A DNA stretch of 64,000 bases from an uncultured Myxococcales bacterium (GTDB lineage: Bacteria > Myxococcota > UBA727 > CAYLZW01): contig CAYLZW010000003.1 of assembly GCA_964388085.1 (NCBI GenBank), positions 1,279 through 65,278 on the forward strand, given 5' to 3'. The translations under genes and the position numbers were made by a program. Positions 1-64,000 of this stretch are shown piece after piece. Each line of letters opens with the position of its first letter. Positions within the stretch are counted from its first letter, which is position 1. The notes under the pieces are model-generated. The model was not told the DNA's origin. It ran no database searches and saw only the letters and a list, made by a program, of their open reading frames with translations.

Positions 1-2
1 CG

Positions 3-518
3 TTCGCGTCGCACAAGGCCGTCAAGGCGCTGAACGACGCGCGCGGGAAGGTCGCGCTGCTGTTCTTTCGCGCCGGTGAGCTGAACCGCGAGAAGGACGC
101 GAGCGCCAAGGTCACCTTCATCGCGCGCTCGCGCAAGGGCACCTTCGCCGACGACAACGGCAACGGGCGCTTCGACGAGGGCGAGCAGCGCAAGGTGCGG
201 GACTTCGCCGCCGCCATCGAGCGTCCCGTGCAGGGCAAGCCCGAGGCGCGCGCCATCGTCGTCGCGGACTCGGACGTGCTGTCCGACTCGCTGCTCATCG
301 CGGAGGCGAACGCGGCCTTCGGGTACGAGTCCGTGCTCTGGCTGCTGCGCGATGACGCGGCGGGCGGCGCCGTGGAGATGGACGAGGACGTCCCCATCGT
401 GCACACGCGCGACGAGGACTCGCTGTGGTTCTACGGCAGCACCGTCGTGATGCCGGGCCTCGTGCTGCTCCTCGGCCTGTTGTTCGTGAAGAGCCGCCGC
501 CGCCGGAGGACGTCATGA
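3..518 (+). CDS. C-terminal part of a GldG-family ABC-type auxiliary component (5' partial)
   Basis: Frame is open from the window edge. Contains RAIVVADSDVLSD and ends in one TM helix plus RRRRR. ATGA overlap with the DUF4340-type gene, the usual GldG neighbour. Confidence 0.75.
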   Translation, partial: FASHKAVKALNDARGKVALLFFRAGELNREKDASAKVTFIARSRKGTFADDNGNGRFDEGEQRKVRDFAAAIERPVQGKPEARAIVVADSDVLSDSLLIAEANAAFGYESVLWLLRDDAAGGAVEMDEDVPIVHTRDEDSLWFYGSTVVMPGLVLLLGLLFVKSRRRRRTS

Positions 519-1561
519 GGTCGCAGGTCATCGCTCACTTCGCGCTGCTCCTCCTCGGCGCCGCGCTCAGCTACCTCGCCTGGAACCGCCCGGACGACGG
601 CGCCGGCGAGAGGGGCGTCGTGCTGGCGCAGCTCGAGGAGGCGGACATCGAGGAGGTCCACCTCCGCTGGCCGGAGGGCGAGCTGAGCGTCACCCCGCTG
701 CGCTCGGGTGAGGAGACGACCTGGGTCGCGAGCCTGTCCTACGACGAGGTGCAAAAGCCGGCGAAGGAGGCGAAGAAGGACGACGGCGCGCGAGCGGCCG
801 ACGCGGGGCCCTCCGTTGACGAGGGCGCGCCCGCGGAGCCGGAGAAGGTCCGTAAGAGCGCGCGCTTCCCTGGTGGCCGCTCGGTGGGGCGCGCGCTCGA
901 GACGCTGGCGCCGCTGAGCGCGCGACGCAGCCTCGGGCCGGTGGAGCCCGATCGGCTCGAGGCCATGGGTCTCGTGCAGCCGGAGCGCCGCCTCGTCGTC
1001 AAGGCGAAGGGCGGCAAGAGCTGGACGTTCGACGTCGGCGCGGCCACCTACGGTGATCAGGCGCGCTACGCCCGGCTCTCGGGCCGGGACGACGTCCTGC
1101 TGCTCGACTCCGCCGCCGTGCGTGGCCTCGAGGGATCGCCCGTGCGCCTCATGGAGGCCCGCCTCGTCACGCTCGAGAGCGAACAGATCGAAGGCATGGA
1201 CCTGCGCGCGGGCGATCGACAGGCGGCCTTTCGCCACGTCGACCGGGACCAACCGAAGAAGCGCCACTTCGTCCGCGCCGACGCGCCCGAGCAGCGCTCG
1301 GAGGAGGCCAGCGGCCTGTTGTCGACGCTGCGCGGCCTGCGCGTCAGCAAGTATGTGGACAAGGGCGCGCTCGCAGGAGCGAACGCGCGCGCGGCGGTCA
1401 CGCTGCGCCGGATCGGCGCGGAGCCGCTGCGTGTGACGCTTTATGAAGTGTCGGAGGGTTCCGACTTCCTCGTCGAGGCCGGGCCGTGGATCGCCGAGGT
1501 GCCGGCGTCGCGCGGCAAGAACCTGCTCGACGACATCATCGCCGCGCTGCCCGCCGAGTGA
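515..1561 (+). CDS. DUF4340-family membrane-anchored periplasmic protein
   Basis: ATG at 515 overlaps the upstream TGA. N-terminal TM anchor; motifs LEAMGLVQPERRL and FDVGAATYGDQARYAR; follows a GldG-like gene. Confidence 0.75.
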   Translation: MRSQVIAHFALLLLGAALSYLAWNRPDDGAGERGVVLAQLEEADIEEVHLRWPEGELSVTPLRSGEETTWVASLSYDEVQKPAKEAKKDDGARAADAGPSVDEGAPAEPEKVRKSARFPGGRSVGRALETLAPLSARRSLGPVEPDRLEAMGLVQPERRLVVKAKGGKSWTFDVGAATYGDQARYARLSGRDDVLLLDSAAVRGLEGSPVRLMEARLVTLESEQIEGMDLRAGDRQAAFRHVDRDQPKKRHFVRADAPEQRSEEASGLLSTLRGLRVSKYVDKGALAGANARAAVTLRRIGAEPLRVTLYEVSEGSDFLVEAGPWIAEVPASRGKNLLDDIIAALPAE

Positions 1562-1582
1562 TCGCCGCGGCCGAGCGGCGCT

Positions 1583-3508
1583 TCATTCGTCGAAGCTGAC
1601 GTCGCGCGAGCGGGCTCTCGCCTTCGTCTGGGCCTCCTTGAGCTTCACCAGGCGATCCGCCGCGGCGGCGGTGGGCTGGATGTCCTGGCAAACCATGAGC
1701 AGGTCGTACGAGTCCTCGAAGTCCTTGCGGTACATCGCGATGTCGGCGCGATCGAGCAGCACGTCGATCTGCGCACTCCACTTGAGCGGGTAGGCCTCCT
1801 TGCGGTGCGCCCGGCGACGCGTCGAGTCGGACAGCACGGCGTAGGCGTCGCTCACCTTCGCCCAGATCCGTTCGCAGACCTCGGCCGCCTCTTTGCGCGC
1901 CTCCCCGCCAGGACCGTAGAGCCGCTCCAGCTCGTCGAAGACCGGCTTTATCTTTCGCGGCGGGGTCGACCAGTGCAGGCCGAGCGCCTCGAAGTGGTTC
2001 GCGTGCTGGATCTTCTCCCACAGGCCCGCCGCGCCCTCGACGAGGCGGTCGAGGCGCTCGCGCTCCTTGCGCTGCCGCTCCGCGCGCGCGACGCCGTCGC
2101 CGTCGACCCAGTCGAGGCCGCCCGAGATCTCGAGCGTGTACAGCACCTCGAAGGCAGAGCGCGCCCCGGCCGCGTGCTGGGTGACGTCGTACACGCTCTC
2201 CCGGCCCGTCAGCGCCTTCTGCGCGAGGCGCTTGTGCGACGACGAGAAGCCGAGCCCCTCGAGCAGCCGCTTGCCGACGTCGTTGAGCTGCGGACAGCGC
2301 CCCTGGTGCCGCTCGAGGCCGCGCTCGAGCGCCTCGTCCGCCAGCTTGCCGACGAGGCCGCTCACCACCTCCTGCATGAGCTGCAGCATGGTGCCGCCGT
2401 GGGTCATGCGCGGCGGGCGCTTGAGGTCGACGACGACGTAGCGGCCCTCCGGCTCGACGAGGTTGCGGCCGAGGGTCGGCATGGCGACGGCGGAGCGCAC
2501 CTCGCGGCCGTTCATGACGACGAACGGGTGCATCGGGTGCCCGGCCATCTCGATGTCGACGCGCACCGTCCCCTTCGACGTCAGCAGCCAGCGGAGCAGC
2601 AGGTGCGTGTTCGGCAGCGCCAGGTGCTCGGGCGTGAGCGGCTGCGTGACGGCGAGGGCGAGCACGCCGTCCGCCGTCGTGGGGTTCCACAGCGGACCCT
2701 TGCGCTCCAGCACCAGCGCTACGCTCGCGCGGCTCCCACGCCCGCTGTCGTCGTCGCCCGCGGCCGGGTCAGCGCCCTCCTCGCGCTCGAGCACGGCGTC
2801 TGGCGGCGTCTTCGGCGGCAGCACCTCGGGCAGCACGCGCGCGAGCTCGTCGCGCTGCTCGAGCTCGACCACCACCATGCCGCCCGGGCCGAGCTGCAGC
2901 GTCGTGTGCACCGGCGTCTCCGCCAGCCTCGATCCGATCTGCAGCTTCAAGGCACGACGCTCGCCCGGCAGCGGCGGCTGATCGCAGGCCGCCATGACCG
3001 CGCCGAGGAGGTAGAGGTCCCGCCCCGCGACGTTGAAGTCCTGCTCGGAGGCGAAGCGGAGCGTCTCCGCGGACAGGTAGGGCGGGAGCGTCGGCGCCGG
3101 GGTCTCTTCCGCTTTGTCATTTTCCGAATCATCGGAGTCGGCTCCGGCGTGCGCCGGCGCGACCTCGGGGGGCGCCTCGGCCGCGGGAGGTTCCTTTACG
3201 CCGGGCGCGCCACCGCCGGGAGGCTCCGGCAGCGTCGTGTAGGGCGTGAAGGTCCCGGGCGGCGGCTCGACGATGCGCAGCAGCGCCCGCTCGGGCTGCA
3301 GCACCACCACCTCGCACTGGAGCAGCAGCGGCTGGTCGAGGCGCGGCGCCGTCAGCTGGACCTCGATCATGGCCAGCGGCGCGAGCTCGACCTCGGGCAA
3401 CACCGCGAGGGCGCCCTTGGTCAGGTAGGTCTCCGCGCTCGCGCGCAGCGACTCGTCGCTCGCGTAGGCGACGGTGTTTCCGGAGCAAAGGCGCGGGAGA
3501 TCGACCAC
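1583..3508 (-). CDS. Multidomain protein: two Myxococcales PilZ-like domains, a central domain, a J-like domain lacking HPD and a terminal TPR-like helix pair
   Basis: VAYASDESLRASAETYLTKGALAV and LRFASEQDFNVAGRDLYLLGAVMA resemble myxobacterial PilZ-like starts. NHFEALGL...LYGPGG...KVSDAYAVLSDSTRR fits the J-domain pattern. Start re-called to GTG 3508 because the ORF extension runs into the next gene. Confidence 0.7.
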   Translation of the reverse strand: MVDLPRLCSGNTVAYASDESLRASAETYLTKGALAVLPEVELAPLAMIEVQLTAPRLDQPLLLQCEVVVLQPERALLRIVEPPPGTFTPYTTLPEPPGGGAPGVKEPPAAEAPPEVAPAHAGADSDDSENDKAEETPAPTLPPYLSAETLRFASEQDFNVAGRDLYLLGAVMAACDQPPLPGERRALKLQIGSRLAETPVHTTLQLGPGGMVVVELEQRDELARVLPEVLPPKTPPDAVLEREEGADPAAGDDDSGRGSRASVALVLERKGPLWNPTTADGVLALAVTQPLTPEHLALPNTHLLLRWLLTSKGTVRVDIEMAGHPMHPFVVMNGREVRSAVAMPTLGRNLVEPEGRYVVVDLKRPPRMTHGGTMLQLMQEVVSGLVGKLADEALERGLERHQGRCPQLNDVGKRLLEGLGFSSSHKRLAQKALTGRESVYDVTQHAAGARSAFEVLYTLEISGGLDWVDGDGVARAERQRKERERLDRLVEGAAGLWEKIQHANHFEALGLHWSTPPRKIKPVFDELERLYGPGGEARKEAAEVCERIWAKVSDAYAVLSDSTRRRAHRKEAYPLKWSAQIDVLLDRADIAMYRKDFEDSYDLLMVCQDIQPTAAAADRLVKLKEAQTKARARSRDVSFDE

Positions 3509-3584
3509 GACACCAGCCTGGCGCGTCCGGCAAGCGCGCGCCAAGCCCCGCACGGATTCGGCGGATTCATCCGGCGGCGAACCG

Positions 3585-4886
3585 CTAGAAACGCAACGCG
3601 ACGAGGGAGAACATCGGCACCATTTGCCGGTCGCGGTCGAGCAGCGCGCTCGGGGGCGCGAACAACACGTCGAGCGGCAGGATCCCGGCGCGTGACGCGG
3701 ACTCACCACGACGGACGCGGAAGAACGACACCGCGGCCGTCGTCGACACGAGACCAGCGGCCGCGCCGAGCGCAGCGGCGCCACCGGCGACGACGTCGAG
3801 CTCGCGCGAGGGCGGGCCGGCCGAGCGCAGCAGCAAAGCGCCTCCGCCGACGAGCGCGAACGCGGCCATGGTGCCGAGATCGATGAGCAGCACCTCCCAC
3901 AGATCGAGGCGCAAGAGCTGAGCGACGCCGAGGCCCGACGCGAGCCCGATGGACGTGGAGCCGAGGTAGAGCAGCGCCGTGTAGAGCGGGTCGCCGAGGC
4001 CCATGAGCGAGAACAAAGGCGTGGCCGCGAGGCCGACGAGGAGGCCGACGCCGCCTCCGGTGTTCATCGTCGACACCTGCGCGTCCTCGAGCTCGAGCAA
4101 CGTGGCCAGCACCGCGGCGCTGCCGAGCCCGAGGTACCCGCCGACGACGGAGGGCAGCAGCGCGAGCGGCAGCGCCTGCTCGAGGTTGTGCCGGAAGGGG
4201 GGCAGGGCAGCGTCGGGCCAAGGCACACCGGAGAGCGAGAACAGCCAAGGGGCGAGCGTGAGCCCGAGACCCGCGCCCCAGCCGATGCCGCTCGCGACGA
4301 GGCGCGCGTCGCCGGCCGAGAGATCGAGCCCGTCGGCGACGAGCCAACTGCCGAGCGCGAAGCCGCCGCCGAGGACGACCGCGCCCGCGCCACCGGCGGC
4401 GCTCACGAACAACGGCAGCGCGCCCGGGTTCGTCGCGAGCCAGACCGCGCCCACGGCGCCGTTGTAGGCCCCGAACAGGCCGCTCGTCAGCGCCAGCTCG
4501 AGGTGGCCGGGCTCGAAGGGGATCGGGCGGCGCGGCAGCACCGCACCGCGGAGCGGAGCGCGAGGCGGGATCGCGGACAGCACGCTCTCGGCGCGCAGCG
4601 CGGCCGTGCTGCCGGGCGCCTGCTCGACGACGCGCTCGAGACAGGCCCGGCCGGAGGCGTCCTGCGCCTGGCGCAAGAGGCGCAGGCAGATGGCGTACTG
4701 CTCGTCGGCGGCCATGTCGACGCCCAGGGGGATCACAGGCCCCGTGCGCGAGCGGTCGCCGTCGGCCGCGCTCTGTTCCGGTTCGCTCACCGACGGCGGC
4801 GTCGCTCCCGCGTCGCCAGCGACGGGGGGCGTCTCGGCCCCGAGCGACAACAGCAAGCTGAGGGCGAATAACCCGGACACGATCAC
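3585..4886 (-). CDS. Hypothetical Gly/Ala-rich polytopic membrane protein with signal peptide and one TPR-like helix pair
   Basis: GGAGG upstream (start 4886 or 4880); signal-like N-terminus; about 8-10 hydrophobic Gly-rich segments. Confidence 0.65.
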   Translation of the reverse strand: MIVSGLFALSLLLSLGAETPPVAGDAGATPPSVSEPEQSAADGDRSRTGPVIPLGVDMAADEQYAICLRLLRQAQDASGRACLERVVEQAPGSTAALRAESVLSAIPPRAPLRGAVLPRRPIPFEPGHLELALTSGLFGAYNGAVGAVWLATNPGALPLFVSAAGGAGAVVLGGGFALGSWLVADGLDLSAGDARLVASGIGWGAGLGLTLAPWLFSLSGVPWPDAALPPFRHNLEQALPLALLPSVVGGYLGLGSAAVLATLLELEDAQVSTMNTGGGVGLLVGLAATPLFSLMGLGDPLYTALLYLGSTSIGLASGLGVAQLLRLDLWEVLLIDLGTMAAFALVGGGALLLRSAGPPSRELDVVAGGAAALGAAAGLVSTTAAVSFFRVRRGESASRAGILPLDVLFAPPSALLDRDRQMVPMFSLVALRF

Positions 4887-5015
4887 CTCCCGCGATCTCC
4901 CGACGTTGCCCGCTGTGTCGGCGCACGCGACCCCTCGTCGGAAGGTCCCTCTTGTACCGCCCCGCGCAGACGGTACACCAAGCGGGTTTGTCAGATGCCG
5001 TCCGTGGAGGTCGCC

Positions 5016-5984
5016 GTGTCGCTGAACGCTGGATCACCGAACGCTGGGTCGCCGAACGCTGGGTCGCTAGACGAGTCGCTGCGCGCGCGGCTGCAGAAGC
5101 TCATCGACGAGAACGAGGTGCTGTTGTTCATGAAGGGCAACCGCTCCATGCCGCAGTGCGGGTTCTCGGCGCAGGTGGTGGGCATCCTCGACGAGTACCT
5201 GCCGGCGTACGAGACCGTGAACGTGCTCGCGGACCCCGAGGCGCGCCAGGGCATCAAGGAGCTCTCCGACTGGCCGACCATCCCGCAGCTCTACGTGAAG
5301 GGCGAGTTCGTGGGCGGCTGCGACATCGTGCGCGACCTGCACCAGTCGGGCGAGCTCAGCGACGTGCTCGGACACAAGCCCATCGAGCTGGAGCCGCCGA
5401 GCATCCGCGTCAGCGACAGCGCCAAGGCGGCCTTCGAGGAGGCCAAGGAGGAGGCAGAGTACGAATTCTTGCGCCTCGAGATCGGGCCTCGCTTCGAGTA
5501 CGGCCTCTCCTTCGGCCCGCGCCTCGAGCGCGACGTCGAGGTCAACGCGGGCGGCCTGACGATCCTGCTCGACCGCGCGAGCGCGCGCCGCGCTGACGGC
5601 ATGAGCATCGACTTCGTCACCACCGACGGCGGCGCCGGCTTCAAGATCGAGAACCCGAACGAGCCCCCGAAGGTCAAGCAGATGACCGTGACGGAGCTGC
5701 AGGCGAAGCTCGACGCCAAGGAGCCGCTGCACCTGTTCGATGTGCGGCCCGAAGACGAGCGCAAGATCGTCTCCATCGAGCAGGCGGTGCCGCTCGACGA
5801 GGCGGGCCAGGCGCAACTGCTCGCGCTCCCGAAGGACGCGCTCATCGTCTTGCACTGCCGGAGCGGTCGGCGCAGCCAGGCGGCGGCCGAGAGCTACCTC
5901 GGCCAGGGCTTCACGAACCTCTACAACCTGGAGGGCGGCGTCCTCGCCTGGGCCGATCTGCACCCGGGCCTTCCCAAGTACTGA
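5016..5984 (+). CDS. grxD: Monothiol glutaredoxin (Grx4, CGFS) fused to a Cys-less A-type carrier-like domain and a rhodanese domain
   Basis: LFMKG...PQCGFSAQV and WPTIPQLYVKGEFVGGCDI; middle ...IDFV...GFKIENPN; C-terminal HCRSGRRS and YNLEGGVLAW. GGAGG precedes GTG 5016 (the ORF track starts at 4995). Confidence 0.9.
   Translation: MSLNAGSPNAGSPNAGSLDESLRARLQKLIDENEVLLFMKGNRSMPQCGFSAQVVGILDEYLPAYETVNVLADPEARQGIKELSDWPTIPQLYVKGEFVGGCDIVRDLHQSGELSDVLGHKPIELEPPSIRVSDSAKAAFEEAKEEAEYEFLRLEIGPRFEYGLSFGPRLERDVEVNAGGLTILLDRASARRADGMSIDFVTTDGGAGFKIENPNEPPKVKQMTVTELQAKLDAKEPLHLFDVRPEDERKIVSIEQAVPLDEAGQAQLLALPKDALIVLHCRSGRRSQAAAESYLGQGFTNLYNLEGGVLAWADLHPGLPKY
5019..5069 (+). repeat. In-frame 15-bp tandem repeat (3.4 copies, TCRCYGAACGCTGGR) encoding SLNAGSPNAGSPNAGSL
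   Basis: tcgctgaacgctgga / tcaccgaacgctggg / tcgccgaacgctggg / tcgcta read directly. Confidence 0.85.
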
Positions 5985-5993
5985 GAGGTCGCC

Positions 5994-6227
5994 GTGGATG
6001 TGAACGACGAGATCCAACGAGCCATCGAGGGAGCGATCCCGGGCGCGCGCGTCGAGGTGATGAACGCCTCCCCGGGGCACTTTCAGATCACGGTCCGCTC
6101 GGGTGCCTTCGAGGGCAAGAAGCTGCTCGAGAAGCAGCGCATGGTGCTCGGCGCCATCAAGCACCTGATGGCGGGTGACGCCGCGCCCGTCCACGCCGTG
6201 GACAAGATCCACACGCTCGTCGAGTAA
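5994..6227 (+). CDS. bolA: BolA/IbaG-family protein
   Basis: GHFQITVRSGAFEGKKLLEKQRMV and VHAV; 77 aa; directly after Grx4. Confidence 0.9.
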   Translation: MDVNDEIQRAIEGAIPGARVEVMNASPGHFQITVRSGAFEGKKLLEKQRMVLGAIKHLMAGDAAPVHAVDKIHTLVE

Positions 6228-6285
6228 CCCGTCCGAATCGGTGCGGAAACTTGCGTGAGGCGATCCGGCCGCGTCTCATGGGCAG

Positions 6286-6672
6286 GTGCCCGACACCTCG
6301 CTCACGCTCGCCTTCGCGCTCGGCGCCCTGCTCGCGGGCGTCGTCTTGTGGGCCGTGTTCACGGTGCGCCTCTCGCTCGCCTTGCGCGGGGCGCGAAAGA
6401 ACGCGGTGGCGCTGAGCCGCGCGACGGTGTTTGGCCAGGTCGCCGAGCAGCTCGTCCCGCTGCTGCCGGACTTCCCGCACGACCTCGAGGACGCGCGCTT
6501 CCTCGGGGCGCCGATCGACTACGTGGTGTTCGACGGCTACGCGGCGAACGACGAGGTGGAGATCGTCTTTGTGGAGGTCAAGACCGGCAACGCCAAGCTC
6601 TCGCGCGGCGAGCGGCGCGTCCGTGACGCCGTGCGGGCGGGCCGGGTTCGCTTCGAGACCCTTCGGCTGTAA
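6286..6672 (+). CDS. Holliday-junction-resolvase-like PD-(D/E)XK endonuclease (Endonuc_Holl type) with N-terminal TM helix
   Basis: GQVAEQLVP, ARFLGAPIDYVVFDG and EIVFVEVKTG motifs. Confidence 0.8.
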   Translation: MPDTSLTLAFALGALLAGVVLWAVFTVRLSLALRGARKNAVALSRATVFGQVAEQLVPLLPDFPHDLEDARFLGAPIDYVVFDGYAANDEVEIVFVEVKTGNAKLSRGERRVRDAVRAGRVRFETLRL

Positions 6673-6681
6673 CGTCGAGCG

Positions 6682-7092
6682 ATGCCGTACGATCCCGATC
6701 GCCATGGCCCCGTGCGCATCGTGGGGCCGGGCTTTCACGAGCGCGTCTATGTCGTCGTCGCCCGCGTGCCGAAGGGCCGCGTGACCACGTACGGCGACGT
6801 GGGCGGGGCGCTCGGCTCGCCCAACGTCGCGCGCCAGGTGGGCTACGCGCTCGCGGCGCTGCCGAGCAACCGCCACGACGTGCCCTGGCATCGTGTCATC
6901 AACGCGAAGGGCTGCATCAGCTTTCGGGGTGACGAGGAGCGCGGCGCCGAGCAGCGACGCCGGCTGGCCAAGGAGGGCGTGCCCTTCGACGAGGCCGGGC
7001 GCGTGCGCGACTTCAAGGCTCGCCGCTTTCGCTTCGACAGCCCGCCGATGGGTCCGCGCGACCACGACGAGGACGAGGAGGGCGCGTCGTGA
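6682..7092 (+). CDS. atl: Alkyltransferase-like protein (ATL/YbaZ, MGMT family, non-catalytic)
   Basis: VPKGRVTTYGDVG, ARQVG and PWHRVINAKG, with Trp replacing the PCHR active-site Cys. Confidence 0.9.
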   Translation: MPYDPDRHGPVRIVGPGFHERVYVVVARVPKGRVTTYGDVGGALGSPNVARQVGYALAALPSNRHDVPWHRVINAKGCISFRGDEERGAEQRRRLAKEGVPFDEAGRVRDFKARRFRFDSPPMGPRDHDEDEEGAS

Positions 7093-7901
7093 GTGAAGAG
7101 ACCGCGAGCACCACCTCGTACGGCGACACCGTGCGCGTCGAGCGGCGCGGCGCCGTCAGCACCGTCGTGCTCTCGCGCCCGGACGTGAAGAACGCCGTGG
7201 ACCGCGCCAGCGCGGAAGGGCTCGCGCGCGCGTTCCGCGCCTTCGAGGACGACGACGAGGCCGACGTCGCCGTGCTCTACGGGGAGGGCGGCACCTTCTG
7301 CGCCGGCGCCGATCTGAAGGCCTTCGCCGAGGGGCGCGGCAACCGCGTCGAAGCGGACGGCGACGGTCCCATGGGACCCACGCGCATGCTGCTCCGAAAG
7401 CCCGTCATCGCGGCCATCGCGGGACACGCGGTCGCGGGCGGGCTCGAGCTGGCGCTCTGGTGCGACCTGCGTGTCGTCGAGGAGGACGCGGTGCTCGGCG
7501 TCTTCTGCCGGCGCTTCGGCGTGCCGCTCGTCGACGGTGGCAGCGTGCGCCTGCCGCGTCTCATCGGGCAGAGCCGCGCGCTGGATCTGATCCTGACCGG
7601 ACGTCCGGTGGACGCGCCGGAGGCCCTCCGCATCGGGCTCGCGAACCGCGTGGTGCCGAAGGGCAGGGCGAGGGAGGCGGCGGAGGAGCTCGCGCGCGTC
7701 ATCGCCTCGTTCCCCCGGGAGGCCATGCGCGGCGATCGCCGGAGCGCCTACGAGCAGGCCTCGCTCTCGCTCGACGACGCCATCCTAAACGAGCTGCGCC
7801 ACGGCCGCGCCGCGCTGCGCGCCGAGGCGGCGGCGGGCGCGTCGCGTTTTGTCTCGGGGCAAGGGCGCCACGGTCGCTTCGGCGACGACGATTTGCGCTG
7901 A
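7089..7901 (+). CDS. Enoyl-CoA hydratase/isomerase (crotonase family)
   Basis: FCAGADLK, KPVIAAIAGHAVAGGLELALWCDLRV, GVPLVDGG; GTGA overlap with atl. Confidence 0.92.
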   Translation: MSEETASTTSYGDTVRVERRGAVSTVVLSRPDVKNAVDRASAEGLARAFRAFEDDDEADVAVLYGEGGTFCAGADLKAFAEGRGNRVEADGDGPMGPTRMLLRKPVIAAIAGHAVAGGLELALWCDLRVVEEDAVLGVFCRRFGVPLVDGGSVRLPRLIGQSRALDLILTGRPVDAPEALRIGLANRVVPKGRAREAAEELARVIASFPREAMRGDRRSAYEQASLSLDDAILNELRHGRAALRAEAAAGASRFVSGQGRHGRFGDDDLR

Positions 7902-7902
7902 G

Positions 7903-7934
7903 TCTCCTCGCTGCGGCCTCGGCGAGCGAGGAGA
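7903..7934. terminator. Stem-loop right after the hydratase stop (possible terminator or stabiliser; no U-tract)
   Basis: Perfect 10-bp stem tctcctcgct/agcgaggaga with a 12-nt loop. Confidence 0.4.
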
Positions 7935-8009
7935 TGAGCGAATCTCCGGTTCCACCACGAGCTTGCTTGATCCGCTCGCGCGACGTCGGCGGTCTCGTAC
8001 ATTGAACCT

Positions 8010-8288
8010 ATGCTGCGACGATCGATGCTGGCGCTCGCGACGATGTTTTTGACGGCCCACGCCTGCGGCGAGGACGGGTACCGCGCGGCGTGTGGCGCCG
8101 TGCCGCTCGGCGGCTCGCTCTGTGACGCGCGGAACGTGCTCGAGCCCGCGGGGGGCCGCTACGGCGGCTACCTCGAGGGAGAGCACCGCTGGACGCGCGA
8201 GCTCCGCTGGTGTGCCGTGACGGTCGACGACGGCAGCGTCGTGCGCGTGAGGTATCTCGAGCCTGCCCCGGCCTGGCGGGCGCCGTAG
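8010..8288 (+). CDS. Small putative lipoprotein, 92 aa
   Basis: Basic n-region, hydrophobic h-region and lipobox-like TAHAC; TACATT lies 6 nt before the ATG. Confidence 0.55.
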   Translation: MLRRSMLALATMFLTAHACGEDGYRAACGAVPLGGSLCDARNVLEPAGGRYGGYLEGEHRWTRELRWCAVTVDDGSVVRVRYLEPAPAWRAP

Positions 8289-8304
8289 CGGGCGCCGCGG
8301 TCGC

Positions 8305-10842
8305 TCAAGCGCTCGAGGTCCTCAGCGCGCTCAAGGTGCGCGCCGCGCTGCGCAGGGCGTCGGACGCGGCGGCGCCCTGCCGCTTCCCGCCCGCCCCGAT
8401 GCGGCCGTCGGGCATCGTGGACTCCTCTTCGTCGTCGTCCTCGAAGGCCGCGTGACGGCGCTCGCCGCGCGCCTCCTTCTCGTCGAGCACGTGCGCGCGA
8501 TACAGCTTGAGGGCCTGGCGCGTGCCGATGTCGGTGGTCGGGATCTGCGCGGCGAGCTCCTCCGCGTCGCGCAGCGTCTCGCGCGCCAGCGTCTTCGATC
8601 CTTGCGTGGCCTCGACGCACGCGCACTTCGCCAACGAGATGGCCGCGTCGGCCGTGTCCCCGGCGTTCTGCTGCAGCGTGGCGGCCAGGTCATATTGGAC
8701 CCTGGCGTCGTCGTGGCGACGCAGATGGAGCTGGGCATCGCCGAGGCGCGCGCGCGCGTGTCCTTCCGCGCGGCGGTCGAGCACCTCGCGATGGATGCGG
8801 ATGGCCTCCTCGCAGAGCGCCGCACAGTCGCGGTAGCGCTCCTGCTCGAAGCGGACGCGCGCGAGCTCGTTCAAGAGCAGGCCCTCGAAGCGGCGGTTTC
8901 CGACCTCGCGGTGGATCTGCAGCGCGCGCTCGAGCAGCGTCACGCCGCTTCGCTCCTTGCCGATGCCGAGCAGGAGCACCGCGAGCTCACCCACCGTGAT
9001 GCCCTCGTAGCGGCGGTCGCCCACCTCGCGATGGATCTCGATGGCGAGCTCGTAGCACTCGCGCGCGCTCTTCAGATCCCCGCGGCGACGGTGCAGGCCG
9101 GCGATGAAAGAGGTGCAGCGTCCCTCGAGCAGCCGCGCGCCCTGCTCGCGCATGAGCGGCAGCGCCTCGGCGTAGCGCGCCTCCGCCTGCTCGAGCTCGC
9201 CGGTGAAGAGGTGGTGCGTGCCGATGTTGCCGAGCGCGCGCGCTTGCCAGAGATCGCTGTCCGCTGCGCGCGCGAGCTCCAGCGCGCGCTCGAGATCGGC
9301 GAGGCTCTGCTCCAGCATGGCCCGCACTCGCCGGACGCGTCCGCGCGACTCGAGCGCGCGCGCGTGCAACAGCGGGTCGATGTTCAACACCTCGGCGGGC
9401 TCGAGCGCCATGTCGAGGAGCATCAGGTGCACCTGGAACGGACCGCGCGTGGCGAGCACCGGCTCGAGCGCGAGCAGCCCACGCAGCGCTCGTTCGACGT
9501 CGAGGAGGGTGAGCGGATCGGCCGCCAGAGACGTGCGCACCACCGCCATGAGGTTCTCGGCCTCTTGCTCGAGCTGACGTCGACGCAACACGCCGCCGTG
9601 CGTGTCGACCTCCTCGGCGAGCGCGCGCCCCACCTCGAGGAAGTACGCCGCGTGCCGGTTGCGCATGCGCACGAGGTGGCCTGAGCGGTGGAGCTGATCC
9701 TCGGCGAAGTCACGGATGGGCGCGTAGTGCGTGAGGCGCGAGCGCCCGATGGACAGGTGTGACGATCCGCGACGGAGCAGAGACTTGTCCTTGAGGCCCT
9801 TCAGCGCGAAGACAACGGGCGGCGCGTCGGGGAAGTCGGCCAGATCGAGCACCGCCTCCGCCGCCTCCGCCGTGAAGCCGCCCCGAAATACGGCGCTCTG
9901 CGCGAGCGCCGCTTGCTCCCAGGGCTTGAGCAGGCGCCAGGACCACTCGATCGTGCTCGTCAGCGTCGAGCGCCCGACGCGCTTGCCGTTACCGCGGTTC
10001 ACCGACGAGGACGACGTCCCGGAGGACGGCGTGCGCCGGGCGTTGGCGTCGACTCGCGCGCGCGGGCGCTCCTCGCGCTTCAGCAGCTCGACGCGGCTCG
10101 GCAGGCGCTCGAGCAGCTCCGCCGGAGAGAACGCCGCCAGGCGCGCCGCCGCGATCTCGATGGCGAGGGGGACGCCGCCCACGCGGCGCACGATCTCGGC
10201 CACGGCCGCTGCGTCCTCGCGCTTGAGGGTCCAGCCGCGCACGGCGTCGCGCGCGCGCTCCACGAACAGGCTGACGGCCTCGAGCCCGCTGATCTCGTCG
10301 AGGTGACGCGCGCTCTTGGCCGGCACCCGCAGCGGCCCGAGCTTGACCCGCACCTCCCGCTCGAGGCCGAGACCGCTCCGCCCTGTGACGAGAAACACCG
10401 CCTCGGGCGCGTGCTGCAGCCAGAGCTCGAGCAGCGGCGCGAGCGGGGTCGTCACGCGATCGGCGTTGTCGAGCACCAGCAGCAGAGGGCTCTTCTCGTC
10501 GAGGACGCCGGCGAGGCTGAGCGACGGGTCGACGCCGGGTGCGCCGGACAGATCCGTGTCGAGCGTCGCTGCCACCCGCTGCGTGACCTCGTCCACCGAG
10601 GCCGCGTCCGCGAGATCACAGAGGAACGCGCCGCCGCCCTCGCGCGCGTAGCGGGGCTCGTGTGCCGCGGCGTAGCGGTAGGCGACGCGTGACTTGCCGA
10701 TCCCCTCGGGCCCGAGGATCGTGAGCAGGCGCGCGCCGCCCTCGATGAGCTCGTGCAAGCGATCGAGCGCCTGCGTGCGCCCGACGAAGAGCCCGCTGTC
10801 GACCCACTTCTCGTGCTCGGCTGGTGATTCGTGCTCGGACAC
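8305..10842 (-). CDS. STAND-type AAA ATPase with TPR repeats and no obvious effector domain
   Basis: LFVGR, Walker A GPEGIGKS, Walker B LLLVLDN, GGVPLAIEIAA, then about 7 TPRs. Start re-called to about GTG 10842; the ORF extension lies antisense to the rhomboid gene. Confidence 0.85.
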   Translation of the reverse strand: MSEHESPAEHEKWVDSGLFVGRTQALDRLHELIEGGARLLTILGPEGIGKSRVAYRYAAAHEPRYAREGGGAFLCDLADAASVDEVTQRVAATLDTDLSGAPGVDPSLSLAGVLDEKSPLLLVLDNADRVTTPLAPLLELWLQHAPEAVFLVTGRSGLGLEREVRVKLGPLRVPAKSARHLDEISGLEAVSLFVERARDAVRGWTLKREDAAAVAEIVRRVGGVPLAIEIAAARLAAFSPAELLERLPSRVELLKREERPRARVDANARRTPSSGTSSSSVNRGNGKRVGRSTLTSTIEWSWRLLKPWEQAALAQSAVFRGGFTAEAAEAVLDLADFPDAPPVVFALKGLKDKSLLRRGSSHLSIGRSRLTHYAPIRDFAEDQLHRSGHLVRMRNRHAAYFLEVGRALAEEVDTHGGVLRRRQLEQEAENLMAVVRTSLAADPLTLLDVERALRGLLALEPVLATRGPFQVHLMLLDMALEPAEVLNIDPLLHARALESRGRVRRVRAMLEQSLADLERALELARAADSDLWQARALGNIGTHHLFTGELEQAEARYAEALPLMREQGARLLEGRCTSFIAGLHRRRGDLKSARECYELAIEIHREVGDRRYEGITVGELAVLLLGIGKERSGVTLLERALQIHREVGNRRFEGLLLNELARVRFEQERYRDCAALCEEAIRIHREVLDRRAEGHARARLGDAQLHLRRHDDARVQYDLAATLQQNAGDTADAAISLAKCACVEATQGSKTLARETLRDAEELAAQIPTTDIGTRQALKLYRAHVLDEKEARGERRHAAFEDDDEEESTMPDGRIGAGGKRQGAAASDALRSAARTLSALRTSSA

Positions 10843-11045
10843 GCGCTGGTCTCGTCTCCCTGCCGGCGGGCACTCATGACCGCGACGAACCGCGGACCAA
10901 CGCTCCAGCGACGGCCGAGAGGAGGGTACGTCGCGCTGCCGCTCGTCGATAGCGCCGGCCGCCATCGCCGTCGAGGGTACGCGCGCAGGGTGCGACAAGC
11001 GCGTACATATCGCTGAGCGCGTCTCCGGCCGCGCGGGAGCGCAGG

Positions 11046-11061
11046 TGTTAGCCTGGCGCCG
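11046..11061 (+). promoter_or_regulatory. Extended -10 element (TGtTAGCCT) 7 nt before the rhomboid ATG; candidate leaderless promoter
   Basis: TAGCCT at 11049-11054; no Shine-Dalgarno sequence. Confidence 0.5.
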
Positions 11062-12891
11062 ATGATCCGCGTGCGCGAAGGAGATGTGGAGACCCTCATC
11101 TCCATCGACGAGTTCGAGGCCCGGGCGCGCAGCGGCGAGATGTCTCCCTTCGCCTGGGTCTGCATCCCGACGCTGACCGGCGATCGCTTCGTGCAAGCGC
11201 GCGAGCTGTCGCTCTTCGTCGCGCTCTACGATCCGCGCCGGCTGCACTTTCGTCGTCACTTCGCGCTCGGGCGGCTGCCGCTCGTCACCGGCCTCGTCGC
11301 CGCGCTCTGCGTCGCGCTGTTCCTCATCTCGCGCCACCTCGGCGATGGCGTCGTCACCCGCGAGGTGCTGCTCGATCTCGGCGCCAAGGCGAGGGCGCGC
11401 ATCCTCGAGGACGGCGAGGCCTGGCGCCTGTTGGCCGCGAACCTCTTGCACCGGGACATCGTGCACCTGTCTTTCAACCTCTTCGCGCTGCTGAACATCG
11501 GCACCGTGCTCGAGGGCGTGTATCGCCGCGGCGACTACGTGCTCGTCCTCGTCGTCTCGGGGCTCTGCACCATGGCGACCAGCGCGGTCATGAGCGGGCC
11601 CGTCACCGTCGGCGCCTCCGGCCTCGTGTTCGGTTGCCTCGGCTGCGCCGTCGTGTTCGGCTGGCGCTACGGGGACGTGCTGCCGCTGCGCTACCGCACG
11701 TACTTCGGCGTCGTCGTTGTGGGTTACGCCGCGGCCATGTTCTATCTCGGGCTCCGGAGCCCGAGCACCGACAACTGGGGGCACGCGGGCGGGCTGCTCG
11801 CGGGCTTCGTCCTCGGGGGCGTGCTCACCCCTCGGCTCATGCGCCTCACCGACGAGCCGCGCGAGCCGTTGCGCGAGCTCGTTCGCCCCTTCGTGCTCGC
11901 CGCCCTCGTGCCGCTGGCGCTCCTCCTCGTCGGGCCGCTGCTGCCCCGCTGGTTCGTGCACATGACGCCCTACACCGTGGAGGCCTTCGGCGTCGTGCTG
12001 GAGCGCCCCGCGCACTGGACCAAGGCCAAGGACCCGCTCGGCTTCCTCACCTTCGGCAACGGCGTCGACGCGTTCGCGTCGCTCGGCTGCGCTGATCGTC
12101 GAGGGCCGAGCCGACTCGACGAGGCCGCCGAGCGCTTCGTCGGCACGGAGCTCGTTGGCCTCTCGCGCGGTGGTCACATCGGCGACCTGAACGTCTCCGA
12201 GCCGGTGCCGTCGGCGGTCGGCAGCGGCGCGCACACCGAGCCCGCCGTGCGCGTCCACTTCTCGTTCATGGCCAGCGACGGGCCGCTCGAGGCGGACGCG
12301 CTGCTGTTCTCCCGCGGTCAGCTCGAGTGCGCGCTCGTGCTCGCGGCGCGCCCGACGGCCAGCCCCACGGCGAGCGTGCGCCTCGACGACATCCGCGCGC
12401 GCCTGCGCTTTGTGCCGACGCGCGCCGAGGTGCTCGCGAAGCGCAACGTCAGCGGACGGCCGTCGTCATCGGCGGCGTGGCTCGATCTCGCCTTCGCGCA
12501 CCAGCGCGGCGGGGCCATTGCGGAGGCGCGCGCCGCGTTCGAAGAGGCCGAGCGGCTCAGCGCCGCCGAATCCTCGGAGACGAGCCGCAGGATCGGCCAG
12601 ATTCAGCTCGCGCTCGCCACGCTGGAGCTCGGCTTCGCGGGCAACGCGGAGGCCGCGGCGCAGCACGCCGAGCGCGCGGTCACCCTGACCGGCGGGGACC
12701 GCGACGCCACGCTGGTGTTGCTCGAGGCGCTGCTCGAGCAGGGGGAGCTCGAGCGGGCGCGCGCGCACCTCGCCGCGGCGCGGGAGCGGCTCGGCGCAGA
12801 CGCGGACCTCGACGCGCTCGAGAAGCGGATCGTGGCCGCGGAGGCGGCGCACGAGCGTGGCCACCACGACGCGAGCGAGCCCAGCCCTTGA
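11062..12891 (+). CDS. Rhomboid intramembrane serine protease with GYF_2-like N-terminus and C-terminal TPR region
   Basis: HRDIVHLSFN, TVGASGLVFG (catalytic Ser) and NWGHAGG (catalytic His); TPR-like helices from about aa 470. Confidence 0.9.
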   Translation: MIRVREGDVETLISIDEFEARARSGEMSPFAWVCIPTLTGDRFVQARELSLFVALYDPRRLHFRRHFALGRLPLVTGLVAALCVALFLISRHLGDGVVTREVLLDLGAKARARILEDGEAWRLLAANLLHRDIVHLSFNLFALLNIGTVLEGVYRRGDYVLVLVVSGLCTMATSAVMSGPVTVGASGLVFGCLGCAVVFGWRYGDVLPLRYRTYFGVVVVGYAAAMFYLGLRSPSTDNWGHAGGLLAGFVLGGVLTPRLMRLTDEPREPLRELVRPFVLAALVPLALLLVGPLLPRWFVHMTPYTVEAFGVVLERPAHWTKAKDPLGFLTFGNGVDAFASLGCADRRGPSRLDEAAERFVGTELVGLSRGGHIGDLNVSEPVPSAVGSGAHTEPAVRVHFSFMASDGPLEADALLFSRGQLECALVLAARPTASPTASVRLDDIRARLRFVPTRAEVLAKRNVSGRPSSSAAWLDLAFAHQRGGAIAEARAAFEEAERLSAAESSETSRRIGQIQLALATLELGFAGNAEAAAQHAERAVTLTGGDRDATLVLLEALLEQGELERARAHLAAARERLGADADLDALEKRIVAAEAAHERGHHDASEPSP

Positions 12892-14234
12892 GCTGGCTAG
12901 GCGCCACGCGCGCGATCCTGGCCTTGTTGCTCGTCGTGGCGGCCGGCTCGTGGATGGGGGCGCTGTTCGCCTCGTCGAGATCCGCGAGCCCCGCGCTGCT
13001 GGTCTATGCGGAGCCTGTCGGTCTACGCGGCGCGAGCTTCCCGCTGCGCGTCGTCGCCGTGTGGCCGAGCGAGAAGCGCCGCGCGGCCTTCCGCGGTGTC
13101 GTGGTACCGCCGGCGGGGGAGCCGGTGCCGCTCGTCGACGGAGTCGCTCGTTTGACGCTGCCGTCCGACGGTGACGCGCTTACGCTGCGCATCGAGGGCG
13201 ACGCAGACGGCGTCCCGGCGAGCACGAGCGTCACCGTCGCGCTGCGAGCTTCGCTGCCCGCCGCGCCGCTCCCGCGCTACCAGCCGTGGACGGCGGAGCT
13301 CGCGTCCGGCAGCGTCGAGGATCGCGCGCAAGCACCGGTGTATCCGGCCGCTGGGCGCCAGCCGGCCATGCTGCCGGGAGAGGTCGTCGTCGTCAGCGAC
13401 GCCGGCATCGAGCTGGTCGCGCTGGTGCCGAACGCGGCCGGGACCCGCCTCCCCGACGGGAGGGCGCTGCGCCTCGACAAGAGCGGCGTCGTGATCGAGG
13501 TCCCGCCGGTGCTGACGCGCGGCCAGGCGCTCGACGTCGTCGTCCGCAGCGCCGGCCCGGAGCGCCTTCACCTCGATCTCGTCGTCAACGGCGGCGTTCG
13601 CGACATGCGCATCCTCGAGGTCGGCAGCGACCCGGCGACGCTGAAGCTCCCGCTGCCGGAGGACGCCCGTGCGGGGTGGTTCGCGGTCCACGCGGCGACC
13701 TCACCGCTCGGCAACGCGCGCGGCGCGGTGGCGCTCGGGCTGCTCGTCGACGAAGAGCTGGCGCTGTCGCCCCGCGCGCTCATCCGGCGGCTGGCGGCGC
13801 ACCCCTCCTTTCAGGCGGCGAACGATCCGCTGCTCGCGCGCCTTTGGAGCTCAGCCACGACGCCGCCGCCGGTGCCGAGCGAGACCTTCCTGCGGGCGCT
13901 CCTCGCTCGCCTGCACGTCGACCACGTGCGGGCGGCGAACCTGGCGCCTTCGGTCTCGTCGCAGGCGGCGCTCGCCGACGAGGTGCGCCGAGAGAGCGCC
14001 GCGCGCTTCCGGCTGCCTTTCCGCGTGGCCGGCGGCCTCTTTGCGCTGCTCGCCGCCGTGGTCGCGCTCCGCTCGGTCCTCGCCAACCAGCGCTGGCGCG
14101 CCGAGAGCGACGGGGCCGGTGGCCGCCAGCTCGCGCCCGCCGCCTGGTCCCTGCTGGCGTTCGCGGTGTCGCTGTCGGCGCTGTGGGTGCTCGACTGGGT
14201 GATCGGCCTCATGCTGAACAGCCCCCCTTTGTGA
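12888..14234 (+). CDS. Hypothetical membrane protein (N-terminal anchor, beta-rich middle resembling macroglobulin MG domains, C-terminal TM pair)
   Basis: TTG 12888 overlaps the rhomboid TGA; hydrophobic ends. The MG-domain resemblance is by eye only. Confidence 0.6.
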   Translation: MSWLGATRAILALLLVVAAGSWMGALFASSRSASPALLVYAEPVGLRGASFPLRVVAVWPSEKRRAAFRGVVVPPAGEPVPLVDGVARLTLPSDGDALTLRIEGDADGVPASTSVTVALRASLPAAPLPRYQPWTAELASGSVEDRAQAPVYPAAGRQPAMLPGEVVVVSDAGIELVALVPNAAGTRLPDGRALRLDKSGVVIEVPPVLTRGQALDVVVRSAGPERLHLDLVVNGGVRDMRILEVGSDPATLKLPLPEDARAGWFAVHAATSPLGNARGAVALGLLVDEELALSPRALIRRLAAHPSFQAANDPLLARLWSSATTPPPVPSETFLRALLARLHVDHVRAANLAPSVSSQAALADEVRRESAARFRLPFRVAGGLFALLAAVVALRSVLANQRWRAESDGAGGRQLAPAAWSLLAFAVSLSALWVLDWVIGLMLNSPPL

Positions 14235-14318
14235 CGAGGAGGATCCCGCTCGGTGCAGAGAAGGAGACGAAGTGTCGCTCGTTCCGGCGCCTGGCCCGCG
14301 CGCGCGCGGCGGGTAGGG

Positions 14319-14331
14319 TAGGCTCCGCGCC
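14319..14331 (+). promoter_or_regulatory. -10 element TAGGCT 7 nt before the kinase ATG; candidate leaderless promoter
   Basis: TAGGCT at 14319-14324, then ccgcgcc ATG; no SD. Confidence 0.5.
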
Positions 14332-17300
14332 ATGCAGGTCGGCGACATCGTCGATGGCCGCTTTCGGCTGCTCGAGCTCCTCGGCGAAGGAGCAGCGGGA
14401 AAGGTGTTCCGTGCGGAGGACCTCGGCCGCAACAACATGTTCGTCGCCCTGAAGATGCTGCACGCGAAGGACCCGCGCTGGGAGAACTTCTTCCGTCGCG
14501 AGTTCGACGTGCTCTCGAAGCTGCACCACCCAAACCTCGTCAGCGTGTACGACTTCGGCCCCGCGCCCGAGGAGAACACCTTCTATTTCACGCAAGAGCT
14601 CGTCGTCGGGAAGCCGCTGCTCGACATCGTCGCCGGCAAGAAGATCGACGAGGTGGCCGCGCTCTTCATCGAGATCTGCCGCGCCCTCGAGTTCATCCAC
14701 GGACACGGCGTGCTGCACCGCGACCTCAAGCCCGCGAACATCCTCGTGCAGATGCACGCCGAGCCGGGCGAGCGCGTGCGCGTGCTCGACTTCGGCCTCT
14801 GGCGCGAGCTCGATCCGACGCCCCAGAAGGGCGCGCGCTGGGCGGGGACGCCGCCGTACCTCGCGTCCGAGGTGCTGCGCGGGTACGGGCACTCCATCAG
14901 CGCCGACCTGTACGCGGTCGGCGTGACGCTGTTTCAGGCGGTGACGCGCAAGCTGCCGCACGGGCGCGGCACGCCACAGGAGCTCTTGGCGGCGCGCAAG
15001 GCGGCGGCGCCCGACCTCGTCGGCGTGGTCTCGCGCCCCATCGCCGAGCTGGTGGGGCGGCTGCTCGACGAGGAGCCGAAGAAGCGGCCGGCGACGGCGG
15101 CCGAGGTGGCGGCGTCCCTCTCCGTCGTCGTGCCGCATCACACGCTGGCCATGCCCATTACGCTCGGTCGCGCGCGCCTCGTCGGCCGGGAGCAGGAGCA
15201 GGCGCAGCTGCTGCAAGCGCTCGGCGCGGTGCGCGAGCGACGGCCGGAGGCGCCGCGGCTCATCGTCGTCGAGGGAGACGACGGCGTCGGCAAGTCCCGG
15301 CTCGCGAACGAGATGAAGGCGACCGTCCAGCTCGAGGGCGGGCGCAGCGCGGTGGGTCGCTGCATGGAGGACGTGCGCTGGAGCTATCGGCCCATCGCCG
15401 ACCTCGTGCGCGCGATGACGCCGGTGGCCGCGCGCGCGACCTTCAGCGAGCGCGAGAAGCAGGTCGTCGAGCGCCTCTGCCCGGAGATGGGCGACGAGCC
15501 GGCCGACCTCTCGAACCCGCTGCCGCGGCACGAGCGCGAGCGCTTTCACCAGATGGCGACCGAGCTGTTCTTGAACCTCGGCGCTGCCAAGCCGTGCGTC
15601 CTCGTCATCGAGGACATCTCCTACTGCGACGCAGGCAGCGCCGCGCTGCTCTCGGCGGTGCTGCGCCGGGCGAAGGAGGCGCAGGTCCTCGTCGTCGTCA
15701 CCGCGGGACCGGCGGCCACGCACGGGCCGGTGCCGCGGGAGCTCATCGAGGCGGCGGGCCGAGACGTGTTGCGCATCCCGCTGATGCCGCTGCCGCGAGA
15801 GGGGGTCGGCCGCCTCATCGCCGCGCTGCTCGGCGTCGCCGAGGTGCCGGACGCGCTCACGGACACCGTGGCCGCGCACTCGAAGGGCAACCCGCTGCTC
15901 GTCGAGGAGCTGGTGGCGCTGTTCATCGATCGAGGAGAGATCAAGCGGGGCGAGCGCGGCTGGGCGCTCGACGAGTTCGACACGGCGGCCGCCGCTCCGA
16001 CGGCGCTGCTCGAGGTGCTGTCCGAGCGCGTCGCGCGCCTCGGCGAGAACGAGCGTCGTTCGCTCTCGGCGCTCGCCGTCTTCAACCGCCCCTCGGGGCC
16101 GAAGCTGCTCTCGGCCATCGGCGGCATCACGCGCGCGGAGGTGCGCCAGGCGCTCTCCAGCGCGGAGTCGCAGGGGCTCATTCGCGTCGTCGGCGAGGAG
16201 GAGGGGCGGCCGCGTGTCGTGTTCCGTCACCCTCAGATCCGCGACGTGCTGCTCGAGGATCTGCGGCGCGGCGGCGTGCTGAAGATGTGGCACCACACGG
16301 CGGCCGAGGTGCTCGAGGAGCGCAGCGAGGAGCGGGGCGGCGCCGACGCCATCGCCGAGACGCTCGCGCACCACTACGAGCAGGCGGGCATGGCCGAGCC
16401 GGCGCTGCGCTGGCTGATCCGCGCCGCCGAGCACGCGCTGCAGTCGTTCGGCTTCGACGACGCCATCAACCTCGCGCGTCGCGCGTCGCGGCTGCTCTTG
16501 AAGGCGCGCGCCGACATCGAGACGGTGGTCACCTGCGATCTGCTCGTCGCCAAGGGGCTCTTGTTCTCGGGGCGCATCCCCGAGGCGCGCGCGTTCCTCG
16601 AGGGCGCGGTGGCGCGCGCCGACGCCGTGCAGGCGCCGGAGGCCTTCGGGGAGCTGCACGTGTGGCTCGGGCGCGCGTGCAACCAGATGGGCGCCGTCGA
16701 GCAGGGCGCGCGCTCGACCGATCGCGCCCTCGAGCTGTTGTCGAGAGAGGAGCACCCGCTCGCGTACGCGCGTCTCCTGCTCGCGAAGGGGGAGCTGAAC
16801 CAGCGGGTCGATCCGGCGAACGCGCTCACCGACACCGAGACGGCGCTGCGCCTCATGCCCGAGCCGCGCGACGTCGGCGACGAGCTGAACGCCTTCGAGG
16901 TGCTCACGGTAGCCGCCTACTACGCGGGCGATCGGGAGCGGAGCATCAAGTACGCGCGGCATCGCGTGAAGCTGTCGGACCGGGCGGCCCGTCCGCTCGA
17001 GAAGATCACGGCGCTCCGGCAGCTCGCTACCGCGCTCGGCGTCACCGGGCAGCGCCTCGACGCGCGCAAGCACTTGAACAGCGCCCTCAAGCTCGCGCAG
17101 GACTCCGGCTACAAGGTCGAGGAGGCGCTGCTGGTCAAGGCCCTCGGCGACCAGCTCTTCGTGTCCGGGCAGTACAAGGAGGCCATCGTCCGCTTCCAGC
17201 AGGCGGCCAAGCTGTCGGCGCAGATGGGCCAGCAAGCGGACCGCGCCGACGCGCTCAAGTACCTCGGCGAGTGTTACCTCGCGAAGGGCGAGTACGATCG

Positions 17301-17829
17301 CGCCATCGATCACCTGAAGGCCGCGCTCGACGCCTTCGATCGCTCGGGTCAGCTCGCGAACGTCGTCGCCGCGCGCTGCTATCTAGCGAACGCGTACATC
17401 GCCAAGAACGCCCTCGACGACGCTGAGCAGGTGCTCCGCGTGGCGGCCAAGCGCCTGCCCGCCGACGGGCTCGCGAACGCGCGCGCCGAGGTCTATTGCT
17501 CGCAAGGCAATCTGTTCTCCGCGCGGAACGATTTCAAGCGCGGCCGCATCGCCTACCTGCACGCCATCGCGCTCTGCCGCAGCTCGCACGACAAGTTCTC
17601 GCTCGGCGAGGCCACCGTCGGCTACGGGCAGTTGCTGCTTCGCTTCAAGAAGCCTGGACGAGCCCTGCGCATGGCCAAGCGCGCGGAGACCATCTTCATC
17701 GACCTCGACGCCCGCGGACAGATGAAGCGCTTGAAGCCGCTCTTGAACGCCGCCGAGGGGCTCGCGCCGGGCGCCGCTCCAGCGAAGAAGGGCAAGGCCA
17801 CGCCGCGAAAGAGCCGCGCCGCGCCCTGA
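14332..17829 (+). CDS. Hanks-type Ser/Thr kinase fused to AAA ATPase and TPR domains
   Basis: GEGAAG, VALK, HRDLKPAN, DFG, GTPPYLASE; Walker A GDDGVGKS; Walker B VLVIED; C-terminal TPRs. Confidence 0.93.
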   Translation: MQVGDIVDGRFRLLELLGEGAAGKVFRAEDLGRNNMFVALKMLHAKDPRWENFFRREFDVLSKLHHPNLVSVYDFGPAPEENTFYFTQELVVGKPLLDIVAGKKIDEVAALFIEICRALEFIHGHGVLHRDLKPANILVQMHAEPGERVRVLDFGLWRELDPTPQKGARWAGTPPYLASEVLRGYGHSISADLYAVGVTLFQAVTRKLPHGRGTPQELLAARKAAAPDLVGVVSRPIAELVGRLLDEEPKKRPATAAEVAASLSVVVPHHTLAMPITLGRARLVGREQEQAQLLQALGAVRERRPEAPRLIVVEGDDGVGKSRLANEMKATVQLEGGRSAVGRCMEDVRWSYRPIADLVRAMTPVAARATFSEREKQVVERLCPEMGDEPADLSNPLPRHERERFHQMATELFLNLGAAKPCVLVIEDISYCDAGSAALLSAVLRRAKEAQVLVVVTAGPAATHGPVPRELIEAAGRDVLRIPLMPLPREGVGRLIAALLGVAEVPDALTDTVAAHSKGNPLLVEELVALFIDRGEIKRGERGWALDEFDTAAAAPTALLEVLSERVARLGENERRSLSALAVFNRPSGPKLLSAIGGITRAEVRQALSSAESQGLIRVVGEEEGRPRVVFRHPQIRDVLLEDLRRGGVLKMWHHTAAEVLEERSEERGGADAIAETLAHHYEQAGMAEPALRWLIRAAEHALQSFGFDDAINLARRASRLLLKARADIETVVTCDLLVAKGLLFSGRIPEARAFLEGAVARADAVQAPEAFGELHVWLGRACNQMGAVEQGARSTDRALELLSREEHPLAYARLLLAKGELNQRVDPANALTDTETALRLMPEPRDVGDELNAFEVLTVAAYYAGDRERSIKYARHRVKLSDRAARPLEKITALRQLATALGVTGQRLDARKHLNSALKLAQDSGYKVEEALLVKALGDQLFVSGQYKEAIVRFQQAAKLSAQMGQQADRADALKYLGECYLAKGEYDRAIDHLKAALDAFDRSGQLANVVAARCYLANAYIAKNALDDAEQVLRVAAKRLPADGLANARAEVYCSQGNLFSARNDFKRGRIAYLHAIALCRSSHDKFSLGEATVGYGQLLLRFKKPGRALRMAKRAETIFIDLDARGQMKRLKPLLNAAEGLAPGAAPAKKGKATPRKSRAAP

Positions 17830-17925
17830 GCTCCCGAGAGAGGCCGGTGCTCCTCGCCCCCCACGGGGCACGAGCGCGTCGCCCGGTCCTGACGCGCAGG
17901 CGGCGAGGCGCTATCTCTCCAGGCC

Positions 17926-20900
17926 ATGACGCCCTCCGCCCATCCCTCCGCTCGGAAGCCCCGGCCGCTCAAGATCGTCCTCGGCGCCCTGGTCGCCGTC
18001 GTCGTCCTCTTGGGCATCGCCACCCTGTTCATCGACGTGGACGCGCTCGTCGAGTCGCGCAAGCCGGAGCTCTTGCAGAAGGCGTCCGACGCCGTGGGCC
18101 GGCAGGTCAGCGTCGGCGACATCGACGCCCGCCTCCTGCCTGACTTCGGCGCCACCGTGCGCGGCCTGAAGGTCGCGGGCCCGACGGCCGAGTCGCCCGC
18201 GCTCCTCGAGGTGGGCGCCGCCGAGCTGCGCTTCTCCCTCTGGAAGGCCATCGTCTCCCTCGGCAAGGACCTCGAGGTCACCGCGCTCGAGCTGCGCGAG
18301 GTGAAGGCGCACGTGGCCCGCGCCGCCGACGGGAGCTGGAGCTTCGACGACATCCTCGCGCGGCAGCAGGACGCGCCCGCCGACGAGGGGCCGACGGATC
18401 TGTCCTTCCTCGAGGGGGCGCGCGTCGAGCGGGCGGCGATCCTGAACGCAGACATCACGCTCGACGACGCGAAGCTCGGCCGGCCGCTCAAGGCGGAGGC
18501 GACCCAGCTCGTGCTGACGGACGTACGCCTCGGCGCGCCGCTCGCCGCCGAGCTGCAGACCACGCTCGTCGACGGGCACAAGCGCACGCCCGTGAACCTG
18601 CGCGCGAAGCTCGCGGAGCTCCCGAAGACGCTCTCCTTCGAGCCCTTTCCCGAGCTCGCCGCCGCGCTGACCTTGGGGGAGCTCGAGGTCGGACCGTGGG
18701 GCGCGTTGCTGCCGAGCGACACCCTCGCGCCCGCGGCCGGCACCCTGAGCGCCGACGTGAAGGTCGACGCGGGCAAGGACTTGAGCACGTTCCAGGGCAG
18801 CGGCACCGTCAAGGCCAGCCAGCTCGTGCTCGCGCAGCGCGGCAAGCGCGGGCAGGTGCTCGACGCCGACGTGGCCTTTGACGTCGACGTGGACACCAAG
18901 GCGCCGCGCTACCTCGTGCGCTCGCTGAAGGTGCAGGGCACGGGCATGGACATCACGGGCAGCGCCGACGCGAACAGCGCCTCGCTCGCCGGCGTGAAGA
19001 CCGCCGACGTCAAGGCGACGATTCAGGATCTGCAGCGCGTGCTCGCGGTGCTCCCGCCGGGCAGCGCCGCGTTGCCCGAGGAGCTCACGCTAAAGGGTCC
19101 GGTGCAGGCGCGGCTCGTCGGCAACGCACAGAGCGTCGACCTGACGGTGAACCTCGACCAGGCGCGGGTCGCGTGGGCGGAGAGCTTCGACAAGGCGCCG
19201 GGGAGAGCGCTGAACCTGACCCTGAAGGGGACGCGAAAGGGCGACGTGCTCGCCGTGGAGCCCTTCGCGCTGCAGGTCGACAGCGCGCGCATCGGCGGCA
19301 GTCTCGGGCTGCCCATGGACGAGGACGCGCCGCTCTCGGCGGACATCCAGAGCGGCGCGGTGACGTTCGCGTCGCTGAAGGAGATCGTGCCGCCCTTCGC
19401 CGAGGCTTTGCGCAAGGGCAACAACGTCGACGGCACCTTCTCGCTGCAGGCGAGCGCGAAGTCCGCGAACGGCAAGCAGGACGCGCGCGTGCTGGTCTCG
19501 CTCGACAGCGTCGACGTGAACCTCGCGCAGGCGAGCGCGCGCGGCGCCGCGAAGCTCGAGGCGGTGCTCGCCCCGAAGGACGGCGTCATCGACCTCCGCG
19601 CGCTGGCGGATCTGACGCAGCTCGCGCTCTCGAGCGTCGGCGAGGACGGCGCCAAGGTGCTCGACAAGCCGGCCGGCATGCCGACGCGGCTCGAGGTCGC
19701 GCTGACGAAGACCGACGAGCGCGCCGACGTCCAGAAGGCGCTGCTCGCGCTCGGGCAGACGAAGGTGACGGCGACGGGGCAGGCATCGGGCTTGAACACC
19801 GACAGCCCGACGCTCAACCTGGACTTCGGCAGCGTGGACGTGGCGTTCGACGACCTGCGCAAGACGCTGCCGGGCGCCGACACCTTGCCGGCGGGAGGGA
19901 GGCTGCGGGGACAGGTGAAGGTGGCGGGCTCTCCGGAGGCGCTGTCGACGCTCGAGATCCTCGCCAAGCAGCTCGACCTCGCGTTCGGCAGCTCCAGCTT
20001 GAAGGGCGACGTCACGGTCCGAAACCTCGACGAGCCACGCGTCGACACGAACCTGACGTCGTTGAAGCTGGCCTTCGACGACGTGCGCGCGCTCGCGGAC
20101 ACGGACGCCCTGCCGGCCGGCGGACGCTACGAGGGCGCGCTGCGGCTCTCCGTGGACAGCGCGGATCTCTCGACGCTGAAGGCCGATCTGAAGGCCGACC
20201 GGTTGCGCGTCGGGCGCTCGCAGCTGAGCGGTACCGCCAAGCTCGAGGATCTCGAGCGGCCCACCTTCGCCTTCGACTTCAGCGGCAACGACGTCGACAT
20301 CGACGAGCTGCTGGCGCTGCTCGGGGCCGAGGGAGACGAGAGCGCGAGCGCTACGCAAAAGACCCCGGACGAGAACCCGCACGGCCTGTCGGCGAAGGCG
20401 CGCGCCGCGCTCAAGAAGACCAACGGCGAGGGCTCCATCCGCGCGACCAGCGTCGTCTTCAAAGACATCCCCCTGCAGGACTTCAGGGGCCAGCTCACCA
20501 TGAAGAGCGGCGTGGCGACCTTCGAGGCGCTCGACTTCAAGCTCTATGGCGGCACGGTGTCGGCCAAGGGCACGACGCTCGATCTCCCCGCCAAGCACAT
20601 GGGCTACGGCCTGAAGCTCGACGTCACGCGCATGGACCTCGGCAAGGCGCTGGCAGCGCACACCGATCTCGACGGCGTCTTCCGGGGCGAGGTCTCCGAG
20701 GCCATCGATCTGACGGGCGCCGGTCTGACCAAGAAGGATCTCATCACGACGCTGACGGGGCCGACGGTGTTCCGAACGGACTCGCTCACCATCGCGGGGC
20801 TCGACGTGCTGACGCCCATCGTGCAGATCCTCGAGCAGGCATCCAAGACCATCCCGGGCACGCCGACCATCGCGGGCAAGTCCTCACCCGACACGAGCTT

Positions 20901-21558
20901 GCGTGACGTCGAGGCGTGGCTGCGCTTCCTCGGCGGCAAGATGGAGCTCGAGAAGCCGCTCACGACGAAGACGGCCTTCGGCAGCATCACCTTCACGGGC
21001 CACGCGTTCCTCGACACGCGCCTCGACCTCGAGGCGTTGGTGCGGCTCAGCCCGGCGACCATCGCGCAGTGGACCCGCAACAAGGTGAAGCCGGCGGCCG
21101 CCGTCGAGGTGCCGCTCAAGATCGGCGGCACCTGGAAGCGGCCGCTCATCACCGGCATCGACGCGGGCAAGCTCGTGCAGGCCGTGCTGGGCGTCGCGCT
21201 CACCGGCGCCCTCGGCGGCATCGCGGGCGACGCGCAGGAGCAGGCGGGAGCGATCCTCGACGAGGCCAAGGAACAGGTGCTCGACCGCGCGCAAGGCGAG
21301 GTGAACCGCCGTCGCCAGCAGGCCGAGTCCGCCGTCAGCGACCGTGTCGACGACGCCAAGAAGAGGGCCGAGGACGCGAAGAAGCGCGCGGAGGCCGAAG
21401 CGAAGAAGAAGGCCGACGACGCCAAAAGGAAGGCCGAGGCCGCCGCGAAGAAGAAGGCGGACGACCTCAAGAAGAAGGCGGAGAAGGAAGCGAAGAAGAA
21501 GAAGGACGCCGCGAAGAAGAAGGCCGAGGAGGAGGCCAAGAAGCTGCTCGGGTTCTGA
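17926..21558 (+). CDS. Long AsmA-family bridge-like lipid-transfer protein with a Lys/Ala/Glu coiled-coil tail
   Basis: N-terminal TM, ASDAVGRQVSVGDI, WSFDDIL; repeating beta-groove-like segments; VEVPLKIGGTWKRP near the C-terminus. Confidence 0.88.
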   Translation: MTPSAHPSARKPRPLKIVLGALVAVVVLLGIATLFIDVDALVESRKPELLQKASDAVGRQVSVGDIDARLLPDFGATVRGLKVAGPTAESPALLEVGAAELRFSLWKAIVSLGKDLEVTALELREVKAHVARAADGSWSFDDILARQQDAPADEGPTDLSFLEGARVERAAILNADITLDDAKLGRPLKAEATQLVLTDVRLGAPLAAELQTTLVDGHKRTPVNLRAKLAELPKTLSFEPFPELAAALTLGELEVGPWGALLPSDTLAPAAGTLSADVKVDAGKDLSTFQGSGTVKASQLVLAQRGKRGQVLDADVAFDVDVDTKAPRYLVRSLKVQGTGMDITGSADANSASLAGVKTADVKATIQDLQRVLAVLPPGSAALPEELTLKGPVQARLVGNAQSVDLTVNLDQARVAWAESFDKAPGRALNLTLKGTRKGDVLAVEPFALQVDSARIGGSLGLPMDEDAPLSADIQSGAVTFASLKEIVPPFAEALRKGNNVDGTFSLQASAKSANGKQDARVLVSLDSVDVNLAQASARGAAKLEAVLAPKDGVIDLRALADLTQLALSSVGEDGAKVLDKPAGMPTRLEVALTKTDERADVQKALLALGQTKVTATGQASGLNTDSPTLNLDFGSVDVAFDDLRKTLPGADTLPAGGRLRGQVKVAGSPEALSTLEILAKQLDLAFGSSSLKGDVTVRNLDEPRVDTNLTSLKLAFDDVRALADTDALPAGGRYEGALRLSVDSADLSTLKADLKADRLRVGRSQLSGTAKLEDLERPTFAFDFSGNDVDIDELLALLGAEGDESASATQKTPDENPHGLSAKARAALKKTNGEGSIRATSVVFKDIPLQDFRGQLTMKSGVATFEALDFKLYGGTVSAKGTTLDLPAKHMGYGLKLDVTRMDLGKALAAHTDLDGVFRGEVSEAIDLTGAGLTKKDLITTLTGPTVFRTDSLTIAGLDVLTPIVQILEQASKTIPGTPTIAGKSSPDTSLRDVEAWLRFLGGKMELEKPLTTKTAFGSITFTGHAFLDTRLDLEALVRLSPATIAQWTRNKVKPAAAVEVPLKIGGTWKRPLITGIDAGKLVQAVLGVALTGALGGIAGDAQEQAGAILDEAKEQVLDRAQGEVNRRRQQAESAVSDRVDDAKKRAEDAKKRAEAEAKKKADDAKRKAEAAAKKKADDLKKKAEKEAKKKKDAAKKKAEEEAKKLLGF

Positions 21559-21678
21559 TGAGCTGCCGGGCACCGCTCGACGACGTTGCAGGAGCTCGCG
21601 CAAGCCGCACAGCCTCATGTGCTCGCGCGAGCGTCGTCGCGGCCACGCCTACGACATCGTCTGGTGTAAACGCAGCGG

Positions 21679-23403
21679 TCAACCGACGCCGACGCCATCT
21701 GCGTCGACGCTGCGCAGCGCCATGGACAGGCCTTCGAGCGTCAGGTGCCCGTTCTCGTCGAGCGAGAAGCCGCCGTGGACGGCAGCGCTCCCTCTGGGGA
21801 GCTCGACGAGCTCGCCGAAGAGCACGGCGGGATCGCTGCCGGCCTCGACGTGTCCGCGCCCGCGCAGCGTCGGCCAGCGCTGTCCGGGCCGCAGCTCGAC
21901 GGACGTGAGCGACAGCCTGCCTTGCGCGCCCGAGGAGAAGCGCACGGCCGCCTTCGGGCCGAGCGGGAGCTGCCCGGAGTGAAAGCGCAGGCGTAGGTCT
22001 CCCTCGGCCACCAGCGCGTCGAGTCCCTCCTCGCTGGCGGCGATCTGCGTGATGCGCAGATCCGCGTCGCTGCCCGCCGCGAGGCGAGCCTGAAGCTCAC
22101 CGAGGCGGGCGGAGCCGCTCTCCACGTCGACGTGCAGCAGCAGCTCGCCCGTGAAGGCGACGCCGAAATCGGTGCCGGCCTTGAGCTGTCCGCTGGCCTT
22201 CGCGCTCACGAGCGAGGCGGCCGCGTCGGCGATGCCGAGGTCGAGCGCGAGATCCCTGCAGGCGGCCGCGGCGCCGTCGATGCCGAGCTCCGCCTCGACG
22301 TGGCTCTCTGAGACGCTCAGGTGGCCGAGCAGCACGGTCGGGCTCAGCTCCACCGTGGTCGGCCGCCCGCCGATGCGCGCCACCACGACGCTGCGCTCGA
22401 GGGCGCCGTGCAGATCGCCGGCGCGCACGTGAAAGCGAAGCCCGCCGGCCGCGCGCGAGAGCTCGAGGGTGGAGCGCCCGAGCGAGGAGGGGCCGAGCTC
22501 CAGATGCGAGCCGTCGCGCAGGGTCAGGCGCGCGCGCTTGACGTTCGCCTCGAAGCAGGTCGCGTCGAGGCGGACGTCACCGGAGGCCGCGGGCCCGTCG
22601 AGCTGTAGCGAGACGCTGCCGTTCGCGGCCAGCCCCTCGACGTCGAAGCCCACGCCGCGCACGTGCGCCTGCAGCACCTGTACGCGGCCGCGCACGGCGA
22701 GCCCGGAGACGGCGAAGTCGACGTCGAGGCGGGTGTCGGGGCCGAGCAGCAGCTCGCCCGCGTCACCGAGGTGCAGCGGCTCGAGGCGCGGGATGACGTC
22801 GCGCGCCTCCACGAGCAGGCCGCTCGCGTCGAAGCCGCCGTCGTCGTCCCCCTCGCGCGGCGGTCGGTCCTCGAACACGAGCGCGATCAGCTCGTCGAGC
22901 GTGGCCGGGATGCGCGGTACCCGCGTGGTGAGCTGCGAGAGGTTTACGTCGGGGAAGCCGGCGATGTCGGCGATGACGTCGCCGTCGTCGTTCAGGTACA
23001 GGCCGCGGAAGGTCATGCCGAGCGGCAGCGAGATGGGCGGCTCGAGCGTGCCCTTGGTGGTCTCGCGCAAGATGGCGGCGTCCTTCACCTCCAGGTCGAT
23101 GATGGCCTCGGTGCCCTCGCGCAGCTCGATGGCGAGCGGCCCGACGCGGAACGACCTCGCCGACAACTTCAGGCGCACGCGCGCGCGGCCGCTGTCGGCG
23201 TGCCGAAGCAGCTCCTTGAGCGCCAGCTCGCGCACGGCGGCGATCTCGAGCTCGTCGCTGACCTGCGGGGTGACGATGTCCGGCCGCTCGAGGCGCGCGC
23301 TGCCGTCGCCGCCGACGCTCGCGGAGAGGCCGGCCAGCGGGATGTCGACGCGCTCGGCGAAGAAGCTCAGCTCGGCGCCGTGGAGGCGGGAGGTGTTCGT
23401 CAT
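21679..23403 (-). CDS. Hypothetical beta-strand-rich protein without signal peptide
   Basis: 574 aa; GAGGGG RBS; 10 nt after the DUF2079-type stop; alternating hydrophobic beta patterns. Confidence 0.7.
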   Translation of the reverse strand: MTNTSRLHGAELSFFAERVDIPLAGLSASVGGDGSARLERPDIVTPQVSDELEIAAVRELALKELLRHADSGRARVRLKLSARSFRVGPLAIELREGTEAIIDLEVKDAAILRETTKGTLEPPISLPLGMTFRGLYLNDDGDVIADIAGFPDVNLSQLTTRVPRIPATLDELIALVFEDRPPREGDDDGGFDASGLLVEARDVIPRLEPLHLGDAGELLLGPDTRLDVDFAVSGLAVRGRVQVLQAHVRGVGFDVEGLAANGSVSLQLDGPAASGDVRLDATCFEANVKRARLTLRDGSHLELGPSSLGRSTLELSRAAGGLRFHVRAGDLHGALERSVVVARIGGRPTTVELSPTVLLGHLSVSESHVEAELGIDGAAAACRDLALDLGIADAAASLVSAKASGQLKAGTDFGVAFTGELLLHVDVESGSARLGELQARLAAGSDADLRITQIAASEEGLDALVAEGDLRLRFHSGQLPLGPKAAVRFSSGAQGRLSLTSVELRPGQRWPTLRGRGHVEAGSDPAVLFGELVELPRGSAAVHGGFSLDENGHLTLEGLSMALRSVDADGVGVG

Positions 23404-23413
23404 CAATGTCCCC

Positions 23414-25375
23414 TCAACGACCCAGCGCCTCTAGCAGCGCGTCGCTCGGCGCGACCGCGGCGGCGTCGCTCGCGCCCGGCTTCTGGAACACGACCGTGGT
23501 GCCTTCGGAGAAGATCAGCGTCCAGCGCTCGTCGTCGAGGAGACGCTTCACGAGGCGCACCACGTAGCGCTTGTCGTGCGGCCACGGACCCTCGAGCGGG
23601 TTCAACACGATGTAGTCGGCGCGCGGCAGGAACTTCTCGTACGGCTGCCAGATGAATTGGCGCAGCGCGAGGTGCGGCAGGAAGTGGTTCTGCGCGACCA
23701 CGGGCGCGTCGTCGGGGATGAGCGCGAGCGCGCGGTTGTTGATGGCCACGCCTTCGGCCGTCGAGAAGTACGGCTTGTGGAGCGTGCCGAGCTCGATGCC
23801 GGAGGGCGAGGCCGCGAACGAGCCGAGCGTGGAGAGCACCAGGAAGAGCCCAAAGCTCACGTCGAGGACGCCGGGCGCGCTCAAGCGACGCAGCGCGCCG
23901 CTGCCGCTCTCGGAGCGCGCGGCCAGAAAGCCGGCCACGCGCTCGTAGCCGCGCAGCGACGCGTAGGCGCAGATGGACACGAGCACGAGCGAGTAGTGGT
24001 AGTGGAGGCCCCACATCTCGCGCTTGTCCGAGAGGAAGCGCTCGACCAGGTTCGGCAGCGCCAGCCAGAGCGCGCCGGGAGACAGGAAGGGCAGGAAGCC
24101 GAAGCCGCCGAAGGTGATGAGCAGCGTCGTGGCCTTCTGCTCGGGCGAGACGAGGGCTGTGAGCACCTTGCCCGGGTGACGCGCCATGTTGGCGACGCCC
24201 TCGCCGAGGCTGTCGCCGAAGGCGCCGAAGCGCGCCAGGTGGATCATCCCCTTCGAGTGCTCCTCGAGGAAGTGCGGCTGCATCCAGCCGACGACGAACC
24301 AGAAGGAGGCGAGGCAGACGACGGCGATGGCGGCGCCCTCGAGCCGGCGCCCTGGCCGCGTCAGGAGCAGCCAGCCGCCGACAGCGCCCGCGTAGAGGAT
24401 CGACGACTCCTTGCAGGCGAACACGAGCACGAGGCCGAGGTAGGCGAGCCAGCGACGGTTCGTGTCGAAGCCGAGGATGGCGAGAAACAAGCCGAGCGGG
24501 ACGGGCGCGATCTCGTGGAAGTCGAAGTTGATCATGCTCTGCGTGCCCACCGCGAACAGGTACGCGAGGTTCAAGCCGAGCACGGCGAAGGGCCCGAGGC
24601 CGCCGCGTCGAGCGAGCGCCGCCAGCGGGAAGGTGGCGCAGGCGACCACCAGGGCCTGCGCGACGAGCAGCAGCCAATCGACGCCGAGCCACGCGAGCGG
24701 CGCGAACAGGTACAGCACCGGCATGAAGTGGTTCGTGCCGCCCCAGAAGTGCGCGTCGCCGAGGACGCTCGAGATCTGCGGCTTGCCGAAGCCGAGGATG
24801 AAGATGTTGTGGTTGTAGCAGCCCATGTCCCACGAGCCGCTGCCGAAGCTCTCGTGCCGGGTCACGCTCCACACGACGTACACGACGACGGCGAGCGCGG
24901 TGGGCAGGTACACGGACGCGCGCTCGAACGAGAGCGCCCGCCGCGAGACGAAGCCGGCGCAGCGCTCGCCCACGAGGACGCCGATCGAGAGCGCGGCGCA
25001 CACGGCCAGGAACGCCGCCGGGATCATCGTGGTGGGGCCGGACACAACGCGCAGGACGAGCGCGAGGCCGGACACGGCGCCGAGCAGCCGCGTCCCGCGC
25101 TCGAGCAGCAGCTTCCGCCACGACGACACCAGCGCAGAGAGCAGCAGCGCCACGACGACGGTGCCGAGCATCATCGCTTCCATGGCGTCGAGGTGCGCGT
25201 CGATCCGGCTCGGGCTCTTGAGCGCGCCAAGGTTCACGCGCGCGCCGAACGTCACCGACCAGAGCGCGAGGCCGAACAGCGCCGCGCTGCCGAGGTAGGA
25301 GGCCCACGAGAACGCACGCTCGGCCGTGGCGCTCAGGGGACCCGCACCCCGGGCCCGCGGCGGCTCCGTCGTCAC
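23414..25375 (-). CDS. DUF2079-type polytopic membrane protein (predicted GT-C glycosyltransferase)
   Basis: RHESFGSGSWDMGCYNHN, NFDFHE, VFACKES and many TM helices. GTG 25375 overlaps the methyltransferase TGA. Confidence 0.82.
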   Translation of the reverse strand: MTTEPPRARGAGPLSATAERAFSWASYLGSAALFGLALWSVTFGARVNLGALKSPSRIDAHLDAMEAMMLGTVVVALLLSALVSSWRKLLLERGTRLLGAVSGLALVLRVVSGPTTMIPAAFLAVCAALSIGVLVGERCAGFVSRRALSFERASVYLPTALAVVVYVVWSVTRHESFGSGSWDMGCYNHNIFILGFGKPQISSVLGDAHFWGGTNHFMPVLYLFAPLAWLGVDWLLLVAQALVVACATFPLAALARRGGLGPFAVLGLNLAYLFAVGTQSMINFDFHEIAPVPLGLFLAILGFDTNRRWLAYLGLVLVFACKESSILYAGAVGGWLLLTRPGRRLEGAAIAVVCLASFWFVVGWMQPHFLEEHSKGMIHLARFGAFGDSLGEGVANMARHPGKVLTALVSPEQKATTLLITFGGFGFLPFLSPGALWLALPNLVERFLSDKREMWGLHYHYSLVLVSICAYASLRGYERVAGFLAARSESGSGALRRLSAPGVLDVSFGLFLVLSTLGSFAASPSGIELGTLHKPYFSTAEGVAINNRALALIPDDAPVVAQNHFLPHLALRQFIWQPYEKFLPRADYIVLNPLEGPWPHDKRYVVRLVKRLLDDERWTLIFSEGTTVVFQKPGASDAAAVAPSDALLEALGR

Positions 25376-26133
25376 GGAGTCTTCTCGAGCAGGACGAAGA
25401 GCTGGCAGCCCGCCCGCGACGAGCGCAGGTTCAGGTGGTTCAGCCAGTACAGCGCCTCCGAGACGACGATCTGCTTGGCGCCGTACTGCGTGTTGCTGAA
25501 GTTCTTGAGCGCCCACTCGGCGTTGACGTTCGTCGCCCACTTGAGCGCGTAGTAGGTCGGGAAGCCCCAGTTGATGAGCCGCTTCACGCGAAAGCCGTTG
25601 CGAGAGGCGCGCGCGCCGATCTCTTTCGGCGTCGGGTGCGTCGTGTGGCCGAAGTGCTTCTCCGTCGGAAACACACGCCCCGTCGGGCAGGTGAGCAGGA
25701 GATGCCCGCCCGGGCGCAGCATGCTCGCGAAGTGCCGGAAGGCGGCCTCCCGGTCGTCGAGGTGCTCGATGACCTCGCAGCTCACGATGCAGTCGAAGGT
25801 CTCCTCGAGCGCCCGCTTCTCGACGTCGAGCGCGAAGAAGCGCAGGTCCGGGAAGCGGCGCTCGTTGGCCTCGACCACGGCCTCGCTCAGGTCGGCGCCC
25901 GCCAGCTTGGCGTCCGGGTAGCGCGCGTGCAGCGCGGACAACAGCTCGCCGTTGCCGCAGCCCACGTCGAGCAGCGAGACGTCGCCGCCGTCGAGGCGCG
26001 CGTCCTTCAAGAGCTCGAGCGTGAAGTGTCGCCGCCAGCGCGCGCCCGGGTTGTAGCGGATGAAGTCCCGCTGGCCTTCCCACACGCTGTCATAGAGCTC
26101 GCGGTTGTAGGCGCTCGCGCTCTTGCCTTGCAT
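25372..26133 (-). CDS. Class I SAM-dependent methyltransferase
   Basis: LLDVGCGNG, GADLS, FDCIVSCEVIEHL, LRPGGHL. Confidence 0.9.
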   Translation of the reverse strand: MQGKSASAYNRELYDSVWEGQRDFIRYNPGARWRRHFTLELLKDARLDGGDVSLLDVGCGNGELLSALHARYPDAKLAGADLSEAVVEANERRFPDLRFFALDVEKRALEETFDCIVSCEVIEHLDDREAAFRHFASMLRPGGHLLLTCPTGRVFPTEKHFGHTTHPTPKEIGARASRNGFRVKRLINWGFPTYYALKWATNVNAEWALKNFSNTQYGAKQIVVSEALYWLNHLNLRSSRAGCQLFVLLEKTP

Positions 26134-26217
26134 CGTCGTCGTCCCTGGCCTCTTGTCGGGCGGGTATGACAGCGGCCAGGGGCGCTCGCAACGGGTGCGC
26201 GTGCGGGAGGGCCGGGT

Positions 26218-26982
26218 TCATCCCCTGGCGCGCAGGCGCCGACGACGCTGCACGTCGGTGGCGATGCGAGCGAGATCGCCGACCACCTTGGTCATCTGCG
26301 CCACGCTGAGCTTCGAGCCCTGCACGTCGCGCCACTGGCGCAGCGGCACCTCGACGAAGTCGGACACGAGCAGCGGCTCCACCTCGGGCGTCCCGGTGAT
26401 GAGCCGGCCGAGCAGCTCCACGTCGAAGGCCCAGCGGGAGATGAACGGCTCCTCCAGCGCGGCGTCGAGCGCCGGCGAGGCGGTGAAGAGCTTGGCCCCG
26501 CACTGGGTGTCGTACACGCGCAGGGCGAGGATCTGCGACGCGAAGGTCGCGAACACGCGCCCGAGGGTGTGGCGCCAGACCTTGCGGTCGATGGTGCGGC
26601 CGAGCAGCGCCACGCGCGCGCCGAGCAGGACCTGGGCGCGCGTCCGCTCGGCCTCGTCGAGGAGGAACGAGAGCTCGACGAAGGGCGTCGAGAGGTCGGC
26701 GTCGAGGTAGCCGACCATGGGAGCGCCGTGGGCCAGGGCCTCGAGCAGGCCGCGTCGCACGGCCTCGGCTTTGCCGCTGTTGCGCTCGAGGGTCAGGGTG
26801 GAGATGGCGGCGGGGCAAGCGTCCTGCAGCCCCCGCAGCACCTGCTCGGTGCCGTCGCTCGAGCCGTCATTGACGAGGAGGAGCTTCACCCGCCCCGCGC
26901 GCGCGAACGACAAGAACGCGTCCCGCTGGATGCGTCGCTCCTCGTTGTAACAGGGCACCACGATGACCGGTCGCTCGCTCAC
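26218..26982 (-). CDS. GT2 glycosyltransferase (polyprenol-phosphate sugar synthase-like)
   Basis: VIVVPCYNEE, VNDGSSDGT, NSGKAEAV, YLDADLS, DTQCGAKLF, WAFDVE. GTG 26982 overlaps the upstream TGA. Confidence 0.9.
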   Translation of the reverse strand: MSERPVIVVPCYNEERRIQRDAFLSFARAGRVKLLLVNDGSSDGTEQVLRGLQDACPAAISTLTLERNSGKAEAVRRGLLEALAHGAPMVGYLDADLSTPFVELSFLLDEAERTRAQVLLGARVALLGRTIDRKVWRHTLGRVFATFASQILALRVYDTQCGAKLFTASPALDAALEEPFISRWAFDVELLGRLITGTPEVEPLLVSDFVEVPLRQWRDVQGSKLSVAQMTKVVGDLARIATDVQRRRRLRARG

Positions 26983-28709
26983 GGCGCGCTCTCCTCGAGC
27001 GAGCGTAGCCGGCGTTCGCTGCGTTTCGCCTCTTTCTGGCGCGCTTCGTCGAGGTAGAGCTGGCGCAGCGTCCGAAGGCCCTCCGCCGTCTCCGCGCCCT
27101 TCAGCTCGGCTTCGAGGCGGGCGGCGCGGTCCTTGTCGTCGGGGCTCCAGTTGCGGAGCACGTGCGCGGCGCCGCTCGTCTTCTGCCAGGGCGGCGTGAC
27201 GACGGGCAGCAGCGTGAGCGCGAACACCAGCGTCGCGAGGGCGAAGGTTCGCGCGGACACGGGCTCCTGGGCTCGCGCCTTCCACGCGACGAAGAGCACG
27301 CAGCCGACGAGGAACGCGAAGAACGGCACCATGGAGAGCGTGCCCCAGACGCCAACGAGGTTCAGCGCGTTGTAGGGCGCGAAGTCGTGCGCGATGGCCG
27401 GCCAGAAGATGTCGCGCAGCATGCGCTGCGTCTCGACGGGGATGTGCGGGTAGTACGCCGACGGGACGCCGGACGCGACGAGCCCGGTGGCGAGCGTGCC
27501 GAGCGTGAGGGCGACGGCGAGTCGCGGGCGCTTGTCGGCGATGCCGTCGAGCCCGACGAGGGCGCCCCACGCGAGCAGCGGGAACAGCGGGATGAGGTAG
27601 CGAGGCCCGACGCTCCAGCCCGCGTGCCAGATGTTGAGGCTCGTCGTGAACAGATAGAGCACGAGGCAGAGGGCGATGGCGATCCAAACAGGCGAACGCT
27701 CCTTCGCTCGCTTGCTCAGCCAATAAAGCCCGACGAAGGCGAACAGCATCCAGGGCGCCAGCGGGAACAGCCCCTGGCGTGGATCGAAGGTGAGGCCGAA
27801 GATCGCCTCGAGCTTCGGTGTGCTCGCGCCGAACAGCCCGACCTCGTGGCCGGCCTTGAACGACTGGTTCTCGAGCATCTTGTGACCGGGCCGGAACGGG
27901 CTGCCGAAGGCCGCCCACTGAAAGTGCATGACCGCCAGCGTCGGCACGAGCGCGCCAGCGACGAAGGCGGCGAGCCTCTGCGCGGGCCGCACGACGACGA
28001 GGGCCCAGCCGGACAGGATCAGCGACAAGAGCACGCCCGGGTACTCGAAGGCGGTGATGGCGGCGGTCGAGAAGCCGGCGAAGGTCGCCGCCGCGACGCT
28101 GAGCGTCCGCTTCTGCGCGGCCTCTCTGAGCAGCGCGAACGAGAAGAACACCGCCACCGCCGCGAGCGAGTGGCTCACGAACATGACCGAGTACGCGTAG
28201 AAGGGCGAGCCGAGCGCGAGGCCGAGGGTGACGGCGTCCGCGAGCCACTCTCTCGTCGTAAAGCGCGAGAGCCAGAGCCGGAAGCAGAGCAGGAACGCGA
28301 GCACCGGCAAGATGACGGCGGTGAAGCGCACGAGCCAGTGCGCCACGGCGAGATCCACCGGCTGATCCCGGACCTCCTGCACGACGTGGTAGGCGAAGTA
28401 GGCGGGCACGCCGAGGAAGCTCGTGGCCGGTCCCTTCACGCTATAGAGCTTGCCGTCGCGGATGGCGGCGTCGTTCACCCAGCCCCAGCGCTTCCTGTAC
28501 TCGTTGACGACGTAGCTGCCGTCCTCGGCGATGGCCGCGGTCATGTAGAGCCGCAGCTTCTCGTTGGGGTTTCCGATCTTCGGATGGTACGGAAAGGTGT
28601 AGAGGAGCCCGATCGTGCAGAGCGCGATCACCGCCAGGCCGCGCCGAACGGCAGGGTGGTGCAGGACGCGGCGGACGACGGGCTCGGCTTCCAAAGCGCC
28701 GTCGAGCAT
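26979..28709 (-). CDS. Polytopic membrane protein, predicted GT-C glycosyltransferase
   Basis: Short N-terminal TM, then a loop (NEKLRLYMTAAIAEDG...YSVKGP) and about 11 TM helices. Start uncertain. Confidence 0.72.
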   Translation of the reverse strand: MLDGALEAEPVVRRVLHHPAVRRGLAVIALCTIGLLYTFPYHPKIGNPNEKLRLYMTAAIAEDGSYVVNEYRKRWGWVNDAAIRDGKLYSVKGPATSFLGVPAYFAYHVVQEVRDQPVDLAVAHWLVRFTAVILPVLAFLLCFRLWLSRFTTREWLADAVTLGLALGSPFYAYSVMFVSHSLAAVAVFFSFALLREAAQKRTLSVAAATFAGFSTAAITAFEYPGVLLSLILSGWALVVVRPAQRLAAFVAGALVPTLAVMHFQWAAFGSPFRPGHKMLENQSFKAGHEVGLFGASTPKLEAIFGLTFDPRQGLFPLAPWMLFAFVGLYWLSKRAKERSPVWIAIALCLVLYLFTTSLNIWHAGWSVGPRYLIPLFPLLAWGALVGLDGIADKRPRLAVALTLGTLATGLVASGVPSAYYPHIPVETQRMLRDIFWPAIAHDFAPYNALNLVGVWGTLSMVPFFAFLVGCVLFVAWKARAQEPVSARTFALATLVFALTLLPVVTPPWQKTSGAAHVLRNWSPDDKDRAARLEAELKGAETAEGLRTLRQLYLDEARQKEAKRSERRLRSLEESAP

Positions 28710-28765
28710 ACAAGCGAAGCGCCCACTGACAAGAAGCACGCACACGCAGCACGCGAGCAGCACGC

Positions 28766-29581
28766 ATGGCCAACCTGAAGCTCCTCGTGCCGACGTACCG
28801 GACCCGCCACCGCTGGGTGACGCGCGCGCTCTCGTCGCTGGCGGCCGGCTTGCCGGGGACACAGAGCACGTTCGGCCAAGCGCTCCACGTCGGCACCGGC
28901 GAGGGTGACTATGACCCAATCGTGCGTCGTCACGCCGAGCGCCTCGTCGCCTGCGACATCTCGCGCGGGGACGTGCGCTTCGCCAGCCACCTGAACCAGG
29001 GGCTCGGTGTCGGCTATACCGTGGCCGACGCGTGCCGCTTACCGTTCCCCGACGACAGCTTCGATCTGGTCGTCAGCGTCGACGTCATCGAGCACGTGCC
29101 CGACTCGCGCGCCATGGCCGCCGAGCTCGCGCGGGTGCTGAAGCCCGGCGGCCGCGCGCTGCTCACCTGCCCCATCACCGACTTCCCCTGGACGTACGAT
29201 CCGCTCAATCGCGTGCTGCAGCGCTTCGGCACCCACGTCCCCGTCGGCGCCTATGCGTACGGGCACGACAAGCTCATGCAGCGAGACGTGCTCGAGCGTT
29301 GGCTCGCCGAGGACGGCCTGCGCGTCGAGGAGCGACAGCCGCTGTCGGGCACGCTCACCGGCGCGTTCGAGAGCTATTGGGCCGGCGTCGTGCAATCCGT
29401 GATGAAGGCGAACGCGAAGAACAAAGACAGCGCCGCGAGCGGCCTGGCCGTGCGACCCGACGACAAAGCGCCGCCGCTGCTCTCGTGGGTGGACGGCCTC
29501 ATCGGCCTCGACGAGCGCCTGACCGGCGACGGCGGCCCGTCCGTGGGCGTGGGATATCTGCTCACCAAGCGCCGGGGCTAG
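28766..29581 (+). CDS. Class I SAM-dependent methyltransferase (divergent)
   Basis: LHVGTGEG, ACDIS, ADACRLPFPDDSFDLVVSVDVIEHV, ARVLKPGG. Confidence 0.9.
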   Translation: MANLKLLVPTYRTRHRWVTRALSSLAAGLPGTQSTFGQALHVGTGEGDYDPIVRRHAERLVACDISRGDVRFASHLNQGLGVGYTVADACRLPFPDDSFDLVVSVDVIEHVPDSRAMAAELARVLKPGGRALLTCPITDFPWTYDPLNRVLQRFGTHVPVGAYAYGHDKLMQRDVLERWLAEDGLRVEERQPLSGTLTGAFESYWAGVVQSVMKANAKNKDSAASGLAVRPDDKAPPLLSWVDGLIGLDERLTGDGGPSVGVGYLLTKRRG

Positions 29582-29591
29582 ACACAAGAAT

Positions 29592-29661
29592 TCGCGCAAA
29601 GCCGCGAAGCCGCAGAGGAACCGCATCTGTGTTCCCTTTGCGGCTTTGCGGCTTTGCGCGA
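29592..29661. repeat. REP-like palindromic element with 8-nt periodic arms between convergent genes; likely bidirectional terminator or small non-autonomous element
   Basis: Left arm tcgcgcaaagccgcgaagccgcagaggaac, loop cgcatctgt, right arm gttccctttgcggctttgcggctttgcgcga (about 30-bp stem). Confidence 0.8.
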
Positions 29662-29688
29662 GACCCTGTTCTGCAGCACTCGCTCCGC

Positions 29689-31656
29689 TCAGAGGCTCGT
29701 CGAGATCTTCCGCGCGAGGTCATGGTTTGTCACCCGCCAGGACATCTCGACCTCCTCGGCCGCATAGCTCTTGAGCTCATTACAGCGAGAAGACGGCAGC
29801 TGCTCCATGGCGGGGAATGAGCTGCATTTGTTCCCGCGGGGATTGAACACGAGCCCGTCCCCAATGGCGGCTCCGTCCCAGCGAGCCGCGCGGCCGCCGG
29901 TGTCGCCGGGCAAGAGCGGTCGGCCGACGAAGGGCGCGTCGTCGTTGACCCCGAGCAGATGGAGGACCGTCGGGGTCACGTCGACCTGGCCGCCGATGCC
30001 CTCGACAACGGTCGCGTGTGCTCCTTGCGGGAGACGAATGAGCAACGGAATGCGGTCGCCCACCACCGAGCCCTTGGCGATGTAGCGGCGCTTCTCGTCG
30101 GGCACGTCGAGCACCTCGTCGATGGCCTTCGTGTCGCGGCGCTTTCGCTTCAGGTGCGCGTCGTGATCGCCGTAGAGCACGACCACGGTGTCGTCGAGCA
30201 GGCCCTCCTCCTCGAGGTCCTTGAAGAAGCCCTCGAGCGCCTGGTCCGCGTAGCTCACCGAGTGGACGTAGTTGCCCACCATGGTGTTCTCGAGCGGGCC
30301 GAGCTTCAGGCGCCGCTTGTTGCGCGGGATGTACGTGTACGGGTGGTGCGAGCTCAGCGTGATGAGGAACGCCATGAAGGGGCGCTCTTGTGCCTTCAGC
30401 TCCGGCGTCGCCTTCTCGAAGAAGGCGATGTCGTCGAGGCCCCAGCCGATCTTGGGAGTGTCGCCGAGCTCGCGTCGGAACAAGGAGCGCTCGAAGCCGT
30501 AGCGCGGGTGGATGTAGGCGCGGTTCCACATGCCGCGCTGGTACGCGTGCATGGACAGCGTCGAGTAGCCGCCTCTCTGCAGCACGGTGGCGATGGTCTC
30601 GAAGTTATTCGACTCGCGGCGGAAGGCGACCGAGCCGGTGTCGAGGGGATGCTGGGAGTTCAGCACCAGGTACTCGCAGTCGCTCGTCGACGAGCTGCCG
30701 GTCTGATCGAGCAGGTGCGGGTAGTAGAGCGACTCGCGCTTGAGCCGGTTCAGAAACGGCGTGATCTCCTGTCCGTTGGCCTTGGCGTCGAGCACCCACT
30801 CCTCGAGGGCCTCCACCTGCAGCACGAGCACGTTCTTGCCCTTGGCCACGCCAAACAGCGCGTCAGCGGGCTCGCGCGCGCGCCGTCGCTCGCTGAAGTA
30901 GCGCTCTGTCTCCGCGAGCTCTTCCTTCGTCAGGTCTCGCTGCTCGAGCCACTGCTTGAGGGCGAGCGTGGTCTCGCGGATGTGCGCGACGACGATGCCA
31001 CCGGCCTCCACCGAGTCATGCCGGTTCAGCACCTCGCGCGCGTACTTGGAGTTGAGCCACTTGGTGACGTCCGCGTGGATCGTCGGCAGCGACGCCACAG
31101 CGACGACGATGACCGGCAGCGCCCACAGGACGCCGCGCAGCCAGACCGGGGGCGGGCGCTCGATGAGCGGCGCGCGCCACAGCGCCATGACGACGAGCGC
31201 GGAGACGAACAGCGGCAGCATCCACCAGTCGTACGACTCGAAGATGGCGAGGATGCTGTCGCGCACGTCCCACAGCTGCACCGCGCTGCCGGCCGCGAGC
31301 AGAGGCAGCACGTTGCCGAAGTAGCGGTCGTAGACGATGTCGGCGAGCGACAAAAACGCGAGCGCGAACGCGATGGCGCCGGTGAGCTGGAAGCGCTGTC
31401 GTCGAGGCAGCAGCAGCACCAGCAGCGCGAACAGCCCGGCGGACGCGAGCGCGTTCGGCGGGAACAGGTTGTGCTCGCGCACCGGGATGAGCCAGCGCAC
31501 GACATAGAGATCGAGCAGCGCGAAGCCGAACATCCACGCCGCCGGCAGCAGGTCGAGCACGAGCGCGATCGGCCGGCGCATGCGCGGCCCCAGCAGGAGC
31601 AGCGCCACGGCGACGGCGACCGTGACGAGGAGCAGAGTGATGAGGAGGGTGATCAC
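29689..31656 (-). CDS. LTA synthase (LtaS)-family phosphoglycerol transferase
   Basis: About 5 TM helices, then NVLVLQVEALE, NGQEITPFLNRL, TGSSSTSDCE (Thr nucleophile), LSSHHPY, VVLYGDH. GTG 31656 lies 26 nt after the oleD stop. Confidence 0.88.
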   Translation of the reverse strand: MITLLITLLLVTVAVAVALLLLGPRMRRPIALVLDLLPAAWMFGFALLDLYVVRWLIPVREHNLFPPNALASAGLFALLVLLLPRRQRFQLTGAIAFALAFLSLADIVYDRYFGNVLPLLAAGSAVQLWDVRDSILAIFESYDWWMLPLFVSALVVMALWRAPLIERPPPVWLRGVLWALPVIVVAVASLPTIHADVTKWLNSKYAREVLNRHDSVEAGGIVVAHIRETTLALKQWLEQRDLTKEELAETERYFSERRRAREPADALFGVAKGKNVLVLQVEALEEWVLDAKANGQEITPFLNRLKRESLYYPHLLDQTGSSSTSDCEYLVLNSQHPLDTGSVAFRRESNNFETIATVLQRGGYSTLSMHAYQRGMWNRAYIHPRYGFERSLFRRELGDTPKIGWGLDDIAFFEKATPELKAQERPFMAFLITLSSHHPYTYIPRNKRRLKLGPLENTMVGNYVHSVSYADQALEGFFKDLEEEGLLDDTVVVLYGDHDAHLKRKRRDTKAIDEVLDVPDEKRRYIAKGSVVGDRIPLLIRLPQGAHATVVEGIGGQVDVTPTVLHLLGVNDDAPFVGRPLLPGDTGGRAARWDGAAIGDGLVFNPRGNKCSSFPAMEQLPSSRCNELKSYAAEEVEMSWRVTNHDLARKISTSL

Positions 31657-31682
31657 TCGGGGGAGGCTTCCTTCGAATCCGC

Positions 31683-32711
31683 TCAGCCAAAGCGCCCGGC
31701 GACGAGCTGCTCCTTGAGCCAGGGGACGGTGCGACGACGCCCTTCTGCCATCGACACCGAGGGAGCGTAACCAAGATCGCGCGCGGCGGCGTCGATGCGA
31801 TAGGTGTGGGACGTCGCCATCATCTTGGCCGCCCACTCGGTGACCGGCGGCTCTCCCGACAGCCCGAACGACGACCACGCGACGTCGAGCGCCTTGCCGA
31901 CGACGCGCGCGACGCCACGCGGGATCTTGCGCTTCACGGCCGGTAGCCCGAGCTCGACGAGGATCTCGTTCACCCAGTCCCACAGCACCACGGGCTCGCC
32001 GTTGGTGATGAAGTAGGCCTTGCCGGCGGCGGGGCTGTCCCTCTTCGCGAGCGCGTCCGCCGCGAGCAGGTGCGCTTGCACGACGTTGTCGACGTAGGTC
32101 AGGTCCACGCGGTTCTTTCCGTCGCCGACGATGCGCAGGCGGCCCTTCTTCGCGCGCTCGATGACGCGCGGCAGCGAGCCCGTGTCTCCCGGGCCGAACA
32201 CGAGGTGCGGGCGAAGCGCGCACGTTCGCAGGGGCAGCCCGGCCGTCTCGCGTCCGTTTGCCTCGAGCACCAGGCGCTCGGCCATGGCCTTGGTGCGGGG
32301 GTAGTCCGCCAGGTACTCGGCGGCATAGGGGGCGCGCTCGTCGAGCGCCGCGAAGCCGGCCTGCTCGTCGACGACCGAGGGCGAGCTGCAGAAGACCAGG
32401 CGGTTTACGCCGTTCTTCACGCACGCCTCGATGACGTTCTCCGTGCCGCGCACGTTGATGCGCTCGAATTCCTTCGCGTCGCCGGCGCCGCCCACCTTCG
32501 CGGCCACGTGGAAGATGACGTCGACGTCACGGCTGATCGCCTGCAGGTGATGCTCGTCGGTGATGTCGCCCTTCACGCAGCGCACGCCGGCCTGCTCGAG
32601 CTCCGGGTAGCTGCCGCGCTGGTACGCGATGACGTCGTCACCTCGCGCCCGCAGCGCTCGCGCGAGCTTGCCGCCGACGAACCCACCGCCACCGGTCACC
32701 AACGCGCGCAT
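31683..32711 (-). CDS. oleD: 2-alkyl-3-oxoalkanoate reductase OleD (3-beta-HSD/epimerase family)
   Basis: TGGGGFVG, YPRTKAMAE, LRPHLVFGPGD; last gene of the ole order. Confidence 0.85.
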   Translation of the reverse strand: MRALVTGGGGFVGGKLARALRARGDDVIAYQRGSYPELEQAGVRCVKGDITDEHHLQAISRDVDVIFHVAAKVGGAGDAKEFERINVRGTENVIEACVKNGVNRLVFCSSPSVVDEQAGFAALDERAPYAAEYLADYPRTKAMAERLVLEANGRETAGLPLRTCALRPHLVFGPGDTGSLPRVIERAKKGRLRIVGDGKNRVDLTYVDNVVQAHLLAADALAKRDSPAAGKAYFITNGEPVVLWDWVNEILVELGLPAVKRKIPRGVARVVGKALDVAWSSFGLSGEPPVTEWAAKMMATSHTYRIDAAARDLGYAPSVSMAEGRRRTVPWLKEQLVAGRFG

Positions 32712-32724
32712 GTGCGTGCTCCCT

Positions 32725-34452
32725 TCATCGCGGACCCGAGGGAGGTGGCGGAGGAAGCGACGCCACCCACGCGCTCAGCTTCTCGCGCTCGATCTTCGCG
32801 TTATGGCGCCGGTCGACGGGGAACGCCGGGTGCACCAGGAAGCGCTCGATGCCCTTCGTCGTCTCGTGCCCGTCGGCGATGGCGCGCAGCTCCTCGTGCA
32901 GCGCCTTGTCGTTGGCGCGCCCGGGCAGGAGCTCGACGCACACGGCGGGCGTCTGCCGCGGCCGCTCGCCGATCCACACGAGCGCCGCGCGGTACACGCT
33001 CGGGTGCTCCTCGAACAGCGCCTCCACCGGCACCGAGAAGAGCGTGGGCGCGCCCTCGCGCTCGACGCGATGCGCCTTCCGGCCGCAGAACCACAGCCTG
33101 CCGTCGTCGTCGAGGTACCCGACGTCCCCCATGCGGTGGTACCAGCCGCCGTCGTCGGTCTCCATCTTCGAGAGCGCGTTGTGCTCGGGCCGCTGGTCGT
33201 ACTGCCGGCTGATGTACGCGCCCTTCACGCACAGCTCGCCGATCTCTCCGCGCGGCACCTCGAGCTCCGGCGAGAAGCGCGCGATGGGCTCGTCACTGAT
33301 GCGGATGACGCGCACGTCGACGTCCGAGACCGGCACGCCGACGCAGGTGCCTTTGCCTTGGCGCGTGAGCGCGGCCGTCTCGCGCAGCACCTGCCGGCCG
33401 CCGATGCCGGCGACGGGCAGCGCCTCCGTGGCGCCGTAGGGAGTGAACACGTCAGCGTCGGGGAGCGCCTTCAAGAGGCGCTCGTGCAGCGACGGCTGGA
33501 CAGGAGCGCCCGCGCTCGCGAGCCGGGTGACGCCGGGCAGCGTGATGCCCTTGTCGTCGACGTAGCGGGAGAACGGGTCCCACAGGGCAGGGGAGGCGAA
33601 GGCGCTCTTGGCGCCGTAGGTGCGGAAGGCGTCGAGCACGCGCTCGGGGTCCGTGCGGGCAGGCTTGGTGGCGTCCATCTCGGGGACGACGGCGCTCATG
33701 CCGAGCGAGCCCGCGATGAGCGCGAAGGGCGGGAAGCAGGCGACGTGCGCCTCCCCCGGCCGGTAGTCGAGCATGGCGCGAATGGCGCGCTGCTGTCCGC
33801 CCATCATGGCGTGCGTAAAGACGACGCCCTTCGGCACCCCCGTCGAGCCCGACGTGTAGAGGATGGCGGCGGGGATGGTGGGGTCGAGGGACTCGCGCGG
33901 AAACGGAACGTCCCGCACGGTGGACGGCAGCTTGTCGACGAGGGCCGCGAGCGCCTTGGTGCCCGGAAACCAACGAGCGCCCGCGAGGAGCTTCACCCTG
34001 GCGGCCTTGAACGCGCGGGGAAACAGCACGCGCAGGACGTGAGCCTTCGTCACACCGACGAACGCGCTCGGCTTCTGCTCGGCGACGCAGGCGAGCAGGC
34101 TCTTCACGCCCATGCCGGGATCGATGAGCACGAACACGGCCTGCAGCTTGGCGCACGCGTACACGACGGCGAACAGATCGATGGGATCGGTGATGAACAG
34201 CACCACCCGGTCGCCGCGCTTCACGCCGCTCGACGACAGCGCGTGCGCGTAGTTGTCCGCCAACGTGTTGAGCGCCGCGAACGTGATCTCCTTGAAGCGC
34301 GAGCGCCCGTCGCGGCCGCGTCCGTCCGCGCGCGCCACCGCGACGACCTCAGGCTGCACGCGCGCCCAGTGCTCGAGGAGCTGCGCGCTGTTGTAGCCGA
34401 GCGCGTTCGGGTCGATCTCGTCGAAGACGGTGCCGGCGCTGCTTCCGTCCAT
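32725..34452 (-). CDS. oleC: Olefin beta-lactone synthetase OleC (AMP-binding family)
   Basis: LIDPGMG, YTSGSTGVPKG, TPYGATEALP, HRMGDVGY, FCGRKAHRV, VDRRHNAKI. Confidence 0.9.
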   Translation of the reverse strand: MDGSSAGTVFDEIDPNALGYNSAQLLEHWARVQPEVVAVARADGRGRDGRSRFKEITFAALNTLADNYAHALSSSGVKRGDRVVLFITDPIDLFAVVYACAKLQAVFVLIDPGMGVKSLLACVAEQKPSAFVGVTKAHVLRVLFPRAFKAARVKLLAGARWFPGTKALAALVDKLPSTVRDVPFPRESLDPTIPAAILYTSGSTGVPKGVVFTHAMMGGQQRAIRAMLDYRPGEAHVACFPPFALIAGSLGMSAVVPEMDATKPARTDPERVLDAFRTYGAKSAFASPALWDPFSRYVDDKGITLPGVTRLASAGAPVQPSLHERLLKALPDADVFTPYGATEALPVAGIGGRQVLRETAALTRQGKGTCVGVPVSDVDVRVIRISDEPIARFSPELEVPRGEIGELCVKGAYISRQYDQRPEHNALSKMETDDGGWYHRMGDVGYLDDDGRLWFCGRKAHRVEREGAPTLFSVPVEALFEEHPSVYRAALVWIGERPRQTPAVCVELLPGRANDKALHEELRAIADGHETTKGIERFLVHPAFPVDRRHNAKIEREKLSAWVASLPPPPPSGPR

Positions 34453-34464
34453 TGCCGCCTCCGT

Positions 34465-35445
34465 TCACTCTGCCGCTGCGTTGCTCGCGTGACTCTGCTC
34501 GCGCCCGGCGTGGACGGAGTCGAAGAAGCGCTCCAGCGCGGCGCTCACGCGATCGGGGGCGTCCTCGAACACATAGTGCGACGCGTCGCCGTACACCTCG
34601 CGCTCGGCGTTCGGGAAGCGCTGCAGCCAGCCTTCGTAGAACTTCATGTCGAAGCACCAGTCCTGCTCGCCCCACAGCACCAGCAGCGGACGGTCCTTGA
34701 GCTGCTCTAGCTGCCCGTCGACGTCGTTCACGACCGACCAGGTGCGGTGTGACGGCTTCTGCGGCACGTCCTCGACGAAGCGCAGGGTGGCGATGCGATC
34801 GTGTGGGTTTCCGTAAGGCGACAGGTACGCATGCTTGAGCGTCGCGTTCATGCGCTCCTTGTGCACCATGCACAGGCTGACGGCGGCGCGCGCGAAGCCG
34901 TTGAAGCGCAAAACCGCCTGAGGGCCGAACACGGGGATCTTCACGAGGGCGATGCGCTTCGGCAGGTCCCCGAGGAAGGCGCCGGTGTTCATGACCACGC
35001 CGGACACGTACGCGTGCTTACGCCTCGTCGCCACCGCCATGCCGATCATGCCCCCCCAGTCGTGCGCCACGACGGAGAAGCGCGTCACGCCGAGGTGGTC
35101 GAGCAGCTTCTCCACGTTGTCCGCGTGCCTCGGCAGCGTGTAGTCCCACCGCTGCGGGCGGTCCGACAGACCCATGCCCATGTGGTCCATGGCGACGCAG
35201 CGGAAGCGATCGCGCAGCGCCACGATCATCTTGCGCCAGATGAACGACCACGTCGGGTTGCCGTGCAGGAACACGATGACGGGCGCGTCCCGCGGGCCCT
35301 CGTCGAGGTAGTGCAGCCAGAGCGGCGCGCCCGCGTCATCGGACACGTCGAGGTAACGCGACTCGAACGGGTACTCGCTCGCCCAGGGCGCGCGCTTCAC
35401 GTCGACGAGAGCCTTCGGTCCGAACGGTCGCTCCACGTGCTGCAC
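34465..35445 (-). CDS. oleB: cis-3-alkyl-4-alkyloxetan-2-one (beta-lactone) decarboxylase OleB, haloalkane-dehalogenase-like
   Basis: HYLDEG, HGNPTWSF, VAHDWGGMIG (Asp nucleophile), ASHYVFED; lies between oleA and oleC. Confidence 0.87.
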   Translation of the reverse strand: MQHVERPFGPKALVDVKRAPWASEYPFESRYLDVSDDAGAPLWLHYLDEGPRDAPVIVFLHGNPTWSFIWRKMIVALRDRFRCVAMDHMGMGLSDRPQRWDYTLPRHADNVEKLLDHLGVTRFSVVAHDWGGMIGMAVATRRKHAYVSGVVMNTGAFLGDLPKRIALVKIPVFGPQAVLRFNGFARAAVSLCMVHKERMNATLKHAYLSPYGNPHDRIATLRFVEDVPQKPSHRTWSVVNDVDGQLEQLKDRPLLVLWGEQDWCFDMKFYEGWLQRFPNAEREVYGDASHYVFEDAPDRVSAALERFFDSVHAGREQSHASNAAAE

Positions 35446-35446
35446 C

Positions 35447-36475
35447 TCACCAGACCACGTGGGCCATGGAGCAGTTGAGCCCGCTGCCGATGCCCATGAG
35501 CGCCGCGTGGTCGCCGCGCTGCAAGCGTCCAGCGTCGACGGCGAGGCGGAGCGTGCAGGGCAGGGCGACCGCGCCCATGTTGCCGAGCTCGGGATAGGTC
35601 GGGAACGCTTTGCCGACGGGCAGCGACAAGCGCTTCATCAGCGTCGCCAGGTGACCGGCGCCCACTTGATGGCAGATGTACTGCGCTATCGAGCCGTCGC
35701 TCCACGCGAACGCCTCCGACGCTGCCTGCCAGGTGCGCTCGGCGAGCGCGATGCCCTCGGCCATGAGCTTCGGCGCGTCGGTGCGCATCTCGTCCCAGCT
35801 GCCGATGCAGACGCGGCTGTGCTCGGTGGCCGCCCGCGCGACCACGCCCTCGAGCCGATGCTCACTCTTGGCCACGTCGTCGTGCGCGAGCACCATGGCG
35901 CAGGCGCCGGAGCCGAGGGTCAAGGTCGGCAACCAGTCCTTGTAGTCCTGCATCACCGACGTCGGACGCTGCAGCGCAGCCACGGTGTTCTCGACGACCT
36001 TTCGGCTCGACTCGGCCGCGACCACGAGCGCGTAGTCGATGGCGCGCGACTCGATCATGCGCGCGGCCATGTCCATGGAGGTCAGGAAGCCGAGGCACGC
36101 GTTCGAGACGTCGAAGTTCGGCGCCGTCGTCGGCAGCCCGAGGTCGCCATGCACCATGGAGGCGACGCTGGGCTCGAGGTACTCCTTCGTGACGCTGCAG
36201 TTCACGAGCAGCCCGACGCGCTCGCGCGGCACGTTCGACTCGTCGAGCACGCGCGCGGCCACGTTCTTCGCGCAAGTGACGACGTCGGTGCCCTCGGGCC
36301 AGAAGCGCCTCGCGACGATGCCGGTGAGCGACTCGATGCACTTCGGGGGCACGCCGAGGCGCGCGTAGGGCTCGCTCATCTGATCTTCGAGCGCCGCCGA
36401 GGTCACGCGGATGGGAGCTTCGTCGAAGGCGAGGCCTTCGATGCGGACGTGCTTGTAGGTTGACGACGGCGCCAC
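35447..36475 (-). CDS. oleA: Acyl-CoA:acyl-CoA alkyltransferase OleA (thiolase/KAS III fold)
   Basis: EYLEPSVA (OleA catalytic Glu), DVSNACLGF (Cys), CHQVG (His), LGNMG (Asn), GIGSGLN. Start GTG 36475 (alternative TTG 36511). Confidence 0.92.
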   Translation of the reverse strand: MAPSSTYKHVRIEGLAFDEAPIRVTSAALEDQMSEPYARLGVPPKCIESLTGIVARRFWPEGTDVVTCAKNVAARVLDESNVPRERVGLLVNCSVTKEYLEPSVASMVHGDLGLPTTAPNFDVSNACLGFLTSMDMAARMIESRAIDYALVVAAESSRKVVENTVAALQRPTSVMQDYKDWLPTLTLGSGACAMVLAHDDVAKSEHRLEGVVARAATEHSRVCIGSWDEMRTDAPKLMAEGIALAERTWQAASEAFAWSDGSIAQYICHQVGAGHLATLMKRLSLPVGKAFPTYPELGNMGAVALPCTLRLAVDAGRLQRGDHAALMGIGSGLNCSMAHVVW

Positions 36476-36482
36476 GCCAGGG

Positions 36483-36511
36483 GTTGTTGGCGTCGGGATG
36501 GGGGGCGTCAA
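36483..36511 (-). promoter_or_regulatory. Candidate internal sigma70 promoter for oleA
   Basis: TTGACG-17 nt-AACAAC-7 nt-GTG; good -35, poor -10. Confidence 0.35.
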
Positions 36512-36516
36512 CGGGG

Positions 36517-38037
36517 TCAGACGGCGGTGTCCAACGAGCCGGCCGGCACCGCCTCCGCGGGCGCGACCTCGTCCCGCACCTCGCCGCCCACCTCGAACGG
36601 TCCCATCAGCGCGGCACGCACGGCCTTCTCGTCGGGGGCGTGAGCGAGGACCGTCACGTGGTCCCAGCCGCGCAGGCGGGCATTGCCCTTCGGCAACACC
36701 ACCTCGGCGCCCCGGCTGATGAGCGCGATCAGCGCGCCCTCGGGCAGCCGGAGCTCGCGAATACGGGGGCCTTCCACGCCATCGGGGCCGGGCAGATCGA
36801 CGACGATGAGGTCGTAGTCGCTCGGCGCCATCGTGATGAGGTCGAGGTTGAACAGCGGCTTCGGACGCGCGGGCTCGGACAGGCGCAGCCACTTCGCGAC
36901 GGTGCCGAGCGTCGAGCCCTGGACGAGGATCGACAGGATGACCGCGAAGAACACGAGGTTGAACACCTCCTCGCCGATGGCGAGCCCCGCCGCGGCCGGG
37001 TAGGTCGCGAGGACGATGGGGACGGCGCCGCGCAGGCCTGCCCACGAGGCGAAGACCTTGTTCTTCGTGCCGAACTTCATGCCGATGGTGCCGACGAAGA
37101 CCGAGATCGGGCGGGCGATGACGGTGAGCACGAGGAACAGCAGCGTGCCCTCCCACCAGAGGTTGGCCCAGCGCGTCGGGAACACCAGCAGGCCCATCAT
37201 GACGAACATGCCGATGTTGGCGATGGTCGAGAGCGCGCTCGAGAAATTGACGAGGCCGCGCTTGTGCACGAAGGGGCGGTTGCCCATCACGAAGCCGGCG
37301 CTGAAGACCGCGAGCATGCCGCTGGCCTGGGCCGCTTCGGACAAGCCGTAGGTCAGCAGCACGACCCCGAGGAAGAGCACGTAGTAGTGGCCGCGGTCCT
37401 CGGGCTTGAGGCGGTTGAACAGCCACACCGCGGCGCGCGCGACGCCATAGCCGATGATCGGCCCGGCCGTGAACTTCCAGAAGAACGAGAGCACCATCCC
37501 GGGGCCGTGCGCCTCACCCGACGCGAAGGCGGTCACGGCGACGACGGTGAGCAGGATGGCCATGGGGTCGTTGGCGGCGCTCTCGATCTCGACGGTGGCC
37601 GAGATCTTGGTCGGCAGCGACTGCCGGCGCAGGAGCGAGAAGATCGCCGCCGCGTCCGTCGACGAGATGATCACCGAGAGCAAGACCGCGCGCTCGTACG
37701 ACCAGTCGAGGCCCCAGCGCAGGCAGACGAAGGTGATGCCCGCCGTCAGCATCACGCCCCAGGTCGCGAGCCCACCCGCCGGCAGCGCGACCGCGCGGAA
37801 GTCACTCCGCTTCGTGACGAAGCCGCCATGGAAGAGGATGAACACCAAGGCCATGTTCGCGGCCTGGTTCGTCAGCATCACGTCTTCGAACGCCCACAAG
37901 TTGAGGACGTCGCTACCGAAGACGATGCCGCCGCCCAGCGCGACCAGGATGACCGGCACGCTGAAGCGCTCGAGCCATACGGCAGCGAGGACGACCGCGA
38001 TGAGGAGCATCGGCGCGACGATATAGGCGACGTCCAA
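36517..38037 (-). CDS. cvrA: K+/H+ antiporter, CvrA/NhaP2 type, with C-terminal RCK_C domain
   Basis: ISSTDAAAIF, EIESAANDPMA, SGMLAVF, WAGLRGAVPIVLA; start TTG 38037 or ATG 38010. Confidence 0.9.
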   Translation of the reverse strand: MDVAYIVAPMLLIAVVLAAVWLERFSVPVILVALGGGIVFGSDVLNLWAFEDVMLTNQAANMALVFILFHGGFVTKRSDFRAVALPAGGLATWGVMLTAGITFVCLRWGLDWSYERAVLLSVIISSTDAAAIFSLLRRQSLPTKISATVEIESAANDPMAILLTVVAVTAFASGEAHGPGMVLSFFWKFTAGPIIGYGVARAAVWLFNRLKPEDRGHYYVLFLGVVLLTYGLSEAAQASGMLAVFSAGFVMGNRPFVHKRGLVNFSSALSTIANIGMFVMMGLLVFPTRWANLWWEGTLLFLVLTVIARPISVFVGTIGMKFGTKNKVFASWAGLRGAVPIVLATYPAAAGLAIGEEVFNLVFFAVILSILVQGSTLGTVAKWLRLSEPARPKPLFNLDLITMAPSDYDLIVVDLPGPDGVEGPRIRELRLPEGALIALISRGAEVVLPKGNARLRGWDHVTVLAHAPDEKAVRAALMGPFEVGGEVRDEVAPAEAVPAGSLDTAV

Positions 38038-38076
38038 GATGCATCTTTCCGTCGACAAGGGCAGAGGCCACTGAGG

Positions 38077-38106
38077 GTCATAGCAGGCGCTACGCGCCTC
38101 CCTCAA
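38077..38106 (-). promoter_or_regulatory. Candidate sigma70 promoter for cvrA-oleABCD-ltaS
   Basis: TTGAGG-18 nt-(TGc)TATGAC; 6-bp dyad aggcgc/gcgcct in the spacer. Confidence 0.45.
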
Positions 38107-38179
38107 GGACGAAGGACCGCGAAGGCCGCCGTGAGCCTGCAGCGTTGACCGCGCCCGGGTGGCGTTCCGTTCTAGCCAC

Positions 38180-38222
38180 AAAAGAGAAGCGCCGCCCGGT
38201 CCCCGAAGGATCCGAGCGGCGC
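38180..38222 (-). terminator. Rho-independent terminator closing the lipoprotein operon
   Basis: Minus strand GCGCCGCTCGGATCC-TTCG-GGGACCGGGCGGCGC followed by TTCTCTTTT; C(UUCG)G loop. Confidence 0.85.
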
Positions 38223-38247
38223 CGCTCAGCTCGAACGTCGTCCTGCG

Positions 38248-41200
38248 TTACGGCACCGCGACGGCGACGCTCAGCTCGTACGGGTGTCGCTCGTTTGTGA
38301 GGAGCGAGTCCGTGCTCTCGACTGACACGTAGTACGTCGTACCCGCGGTGGTCGTCGGCAGTGTCACCTCGAGGTGCGGGGCGAGGTCGCTCGCGAGAGC
38401 GATCTCCGCCCCCGTGCCGTCGAACACGCGCAAGTTGATGAAGTCGAGCGCGTAGGGCACGAGGCCGTCCACGATGAGCTTCTCACCGTTCGTGAGGTCG
38501 CTGCCGAGGGTGACCGCGTAGTAGTCCGCGTCGTCGTCGTAGAACAGCCCGAACACCTGCGCAGGCAGCGTCAGCGCGTTCGCCGCCGCGGTGTCGTCGT
38601 TGGGCTCGGTCTCGACCAGACCCACGTTGCCGAGGCGTTCCACCTCGATGAGGTAGTTCTCGGGATAGTCGTCGGCGGTCGAGCGGTCGGCGACGAACTC
38701 GATGAAGAACGGGCCTGGGTCCGCGCCCGGCGAAAAGTACACCTCGCCCGCGTACAGCTCGCTGCCCGCGATCATCTGGTCGGCGGCGTTCAGCACGCTC
38801 ACGATGTTGTCGCCGCGACCGGTCTTGTTGTACCAGCGCACCGCGATGACCTCGTCGGCCGTCGGGTCGCCGTCGAAGTTGATCTGGAACGTATCCGTGT
38901 CGGTGTCGAAGGCGCTGCCCCAGGCAGACACCGTCCCGCCGACGGCGACCGCCGGGAGCGGGCTCGCCTCAACCGAGGAGTCGTTCGGCTCCACGTCGAG
39001 GACGTCGTCCCAGGTGTCCACGACGACGCGATACAGATCCTGCGTCGTGGTGCTGTCGCCCTCCACCTCGATGAAGAGAGTGCCCGGCGCGGCCATGGGG
39101 ATGAAGACCGTCGGGTCCTCATGCCAGACGTCCGCCAGCACGTTCTCCGCAGCGTCGAGGACGCGCACGTAGAGGTTCGCGACCTCCGTCATGTTTTCGA
39201 CGCTCACGCGCAACGCCGTGCCCGCGGGAAGACCCTCGCTGAACGCCAACTGGTACACGTCCGGCTCTGTCTCCAGCGTTCGGCCGATGACCTGTACCGG
39301 CAGATCGGCCGTCGCGAAGCTGCCCAGATCCTGCGCCGCCGCCGGGGTGTCGTTGGGCTCCACGTCCATGGCAGGCAACGTCACGCGCTTGACCTGGAGC
39401 AGGTACTGCACCGACCCGCTGAGGCCTGTGCCTTCCACTTCGAGCACGAAGGGCCCGGGGCCGTCACTCGGGAACAGCATCCAGCGCGACAGCGGCGCCG
39501 AGTGCGCCTGATACAGCTCGTCGTCGTCGAGCGAGGTGCCGGGCAGGCGGAAGCGCAGGTAGTTGGCGTTGTCGTCGCTCAGGCTCTCGATCTCGACCTG
39601 CAACACCTCGTTGGCGGCCAAGGGGCCGGCGAGGGTAAGCGTGTAGAGATCGAACTCGTCGTTATCGACGTTAGCGAGCAGTCGCAGCGCCTGGCCGGCG
39701 ACCTCCGCGATCGGCTGCGTGGCGTCCATGGTGTCGTTTGGCTCCACCTCCGTGAGCGTCGGCACGGGCAGCACGCTGGCGTCCATGGTCCATTCGTGAA
39801 CCCAGGGGTTCGGGGTGCTGCCGGGGATGCCGGCGTCGAAGCGCGCGAGCACGAAGCCGGGCGTCGTGCGGTAGGAGCGCAGCGTCCCCGGATCGTCCTC
39901 GCCTTGGAAACGCCGCTCGGTGGCGAAGCCCTGCGGGGTCAACGCGTACACGTCGACATCTGGCTCGCCGAGGGCGTACGTGAAGTCGTACTGCACGATG
40001 GCGGGGCCGGTGACCTCGACGAGGAACCACTCCGCGTTCGGGCGCTGCCCGACCTCGATGACGTCTCCGGCGAAGCTGGCGCTCTGCTCCGTGGTGCCGT
40101 CCCATGGTCCTGCGACGTGGGGTGTGCTGCTGCGAATGGCGACGCTCGGCGTCTCGTCGCTCGTGGCGGTGTTCACCACGATCCACCGGTAGGTGCCGGT
40201 CTCCTGCGCGTAGAAGATCGACTCGAAGAACGGATCCTCACCGCTGTAAACCGTCTGGCCGCTCGGCGAGAGCAACGTGACGTTCGCCGAGATGCCGTAG
40301 AAGTCCGTCATCACCACCTGCCCGGCGGTGGCGTCGAACGAGAAGCTGATGCCGCCGAGGCCGAGCACCGACAGCGCCGGGAGCTGGACGAGCTCGTCGA
40401 TCGCGACGGTGCCGAAGTCCACGGTGCCGAGCTGCGAGGCGCTGAGCGTGAACGGCACGTCGATGCCGTTCGAGGTCTGCCAGTCCAGCACCACCACGAG
40501 GCCGTCGCTGACGCTGACGTAAGAGCTCGTCACCGCGGTCTCGATGCCGCCGTCCTCGTCGAAGGGGATCTCGGCGAGAAAGGTGCCGTCCGCGCGGAAC
40601 AGGAGCAGCGCGGGCGTCGTGTTCCCGGTCGTCGCGGTGGACTCGAGGATGACAGGCGCGTCCGCCGCGGTGCTGATGTTGTAGAAGTTGTCCGACAGGC
40701 CGAGCAGGTTGCCGGGCGGCGCCTCGGCGAGCGTGCCGTCCTCGGCTACCGCCACGGCCACGGGCGTCGGCCACTCGAGCTGCTCGATGATGGCCGCGTA
40801 GTCCGCGTCGTCGGCGCCGATGGGCTCGGAGGCGCCTTGCAACACGAGGCTCGGCAGCACCGTCAGATCGTATTCGCCGTCGTAGGGCAGCACGACCTCG
40901 CGGTCGGCGTTGACGGTGAAGCCGAGCTGCGGCTCGCGGTAGTAGTCGTTCGGGCCGGTCAGCGTGAAGGCGGGCTGGAACGCGCCCGTCGAGATGACGC
41001 GAATGCGCAGCATCTGGCCGGCGCTGCCGGTGAAGCGCCACACGTCGCGGTCCTGATCGATGACGGCGTCCGCGTCGAAGTCGACGGGCCGCCCGATCGT
41101 GCCGACGAGCACCACGCGCTCACCGGCCGCCTCGAGCGTGACGCCCTCGGGAGCGCCGCCGAACAGCGGATCATTGGTCTCGGCCGCGCTCTCCGTGAGG

Positions 41201-41775
41201 TCTGACTCCGCGACGATGAGGTCGAGCGCGGAGAGGCACACGCCCTCTACGTCGGTGAGGCCGGGGCCGCAGATCAGGTTCGGCACGCAGCTCGCCGTGG
41301 CGGGGTCGAAGGTGGTGCCGGCACCGCAGTTCTCGTCCGGCAGGCACTCGCCGCTGGCCGTGTCGAGGTGCGTCCCGTCGCCGCAGACCACGTCGGGCAA
41401 GCAGGCGCCGGTGCTCGGGTCGAAGGTCGTCCCATCACCGCAGACCACGTCCGGATCGCACTGTCCGGTGGCCTCGTTGAAGGTCGTCCCCTCGCCGCAG
41501 ACGGAGTCGGGTTCACACTCCTGTGACGTCGCGTTGTAGGTGGTACCCGGCCCGCATTCGACGTCGGGCTCGCACTGTCCGCTGTCCGGATTGCGAGACG
41601 CGCCCTCGGCGCAGGGAGCCTCGCCGACGGTAGAGACACATTTCCCGTCGACCTCCTCCGTGTTGGGTCCGCACGTGATCGTGCCCGGGCTCTCCGGGCC
41701 CGGGCAGCCCGTCACGATGAGCGCGGTCAGCCCGAGAACGCCCGGGACCCCGCGATAGAGCTTCTTGTTACGCAT
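38248..41775 (-). CDS. Large surface lipoprotein D: 8 Cys-rich repeats plus beta-sandwich/PPC-like domains with 4 ExEPND motifs
   Basis: AGGAG 9 nt before ATG 41775; lipobox VTGC; paralog of the upstream gene. Confidence 0.85.
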   Translation of the reverse strand: MRNKKLYRGVPGVLGLTALIVTGCPGPESPGTITCGPNTEEVDGKCVSTVGEAPCAEGASRNPDSGQCEPDVECGPGTTYNATSQECEPDSVCGEGTTFNEATGQCDPDVVCGDGTTFDPSTGACLPDVVCGDGTHLDTASGECLPDENCGAGTTFDPATASCVPNLICGPGLTDVEGVCLSALDLIVAESDLTESAAETNDPLFGGAPEGVTLEAAGERVVLVGTIGRPVDFDADAVIDQDRDVWRFTGSAGQMLRIRVISTGAFQPAFTLTGPNDYYREPQLGFTVNADREVVLPYDGEYDLTVLPSLVLQGASEPIGADDADYAAIIEQLEWPTPVAVAVAEDGTLAEAPPGNLLGLSDNFYNISTAADAPVILESTATTGNTTPALLLFRADGTFLAEIPFDEDGGIETAVTSSYVSVSDGLVVVLDWQTSNGIDVPFTLSASQLGTVDFGTVAIDELVQLPALSVLGLGGISFSFDATAGQVVMTDFYGISANVTLLSPSGQTVYSGEDPFFESIFYAQETGTYRWIVVNTATSDETPSVAIRSSTPHVAGPWDGTTEQSASFAGDVIEVGQRPNAEWFLVEVTGPAIVQYDFTYALGEPDVDVYALTPQGFATERRFQGEDDPGTLRSYRTTPGFVLARFDAGIPGSTPNPWVHEWTMDASVLPVPTLTEVEPNDTMDATQPIAEVAGQALRLLANVDNDEFDLYTLTLAGPLAANEVLQVEIESLSDDNANYLRFRLPGTSLDDDELYQAHSAPLSRWMLFPSDGPGPFVLEVEGTGLSGSVQYLLQVKRVTLPAMDVEPNDTPAAAQDLGSFATADLPVQVIGRTLETEPDVYQLAFSEGLPAGTALRVSVENMTEVANLYVRVLDAAENVLADVWHEDPTVFIPMAAPGTLFIEVEGDSTTTQDLYRVVVDTWDDVLDVEPNDSSVEASPLPAVAVGGTVSAWGSAFDTDTDTFQINFDGDPTADEVIAVRWYNKTGRGDNIVSVLNAADQMIAGSELYAGEVYFSPGADPGPFFIEFVADRSTADDYPENYLIEVERLGNVGLVETEPNDDTAAANALTLPAQVFGLFYDDDADYYAVTLGSDLTNGEKLIVDGLVPYALDFINLRVFDGTGAEIALASDLAPHLEVTLPTTTAGTTYYVSVESTDSLLTNERHPYELSVAVAVP
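41236..41673 (-). repeat. Eight coding repeats of about 19 aa (CGxGTxxxxxTGxC)
   Basis: Read from the translation, e.g. DVVCGDGTTFDPSTGACLP and DVVCGDGTHLDTASGECLP; 57-bp period. Confidence 0.85.
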
Positions 41776-41798
41776 GTGCATGTACTCCTGAATCACGT

Positions 41799-44700
41799 TC
41801 ACGGGGTGATGACGGAGGTGTCGACGGTGCGCACCTCCAGAATGTACGTGTAGCCGCGCAAGGGATCGCTGCTCGAGTCGGTGCCCTCCACGGTGACCGT
41901 GTAGTCGCCCGCGGCCAGGCCCGTCGCGCTTTGGATCGTCATCTCGTCGTCGTCGTCCGTCGCGGCGCTGGTGCCGGCGGAGCGCAGGTGCACGTCGAAG
42001 GTCGTGCTGTTCGTGAGGTTGTGGAAATAGATCTCCACCGCCTCCGTCGCGCCGAGGTCCGCGGCCAACGTGAAGCTGAAGGTGTCGATCTGGGTGTTGT
42101 TGATCGAGCCGTGCAGGCTCGCGGGCAGCGCGCCGAGCGGGGTCGCCGTCGCAGCGTCGCCGTTTGGCTCCACCTCCGCCCGCGGTCCCGGCTCGATGAT
42201 CACCTCGTACAGCATCAAGTCAGGGTCCGTGCCCACGACATGGACGGCGTAGAGCGTCGCGCCCGTCGGCCCACTGACGGTCTCGCCGGGATCGTCGTCG
42301 TCGCTCGCCAGGAGCACCAGGTTGGCCGCGTCGCTCGCGTCGTAGAGCTCCACCACGATGTCGTCGCTGTTGAAGTAGTTCTGGTAGTTGAGCCAGATGC
42401 CGGCGTCCGCGGGGAACGTGGCGTCGAGCGTGAAGGTGAACCAGTCATCGTCGCTGTTGTTGCCGTTGCCTTCCGCGTACAGGAAGTCGCCGTCCGCCAG
42501 GGCGCCCAGGTAGTGCGCGCTGGCGATGTCGTCGTTCGGCTCCTTCTCGGCGGGCGCTCCGACCTCTACGCGCACGTAGTAGGGCTCCATGGAGCTGGAC
42601 GTCGCGCTGACGTGGACGGCGAACGGACCGGCGGTGGTGGGCGAGCTCTTCAGCACCGCGAGGTTGTCCGAGAAGGCGCTGATCAGCACCGGGTTGTCTA
42701 CGTCGCTGACGTCGTACAGCTCGGTGCGCAACGACGTCGTGTCGGAGAGGTTGAGCGCGCGGATCAGCAGGCCCTCGTCGGCGTCGAGCGCCGCGGGCAG
42801 GCTGAAGCTGAACCAGTCGGAGTCGCCGGTGCGCGTGGCGCCGAACGCGTACAGATAGCCGCCGTCCGGGAGCTCGCCGAGCGCGTACGCCGTCGCGAGA
42901 TCCTCATTGGGCTCGAGCTCGACGGGCACGTCGCTGACCACCTCGACCGTAAGCCGGTACGGGTGCGCCAAGCTCTCCCCCTCGACGCGGAGGAAGTAAT
43001 CGCCGGCGGGCACCTGGCTGCTCAAGATCTGGGGATGAATATCGCTCACCGAGGCCAGCACGTTGCCGACCGTGTCCTCGAAGAACAGATCGACGTCGCG
43101 GCTGCTGCTGAAGTTGTCGAAGCGGATGTGCAGCGCCTCGTTGGCGGCCAGCGTCGGCACGGTGAACTTGAAGAAGTCGACGTCGTCGTCGACGAGCTGT
43201 CCATACCAGGTGGCCGGCAGCGCGTCGGCGGCGTCGGCCTCCGCGCTCGTGCCGTTGGGCTCGACCTCGGAGGGAGTGTCGACGACCTGGACGCGCAGCA
43301 TGTAGTTTTGGGCAATCTCGGCGAGGAAGTACTCCGAGATCTCGATGTAGAACGTGCTGCTGCTCTGTGTCGCCGCGCCGTTCAAGATCACCTTCTGATT
43401 GAAGTCACCGAAGTATCTCTCCGCGGAGCTGACCACCTGATCGAGCTCGTCGAAGATCGCCACACGGAAGCTGTCGCTGGTGAAGCTGGTCGCGGTCGTG
43501 TCGAGGTTCTCGACGTGGATCTCGATGCTCTGGCCGGGGGGCAGCGGGGCGTCCAAGGTGAGCTTGTAGCGGTCCACCTCCTCCTCCTTGAGGAAGCCGT
43601 ACCCCACGACCGGCAGCGCGCCGAGCTCGTTCGCCGTGCTGCTGACGTCGTTCGGCTCCACGTCGATGACCGCCGGGATCGGCATGGCGGTCGCCGTCAC
43701 GCTCCAGTCCACGACGGCGGTGCTGTCCGCCTCCAGCAGGACGATCAGCGGATCATTCGCCGCGGTCTCGGCGTGCACGGCTTGCTCGCGCGCGCGCCAG
43801 TAGAATCGGTCCACCTGGCCGGCGCGGTTGTAGACCGTGATCTCCGGATCACCCACCTCGACCTTGGTCTTCAGGGAGAGCAGCGCCTCGGCGGTGGTGC
43901 GGACCACCATCCACGCCGCGGTTGGGCCGACGGCGTCGATCGTCAGGAGATGGTCGCCGACGCTCCCCTGCTGCATGGTCGCCGGATCGAGCGTGCCGAG
44001 GTCGAGCGGGACGATGGGGTTGTAGACGAGCGACGCGTCCTCGTCCTCTCCCGTGTCGTCGTTGAACACGAAGAACGTGTACGAGGCGGGGGCGCCGTAG
44101 AAGAAGCCGCTATCCTCGTCGTACAGGATGCCGTAGGTGCCGCCGTCGGTCTGCATCTGGATGTCGGGTCTCGAGGTGTTGTCGACGTCCCAGGTGAGAA
44201 TCAACGGCGAGGGCAGAGTCACCGTGAACGCCGCCATGGCCTCGCCGAGGATCGGCGTCGTCGCGGTCTGACCCGGTACGCCGTCCGTCACCGTGCCGCC
44301 TTGTACGTGCGGCGCCTCGGCGACGCGCAGCGTGTACGCGTCATCGGACGCCGTCGAGGACTGCCAGTCGACGACGACGGTGGTGCCGGGGTCTTCCTTC
44401 ACCAGCGTGCCGACCCAGGCGCCCTCTTCGAGGTTCAGGTCCACGTAGGTGATGAGCGCGCCGCTCGCGTCGAACGCGAGGATGGCGGGCGGGTTCGCGG
44501 GGTTCGGCTCCGCGAAGATCAGGGACACCGCGTCGCCGACATCGGCGTCGAGCAGCAGGAAGTTGTCCGACAGATCACGCAGGTTGCCCGTGACCTCGAG
44601 CGGCACCGCCTGATCTGCGGCCGGCACGATGGTGGTGGGCGTCGGGTGCTCGAGCGCCTCGATGACGCCGACGTAGCCGGAGCTCGTGCTGCCGAGCGGC

Positions 44701-45724
44701 AGCGCGGTGCTGACGAACGCGGTCGGCACCACGGTGATCTCGTACACGCCATCGAAGGGCAGCACGACCTCACGGCTGGTGTCGTTCGTGGAGAGCAGCG
44801 GGCTCACACGGCGGTAGCCGTTCGGTCCCTCCACGATGAAGGCAGGCTGCGGCAGGCCGGTGCCGAGCACGCTGATCTTGAGGTATTGGCCGGCGCTGCC
44901 CGTCACGCTCCAGACGTCGCGGTCCTGGGTGAGCGTGCCGTTGCCGCCGAAGTCGTTCGGGCGGTCGATGTTGCCGACGAAGACCGTCTGCTCTCCCACG
45001 GGCTCGAGCGTGAGCGGCTCGGGCACACCGCCAAACAGCGGGTCGTTCTGGTCCGGAATCGACTCCGTGGCGTCGGCCTCGAGGCCTACGGCCACGTTCG
45101 GATCGACGCACTGTCCGCCGGCGACGATCTGGCCGGGGCCGCACGCGGTGTTCGACTCGCACAGCCCGGTGTCGAGGTTCAGCACCGAGCCGGGAGCGCA
45201 GGTGCCCACGGCGACGCACTCGCCGTCCTCGAGCACCGTACCGACGCCGCAGGCCGCCTCGGGGAGGCACTCGCCCGACGTCTCGTCGAGGACCGTGCCG
45301 GGGCCGCAGCTCGCGACGGGGATGCACTCGCCGGAGGCGAGATCGAGCTCGGTGCCGGGGCCACACTCGGCGATGGAGACGCACTCGCCCGTGGCGGGAT
45401 CGGCCACGGTGCCGTCGCCGCAGCGCACGGTGGGCTCACACTTGCCGGTGGTGTCGTCGAAGATCGTGCCTTCGCCGCAACTGTCGATGGCGTCGACGAC
45501 GGCGACGCAGGTGCCGTTTCGGTCTTCGGTGCCTTCACCGCACTCGAGGTCCGTCGGCGTCTGGCCGGGGCCGCAGCCGACCGACAGGAGCGCGGGCAGC
45601 AGGAACGAGCCGAGGAGGGTTCGCCGCGTCGCGCGGGCAGAAGGGGGGGAGCCAAGGGTCAAAATCCGGTTGAGCAGCACGCGTCGCCTCCGCAATCCGC
45701 TGGGAAATCGAGCATCGTCATGAG

Positions 45725-45728
<4 letters not shown>
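41799..45728 (-). CDS. Large surface lipoprotein C: 8 Cys-rich repeats plus PPC-like domains with 5 ExEPN motifs
   Basis: Lipobox LSVGC preceded by TRRTLL; ATGA overlap with the upstream gene; shares the NDPLFGG...QDRDVW...REVVLP block with D. Confidence 0.85.
45108..45542 (-). repeat. Eight coding Cys-rich repeats (CGxGTxxxxxTGxC)
   Basis: Read from the translation, e.g. VASCGPGTVLDETSGECLP. Confidence 0.85.
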
Positions 45729-48967
<3,239 letters not shown>

Positions 48968-49010
48968 GGAGCACCTGTTCTGTCAGCGACGCGGTCTCGT
49001 GAGGGACGGT

Positions 49011-49040
49011 CTCGTCGCCGACACGCTGGTCAGCGACGAG
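49011..49040 (-). other. Intercistronic 12-bp stem-loop
   Basis: Minus strand ctcgtcgctgac-cagcgt-gtcggcgacgag (one G-U pair). Confidence 0.55.
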
Positions 49041-49065
49041 AGCGGATGTTCGTGCGGTTCGGCGG

Positions 49066-51714
49066 TCATGGCAGGATGCACTCGGCGGTGTAGGAGACCT
49101 CGATCTCCGTGCCGGCCTCCGGGATGGCGGTGCCATTGAACTCGATGCTGTTGTCGATCGGGTCGAAGGACCAGCCGTTCTCCTCGCCGTAGGGCACTTC
49201 GACGCCGTTGATCTTGACGACGATGGTGTCGGGGTCGGGCTCGCGGGAGAGGCCGAATCGGGTCAGCGCGAAGAACGTGCCGAGGCCGATCTGCTCCATC
49301 ACGCTCGCCCAGTTGTCGGTGCAGATGGAGCCAAATACGCCGCCCGTGGCGAGCACGATGTCGAGGTATCGCGGGCCCGCGACGGCGTCGCCGCCGGGGC
49401 CGTCACAGCCGCCGGGGACGTCGCCGGCGATGGCGTTGGCGATCAGCGCCTGCACGCGATACCCCTTGGCGGCCAGCAAAATGTCGAGCCAGTCGTTGAC
49501 GGCGCCGTTGCTGCTGTCGCGCTCGTCGGAGACATACACGATCGAGAGCAGCGCCTCGTCGCGCAGGAAGTTCTCGTTCGGTCCGCCGCTGTTCGTGTTT
49601 GGGGGCGTGACGGCGAGGGCCGAGGCCTCGAGCCCCTTCTCCGTGGCCGAGCCGCTGGTGCCGACGTCCGCCATCGCGGTGAACGCGGCCTCCGGGTCGG
49701 GTACGGCGTTCGGGCCTGTCTTCGCGATAAAGGGGGCGACGAGCCGACCCGCTTCCCCCGGATTATTGCCCACGGTGTCGGTGGTGGTGACGCCGAGGTG
49801 GTAGTCGACGTCCGCCTGCGTGGTGAAGAAGTTGATGAAGGACGAAAAGTTCTGCGCGAGGGAGGTCTGCTCCTGGCCCATGGAGCCGGAGTTGTCGATG
49901 ACGAAGAGGATGTCGACGGCCGGGCGCTCGTGCTGGATGAACACGTCCGTCCGGTTGGCCGCCTCCACGGTGTCGCTCGAGCCGTACACCGAGGCGCGCA
50001 GGCGTGGCTGCAGGGTCCCCGTGGATTTGACCTCGAGCTGACCGGCGTGGCTGTCGACCACCGGCGCGGAGCTCATGCGCACCTGAATGATCCTGCTCGC
50101 GCCCGGGTGGAGCATGGTGCCGGGCGCTACACCCGTGATGATCTCGAAGTTCGGGTCGGACAGACCCGTGTACACGACCTCGTCGATGCGGCCGGCCACG
50201 GGGCCGACGTTCTCCAGCTCGATGTCGTAAGTGTCCGAGACGCAGCCCTGCGTGATGGTGCCGAAGTACTGCGCCCGCGGCGTCAAGCGGAAGTCGGCGT
50301 AGCTGCCAAATCCAATCAGGTCGGCGTCGGACCCGTCGTCCCCGTGGTCGATGCTGATGACACCGAGCGCGGGAGCGTTGTGCTGCGGCGTAAACGCGAC
50401 CTGGATGTCGAGCGTCTCGCCGGGGGCGAGCACGCCCGACGCCGGCGGGTTCACGATGACGAAGTCCGTTGCGCCCTCGGTCACCGTCACGGCGTCGATG
50501 GGGCAGTCCACGATCGAGATGTTCTTCGCCCGGATCGTCCCTTCGGAGGTGAGGCCGACCCCGAGCGTGTCGAAGAACAGCGGGGAGGGCGCGAACGAGA
50601 TGGCGCAGCGAGGCTGCGGGTCCGCGAGCCCGGAGAGCGCGAGATCGAACGACGTGCCCTCGACGGTGGTGATGCGCACGATGCCCGAGCGCACGCCGAC
50701 CGCGGTCGGGTGGAACGCGAGCTCGAGCGCGCCGCTCTCTGTCGGGGCCAACACGGTGTCGACGGCCGGGCTGCTCGTCAGCGTAAAGTCGTCGGCGCCC
50801 GCCGTCACCTCGACGGACGCGATGGTGCAGGGGATCTCGCCGACACTGACGATGCTGCCGCTGGCGACGGTCTCGCTGAACGCCACCGTCGCGCGCGGGA
50901 AGACGATCGGATTGGGCGTGCCGGAGAGGCGGCAGAGCAGCTCGTCCGCAGCGTCCCCTGTGAGCGATGCCGTCAGCTCGAGCGCACCGTCGACGACGAT
51001 CGCGACCTCACCCGTGTGCGTCCCCGCGACCTTCGGCTCGTACGCCACCGTCATCTGCGTCGAGGCTCCCGACGCGATCACGTCCTCGCCGGCGCTCACC
51101 AGCACGAAGTGGTCGGCTCCCGCCGTGATGCGCGCGCCGCCGACATCGCAGTCACCCGTGCCGTTGTTCGTCACGGTCACGCTGGCCTCGTCGCGCTCGC
51201 CCGTGGTGAGCGAAGAGAAGGTCACGCTCTGCGGCTCGAGGGACACCGAGCACTCCGGCGGCAGGACGCCTTCGCCGGCGACGTGCTGACGTGCGGCGGG
51301 GCCAGCGATGTTCTCCCCCGGCAGGTCGAAGTGCAGCTCGGCCTCGTACTCACCCACGAGCGTTGGTCGAAAGCGCACAGGCACGAAGAAGTGCTCACCG
51401 ACGCCGAAGGGGGACGGGACCTCCGTCTGCACGATCTGGAAGGGTGACTCGACGCTCTCCGGATCCTCGACCGGGTTGCCTTCGCCGTCGAGGGGGACGA
51501 GCACGACATCGATGCGGTCCACCGGGACGTTGCCGCAATTCGTGACGGCCACTGTCTGCGTCTCCGCCGTCCGCACGAGCTGCTCGCCGAAATCCATGTC
51601 GCCGGGACGCAGGCAGAACTCGTACGTGGCGGTCAGCGTGGTCTCGTCGCAACCTTCGCAGGCAGCGGTGAACGCCACCAAAAGAAGGACCGGTAAGGTG
51701 ATTGCGCGCCTCAT
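49066..51714 (-). CDS. Large surface lipoprotein A: five choice-of-anchor-D/ASH-like Ig domains plus a vWA domain
   Basis: AGGAG RBS; lipobox FTAAC; five xxPxxxxF...VTNxG units; VDILFVIDNSGSM (MIDAS DxSxS), GVTTTD, YVSDE. Confidence 0.88.
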   Translation of the reverse strand: MRRAITLPVLLLVAFTAACEGCDETTLTATYEFCLRPGDMDFGEQLVRTAETQTVAVTNCGNVPVDRIDVVLVPLDGEGNPVEDPESVESPFQIVQTEVPSPFGVGEHFFVPVRFRPTLVGEYEAELHFDLPGENIAGPAARQHVAGEGVLPPECSVSLEPQSVTFSSLTTGERDEASVTVTNNGTGDCDVGGARITAGADHFVLVSAGEDVIASGASTQMTVAYEPKVAGTHTGEVAIVVDGALELTASLTGDAADELLCRLSGTPNPIVFPRATVAFSETVASGSIVSVGEIPCTIASVEVTAGADDFTLTSSPAVDTVLAPTESGALELAFHPTAVGVRSGIVRITTVEGTSFDLALSGLADPQPRCAISFAPSPLFFDTLGVGLTSEGTIRAKNISIVDCPIDAVTVTEGATDFVIVNPPASGVLAPGETLDIQVAFTPQHNAPALGVISIDHGDDGSDADLIGFGSYADFRLTPRAQYFGTITQGCVSDTYDIELENVGPVAGRIDEVVYTGLSDPNFEIITGVAPGTMLHPGASRIIQVRMSSAPVVDSHAGQLEVKSTGTLQPRLRASVYGSSDTVEAANRTDVFIQHERPAVDILFVIDNSGSMGQEQTSLAQNFSSFINFFTTQADVDYHLGVTTTDTVGNNPGEAGRLVAPFIAKTGPNAVPDPEAAFTAMADVGTSGSATEKGLEASALAVTPPNTNSGGPNENFLRDEALLSIVYVSDERDSSNGAVNDWLDILLAAKGYRVQALIANAIAGDVPGGCDGPGGDAVAGPRYLDIVLATGGVFGSICTDNWASVMEQIGLGTFFALTRFGLSREPDPDTIVVKINGVEVPYGEENGWSFDPIDNSIEFNGTAIPEAGTEIEVSYTAECILP

Positions 51715-51752
51715 GACGAACTCCTGCGGACAAGAAGACCAGGCCTGCTCGC

Positions 51753-51807
51753 GTTATCCGCGCCCAATTCGCAGACGTCAAACCTGAGACACTCTCAGAA
51801 TTCTGAG
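51753..51807 (-). promoter_or_regulatory. sigma70-like promoter plus 14-bp palindromic operator-like site for the lipoprotein operon
   Basis: TTGACG (51781-51776)-17 nt-GATAAC (51758-51753); perfect palindrome CTCAGAATTCTGAG at 51794-51807, in an unusually AT-rich stretch. Confidence 0.6.
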
Positions 51808-52089
51808 GTAAACCAGGCTGTTACTCTGCTAGGCGCCCGAAACTTCCTGAAACAGAATCCAAATTCTCGCACCGGGGCACCGCGGGGGCCCCCCTTTCAT
51901 GCACGCAAACGGGCGGTTCCGCTCGTGGATCCCTGCCCCGATCTGGGTCGCCTGCGTCAGCGGTGCGCGCGAAGGCTCTCGCCGCGCGCCCCTTGGCTTG
52001 CTAGGACGCCTCACACAGCGCCCCCCGCGGGTTGGGGAGGGGCGCCGATCCTGTCCTGCCTGCGACGGTAACTCCCCGAAAAGACGCCA

Positions 52090-52854
52090 GTGCTCCTCGT
52101 CATCGACTGCGGCAACACCAACATCTCCGTCGGCCTCTACGAGGGCGAGGCGCTCGCACATCACTTCCGCGTGTCGACCAACCGGCACGCCACGAGCGAC
52201 GAGTACGGCACGCTGCTGGTCGCGTTGCTCGAGCATCGCGGGGTCGCCGCGCGCGAGGTCACCGGGGGCATCGTGGCGTCGGTGGTGCCGCAGCTGAACC
52301 GGGCGCTCACGGGGGCCTGCCAGGGCTACTTCGGCTGGACGCCGCACCTCGTGGGGCCCGGCATGAAGACGGGCATGCCCATCCTCATCGACAACCCCTC
52401 CGAGGTGGGCGCCGATCGCATCGTCAACGCCGTCGCGGCCTGGGCCCGCTACCAGACCGCGCTCATCGTCGTGGACTTCGGCACCGCCACCAACTTCGAC
52501 GTGGTGAGCCCGAAGGGCGAGTACCTCGGGGGCGCCATCGCGCCCGGGGTCGAGATCTCCATCGACGCGCTGTTCGCGCGGGCAGCGAAGCTCCCGCGCA
52601 TCGAGATGAAAGCCCCGCCGCGGGTGGTGGGCAAGAACACGGTGGGCGCGCTGCAGTCCGGGCTCTTCTATGGCTATGTCGGGCTCGTCGATGAGCTCGT
52701 CACGCGCATGAAGCACGAGCTCGGCCACGAGGCGCGCGTCATCGCTACCGGAGGCCTCGCGACCCTGTTCGCGGACGTCTCGCGCACCATCAACGACGTC
52801 GACGAGATGTTGACGCTCGCCGGCCTGCGCATCCTGCACGGCATGAACGCCTGA
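52090..52854 (+). CDS. coaX: Type III pantothenate kinase
   Basis: IDCGNTNI, GADR, VDFGTAT, GGAIAPG, IATGG. Confidence 0.95.
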   Translation: MLLVIDCGNTNISVGLYEGEALAHHFRVSTNRHATSDEYGTLLVALLEHRGVAAREVTGGIVASVVPQLNRALTGACQGYFGWTPHLVGPGMKTGMPILIDNPSEVGADRIVNAVAAWARYQTALIVVDFGTATNFDVVSPKGEYLGGAIAPGVEISIDALFARAAKLPRIEMKAPPRVVGKNTVGALQSGLFYGYVGLVDELVTRMKHELGHEARVIATGGLATLFADVSRTINDVDEMLTLAGLRILHGMNA

Positions 52855-52914
52855 AACGCCAAACCATTGGCCTGCGACCCCCACGTCGGGAATCGCGTCG
52901 CAACGAGAGAGACC

Positions 52915-54891
52915 ATGAGTGACATTCAAGATCCGCATGAGGAAGACATCGCGAGCAGCGACGAGGGCGACGCCGCCCTCGAGGCCAGCGCCGAGCAGCG
53001 TACGAGCGCGGACCTGGGCAGCGAGGTCCCGCGAGACGAAGGGGAAGACGAGCCCAGCGCGGAGCACGCCGGCTACGAGCCCGACGAGGACGACGATCGC
53101 GGCGCGCCCGCCATCGTGGACGAGTCCGCCTGGGCCGATGACGACGACGAGGACGACGAGGACTTCGGTCACCTCGCGCGCCTGGTCGAGGACGACGCCG
53201 AGCCGAGCGCCGCCCACAGCGGCGGCCCGCGCGTCGACGACGGCTCTCGGCCCGCGTCCGAGCACGAGATCCCGCTCGACAAGATCGACGCCGACGCCCT
53301 CTGGGTGGTCAAGCGCCTGCGCGCCAAGGGCTACGAGGCCTACCTGACCGGCGGCTGCGTGCGCGACCTCTTGCTCGGCGTCCCGCCGAAGGACTTCGAC
53401 GTCGCCACCGCCGCGCACCCGAACGAGGTCAAGAGCGTGTTCCGGAACTGCCGCCTCATCGGCCGCCGCTTCCGCCTCGCGCACGTGTACTTCCCGAACG
53501 GCAAGGTCATCGAGACGGCCACCTTCCGCGCCAACCCGCTCGACGAGCTCGAGGACCTGCCGGAGGACCTCCTCGTCGAGCGCGACAACGTGTTCGGCAC
53601 CGTCGAGGACGACGCGCGCCGCCGCGACCTGACCATCAACGGCCTGTTCTACGACCCGCTCGCCGGCAAGGTCATCGACTTCGTCAACGGCCGCGCGGAC
53701 CTCGACGCCCGCCTCATCCGCACCATCGGCGACCCGCAGATCCGCTTCCAGGAGGACCCGGTCCGCATCATGCGCGCGATCAAGTTCGCCACGCGGCTCG
53801 GCTTCGACTTCGAGGAGAACACCGCCGCCGCCATGCGCGAGCACGTCGGGGAGCTGGTCCGCTGCGCGCCGCCGCGCCTGCAAGAGGAGCTCTTGCGCCT
53901 GCTCACCTCGAAGCACGGCAGGGACGCGTGGATCCTCTGCAAGCAGTTCGGCCTCCCCGAGACGCTGCTGCCCGAGCTCATGGAGGGCATGAACCTCGAG
54001 CTCCCCGCGAGGAAGATCGAGCTCGTCACTGGACACGAGACGCGCGCGCCCGAGGCGCTGCCGCTCGAGGCGCCGGGCGACGCCGCCGCCGAAGGGGCCA
54101 ACGAGGACGCACACAGCGACGACGAGGCGCAGGACGCCGGGGAGCAGGCGGCCGAGGCGGTGGACGCCGCGCTGGCCGCGAACGCGCCGAGCGATGACGA
54201 GGGCCAGGCGGAGCAGCCCGCGGACGCCGACCTGCAGCGAGAGCCGCACCCGGGCGAGACCGTGCTCGCCGCTCCGGTGGTGGAGCCCTTGCCGCCCCCG
54301 CCGAGCCCGGCCGAGCGCGAGGCGCGCTTGCTCGCGCTGCTCTCGTCCATCGACGAGATCCGCCGGCGTGACGCCGAGGTGTCGACGTCGGTCGTGTGGG
54401 CCGCGCTGGTGCTGCCGGTGTGGGAGGCCTTCCAGCGCTCCGACGAGGACGGCGCCGCCTGGATCGAGTCCGCGTGTCACGCGTGGACCGAGCGGGTGCG
54501 CATGACCCGCCGCGACAAGGACACGCTCTGGCTGCTCTTGAAGGGCCTCGACCAGCTGCGCCCGTCCGGTCGTCGAGGAAACGCCGCGCGCCACACCGTC
54601 AGCCGGCCGTGGTTCCGCGAGTCGCTGCTGCTGTACACGCTCGCCCTGCACGCCGAAGGCAAGCCGCTCGACGAGGTGGCCGCGTGGAAGGCCATCGCCC
54701 AGCACTACGACCAGCCCTATCGCCAGCCGCGCGTCGGGGAGCGCGCGCCTCGCATGGGCGGCGGCGGACGCGATCGCGACGGCAAGTCTCGCGGCGGGCG
54801 CCGTAGCCGTCGCGGCGGCGGCGGTGGCGGTGGCGGCGGTGGTGGCGGACGCCGCGGTGGTCGTCGTCGCGGCGGCGGCGGCGGCGCCTGA
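52915..54891 (+). CDS. pcnB: Poly(A) polymerase I
   Basis: GGCVRDLLLG..PKDFDVAT, RRRDLTIN and the PAP-specific LIGRRFRLAHV signature. ATG 52915 chosen as start. Confidence 0.9.
   Translation: MSDIQDPHEEDIASSDEGDAALEASAEQRTSADLGSEVPRDEGEDEPSAEHAGYEPDEDDDRGAPAIVDESAWADDDDEDDEDFGHLARLVEDDAEPSAAHSGGPRVDDGSRPASEHEIPLDKIDADALWVVKRLRAKGYEAYLTGGCVRDLLLGVPPKDFDVATAAHPNEVKSVFRNCRLIGRRFRLAHVYFPNGKVIETATFRANPLDELEDLPEDLLVERDNVFGTVEDDARRRDLTINGLFYDPLAGKVIDFVNGRADLDARLIRTIGDPQIRFQEDPVRIMRAIKFATRLGFDFEENTAAAMREHVGELVRCAPPRLQEELLRLLTSKHGRDAWILCKQFGLPETLLPELMEGMNLELPARKIELVTGHETRAPEALPLEAPGDAAAEGANEDAHSDDEAQDAGEQAAEAVDAALAANAPSDDEGQAEQPADADLQREPHPGETVLAAPVVEPLPPPPSPAEREARLLALLSSIDEIRRRDAEVSTSVVWAALVLPVWEAFQRSDEDGAAWIESACHAWTERVRMTRRDKDTLWLLLKGLDQLRPSGRRGNAARHTVSRPWFRESLLLYTLALHAEGKPLDEVAAWKAIAQHYDQPYRQPRVGERAPRMGGGGRDRDGKSRGGRRSRRGGGGGGGGGGGGRRGGRRRGGGGGA
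54810..54885 (+). repeat. GGC/GGT/CGY trinucleotide-rich low-complexity tract encoding the poly-Gly/RGG tail of PcnB
   Basis: cgcggcggcggcggtggcggtggcggcggtggtggcgga...cgtcgtcgcggcggcggcggcggc. Confidence 0.7.
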
Positions 54892-54899
54892 GGTCCGAT

Positions 54900-56507
54900 A
54901 TGCAAGCCACGGCTCTCTCACACGAGGTCGAGCGACGTCGCACCTTCGCGATCATCTCGCATCCCGACGCGGGCAAGACCACGCTCACCGAGAAGCTGCT
55001 CCTTTACGGCGGCGCGATCCACGTCGCCGGCGCCGTAAAGGATCGACGCGCAGCGCGCGCGGCCACCAGTGACTGGATGGCCATGGAGCGCGAGCGCGGT
55101 ATCTCGATCACGACGAGCGCCATGCAGTTCGAGTTTCAGGGGCATCGCCTGAACCTGCTCGACACGCCCGGTCACAACGACTTCAGCGAGGACACCTACC
55201 GAACGCTCGCCGCCGTCGACGCCGCGGTCATGCTCATCGACTGCGTCAAGGGCGTCGAGCCGCAGACCATCAAGCTCTTCGAGGTCTGCCGGCTGCGCAA
55301 CATCCCCATCGTCACGTTCATCAACAAGATGGACCGGCCGGGAAAAGACCCCATCGAGCTGCTCGAGGAGATCGAGAACGTGCTCGGCATCCCGACGAGC
55401 CCCATGACGTGGCCCGTCGGCATGGGCGATCGCTTCAAAGGCATCTTCGACCGGCGCGATCGCGTGTTCCACCGCTTCGAGCGCGCGCGAAAGCAGGGCG
55501 GTCGCGCGAGCATGGAGCTGAGCGCGGTCGACGATCCCGCCCTGCGCGAGGAGCTCGGCGAAGAGGACCACAAGCGGCTCCTCGACGAGCTCGAGCTGCT
55601 GGACGAGGCCGGCAACCCGTTCGTGCAGGAGGCCTTCCTGAAGGGCCAGGTGACGCCGGTGTTCTTCGGCAGCGCCATGACGAGCTTCGGCGTCGAGCCG
55701 TTCCTCGCGCGCTTCCTCGAGATCGCTCCGGCGCCGCCGCCGCGCGAGTCGAGCGCCGGCGTGGTCGCGCCCGACGCGCCTACGTTCAGCGGCTTCATCT
55801 TCAAGATCCAGGCGAACATGGATCCGAACCACCGCGATCGCATCGCGTTCCTGCGCGTGTGCTCGGGCCGCTTCGAGCGCGGCATGAAGGTGAAGAACGC
55901 GCGCACGGGCAAGCCGCTGACGCTCTCGCGCGTCATGAGCTTCCTCGCGCAGGACCGGGTCACCGTCGAGGAGGCCTTCGCGGGCGACATCATCGGCGTG
56001 TGGGACCCCGGCGTCGTGCGCATCGGCGACGCGCTCACCGACGGGCCTGCCGTCGAGTTCGAGGGCATCCCCCGCTTCTCGCCCGAGCACTTCATGCGCG
56101 CCACCGTGCGCGATCCGATGAAACGCAAGCAGCTCAAGAAGGGCCTCGAGCAGCTCTCCGAGGAGGGCGCCGTGCAGCTGCTCTTCGATCGGCACGGGCA
56201 GGACCCCGATCCCGTGCTGGCCGCCGTCGGCGTGCTGCAGTTCGAGGTCGTGCAGCACCGCCTGAAGGCCGAGTACAACGTCGACGCGCAGCTCACGCGG
56301 CTGCCCTATGGCCGCGCGCGCTGGGTAGAGGGCGATTTCAACGCCAACGAGCTCGAGGATCCCGGCCGCATCCAGTGCTTCCTCGACGGTGACGGCCGGC
56401 CGCTCCTGCTGTTCGACAGCGAGTGGACCTGCAAGCGCACCGAAGACCGGAACCAGAGCCTCACGTTCCACTCCGCCATGCAGCCCGCCCGCGCCAGCCG
56501 GCGCTGA
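54900..56507 (+). CDS. prfC: Peptide chain release factor 3
   Basis: IISHPDAGKTT, DWMAMERERGISIT, DTPGHNDFSEDTYR, NKMD, AVGVLQFEV. Confidence 0.97.
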   Translation: MQATALSHEVERRRTFAIISHPDAGKTTLTEKLLLYGGAIHVAGAVKDRRAARAATSDWMAMERERGISITTSAMQFEFQGHRLNLLDTPGHNDFSEDTYRTLAAVDAAVMLIDCVKGVEPQTIKLFEVCRLRNIPIVTFINKMDRPGKDPIELLEEIENVLGIPTSPMTWPVGMGDRFKGIFDRRDRVFHRFERARKQGGRASMELSAVDDPALREELGEEDHKRLLDELELLDEAGNPFVQEAFLKGQVTPVFFGSAMTSFGVEPFLARFLEIAPAPPPRESSAGVVAPDAPTFSGFIFKIQANMDPNHRDRIAFLRVCSGRFERGMKVKNARTGKPLTLSRVMSFLAQDRVTVEEAFAGDIIGVWDPGVVRIGDALTDGPAVEFEGIPRFSPEHFMRATVRDPMKRKQLKKGLEQLSEEGAVQLLFDRHGQDPDPVLAAVGVLQFEVVQHRLKAEYNVDAQLTRLPYGRARWVEGDFNANELEDPGRIQCFLDGDGRPLLLFDSEWTCKRTEDRNQSLTFHSAMQPARASRR

Positions 56508-56549
56508 GCGCCGCCGCGCACGGACGCTCGCGCTCGGCTCCGGGGGCCG

Positions 56550-58283
56550 CTATCGGCGCCTCCTGCGCACGAGCACCCACATCCCGAACGCCAGAAAGCC
56601 GCTCGACCCGCCGGGCCACGACGACGACACCTCGGTCCGCTCACAGGAGCACAACGGCACGTATTCATCGGAGTAGGTCGGGTCCGAATCGCCGCACCCC
56701 GCGTCCGGCCCTGGCCAGGGCCAGCACTCCACAGGCTCCTCCGGCCCGGCGTCGGGCTCCTCCTCGGGAATGCACGCGTCGCCGTACACCCCTTCAGCGC
56801 AGGGCAGGCGCCGATGAATCTCTTCCAGGAGAGCGTCCGAGAGCACGATCGTATTGTGATCGATATTGTCCGGCAGCGCGGGCAGATCGCCGCTCGCGAG
56901 CACGAGGTCGAAGGGCGTCTCGCCCGCGGCGACCAGCGCGGCGATGTCCTGCTCCGGCGTCGTCGGGGGCAGGCCGAGGGCGCTGCTCGTGGTCACGAAC
57001 GGGATCGCGCTGCTCGAGGCCGCGCGAAATGACGGCTCGTGGAAATCTTGCCGCGAGCGCTCGGCCACCGCGAGCATCTCGCCGGCATAATCGAGCGTGC
57101 CGCCCGAGAACGAATCGAAGAGCTGCATCTCGTCGGGCGCGCGCGCGTCCTTTCTCCCGCCGTCGTGGTTCTGCGCCAGGCCGTCGTAGTACACGTGCGA
57201 TTTGAAGCAGATCTCGCCCGGATTGTCGGTGAACACCTCGAAGGTGCCTCGCACCGACGCGAACGAGTTTCCCTTCGCACCCGTGAAGTAGAAGAGCTCA
57301 CCGCCTGGCCCCACCTCTTGCTCATTCGGGACGCCGCGCAGGTTGCCGTTGGTGACCGCGATGGAGGGCACGGCAGGGAAGCCGGTCTCGTCGAGGAGCT
57401 GCATGAACGCGGGGTAGGCCTCGGGCAACGCGATCCCCTGGATGGTCATCTGCTGGGCCTGGAGCGAGGTGGGGTCCGGGAAGCCCTGGATGCTGTCGGG
57501 GTCGAGCGACGTGGTCATGCCGACCATGCTGGCGAGATTGAACACGCCCTCCCAGCCGGGATCGATGGCGATGAAGTCCGCCTCGGTCATGGCCGCCCAC
57601 TCGTCGAGCTTCAGCTTCAGGCTCTGCATCCCGGCGGGGACGTGCACGCCCCGGTGCGGCGTGTCGTAGGTGATGGAGAGGCCGACGTGGTGCGGCTCTC
57701 CCGCGGCCTCCATGTCGGCCAGCGCGATGCGCGCGAGCAGCCCGCCCATGCTGTGCCCGAAGACCACCCAGGGCAGCGCGCTCTCCCCGCGGTAGCCGTT
57801 CAAGAGCGCCAGCGCGCGCCGGACGGCGGCGGCGTCGTCCTCCACGCTGTCGTTGGCCGCGTTCCCTGGCCCGATGACGACGATGTTGATGCCGGCCTTC
57901 TGGAAGTCTGCGAAGAAGCCCTCGCTGCCGTCCTCATAGAGCACCCGCGGCGGCGACGTGTGCGCGACGCCGTAGCCGTGCACGAAGAGGACGGCGCGCT
58001 CGAGCTTCTGACGGAGCTCCGCGTCGGTGGGCGGGCCGTCGAGGAAGCCCGGCGGGTCGAACCCCACCAGCAGGTCCTCGTTGTCGACGTGCACGGAGCA
58101 GGTGACCCAGAGCTCCTGGGCGTCGTCGCCGCTGCACTCGCGGGCCGCGGCGGCGCTCGAGAACACCAGGGGGAGAAGCGCGAGCCCGGAGAGGAGCCTT
58201 TCGGCGCCGCCCCGCCGGAGCGAGCGCGAGCGGAGTCGCCCGGTCGGTTTCAACGCCGTTGACGCTGGCGTGCGGCACTTCAT
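56550..58283 (-). CDS. Secreted alpha/beta hydrolase (esterase/lipase) with MYXO-CTERM-like tail
   Basis: Signal peptide ending SAAAA; HGYG; GHSMGG; DTPHRG; tail CSC...GFLAFGMWVLVRRRRR; GAGGTG before ATG 58283. Confidence 0.8.
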   Translation of the reverse strand: MKCRTPASTALKPTGRLRSRSLRRGGAERLLSGLALLPLVFSSAAAARECSGDDAQELWVTCSVHVDNEDLLVGFDPPGFLDGPPTDAELRQKLERAVLFVHGYGVAHTSPPRVLYEDGSEGFFADFQKAGINIVVIGPGNAANDSVEDDAAAVRRALALLNGYRGESALPWVVFGHSMGGLLARIALADMEAAGEPHHVGLSITYDTPHRGVHVPAGMQSLKLKLDEWAAMTEADFIAIDPGWEGVFNLASMVGMTTSLDPDSIQGFPDPTSLQAQQMTIQGIALPEAYPAFMQLLDETGFPAVPSIAVTNGNLRGVPNEQEVGPGGELFYFTGAKGNSFASVRGTFEVFTDNPGEICFKSHVYYDGLAQNHDGGRKDARAPDEMQLFDSFSGGTLDYAGEMLAVAERSRQDFHEPSFRAASSSAIPFVTTSSALGLPPTTPEQDIAALVAAGETPFDLVLASGDLPALPDNIDHNTIVLSDALLEEIHRRLPCAEGVYGDACIPEEEPDAGPEEPVECWPWPGPDAGCGDSDPTYSDEYVPLCSCERTEVSSSWPGGSSGFLAFGMWVLVRRRRR

Positions 58284-58491
58284 GCTCACCTCGGTCTCGC
58301 GGCCTCAAAGGTTGCCTGCCCTCAAGGCCCTCTGACAGGTATCACACGGGGCGCTGGCCACGTCGGGCAGGACCCGTGGGCGGAGCCCGGGGGAGCCGAC
58401 GTGAGCGCGCCGACGTCGGAGGTCCGGCGACCCCGGACGGGGCGAGCCCCTTTACGCCGACAGGACCGCTGGCCTACAACGCTCAGCGTCG

Positions 58492-60063
58492 ATGTCGCTT
58501 CTCAGGCGCATGACCTCGAGCCGGGTCCACGTCGCTGAACGGGCGCTCCGCAAGGGCGACCTGGCGGGCGCGATCACGGCCATGGAGGCGGCCCTCAACA
58601 AAGCGCCCGACGACGTGAAGGCCCGGCGGCAGCTCGCCGACACCTACGCGAAGGCCGGTCGCTTCGCGGACGCCGTGCGCGAGCTGACCACCCTGGCGGA
58701 GGCCTTCGCCGCCGAGGGCCTGCTGCTCAAGGCCTCGTCCGCCTACAAGGCCATCCTCGACATCGACCCCGACCACGACGACGCCCAGCAGAAGCTCGCG
58801 AGCCTGCAGGCGAACAAGAGCAGCGCGCTCGCCGACGCGGCGCGGCAGGCCGAGGGCGCTCCTTCGGGTCAAGCTCCGCCACGCTTGCCCGACGACACCA
58901 CCCTCGACGCCGACGAGCTCGTCGAGGCCGAGGACGTGCTCGAGGCCGACGACGTCGCCGAAGAGATCGAGCGCTCGCACGAGGACGAGCCCCCGGTGGC
59001 CGCGCTCGAGGACGCGACCCTCGAGGTCGAGCCTGCCGCGCTCGGCATGGAAGACGCCACCCTCGAGGTGGCGGCGCCGGCCGCGCGCGATCTCGAGGAC
59101 GCGACGATCGAGGTGCAGAACCCCGAAGCCGCCGCGGCGGAGGCGTTCGAGGCCGACGCCGAGGCCGTCGACGACGCCGAAGAGCTCGAGCTGGAGGACG
59201 CCGACGATCTCATCGTCGCCGAGCTCACCTCCCAGGGCGATGACGACGTCGAGCTCGATCGCGCGGTGCTGCCGGAGCTGCCGCTGTTCTCGGACCTCCC
59301 GCAGCACGCCTTCGACGAGCTCATCAGCGATCTCGACCAGTGGCGCGTGCCGAGCGGCGCGGTCATCGTGCGCCAGGGCGAGGTCGGGCACAGCTTCTTT
59401 GTCGTCGTCAGCGGTGAGGCGCGCGTGGAGCGTGACGGCGACGAGCTCGCCACCCTCGGCCGCGGGGAGCTGTTCGGCGAGATGGCGCTGCTCTCGAGGA
59501 ACCCGCGCGCGGCCTCCGTGGTGGCCGCGTCGGCGTGCGAGCTGTTCGAGATCAAGCGCGAGCGCATCGACGACCTGATGACGCGCTACCCGTCGGTAGA
59601 GCGCGTGTTGCAGAAGTTCTGCCGGCAGCGGCTGCTCTCGAACGTGCTGCGCGCGTCGCTCTTCGAGGGCCTCGACGAGACGCTCGCGCGCGAGATGATC
59701 GGCGCCTTCAAGGACAAGCGCGTCTCCATGGGGCAACGCGTGGTGAGCCAGGGCGACAAGGGCCGCGGGCTGTTCGTGGTCCTCGCCGGCACCCTCGACG
59801 TGTCGCGGGAGGACGAGGGCGCCGTGCGTACGGTCTCCCAGCTCGCCGAGGGCGACGTGTTCGGTGAGATGTCGCTGATCTTCGGCGAGCCGGCGTCCGC
59901 GTCCGTGATGGCGCTCTCGAACACGACGCTGCTGACGCTGTCGCAGAAGGGCTTCCAGGCGTTCTGCAAGCGCCACCCAGTCATGAAGCGGCGCCTCGAG
60001 GCGCTCGCGCGCGGCCGCCGTGACGGGAACGCCAACGCCAAAAGCGGCGACGCGGCCGAGTGA
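58492..60063 (+). CDS. TPR + tandem cyclic-nucleotide-binding domain protein, no HTH
   Basis: N-terminal TPRs; acidic linker; FGEMALL...PRAASV and FGEMSLI...PASASV. Confidence 0.88.
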   Translation: MSLLRRMTSSRVHVAERALRKGDLAGAITAMEAALNKAPDDVKARRQLADTYAKAGRFADAVRELTTLAEAFAAEGLLLKASSAYKAILDIDPDHDDAQQKLASLQANKSSALADAARQAEGAPSGQAPPRLPDDTTLDADELVEAEDVLEADDVAEEIERSHEDEPPVAALEDATLEVEPAALGMEDATLEVAAPAARDLEDATIEVQNPEAAAAEAFEADAEAVDDAEELELEDADDLIVAELTSQGDDDVELDRAVLPELPLFSDLPQHAFDELISDLDQWRVPSGAVIVRQGEVGHSFFVVVSGEARVERDGDELATLGRGELFGEMALLSRNPRAASVVAASACELFEIKRERIDDLMTRYPSVERVLQKFCRQRLLSNVLRASLFEGLDETLAREMIGAFKDKRVSMGQRVVSQGDKGRGLFVVLAGTLDVSREDEGAVRTVSQLAEGDVFGEMSLIFGEPASASVMALSNTTLLTLSQKGFQAFCKRHPVMKRRLEALARGRRDGNANAKSGDAAE

Positions 60064-60111
60064 CGTTACAGTCTCCGCGATGGCCGCGCTGACGACGAGG
60101 AGAGCTCCGCG

Positions 60112-60627
60112 ATGAAGGCAGCGGCCAAGACACCGCGCGTAGGCGTCGTCATGGGATCGAGCTCGGACTGGGCGACGCTCGAGCACGCGACCGCGCTGCT
60201 CGACGAGCTGCAGGTGCCCTACGAGGCGCGCGTGGTGTCCGCGCACCGCACACCGGACCTGCTGTTCCAGTACGCGGAGCAGGCCGCCGAGCGCGGGCTG
60301 CGCGTCATCATCGCGGGCGCCGGCGGCGCGGCGCACCTGCCGGGCATGCTGGCGGCCAAGACGTGGATCCCCGTCCTCGGGGTGCCGGTGCAGAGCCGCG
60401 CGTTGAACGGCCTCGACTCGCTGCTCTCCATCGTGCAGATGCCGCGCGGCGTCCCCGTCGGCACGCTCGCCATCGGGCCGGCCGGCGCCGCCAACGCGGC
60501 CCTGCTCGCCGCCGCCATGCTCGCGCACGATCACGACGACGTCCGCGCCGCGCTGCTGCGCTTTCGCAGCGCCCAGACCGACGCCGCGCTGTCCGCGAAG
60601 CTGCCGCCCCCGGCCGCGAAGGAGTAG
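60112..60627 (+). CDS. purE: N5-CAIR mutase
   Basis: [37 protein letters not shown]. Confidence 0.97.
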
Positions 60628-60631
60628 CGCC

Positions 60632-61732
60632 GTGCGCCTCGGCATCTTCGGCAGCGGTCAGCTCGGCATGATGATGGCGGCGGCCGCTCGGCGCCTGAAC
60701 GTGGAGCCGACGCTGTTCTCGCCCAAGACCGGTCCGGCCAGTGACGTCGTGCGGGAGGCAGTGCACGCCCCCTGGAACGAGCTCGACGCGGTCGCGCGCT
60801 TCGCCGGCAGCGTCGATGTCGCCACCTACGAGCTCGAGCAGCTCCCGGCGTCCGTGCTCACGCGCGCGGCCGAGAGCACGCAAGTGTGTCCCCCGATCCC
60901 CGTGCTCGAGCAGACCCAGGACCGGCTGCTCGAGCGGCGCCTGCTCGAAGGGCTCGGCATCGGCGTGGCCCCCTACGTCCACGTCGCCGCCGAGCCTGAC
61001 CTCGAGGAGGCGGAGTCGAGCGTCGGCTTCCCGCTGGTGCTGAAGCGAACGCAGGGCGGCTATGACGGCAAGTCCCAGGCACGCGCGCGTGACCGCGCGG
61101 AGCTGCACGCGGGCTTTCGCGCCCTGAACGGCCCGTGCATCGCCGAGCGCTTCTTGCGCTGGAAACGGGAGGTGTCGGTCATCGTCGTGCGCGCGCGCGA
61201 CGGTGAGCTGCGCGGCTACGAGCCGGTCGAGAACGAGCACGTGGACGGCATCTTGCGCGTGTCGCGCGCGCCCGCTTCGCTCGGGGACGACGAGCGGAAG
61301 GCGCTGTTCGGCATCGCGCGCACGATCGCCAACTCGACGAGTTACGTCGGCGTGCTGACGGTGGAGCTGTTCGACACCGACGACGGCTGGCTGGTGAACG
61401 AGCTGGCGCCGCGCGTGCACAACTCCGGGCACTGGACCATCGAGGGCGCCGAGACCAGCCAATTCGAGAACCACGTGCGCGCGGTCTGCGGACTGCCGCT
61501 CGGATCCACGTCACTCCGTGGACCGAGCGCCATGGTGAACGTCATCGGCGAGGTGCCGTCCGGCTTCAGCGCGCTGCTCGAGGTGCCGGGCGCGGCGATG
61601 CACCTCTACGGCAAGTCGGCGGCGCCAGGACGCAAGCTCGGCCACGTGACGGTGACCGCCCCCGACGAGCGCACGCTCGACGAGCGGCTGGCGCGCGTGC
61701 GGCGGATCATCGACGCTGGCGCGCCTCGCTAG
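60632..61732 (+). CDS. purK: N5-CAIR synthetase
   Basis: GSGQLG, GYDGKSQ, NELAPRVHNSGHW, HLYGK...GRKLGHV; follows purE. Confidence 0.96.
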   Translation: MRLGIFGSGQLGMMMAAAARRLNVEPTLFSPKTGPASDVVREAVHAPWNELDAVARFAGSVDVATYELEQLPASVLTRAAESTQVCPPIPVLEQTQDRLLERRLLEGLGIGVAPYVHVAAEPDLEEAESSVGFPLVLKRTQGGYDGKSQARARDRAELHAGFRALNGPCIAERFLRWKREVSVIVVRARDGELRGYEPVENEHVDGILRVSRAPASLGDDERKALFGIARTIANSTSYVGVLTVELFDTDDGWLVNELAPRVHNSGHWTIEGAETSQFENHVRAVCGLPLGSTSLRGPSAMVNVIGEVPSGFSALLEVPGAAMHLYGKSAAPGRKLGHVTVTAPDERTLDERLARVRRIIDAGAPR

Positions 61733-61738
61733 AAGGGT

Positions 61739-64000
61739 TCATACGGCCCGCCGCCGCCGCCGCAGCGGCAGTAGAGCCAGCGCCACGAGCAGCCATGACC
61801 CGCTGCCCGCGCCGGTCCCCGTGTTGCAGTCACAGCCGCCCTCGACGTCATCGACGTCATCGCCGTCATCGCCGTCATCGTCGTGGCTACCGTGGGGGCC
61901 GCCATCGTCCTCGTCGCCGGCGTCGGGCCCGCCGTCGCCTTCCTCGCCGGCCTCGCAGGCGTCACCCGTCCCGTCGCCGTCCGCATCCTCCTGCTCGGGG
62001 TCGGGCTCGACGCGGCAGACGTCCCCGGCGTCAGGGACGCCGTCGTCGTCGCTGTCCTCATCGAGGTAGTCCGGCGTGCCGTCACCATCGCTGTCGACGG
62101 GGGGCGTGGCCTCGTCGTCGTCGCCCGCCTCGTCCGCGTCGCGCACACCGTCGCCGTCCGAGTCGGTGTCCTGAAAGTCAGGGATCCCGTCCTCATCGCT
62201 GTCGACCGGCGGCGTGGCCGCGTTGTCGTCGCCGTACTCATCGACGTCGGCGATACCGTCGCCGTCCGAGTCGGTGTCCTCACCATCCGGAATGCCATCG
62301 CCGTCGGTGTCGAGCGGTAGCGGACCCGCATCGACGTTGGGTTCGTCGCCGCCGTCCCCGTCCCCGCCGCCGCCGTCTCCTTCGCCGCCGTCCGGCCCCC
62401 CGTCCTCGAGCTCCTCCTCGCAGGCGGCGCTGCAGCCGTCCCCGTCATCGAGGTTGCCGTCATCGCAGAGCTCGCCGGCCTCGGGGTTGTGCAGGCCATC
62501 GCCGCAGGCGATCGCCGAGCAGTCGCGGTCGCACGACTCCGTGTTGACCCCGCCGCTGTCGCACGCCTCCGTCCCGACGACGAGCTCGTCGCCGCACGCA
62601 GCGGCGCAGCTGAAGCCGTCGCCGGTGTAACCGACGTCGCACGCGCACGAGAAGCTGCCCGCCGCGTTCGTGCAGGAGGCGTTGGCGTGGCAGCCCGCGG
62701 CCCCGGTGGCGCACTCGTTGACGTCGACGCAGGTGCTGCCGTCATCTTGGTAGCCCGCCGGGCAGGTGCAGGAATAGGTGCCCGCTTCATTCAGGCAGGT
62801 GCCGGCGCCACACGGGCCAGGCGTCGCCGTACACTCATCGACGTCGGTGCAGAGCGAGGGGGAGAGCGTATCGCAGCTCCAGCCGGCCTCGACGGCGCAG
62901 GTCGCGCCGCAGCCGTCTCCCGCGGCCACGTCGTCGTCGTCGCACGCCTCACCGAGGTCGACCACTCCGTCGCCACACTCGCCCATGAGGGACCGCACGC
63001 GCACGCCCGGATTGGCGACGGCTGCGTCGGTGTAGGCGACCACGAAGCGCGAGCCGTTGAAGGTGAGCGCGGGACCATACGCGTGCCCGCCTGCGTCCAC
63101 CACGATGTCGGCGCTGTCGAGCACCTGGCCCGACGACGTGACGCGCCTGCCCTTGATCCCGACGCCGGCTCCGCTGCCGTCGGAGTCATCCCACGCCACC
63201 AGGGTATAGGCTCCGTTGTACGCGGCCGAAGCCCGCCATTGCGGTCCGGGTCGAGTCGTCAGCGCAAGGCCCTCGCTGTCGGCCACCGCGCCTGCCGCCG
63301 ACACCACGTTGGACCAGACGTCACTCTCGAAGAAGCTCGTGTCGTATTGATGCCAGGTCACCAAGAAATTGCCGCCACCGGCCGCGACGGCCGGCTGCAT
63401 CTGGGCCTGGGCGCTCGTGGCGACGGGGATCGCCGTGGTATCGACCACCGCGCCCGTGCTCGACAGGCGTCGACCCAGCACATTGGGAGCGCCACCCTCG
63501 CTGTCTTGCCACGCCACCAGGAAGTGACCTCCGTTCCAGGCGATGGCGGGCGCATCTTGGTTGCCGGCGCCGCCCGCCACCACGATCCGCCCCGCCCCCT
63601 GAGGCACCCCCGCCGACGACACGGCGCGGCCGTAGATCTCGAAATTGCCGCCAGCCTCCAAGCTCGTCCACACGACCTGGTAATCGCTGCCGTTGGACGC
63701 GACGTCGGCGTTGTATTCGAAGGACGGGCTGCTCGAGAGGGTGACCACCGCGTCCATCGTTCCGTCGCCGGTGATCCTCCTGCCGGCGATATCCTCGAGC
63801 TCGGTTGCCCAGACCACCAGGAAGCTGCTGCCATTGGATGCCACTTTGGGCGGGTTGTAGCTGGCGCCGTACAGCAGCCCGTCGGCGATGAGGATCCCGG
63901 CCGGCGTGAGCACGGCGCCCGTTGCGGAGAGCAAGACGCCATAGGCCGACTGCGCTCCGCCCCGATAATCCAGCCACACGAGCAGCGACTCGCCGCTGGC
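61739..64000 (-). CDS. C-terminal part of a large MYXO-CTERM surface protein (propeller-like repeats, DUF4215-type Cys repeats, 2 EGF-Ca domains, TSP3-like Asp repeats); 5' partial
   Basis: Repeated PxVAxNGxxFLVxW; CGDG...EACDD; DVDEC/DVNEC...CxNxxGSxSC; DSDGDGIPD repeats; tail GGCDC...[16 protein letters not shown]. Confidence 0.9.
62148..62280 (-). repeat. 25-bp identical direct repeat at 108-bp period within the Asp-rich Ca-binding repeats
   Basis: ccgtcgccgtccgagtcggtgtcct at 62148-62172 and 62256-62280. Confidence 0.75.

What the first reader, a model, noticed from the sequence alone, without database searches (positions are those of the whole stretch)
23414..31656. Candidate LTA-like polymer synthesis and decoration locus in a diderm: LtaS + GT2 + two GT-C + two methyltransferases
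Seen: an LtaS-family gene with Firmicute-like catalytic motifs sits beside a polyprenol-P sugar synthase-like GT2, two GT-C-type membrane proteins and two SAM methyltransferases, with GTGA coupling at two junctions. Known: Gram-positive LTA is polymerised by LtaS and glycosylated by a GT-A/flippase/GT-C relay (CsbB-GtcA-YfhO); diderms normally lack LTA, and their relatives (OpgB type) transfer single phosphoglycerols. Inference: this may build a phosphoglycerol-containing, glycosylated and methylated envelope polymer or glycolipid. No GtrA-type flippase is in the window.
Basis: partly seen in the sequence, partly recalled or inferred. Interest (0 to 1): 0.7.

Follow-up and report, generated by a model that had tools for sequence, protein, structure and literature searches.

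The report
LtaS-type gene cluster beside oleABCD
A soil myxobacterial genome that seems to lack LPS carries a Gram-positive-type LtaS (glycerol-phosphate transferase) gene fused onto an olefin (oleABCD) operon and flanked by lipid-linked-sugar glycosyltransferases, suggesting an uncharacterised anionic envelope glycoconjugate, but nothing shows it is a true lipoteichoic acid.

Summary
The region encodes an LtaS-family protein with every LtaS catalytic and glycerol-phosphate-binding residue, a short GT2, two membrane proteins whose models have the GT-C fold, and two SAM methyltransferases. Both GTGA overlaps are real, and no GtrA gene exists anywhere in the MAG.

The region is not one operon. 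ltaS is the fifth gene of an oleABCD operon. A very stable hairpin and a convergent methyltransferase separate it from a GT-C/GT2/MT/DUF2079/unknown operon.

In a tree the protein sits in a diderm clade (Myxococcota, Acidobacteriota, Nitrospinota) that is sister to Firmicute LtaS and far from OpgB and EptA. Such genes are already annotated "LTA synthase family".

The ole/ltaS/GT-C neighbourhood recurs, once rearranged, in only four metagenome contigs. Sister families have plain oleABCD.

LpxC is missing from this MAG and from 36 of 38 genomes of its order.

The best reading is a GacI/GacL/GacH-like or LTA-like system: a polyprenyl-phosphate sugar relay plus glycerol-phosphate transfer from phosphatidylglycerol onto an envelope glycolipid or glycan. 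Whether a polymer or single caps are made, what the acceptor is, and what role ole plays all remain open.

The parts
35447..36406 (-). oleA-like thiolase; the true start may lie upstream, e.g. GTG at 36475
   Evidence: Best PDB hits are entries 3ROW, 4KU5 and 5VXF (about 266 bits), deposited as '3-oxoacyl-[ACP] synthase III' and recalled from memory as the X. campestris OleA structures, against about 68 bits for FabH. NCBIfam PRK09258 scores 394.9 bits, above its cutoff.
34465..35445 (-). oleB-like alpha/beta hydrolase (haloalkane-dehalogenase-like)
   Evidence: Pfam Abhydrolase_1; NCBIfam and PDB hits are haloalkane-dehalogenase-like. Its position lies between oleA and oleC.
32725..34452 (-). 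oleC-like AMP-dependent beta-lactone synthetase
   Evidence: NCBIfam PRK09274 scores 607 bits (above cutoff). The olefin beta-lactone synthetase models score 496-499 bits (below the equivalog cutoff).
31683..32711 (-). oleD-like 2-alkyl-3-oxoalkanoate reductase
   Evidence: NCBIfam OleD model 356.7 bits (cutoff 580); Pfam 3Beta_HSD 207 bits.
29689..31656 (-). LtaS-family membrane glycerophosphotransferase; fifth gene of the ole operon, 26 nt after the oleD stop, preceded by GAAGGAAG
29592..29661 (.). Long palindrome between the convergent ltaS and MT-F stops; probable bidirectional terminator; a repeated element in the metagenome
   Evidence: Fold -62.3 kcal/mol, z = -7.0, 0 of 200 shuffles fold as well. 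Sequence read. Unitigs of all four runs end here and depth is 2-4 times the flanks.
28766..29581 (+). SAM methyltransferase F, on the opposite strand, monocistronic
   Evidence: Pfam Methyltransf_11 80 bits. PDB neighbours are generic, e.g. phospho-ethanolamine/PE N-MTs and a glucose O-MT. The same inverted orientation is seen in L001 and L004.
26979..28709 (-). GT-C-fold membrane glycosyltransferase E, first gene of the second operon
   Evidence: No Pfam family. NCBIfam LA_3751/3752 putative GT 60 bits. AF2 pLDDT 93.7. The top 25 fold hits are all GT-C, including STT3, ArnT, EmbA/B, ALG9/12 and AftA/B. NPNE47-50, D80 and other residues are invariant.
26218..26982 (-). GT2 D, a candidate polyprenyl-phosphate sugar synthase; its start overlaps the E stop (GTGA)
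   Evidence: Pfam Glycos_transf_2. NCBIfam weak hits to ArnC and PpgS. PDB hits ArnC and GtrB. Overlap read.
25372..26133 (-). SAM methyltransferase C
   Evidence: Pfam Methyltransf_12/23/25/11, plus CMAS 41.6 bits and NodS 36 bits. PDB neighbours are generic.
23414..25375 (-). DUF2079 GT-C-fold membrane glycosyltransferase B; its start overlaps the C stop (GTGA)
   Evidence: Pfam DUF2079 208 bits. AF2 pLDDT 87.7. Fold hits are STT3, PglB, ArnT, ALG9 and EmbC. D183 and H216 are invariant. Overlap read.
21679..23403 (-). Gene A: 574-aa soluble protein with no known family, 10 nt after B with a GAGGGG ribosome-binding site
   Evidence: No Pfam or NCBIfam hit; no TM helix. Junction read. A 51%-identical homologue lies about 4 kb from the DUF2079 gene in L090.

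Best explanation
The locus is a composite envelope-lipid and glycoconjugate island made of three transcription units.

- Unit 1 is oleA-oleB-oleC-oleD-ltaS.
- Unit 2 is the lone, inverted methyltransferase F.
- Unit 3 is E (GT-C), D (GT2), C (methyltransferase), B (DUF2079 GT-C) and A (unknown).

Proposed mechanism. The fold and family assignments are shown; every chemical step is inferred.

1. D loads a sugar from a nucleotide sugar onto polyprenyl phosphate at the cytoplasmic face.
2. An unidentified flippase moves it across the membrane; there is no GtrA in the genome.
3. E and B, both GT-C enzymes with periplasm-facing active sites, transfer that sugar onto a membrane-anchored glycolipid, lipoglycan or secreted glycan.
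4. The LtaS-type enzyme takes sn-glycerol-1-phosphate from phosphatidylglycerol through its Thr324-phospho intermediate and puts it on that glycoconjugate. It may add single anionic caps (GacH-like) or a short or long poly-GroP chain (LtaS-like).
5. The soluble SAM methyltransferases act on cytoplasmic precursors, either the lipid-linked sugar or a lipid.

The lineage appears to lack lipid A synthesis, so the product would be a non-LPS surface glycoconjugate. Co-transcription of ltaS with oleABCD suggests co-regulation of hydrocarbon content and head-group remodelling of the membrane rather than a shared substrate.
For: - LtaS identity and intact active site.
- Placement beside Firmicute LtaS and far from OpgB and EptA.
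- GT-C folds of E and B.
- D's nearest solved relatives are the polyprenyl-phosphate glycosyltransferases ArnC and GtrB.
- Translational coupling E/D and C/B, and the tight B/A junction.
- Operon boundaries (hairpin, convergent F, sigma-70-like site upstream of E).
- The 10-gene block is kept with different flanks in L001 and L004.
- The block is kept after rearrangement in L089, where E and ltaS are adjacent and co-directional, DUF2079 is divergent and ole is convergent.
- L090 keeps oleD, three further unnamed ~580-aa proteins with no Pfam hit (not tested for relation to E), E, GT2, DUF2079 and A.
- An E-like GT-C is sandwiched between two ltaS-like genes in another family of the order (MAG-51).
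- The MAG's second LtaS paralogue is followed by a GT2.
- GT2 + GT-C + LtaS-family is the gene logic of GacI/GacL/GacH (PMC9574508) and of LTA glycosylation (PMC13721041).
- LpxC is absent from the MAG and from 36 of 38 genomes of the order, but present in 254 of 301 genomes of the phylum. tblastn with E. coli LpxB and LpxC found nothing in the MAG; LpxA gave only a weak hexapeptide cross-match to the LpxD-like locus.
Against: - No biochemical, lipidomic or transcript data exist; the only runs holding the locus are soil DNA metagenomes.
- ltaS and the glycosyltransferase operon are separate transcripts with a strong terminator between them.
- The linkage is seen in only five contigs of one narrow lineage, so inheritance rather than selection could explain it.
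- Most LtaS homologues in Myxococcota stand alone in unrelated contexts.
- DUF2079 orthologues and D orthologues in sister families lie away from ole and from any LtaS.
- D lacks the C-terminal TM helices of ArnC, GtrB and CsbB, and its scores to them are low (28 bits).
- No flippase was identified.
- The MAG is 89% complete in 727 contigs, so the absences (GtrA, Lpx genes) are not proof.
Confidence: 0.45

Rival explanations
1. The LtaS-type enzyme polymerises a true poly(glycerol-phosphate) LTA-like chain on a glycolipid anchor in the periplasm. The GT2/GT-C relay glycosylates that chain, as CsbB/GtcA/YfhO do, and methyltransferases add methyl groups.
For: - Full-length similarity to polymerising LtaS enzymes and every GroP-site residue kept.
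- Sister position to Firmicute LtaS.
- Two LtaS paralogues in the MAG and a tandem ltaS/GT-C/ltaS operon in MAG-51, which recall the Listeria primase/synthase pair.
- A GT2 and GT-C genes are nearby.
Against: - Sequence cannot separate polymerase from primase or capping enzyme; LtaP and GacH share the same catalytic set.
- The score is far below the NCBIfam LtaS equivalog cutoff (266 against 970 bits).
- No GtrA/GtcA flippase is present and neither GT-C is YfhO-family.
- No glycolipid-anchor synthase or LtaA-type gene is in the block.
- A long polyanionic chain would have to fit a diderm periplasm or be exported.
Confidence: 0.2
2. These are adjacent but functionally independent modules. oleABCD makes membrane olefins. 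ltaS is a stand-alone phosphoglycerol transferase, as in most Myxococcota. The E-D-C-B-A operon glycosylates some other target, such as protein O-glycosylation, an exopolysaccharide or another glycolipid. On this reading the neighbourhood is a lineage-specific accident.
For: - Three separate transcription units.
- Sister families have a plain four-gene oleABCD.
- B and D orthologues are elsewhere in those genomes.
- LtaS homologues sit in unrelated contexts.
- E homologues in Sandaracinus lie beside unrelated genes.
Against: - The block keeps its boundaries while its flanks differ.
- It survives rearrangement in L089 with E-ltaS newly co-directional.
- E-like/ltaS adjacency recurs in a distant, low-GC member of the order.
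- oleD/ltaS overlap by 8 nt in L001.
Confidence: 0.25
3. The products are chemically linked to the Ole pathway. One possibility is that a 2-alkyl-3-hydroxy acid, beta-lactone or olefin made by OleABCD is the lipid that is methylated or cyclopropanated by C or F. Another is that it serves as the anchor that is glycosylated and phosphoglycerylated.
For: - ltaS is the fifth gene of the ole operon here and in L001 and L004.
- ole genes accompany E, DUF2079 and GT2 in all five contigs of the lineage.
- MT C passes the Pfam CMAS threshold (41.6 bits against 27).
Against: - An olefin has no group to glycosylate.
- The CMAS match is weaker than the matches to generic MT families and covers only the Rossmann core.
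- PDB neighbours of both MTs are generic.
- The Ole enzymes look canonical.
- There is no precedent in the searched literature.
Confidence: 0.07
4. G is not a transferase. It is instead a PbgA/YejM-like regulator or lipid carrier, or a periplasmic hydrolase of the sulfatase superfamily.
For: It has the same 5-TM + alkaline-phosphatase-fold architecture as PbgA/YejM (PMC7576196 and PMC4973235, listed).
Against: - No PbgA/YejM chain appears among the PDB hits at E <= 0.001, whereas LtaS chains score E 1e-53.
- The complete LtaS nucleophile, metal and GroP-binding set is kept.
- The LpxC that PbgA regulates is absent.
- The arylsulfatase and choline-sulfatase models score near noise.
Confidence: 0.03

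Closest known systems
LtaS, LtaP and YfnI lipoteichoic acid synthases of Firmicutes (PDB 2W5Q, 2W8D, 4UOO, 4UOP)
   Same: - Same architecture: N-terminal multi-TM domain plus an extracytoplasmic sulfatase-fold domain.
- The extracytoplasmic domain aligns from about residue 246/252 to residue 649 with 2W8D and 4UOO, and to residue 572 with 2W5Q (E 1e-53 to 3e-47).
- Identical catalytic Thr, metal ligands and GroP-binding His/Trp/Arg/His.
- Sister clade in the tree.
   Different: - Host is a diderm that probably lacks LPS.
- The score is far below the curated LtaS equivalog cutoff.
- It belongs to a separate diderm clade.
- The gene is embedded in an oleABCD operon.
- No known anchor-glycolipid, LtaA or Dlt genes are beside it.
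- Polymerase activity is untested.
GacI/GacJ/GacK/GacL + GacH of Streptococcus pyogenes (side-chain GlcNAc addition and GroP capping of the group A carbohydrate)
   Same: Same gene logic: a GT2 making a polyprenyl-phosphate sugar, a GT-C transferring it outside the membrane, and an LtaS-family enzyme adding GroP from phosphatidylglycerol (PMC9574508).
   Different: - G is much closer in sequence to LtaS proper; no GacH chain appears among the PDB hits.
- There is no Wzx or GacJ-like partner.
- There are two GT-C enzymes of other families (DUF2079 and an unnamed family).
- There are two methyltransferases.
- The context is a diderm.
CsbB/GtcA/YfhO three-component LTA glycosylation; PpgS/Rv3632/Rv3779 of M. 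tuberculosis
   Same: A cytoplasmic GT2, a lipid-linked sugar and an extracytoplasmic GT-C (PMC13721041; PMC3485146). D gives weak hits to PpgS and ArnC.
   Different: - No GtrA-family small membrane protein exists anywhere in the MAG.
- Neither GT-C is YfhO-family.
- D lacks TM helices.
- That Rv3779 is itself DUF2079 is my recollection only and was not tested.
OpgB/MdoB and EptA of E. coli
   Same: Membrane-anchored alkaline-phosphatase-superfamily enzymes that move a phospholipid head group to a periplasmic acceptor.
   Different: They are very distant. The OpgB model scores 18 bits. In the tree, OpgB and EptA lie outside the LtaS + diderm-LtaS clade on branches of 4.05 and 6.7 changes per site.
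Canonical four-gene oleABCD olefin clusters (Xanthomonas, Shewanella)
   Same: Same four enzymes in the same order; the best matches are to OleA structures and to the OleC and OleD models.
   Different: In this lineage a fifth gene, ltaS, is appended, with a 26-nt gap here and an 8-nt overlap in L001. Sister families of the same order keep the plain four-gene form.

Membership tests
LtaS (LTA synthase) family | N-terminal multi-TM domain followed by an extracytoplasmic sulfatase/alkaline-phosphatase-fold domain | tested here: met
   Six hydropathy peaks lie within residues 4-193. Pfam Sulfatase covers residues 274-570. The LtaS model aligns over residues 68-649. Precomputed PF27449 LtaS_N is listed for this protein itself and for its closest homologues, marked weak or faint for the homologues.
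LtaS (LTA synthase) family | Catalytic Thr nucleophile, Mn ligands (Glu, Asp, His) and GroP-binding His/Trp/Arg/His; S. aureus E255, T300, D475, H476, H347, W354, R356, H416 (numbering from memory) | tested here: met
   E282, T324, D497, H498, H370, W377, R379 and H437 align to the corresponding residues of 2W5Q, 2W8D and 4UOO. They are invariant in 20 diderm homologues.
LtaS (LTA synthase) family | Groups with LtaS rather than with OpgB or EptA in a phylogeny | tested here: met
   The diderm clade (SH-aLRT 98) is sister to the Firmicute LtaS group. E. coli OpgB and EptA are outside. This was a quick search with long branches, so the deep order is approximate.
LtaS (LTA synthase) family | Reaches the curated NCBIfam equivalog score for Gram-positive LTA synthase | tested here: not met
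   265.8 bits against a cutoff of 970. It is a family member, not an equivalog.
LtaS (LTA synthase) family | Polymerises poly(glycerol phosphate) from phosphatidylglycerol onto a glycolipid | not testable with these tools
   Needs an enzyme assay, an anti-LTA blot or complementation.
GacH-type GroP capping system | LtaS-family gene clustered with a GT2 polyprenyl-P-sugar synthase and a GT-C transferase | tested here: met
   G, D, E and B lie within 8.2 kb. The arrangement is conserved in L001 and L004; in the rearranged L089, ltaS, E and DUF2079 are kept but no GT2 or methyltransferase is seen on that contig.
GacH-type GroP capping system | Sequence closeness to GacH | tested here: not met
   No GacH chain is among the 7 PDB hits at E <= 0.001; the hits are LtaS, LtaP, VP1736 and a phosphonate monoester hydrolase.
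CsbB/GtcA/YfhO three-component glycosylation | GtrA/GtcA-family small membrane protein | tested here: not met
   PF04138 has no match in the whole MAG at E <= 0.01, while the control rings in 8 of 14 genomes. The MAG is 89% complete.
CsbB/GtcA/YfhO three-component glycosylation | Extracytoplasmic GT-C glycosyltransferase | tested here: met
   The E and B models match only GT-C enzymes at the top of the fold search. Neither is in the YfhO Pfam family.
CsbB/GtcA/YfhO three-component glycosylation | GT2 that charges polyprenyl phosphate | tested here: inconclusive
   It has the GT2 domain and a DAD motif. Its nearest solved relatives are ArnC and GtrB, but only at 28 and 19 bits, and the C-terminal TM helices are missing.
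OpgB (phosphoglycerol transferase I) | Sequence membership | tested here: not met
   18 bits against a cutoff of 572-574; outside the clade in the tree.
OleABCD olefin pathway | Four co-oriented genes: OleA thiolase, OleB hydrolase, OleC ligase, OleD reductase | tested here: met
   The OleC and OleD equivalog cutoffs are not reached (499 of 850 and 357 of 580), as expected for a distant lineage.
PbgA/YejM | Sequence similarity to PbgA and presence of the LpxC/LapB circuit | tested here: not met
   No PbgA chain is among the PDB hits. LpxC is absent.

The most novel reading that the evidence does not exclude
In a myxobacterial order that has lost lipid A synthesis, an LtaS-type glycerophosphotransferase co-expressed with olefin synthesis works with a polyprenyl-phosphate-sugar/GT-C relay. 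Together they build an anionic, methylated lipoglycan (LTA- or lipomannan-like) that takes over part of the surface role of LPS. This would be a teichoic-acid-like polymer in a classical diderm.
Probability: 0.12. Interest if true: 0.85.

Novelty: new variant of a known kind. Interest (0 to 1): 0.55.

Why it matters
LTA and its synthase are textbook monoderm traits; a current review says that LTA and WTA are unique to monoderm bacteria (PMC13721041). This work shows three things:

- A sizeable LtaS-type clade in diderm phyla has not, to my knowledge, been studied experimentally; the literature searches here turned up no such study.
- One member is hard-wired into an olefin operon next to a lipid-linked sugar relay.
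- The host order seems to have lost LpxC.

If the enzyme makes glycerol-phosphate polymers or caps, it would help answer what LPS-less diderms put on their surface. The only characterised case is Sorangium So ce56, where sphingolipids and ornithine lipids were reported (Keck et al. 2011, cited in PMC11324152). It would also widen the known range of teichoic-acid-like chemistry.

The enzyme is testable by complementation of laboratory B. subtilis or S. aureus ltaS mutants. If it only adds single caps to a glycan, it is an ordinary extension of GacH or OpgB logic.

Tried and rejected
- The search for related loci with the single LtaS protein found nothing. An alignment was needed.
- The OleC alignment gave patterns too narrow for genome contigs; it returned one true relative, L092.
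- Literature searches for DUF2079, oleABCD + lipoteichoic, LtaS + Myxococc* and OleA/OleD + myxobacteria returned nothing relevant.
- I tested whether LtaS presence tracks LPS loss. It does not: every LtaS-bearing genome outside the window's order in the phylum sample has LpxC (11 of the 14 LtaS-bearing genomes; the other 3, incl. the MAG, are in the order).
- I tested whether sister families keep a 'GT2 + GT-C + LtaS-like' module. They keep the D orthologue with an E-like GT-C and a PMT_2 GT-C. The neighbouring sulfatase-domain protein, however, is arylsulfatase- or choline-sulfatase-like, not LtaS.
- PbgA/YejM-like and OpgB-like readings were rejected on sequence.
- The substrate class of the two methyltransferases could not be narrowed; the CMAS, NodS and PE-N-MT hits are all weak and generic.
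- No RNA runs hold the locus, so co-transcription could not be tested.
- Gene A gave no family in Pfam or NCBIfam.

Full report
**Gene map**

The window is about 70% G+C, so I set the gene models from third-position GC and candidate starts. From high to low coordinates on the minus strand the genes are:
- oleA-like, 35447-36406
- oleB-like, 34465-35445
- oleC-like, 32725-34452
- oleD-like, 31683-32711
- LtaS-like G, 29689-31656

Next comes methyltransferase F, on the plus strand at 28766-29581. Back on the minus strand are:
- E, 26979-28709
- GT2 D, 26218-26982
- methyltransferase C, 25372-26133
- DUF2079 protein B, 23414-25375
- an unknown soluble protein A, 21679-23403

**Observation check**

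- G matches the NCBIfam LTA-synthase model over its full length (265.8 bits) against 18 bits for OpgB.
- G aligns to the solved B. subtilis, Listeria and S. aureus LtaS domains at E 1e-53 to 3e-47.
- Residues E282, T324, H370, W377, R379, H437, D497 and H498 occupy the positions of the LtaS metal ligands, Thr nucleophile and glycerol-phosphate pocket. They are invariant in 20 diderm homologues.
- E has no Pfam family. Its AlphaFold model (pLDDT 93.7) returns only GT-C enzymes as its best 25 PDB fold matches: STT3, ArnT, EmbA/B, ALG9/12, AftA/B, Pmt4, DPY19, PglB and AftD.
- B (DUF2079; model pLDDT 87.7) does the same.
- D is a 254-aa GT2 without TM helices. Its nearest solved relatives are the polyprenyl-phosphate glycosyltransferases ArnC and GtrB, at low scores.
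- Both GTGA overlaps were read from the sequence.
- GtrA is absent from the window and also from the whole MAG.
- The organism is a diderm: an AsmA-family gene is in the window and BamA homologues are in the genome.
- Unitigs from four soil metagenome runs tile 23000-36600 with no differences.

- ltaS starts 26 nt after the oleD stop, behind a GAAGGAAG motif. It is therefore the fifth gene of a bona fide oleABCD operon. The same reader noted this separately (finding e1-5229237).
- Immediately after the ltaS stop lies a 70-nt palindrome that folds at -62 kcal/mol (z = -7). F converges on it from the other side.
- E starts 56 nt from F in the divergent direction, with a sigma-70-like site upstream.
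- A follows B by 10 nt with its own GAGGGG.

The finding therefore spans three transcription units: oleABCD-ltaS, F, and E-D-C-B-A.

**Relatives and phylogeny**

About 250 homologues of G at E <= 1e-10 were found. Many are already labelled 'LTA synthase family protein' from Polyangiaceae or other Myxococcota MAGs.

A pattern scan of species-representative genomes found LtaS-type genes at 34-45% identity in several groups:
- Polyangiaceae
- Nannocystis and Enhygromyxa
- Acidobacteriota (Thermoanaerobaculia, Holophagae)
- Nitrospinaceae

In a maximum-likelihood tree:
- All these diderm sequences form one clade (SH-aLRT 98).
- That clade is sister to the group holding the three solved Firmicute LtaS proteins.
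- E. coli OpgB and EptA lie far outside.

Equally, an LtaS-type gene in a myxobacterium is not new at the annotation level.

**Conservation of the neighbourhood**

- Two metagenome contigs whose LtaS is 66% and 74% identical carry the same order, including the inverted F: oleABCD, ltaS, MT, GT-C, GT2, MT, DUF2079. Their flanks differ, and in one of them oleD and ltaS overlap by 8 nt.
- A more distant contig (L089; LtaS 47%, E 48%) keeps ole, ltaS, E and DUF2079 but rearranged. E and ltaS are adjacent and co-directional, and ole is convergent.
- A further contig (L090) has oleD, E plus three unnamed ~580-aa proteins with no Pfam hit (not tested for relation to E), the GT2, a DegT aminotransferase, a split DUF2079 and a homologue of A. 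No ltaS is in view.

Against this:
- Every sister family of the order that has ole carries a plain four-gene cluster.
- Their DUF2079 orthologues (43-55% identity) and D orthologues (52%) lie elsewhere.
- None of the other Myxococcota LtaS homologues examined sits near ole or DUF2079, and none near an E-like gene except MAG-51 (L044).

Pairing of LtaS-type genes with glycosyltransferases nevertheless recurs:
- MAG-51, a low-GC member of the same order, has an overlapping ltaS-like / E-like GT-C / ltaS-like operon.
- The MAG's own second LtaS paralogue is followed by a GT2.
- In another family two LtaS-like genes sit in a Wzy/Bac_transf polysaccharide cluster.

**LPS**

- LpxC is not found in the MAG.
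- It is missing from 36 of the 38 genomes of its order, including 92-100% complete ones.
- It is present in 254 of 301 genomes sampled across the phylum.
- tblastn with E. coli proteins finds BamA and an LpxD-like gene but no LpxB or LpxC, and for LpxA only a weak cross-match to the LpxD-like locus.

The lineage therefore looks like an LPS-less diderm, as described for Sorangium cellulosum So ce56 (Keck et al. 2011, cited in PMC11324152). LtaS-bearing genomes elsewhere in the phylum do have LpxC, so there is no simple correlation.

**Mechanism**

Shown:
- an intact LtaS-type active site
- two GT-C folds
- a GT2 of the polyprenyl-phosphate-sugar-synthase type, with weak support
- translational coupling inside the second operon
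- ltaS inside the ole operon

Inferred:
1. D charges polyprenyl phosphate with a sugar.
2. E and B transfer it at the periplasmic face to a membrane-anchored or secreted glycoconjugate.
3. G adds sn-glycerol-1-phosphate from phosphatidylglycerol.
4. The soluble methyltransferases act on cytoplasmic precursors.

The gene content equals that of two known systems:
- LTA glycosylation by a GT2/flippase/GT-C relay (PMC13721041).
- The streptococcal GacI/GacL/GacH system, where an LtaS-family enzyme adds single GroP caps to a GT-C-installed GlcNAc (PMC9574508).

Sequence cannot say which of polymer or cap is made. I give 0.45 to the general model. The separately scored rivals are:
- a true poly-GroP LTA-like polymer: 0.2
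- independent adjacent modules: 0.25
- a chemical link to Ole products: 0.07
- a non-transferase role: 0.03

**Verdict**

This is a new variant of a known kind: an LtaS-family enzyme with a lipid-linked sugar relay. What is unusual is its fusion to oleABCD, its host (a probably LPS-less diderm) and its two GT-C families of unknown function. Its value lies in being a cheap, testable entry point, by complementation and a phosphatidylglycerol cleavage assay, into a clade of diderm LtaS-type enzymes for which I know of no experimental study.

Noticed in passing
whole genome G000 and its order: LpxC is absent from the MAG and from 36 of 38 genomes of its order, but present in 254 of 301 genomes of the phylum sample. 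BamA and an LpxD-like gene are present; LpxB and LpxC were not found by tblastn, and LpxA gave only a weak cross-match to the LpxD-like locus. The order looks like an LPS-less diderm lineage. It also contains a family of reduced genomes (0.3-3.4 Mb) that lack ole and DUF2079 (B) genes and show no LtaS match where sampled.
   Followed up: partly
window 29592-29661: The palindrome after ltaS is a repeated element. Word depth in the bin holding it is 2-4 times that of the flanks in four metagenome runs, and the unitigs of all four runs end inside it. It is also the only join between the ltaS side and the F/E side in those assemblies. Synteny in L001 and L004 independently supports the adjacency.
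   Followed up: partly
window 21679-23403 (-): Gene A is 574 aa, soluble, Ala/Gly/Leu/Val-rich and repetitive, with no Pfam or NCBIfam family. It is coupled to the DUF2079 gene (10-nt gap). A 51%-identical homologue lies near the cluster in L090. It converges on a 1210-aa AsmA-family gene at 17926-21558.
   Followed up: partly
L044 = L121 (MAG-51, same order), about 6505-11812: An overlapping operon of LtaS-like (632 aa), an E-like GT-C (507 aa) and LtaS-like (634 aa) in a 43% G+C genome. It is reminiscent of a primase/synthase pair with a dedicated GT-C.
   Followed up: partly
L122 (G178:C11) 6033-14624: Two LtaS-like genes flank a UDP-GlcNAc 2-epimerase gene. They lie next to Bac_transf and Wzy_C genes, so the LtaS-type enzymes are embedded in a polysaccharide cluster in another family of the same phylum.
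   Followed up: no
L125 (own genome C237) 4262-7394: The MAG's second LtaS paralogue (40% identical to G) is followed directly by a 352-aa GT2.
   Followed up: no
L090 10324-12217: The DUF2079 gene is split into two reading frames (47% and 49% of the query each). This is either a frameshifted pseudogene or an assembly error. The same contig has three further ~580-aa proteins with no Pfam hit (whether they are E paralogues was not tested) and a DegT aminotransferase next to E and the GT2.
   Followed up: no
window 28705-28732 (-): The only sigma-70-like site in 17.5 kb (TTGTCA-16-TATGCT) overlaps the ATG chosen for E at 28709. The true start of E may therefore be TTG 28694 or GTG 28631; homologues are 558-569 aa.
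   Followed up: no
L132 (G084:C9) 2264-11363: In a sister family the D orthologue (52% identity) sits in an operon with an E-like GT-C, an unnamed membrane protein and a PMT_2 GT-C. The operon converges on a membrane-anchored arylsulfatase- or choline-sulfatase-like protein, and lies 90 kb from that genome's plain oleABCD.
   Followed up: partly

Follow-up and report, generated by a model that had tools for sequence, protein, structure and literature searches.

Four adjacent genes of an uncultured soil bacterium of the Myxococcales appear to form an operon of non-enzymatic lipoproteins that would work as one Ca2+-dependent binding set, in adhesion or ligand capture, on the outward side of the outer membrane; we give this reading about even chances of being right. 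The genes, A to D, lie in a window of 64,000 nucleotides, which is the whole stretch of DNA that was analyzed. They are four co-oriented minus-strand ORFs in the order A-B-C-D, encoding 882, 1080, 1309, and 1184 aa at the coordinates given by the first-pass annotation. The domain types are known, and the cassette itself is undescribed and self-contained. Homologs of all four products are unannotated, and a literature search found no paper on this cassette. The features of the locus are as follows.

51715 to 52071, no strand: divergent intergenic region from gene A to coaX, presumed to hold the operon promoter (placed by inference only) and 5' leader.
49066 to 51714, minus strand: gene A, 882-aa lipoprotein with signal peptide and lipobox, five Ig-like (choice-of-anchor D) domains, a vWA/MIDAS domain, and a small C-terminal beta-sandwich.
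49969 to 51624, minus strand: five Ig-like/ASH-type beta-sandwiches of A (stalk), residues 31 to 582, from NF012200, AF2, and Foldseek.
49249 to 49968, minus strand: putative divergent vWA domain of A, residues 583 to 822, with the MIDAS D607-x-S609-x-S611 at 49882 to 49896.
49010 to 49041, minus strand: A-B spacer hairpin, a perfect 13-bp hairpin without a U-tract in the 98-nt spacer.
45725 to 48967, minus strand: gene B, 1080-aa lipoprotein in which 12 MopE-type Cys/Asp repeats alternate with four PPC-like domains.
41799 to 45728, minus strand: gene C, lipoprotein, 1309-aa ORF (called start at 45680, giving 1293 aa).
45108 to 45575, minus strand: eight Cys hairpins of C (Cys stalk).
43671 to 45035, minus strand: four beta-sandwich domains of C.
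41808 to 43667, minus strand: five EPND-type PPC domains of C (repeat HMM).
38248 to 41802, minus strand: gene D, lipoprotein, 1184-aa ORF (ATG at 41775, giving 1175 aa).
41236 to 41706, minus strand: eight Cys hairpins of D (Cys stalk).
39760 to 41160, minus strand: four beta-sandwich domains of D.
38257 to 39753, minus strand: four EPND-type PPC domains of D (repeat HMM).
38179 to 38227, minus strand: intrinsic terminator-like hairpin, GC-rich, 3' of D, followed by the U-tract UUCUCUUUU.

Coding on the minus strand was evident from GC content by codon position, which in the four ORFs was 0.62 to 0.69 at first, 0.44 to 0.49 at second, and 0.87 to 0.92 at third positions; the long plus-strand ORFs at the locus are high-GC shadows. 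Each product carries a lipobox (TAAC in A, VAGC in B, SVGC in C, and VTGC in D). Together, ORF coordinates, codon-position GC, and lipoboxes agreed with the initial description of four large, co-oriented lipoprotein genes. A lipobox and an N-terminal signal peptide were found in all 27 products of seven cassettes, which are predicted to be lipidated, and Cys counts were conserved over seven cassettes (13 to 14 in A, 67 to 69 in B, and 17 to 21 in C and D). The B and C genes overlap as ATGA, and the C stop codon overlaps a GTG that precedes the AGGAG-ATG of D. A and B are separated by 98 nt at this locus; four other cassettes instead show a 4-nt overlap of the two genes. With such junctions the four genes would be translationally coupled. 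Their products are very acidic and disulfide-rich and are predicted to be lipid-anchored.

Next, the flanks and spacers were examined. The upstream neighbor coaX is divergent, on the plus strand, and starts at 52072 (Pan_kinase, 3e-75); the downstream neighbor is an unrelated Na+/H+ exchanger. It had been proposed that one promoter region and one strong terminator bound the operon. The terminator held up: the hairpin 3' of D folds at -37.8 kcal/mol (z = -3.8), a value equaled by 0 of 200 shuffles. The promoter did not, as only an intergenic region lies upstream of A and no sigma-70-like promoter or consensus was detectable in it. An Rfam scan of the leader and spacers gave 0 matches, and no regulatory RNA was found there. 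The folding z-score of the A-B spacer as a whole was not significant, and other cassettes, with overlapping A and B genes, lack this spacer. A point against the proposed surface set is that neither a factor that would export or flip surface lipoproteins nor a beta-barrel partner was seen near the window's cassette.

Product A had been described as five Ig-like domains followed by a vWA/MIDAS domain, and profile scans were in line with this. The choice-of-anchor D model NF012200 matched A at 126.8 bits over five stretches (cut-off, 45 bits), and the best Foldseek matches of the AF2 model of A (pLDDT 79) were Ig/ASH arrays. Mean pairwise identity in the Ig region was 0.33 to 0.46 among orthologs; the vWA domain is the best-conserved domain of the cassette, at 0.59 identity. 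Pfam vWA models stayed below threshold on A (PF00092, 14.7 versus 23.8 bits; PF13519, 15.2 versus 27), and a PDB sequence and profile search with the domain gave no match. The MIDAS residues (DxSxS...T...D) D607, S609, S611, T644/T645, and D730/D733 were invariant in six orthologs, and E731 was also conserved. In the AF2 model, strands and helices alternate over residues 599 to 821 (pLDDT 65 to 83); Foldseek matches were dominated by the Ig array. At the domain level, A resembles two kinds of adhesin, consistent with the earlier view of the vWA domain as adhesin-like: residues 588 to 801 only aligned with positions 634 to 875 of the CglD model NF033765 (51.5 bits; cut-off, 400), and residues 599 to 660 only aligned with the Bdellovibrio MIDAS adhesin model NF052240 (48.1 bits; cut-off, 700; 9e-13). 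Subthreshold and domain-level matches, the motif, and predicted secondary structure thus suggest a vWA domain in A.

[quoted passage not shown] A and CglD are both lipoproteins whose vWA domain, putative in A, is beta-I-like and bears the DxSxS MIDAS motif. CglD combines the vWA domain, Ca2+-binding Cys/Asp-rich repeats, and a Cys-rich stalk in one protein; the cassette contains the same kinds of modules, but its Ca2+-repeat and Cys-stalk modules are on the separate proteins B, C, and D, and A has an Ig stalk and lacks COMP-like DxDxDG repeats and an EGF-like Cys stalk. An assignment of A as CglD itself was rejected: the score was far below the cut-off, and the true equivalog is elsewhere in the genome (G000:C135; 1202-aa ORF, 629 bits). 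CglD-type genes are present in genomes with or without the cassette, and no link of the cassette to Glt genes was seen. Bd0875 of Bdellovibrio bacteriovorus needs its MIDAS motif for a dynamic step in cell-cell adhesion (PMC11003981). Bd0875, the protein of model NF052240, and A have the MIDAS vWA domain in common, in its N-terminal part (about 60 residues aligned); their architecture and gene context differ. In the proposed set, the MIDAS vWA domain of A on its five-Ig stalk would be a metal-dependent ligand-binding element, comparable to the vWA domains of CglB, CglD, and Bd0875.

Product B consists of MopE-type repeats and PPC-like domains, as had been claimed, and the two together cover its sequence fully. 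PF11617 (MopE-type repeat) matched B at 286.6 bits in 12 stretches (gathering score, 27), and PF04151 (PPC) exceeded its gathering score of 25.9 bits in B (31.2), C (27.0), and D (26.0). The four PPC-like domains of B (residues 158 to 290, 338 to 472, 783 to 893, and 951 to 1080) were joined to one another by hhalign, and to the EPND repeats of C and D at up to 97% probability. PDB profile matches of B were to the MopE N terminus (2vov, residues 6 to 58) and the ColG collagen-binding domain (CBD) (5iku, 1.2e-4). A copper protein was rejected for B because the MopE match is restricted to, and the likeness ends at, the N-terminal repeat of 2vov; Helland et al. in 2008 reportedly placed the copper site of MopE outside that repeat. 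A COMP/TSP3 identity for the repeats was likewise rejected, with no TSP_3 or COMP match in Pfam or PDB, and the analogy is functional only. A search of the own genome with NF033662 (acid_disulf_rpt) gave no match on the contig (C3), hence none on B. In MopE-repeat-plus-PPC lipoproteins of Myxococcota, as in B, repeats alternate with PPC-like domains; B is very acidic and disulfide rich, with 68 Cys. The PF11617 repeat is common to hundreds of proteins, and the MopE-type motif occurs also in the teneurin C-rich domain (PMC3278476). The full-length orthologs of B that were found fall into about 12 clusters, and all of them come from cassette contigs, of about ten different lengths. B would form a rod of MopE repeats, stiffened by Ca2+ and disulfides, that bears four collagenase-type (PPC) binding domains.

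The composition of B and its partners also bears on a different placement, in which the products face the periplasm or are structural or cation-buffering proteins of the envelope, forming an acidic Ca2+- or metal-sequestering coat or a mineral-nucleating layer. Net charges are -80 (A), -197 (B), -156 (C), and -145 (D), a total of about -578, with 15% Asp in B and ordinary charges in the genes neighboring the cassette. Such a coat would also fit the annotation of PF11617 as a putative metal-binding motif, the nature of MopE as a surface metal-binding protein, and the default, periplasm-facing orientation of lipoproteins. We nevertheless regard it as improbable: the MopE match covers the N-terminal repeat and not the region reported to hold the copper site, choice-of-anchor-D, vWA/MIDAS, and CUB/CBD-like modules are typical of extracellular ligand binders, and a transporter or metal-homeostasis gene was linked in 0 of 8 contexts. 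From the extracellular-type domains and many disulfides, the products are predicted to be surface exposed, as the proposed binding set would require.

Products C and D had been recognized as two paralogs with Cys-repeat stalks and PPC-like domains, and the two indeed align along their full length at about 30% identity. After eight Cys hairpins each, C has nine and D has eight jelly-roll/PPC domains. The EPND-repeat HMM found five domains in C and four in D (1e-22 to 1e-44). These PPC-like domains bear an ExEPND...DxD signature, with ExEPND at the N terminus and the acidic DxD cluster downstream, in the positions at which published ColG CBD structures are reported to bind Ca2+; here and elsewhere in the cassette, Ca2+ ligands are suggested by such motifs. 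The AF2 model of D was all-beta (pLDDT 83.3, pTM 0.71), and its top Foldseek matches included cubilin CUB5-8 (3kq4, 3e-12), neuropilin, the Ca2+-bound tandem CBD s3a-s3b of ColG (5iku, 5e-9), and PCPE-1 CUB1-2. Thus, the proposed similarity of the PPC/ExEPND modules to collagenase CBDs was upheld by both signature and model. C and D share tandem jelly-roll domains with the ColG/ColH CBDs and with the CUB arrays of cubilin, neuropilin, and PCPE-1, and ExEPND plus DxD with ColG-type CBDs; unlike ColG/ColH, the cassette proteins lack a peptidase, have an N-terminal lipid anchor, and carry up to nine domains per chain. Matches to the "lipo-invert" tail NF058595, FxDxF PEP-CTERM, and T9SS tail models were below cut-off, fell on PPC strands, and were taken as fold echoes.

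This likeness raises the possibility that the cassette captures substrate for hydrolases encoded elsewhere, with PPC/CBD-type domains holding a polymer (collagen-like, chitin, or another fiber) while enzymes act in trans. PPC domains usually accompany secreted proteases (PF04151 description), ColG CBDs and PCPE-1 are among the structural neighbors, distant relatives bear P_proprotein domains, and the Cys hairpins gave weak CBM_14 matches. Those matches are short, however; D alone attains the cut-off, and none of its stretches does so individually. A hydrolase, TonB-dependent transporter, or uptake gene was linked in no context examined; substrate capture in this form therefore has a slim chance.

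Within C and D, the membrane-proximal part appears conserved and the distal domains fast-evolving: identity is about 50% in the stalk and first domain and about 0.30 in the distal jelly-roll domains, the least conserved. C of the window's clade also has one PPC domain more than most orthologs (five versus four). Both features would suit a polymorphic receptor for kin, prey, or substrate, in which conserved stalks carry variable distal domains that set specificity, as in TraA/TraB. The general plan is alike: a surface protein with a Cys-repeat stalk and variable beta-sandwich head, and an operon partner; Cys-repeat stalks are a feature of TraA as well (see PMC6372800 and PMC6626042). Missing from the cassette are the PA14-like variable domain, the MYXO-CTERM tag, and a TraB/OmpA-like partner; Pfam and NCBIfam scans of the cassette found neither PA14-like domain nor MYXO-CTERM, the C termini end in a beta-strand, and the anchor is the lipobox. 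In addition, the identities compare distant lineages, not strains, and the cassette is rare; we regard a recognition receptor of this kind as improbable. In the preferred reading, C and D would each display eight to nine CUB/PPC-like jelly-roll domains on an eight-hairpin Cys stalk as part of the shared binding set.

To ascertain whether the products are non-catalytic, as first claimed, the HMM scan proposed with that claim was run. Pfam and NCBIfam scans (E <= 0.1) of all four products revealed no enzyme domain, nor did PDB sequence and profile searches; a motif scan of the four found no HExxH and no lone-standing catalytic motif, and AF2 models of D and A analyzed with Foldseek showed no enzyme fold. 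A peptidase catalytic domain alongside PPC in the same protein was absent by Pfam, NCBIfam, HExxH, and Foldseek. The earlier figure of about 13 binding modules proved too low: we counted 5 Ig domains, 1 vWA domain, about 22 beta-sandwich/PPC-like domains, 12 MopE repeats, and 16 Cys hairpins.

The cassette was then examined in other genomes. At least seven further contigs, from MAGs or metagenomes, have the A-B-C-D order: it was found in G004, GCA_011392945.1, two contigs of JGI 3300041024, GCA_034680565.1, and JGI 3300078353/63, and GCA_016934455.1 has B-C-D and a partial upstream ORF. No junction in the other cassettes exceeds 68 nt. The four-gene order, the conservation of which had been proposed as a check, is kept in these distant relatives although their flanks are unrelated. 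Overall, about twenty related lineages from metagenomes have the cassette intact. Shared synteny was rejected as the cause of the fixed order, since the window's flank proteins are not beside other cassettes, with the exception of a cNMP-binding TPR protein in one (L017). Among 401 genomes sampled from the phylum, only 3 had full-length C/D, and a profile scan of genome contigs with an 8-sequence alignment found G004 and otherwise only partial relatives, matching at the N terminus, in MAGs of Sandaracinaceae and Kofleriaceae. Pairwise identities of A to D co-vary (r = 0.39 to 0.83). In a tree of C and D, the C clade had a support of 1.0, and the C/D duplication is therefore older than all sampled cassettes.

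A conserved order shows that the genes are inherited and expressed together; it does not show that the products form a complex, and the four might be independent binders, each with its own ligand, placed in one operon for joint expression with no hetero-oligomer. C/D-like proteins occur without A or B, solo (L043) or as four tandem paralogs (L044), and so C and D are able to work without the other parts. This and related genomes have numerous other loci for lipoproteins with vWA and Ig domains that resemble A, and the pTM of D modeled alone suggests a self-contained fold. Against such independence, lineages that are only 35 to 55% identical and whose flanks change have strictly the same gene order and content, the stop/start overlaps suggest stoichiometric synthesis, B orthologs occur in cassettes only, and both old paralogs are kept in every sampled cassette. 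We consider independent binders rather unlikely. In the binding set that we favor, the four products may associate physically, with adhesion as the output. A more specific version, which seems to us a long shot, is a "split CglD": the integrin-like MIDAS head of A, the Ca2+-repeat rod of B, and the CUB/CBD-like display arms of C and D would assemble through their conserved membrane-proximal parts into a four-subunit, Ca2+-bridged surface organelle, mobile between myxobacterial lineages as a unit, that confers a distinct capacity to bind substrate or prey, independently of the Glt gliding apparatus.

Myxobacterial surface adhesion has so far been understood through a few single proteins (CglB, CglD, and TraA). 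Here, a fixed four-gene set consists of binding modules only, stays intact despite changing neighbors, and is rare in the phylum. If the products assemble, they would constitute a new multi-subunit, metal-dependent bacterial adhesin and a case from nature in which integrin, Ca2+-repeat, and CUB-type modules act jointly outside animals; if they do not, they would be another set of large myxobacterial surface lipoproteins. The cassette also gives a family and a genomic setting to roughly 40 clusters of 1,100- to 1,300-aa "hypothetical" proteins and to a wider superfamily with more than 1,000 representatives. No RNA runs holding the locus were found, and its reads were present in four soil DNA runs of one study.

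The region at 38248-51714 holds four co-oriented ORFs on the minus strand, termed A to D, which make up a real, undescribed, self-contained cassette of known domain types from uncultured soil Myxococcota.

Genes of the A-B-C-D cassette
49066-51714, minus strand, gene A, 882 aa
45725-48967, minus strand, gene B, 1080 aa
41799-45728, minus strand, gene C, 1309 aa
38248-41802, minus strand, gene D, 1184 aa

The source MAG (6.9 Mb, 727 contigs) was assembled from soil metagenome reads, and the window has a G+C content of ~69%. In A-D, codon-position G+C (GC1, 0.62-0.69; GC2, 0.44-0.49; GC3, 0.87-0.92) has the pattern typical of coding sequence in this genome; long ORFs on the plus strand of the cassette region showed the antisense pattern and were rejected as genes. 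All four products have an N-terminal signal peptide, basic or hydrophobic, whose end is a lipobox (A, TAAC; B, VAGC; C, SVGC; D, VTGC), and so did 27/27 products of the seven cassettes compared. ORFs, codon usage, and lipoboxes thus agree with the four lipoprotein genes proposed in the first-pass annotation. The B stop codon overlaps an ATG of C (ATGA), and the C stop codon overlaps a GTG that is followed by AGGAG and ATG, the D start used by gene callers. The A-B spacer is 98 nt in the window, compared to a 4-nt A/B overlap in four other cassettes. This spacer contains a perfect 13-bp hairpin (49010-49041, minus strand) that lacks a U-tract and could set the ratio of A to BCD expression or stabilize the mRNA.

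Directly 3' of D, a GC-rich hairpin is followed by UUCUCUUUU (-37.8 kcal/mol; z = -3.8; 0/200 shuffles as stable), in keeping with the strong terminator proposed. The single promoter region also proposed was not recovered: because neither a sigma-70-like promoter upstream of A nor an Rfam element at the cassette was detected, it amounts to a 357-nt intergenic region. Beyond it lie divergent housekeeping genes (coaX, poly(A)/CCA polymerase, and prfC), and the downstream neighbor encodes an unrelated Na+/H+ exchanger. G+C is 0.66-0.69 across the cassette (window 38000-50000) versus 0.70-0.73 in most other parts of the window; the lower value is consistent with an Asp/Asn/Thr-rich composition, although acquisition could also account for it.

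Domain analysis bore out the predicted module content. Protein A starts with five Ig domains of the choice-of-anchor-D/ASH type, matched by NF012200 in five stretches at 126.8 bits; a divergent vWA domain comes next, and then a beta-sandwich of 60 residues. The vWA domain scored under the Pfam cut-offs and had no relative in the PDB by sequence; it aligned with CglD model positions 634-875, which are beta-I-like (3.7e-14), and with a Bdellovibrio MIDAS-adhesin model (9e-13). Its DxSxS...T...D residues (D607, S609, S611, T644/645, and D730/733) did not change across six orthologs. In the AF2 model of A, strands and helices alternate in the vWA region, and Foldseek neighbors of the model were Ig/ASH arrays, cadherins, and S-layer proteins.

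Protein B carries 12 MopE-type repeats (PF11617, 286.6 bits) and four PPC-like domains (residues 158-290, 338-472, 783-893, and 951-1080), leaving only stretches of at most about 60 aa unassigned. In hhalign comparisons, the PPC-like domains matched one another (up to 99.9%) as well as the PPC domains of C/D (up to 97%). The only PDB matches of the B profile were the MopE N-terminal repeat (2vov) and the ColG tandem collagen-binding domain (5iku). Full-length B orthologs form ~12 clusters on contigs whose sizes match those of the C/D-bearing contigs, and the remaining matches share only MopE repeats; B is a cassette-specific subfamily within a very large class of MopE-repeat/PPC proteins. The NCBIfam model NF033662 gave no match to B.

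C and D are paralogs (~30% identity). Each has a stalk in which a 19-residue Cys hairpin (C-x10-12-C; Cys spacings of 13 and 6) occurs eight times, and then four beta-sandwich domains, the first and third distantly PPC-like and the second and fourth without a family match. In the C-terminal part, clear PPC domains number five in C and four in D, and all of them start with E-x-E-P-N-D. The AF2 model of D (pLDDT 83.3, pTM 0.71) is all-beta, with cubilin CUB5-8, neuropilin, Ca2+-bound ColG s3a-s3b, PCPE-1 CUB, and other jelly-roll arrays as Foldseek neighbors. Not counting lipobox and signal-peptide residues, C and D contain 16 Cys apiece and B contains 66 (33 possible disulfides).

The modules that make up all four products, namely MIDAS vWA domains, PPC/CBD and CUB-like jelly rolls bearing acidic ExEPND...DxD clusters, and MopE/teneurin-type Cys/Asp repeats (PMC3278476), act in other proteins as metal-dependent extracellular binders. 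We hold with moderate confidence that the cassette encodes an outer-membrane-anchored, Ca2+-dependent, nonenzymatic binding set, because of the module types, lipoboxes, disulfides, extreme acidity, coupled translation, and fixed gene set. A would be the MIDAS head that binds ligand, B a stiff rod of Ca2+ repeats, and C and D a pair of display arms whose distal domains evolve fast; we infer that the proteins are surface exposed, bind Ca2+, assemble into one complex, and function in adhesion.

No HExxH motif and no catalytic domain, hidden or otherwise, was found in A-D, and Foldseek with the D model returned no enzyme fold. The first-pass claim that catalytic motifs are lacking therefore held except for a single GxSxG, which lies within a PPC-like domain of B. 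In the family-less C/D domains, the residues that never vary are Gly, Trp, Tyr, and one Asp, a set suggestive of a structural and not a catalytic role. That the cassette captures substrate for enzymes encoded elsewhere seems improbable. Net charges are -80 (A), -197 (B), -156 (C), and -145 (D), with pI near 4.1, and the neighboring gene products are ordinary. A periplasmic or cation-buffering coat is a reading we doubt strongly.

Gene order is kept rather than scattered. A-B-C-D occurs in G004, a genome of another family in the same order (identities of 45/53/37/38%), in GCA_011392945.1 and GCA_034680565.1, on two contigs of JGI 3300041024, and in JGI 3300078353/63; GCA_016934455.1 has B-C-D and a partial ORF upstream. 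Junctions in these cassettes are, without exception, overlaps or ≤68 nt, and flanks are unrelated in each. The C proteins form one clade of the C/D tree (support 1.0); the C/D duplication is thus older than any cassette sampled, with both copies retained throughout. The four genes are co-inherited, and their pairwise identities co-vary (r 0.39-0.83). Co-regulated binders acting independently, instead of the binding set favored here, appear unlikely. The vWA domain (0.59) and B (0.53; MopE runs, 0.62-0.64) are the best-conserved parts and the distal C/D domains (~0.3) the least conserved; the C/D stalk and first domain (~0.5) fall in between. A polymorphic recognition receptor would be a further interpretation, to which we give little credence. 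The number of domains at the distal end of C differs between lineages: the window's C and its closest relatives (1279-1313 aa) have five EPND-type PPC domains (41808-43667 in the window), and most other orthologs (1136-1167 aa) have four.

Distribution is rare and patchy. Full-length C/D were present in 3/401 sampled genomes of the phylum (the window's own, G004, and G070, from another order), with one cassette per genome; named partial relatives come from Sandaracinaceae and Kofleriaceae MAGs. An exhaustive C/D profile search of 1.84 billion proteins yielded ~40 full-length representatives, and full-length homologs group into ~35 clusters (90% identity), every one of metagenome or MAG origin and annotated "hypothetical." The superfamily (1,040 representatives at E ≤ 1e-30) includes 900-1,100-aa proteins sharing the stalk and first six domains as well as PPC-repeat-rich giants of 2,000-4,900 aa. 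The giants (P0086, P0091, P0092, P0123, P0124, and others in the hit list), matched by the C/D PPC-repeat part in ≤11 stretches, are an uncharacterized class of very long PPC-array proteins. Wider-family members occur solo or, as on metagenome contig L044 (1684-14634; 794, 1130, 917, and 1244 aa; P_proprotein/PPC domains), in a tandem run of four paralogs lacking A and B, and the family tends toward tandem expansion. The window's genome also has a partial paralog (contig C307, 1663-2877, plus strand; 28-30% identity) with only the Cys-hairpin stalk and first two beta-sandwich domains.

Large modular surface lipoproteins are frequent in myxobacteria. Judged by sequence, the cassette would belong with the vWA/MIDAS-centered surface lipoprotein adhesins as a variant. 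MIDAS vWA domains function in gliding adhesion in CglB and CglD (CglD: 10.1101/2023.10.19.562135) and in prey invasion in Bd0875 (PMC11003981). CglD combines a Ca2+-repeat module, a Cys stalk, and a beta-I vWA domain in one chain (10.1101/2023.10.19.562135), whereas comparable modules are split over four chains here. Since Pfam and the PDB gave no TSP3 or COMP match, this likeness is one of analogy, not homology. A itself was rejected as CglD: its score of 51.5 bits is below the 400-bit cut-off, it has no COMP-like repeats, and it coexists with a true CglD equivalog elsewhere in the genome (contig C135, 11342-14767, plus strand; 629 bits, 1202-aa ORF); by analogy, A would work like CglD without being CglD. 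This equivalog marks the host as a myxobacterium that probably has the gliding adhesion toolkit. CglD-type genes occur in cassette genomes G004 and G070 and in the cassette-less genome G003. The PA14 domain and MYXO-CTERM tag of TraA are missing from the cassette products.

A protein with TPR and tandem cNMP-binding domains is encoded 6.7 kb upstream of A (58405-60063, plus strand). Its 34%-identical homolog directly adjoins A, divergently, on cassette-bearing metagenome contig L017 (2258-4006, minus strand). It is the single flank protein common to any two cassettes, which may be coincidence. The GTDB order of this 6.9-Mb genome also includes a family (f6) whose highly complete genomes measure 0.3-3.4 Mb, a size spread that is unusual for a myxobacterial order.
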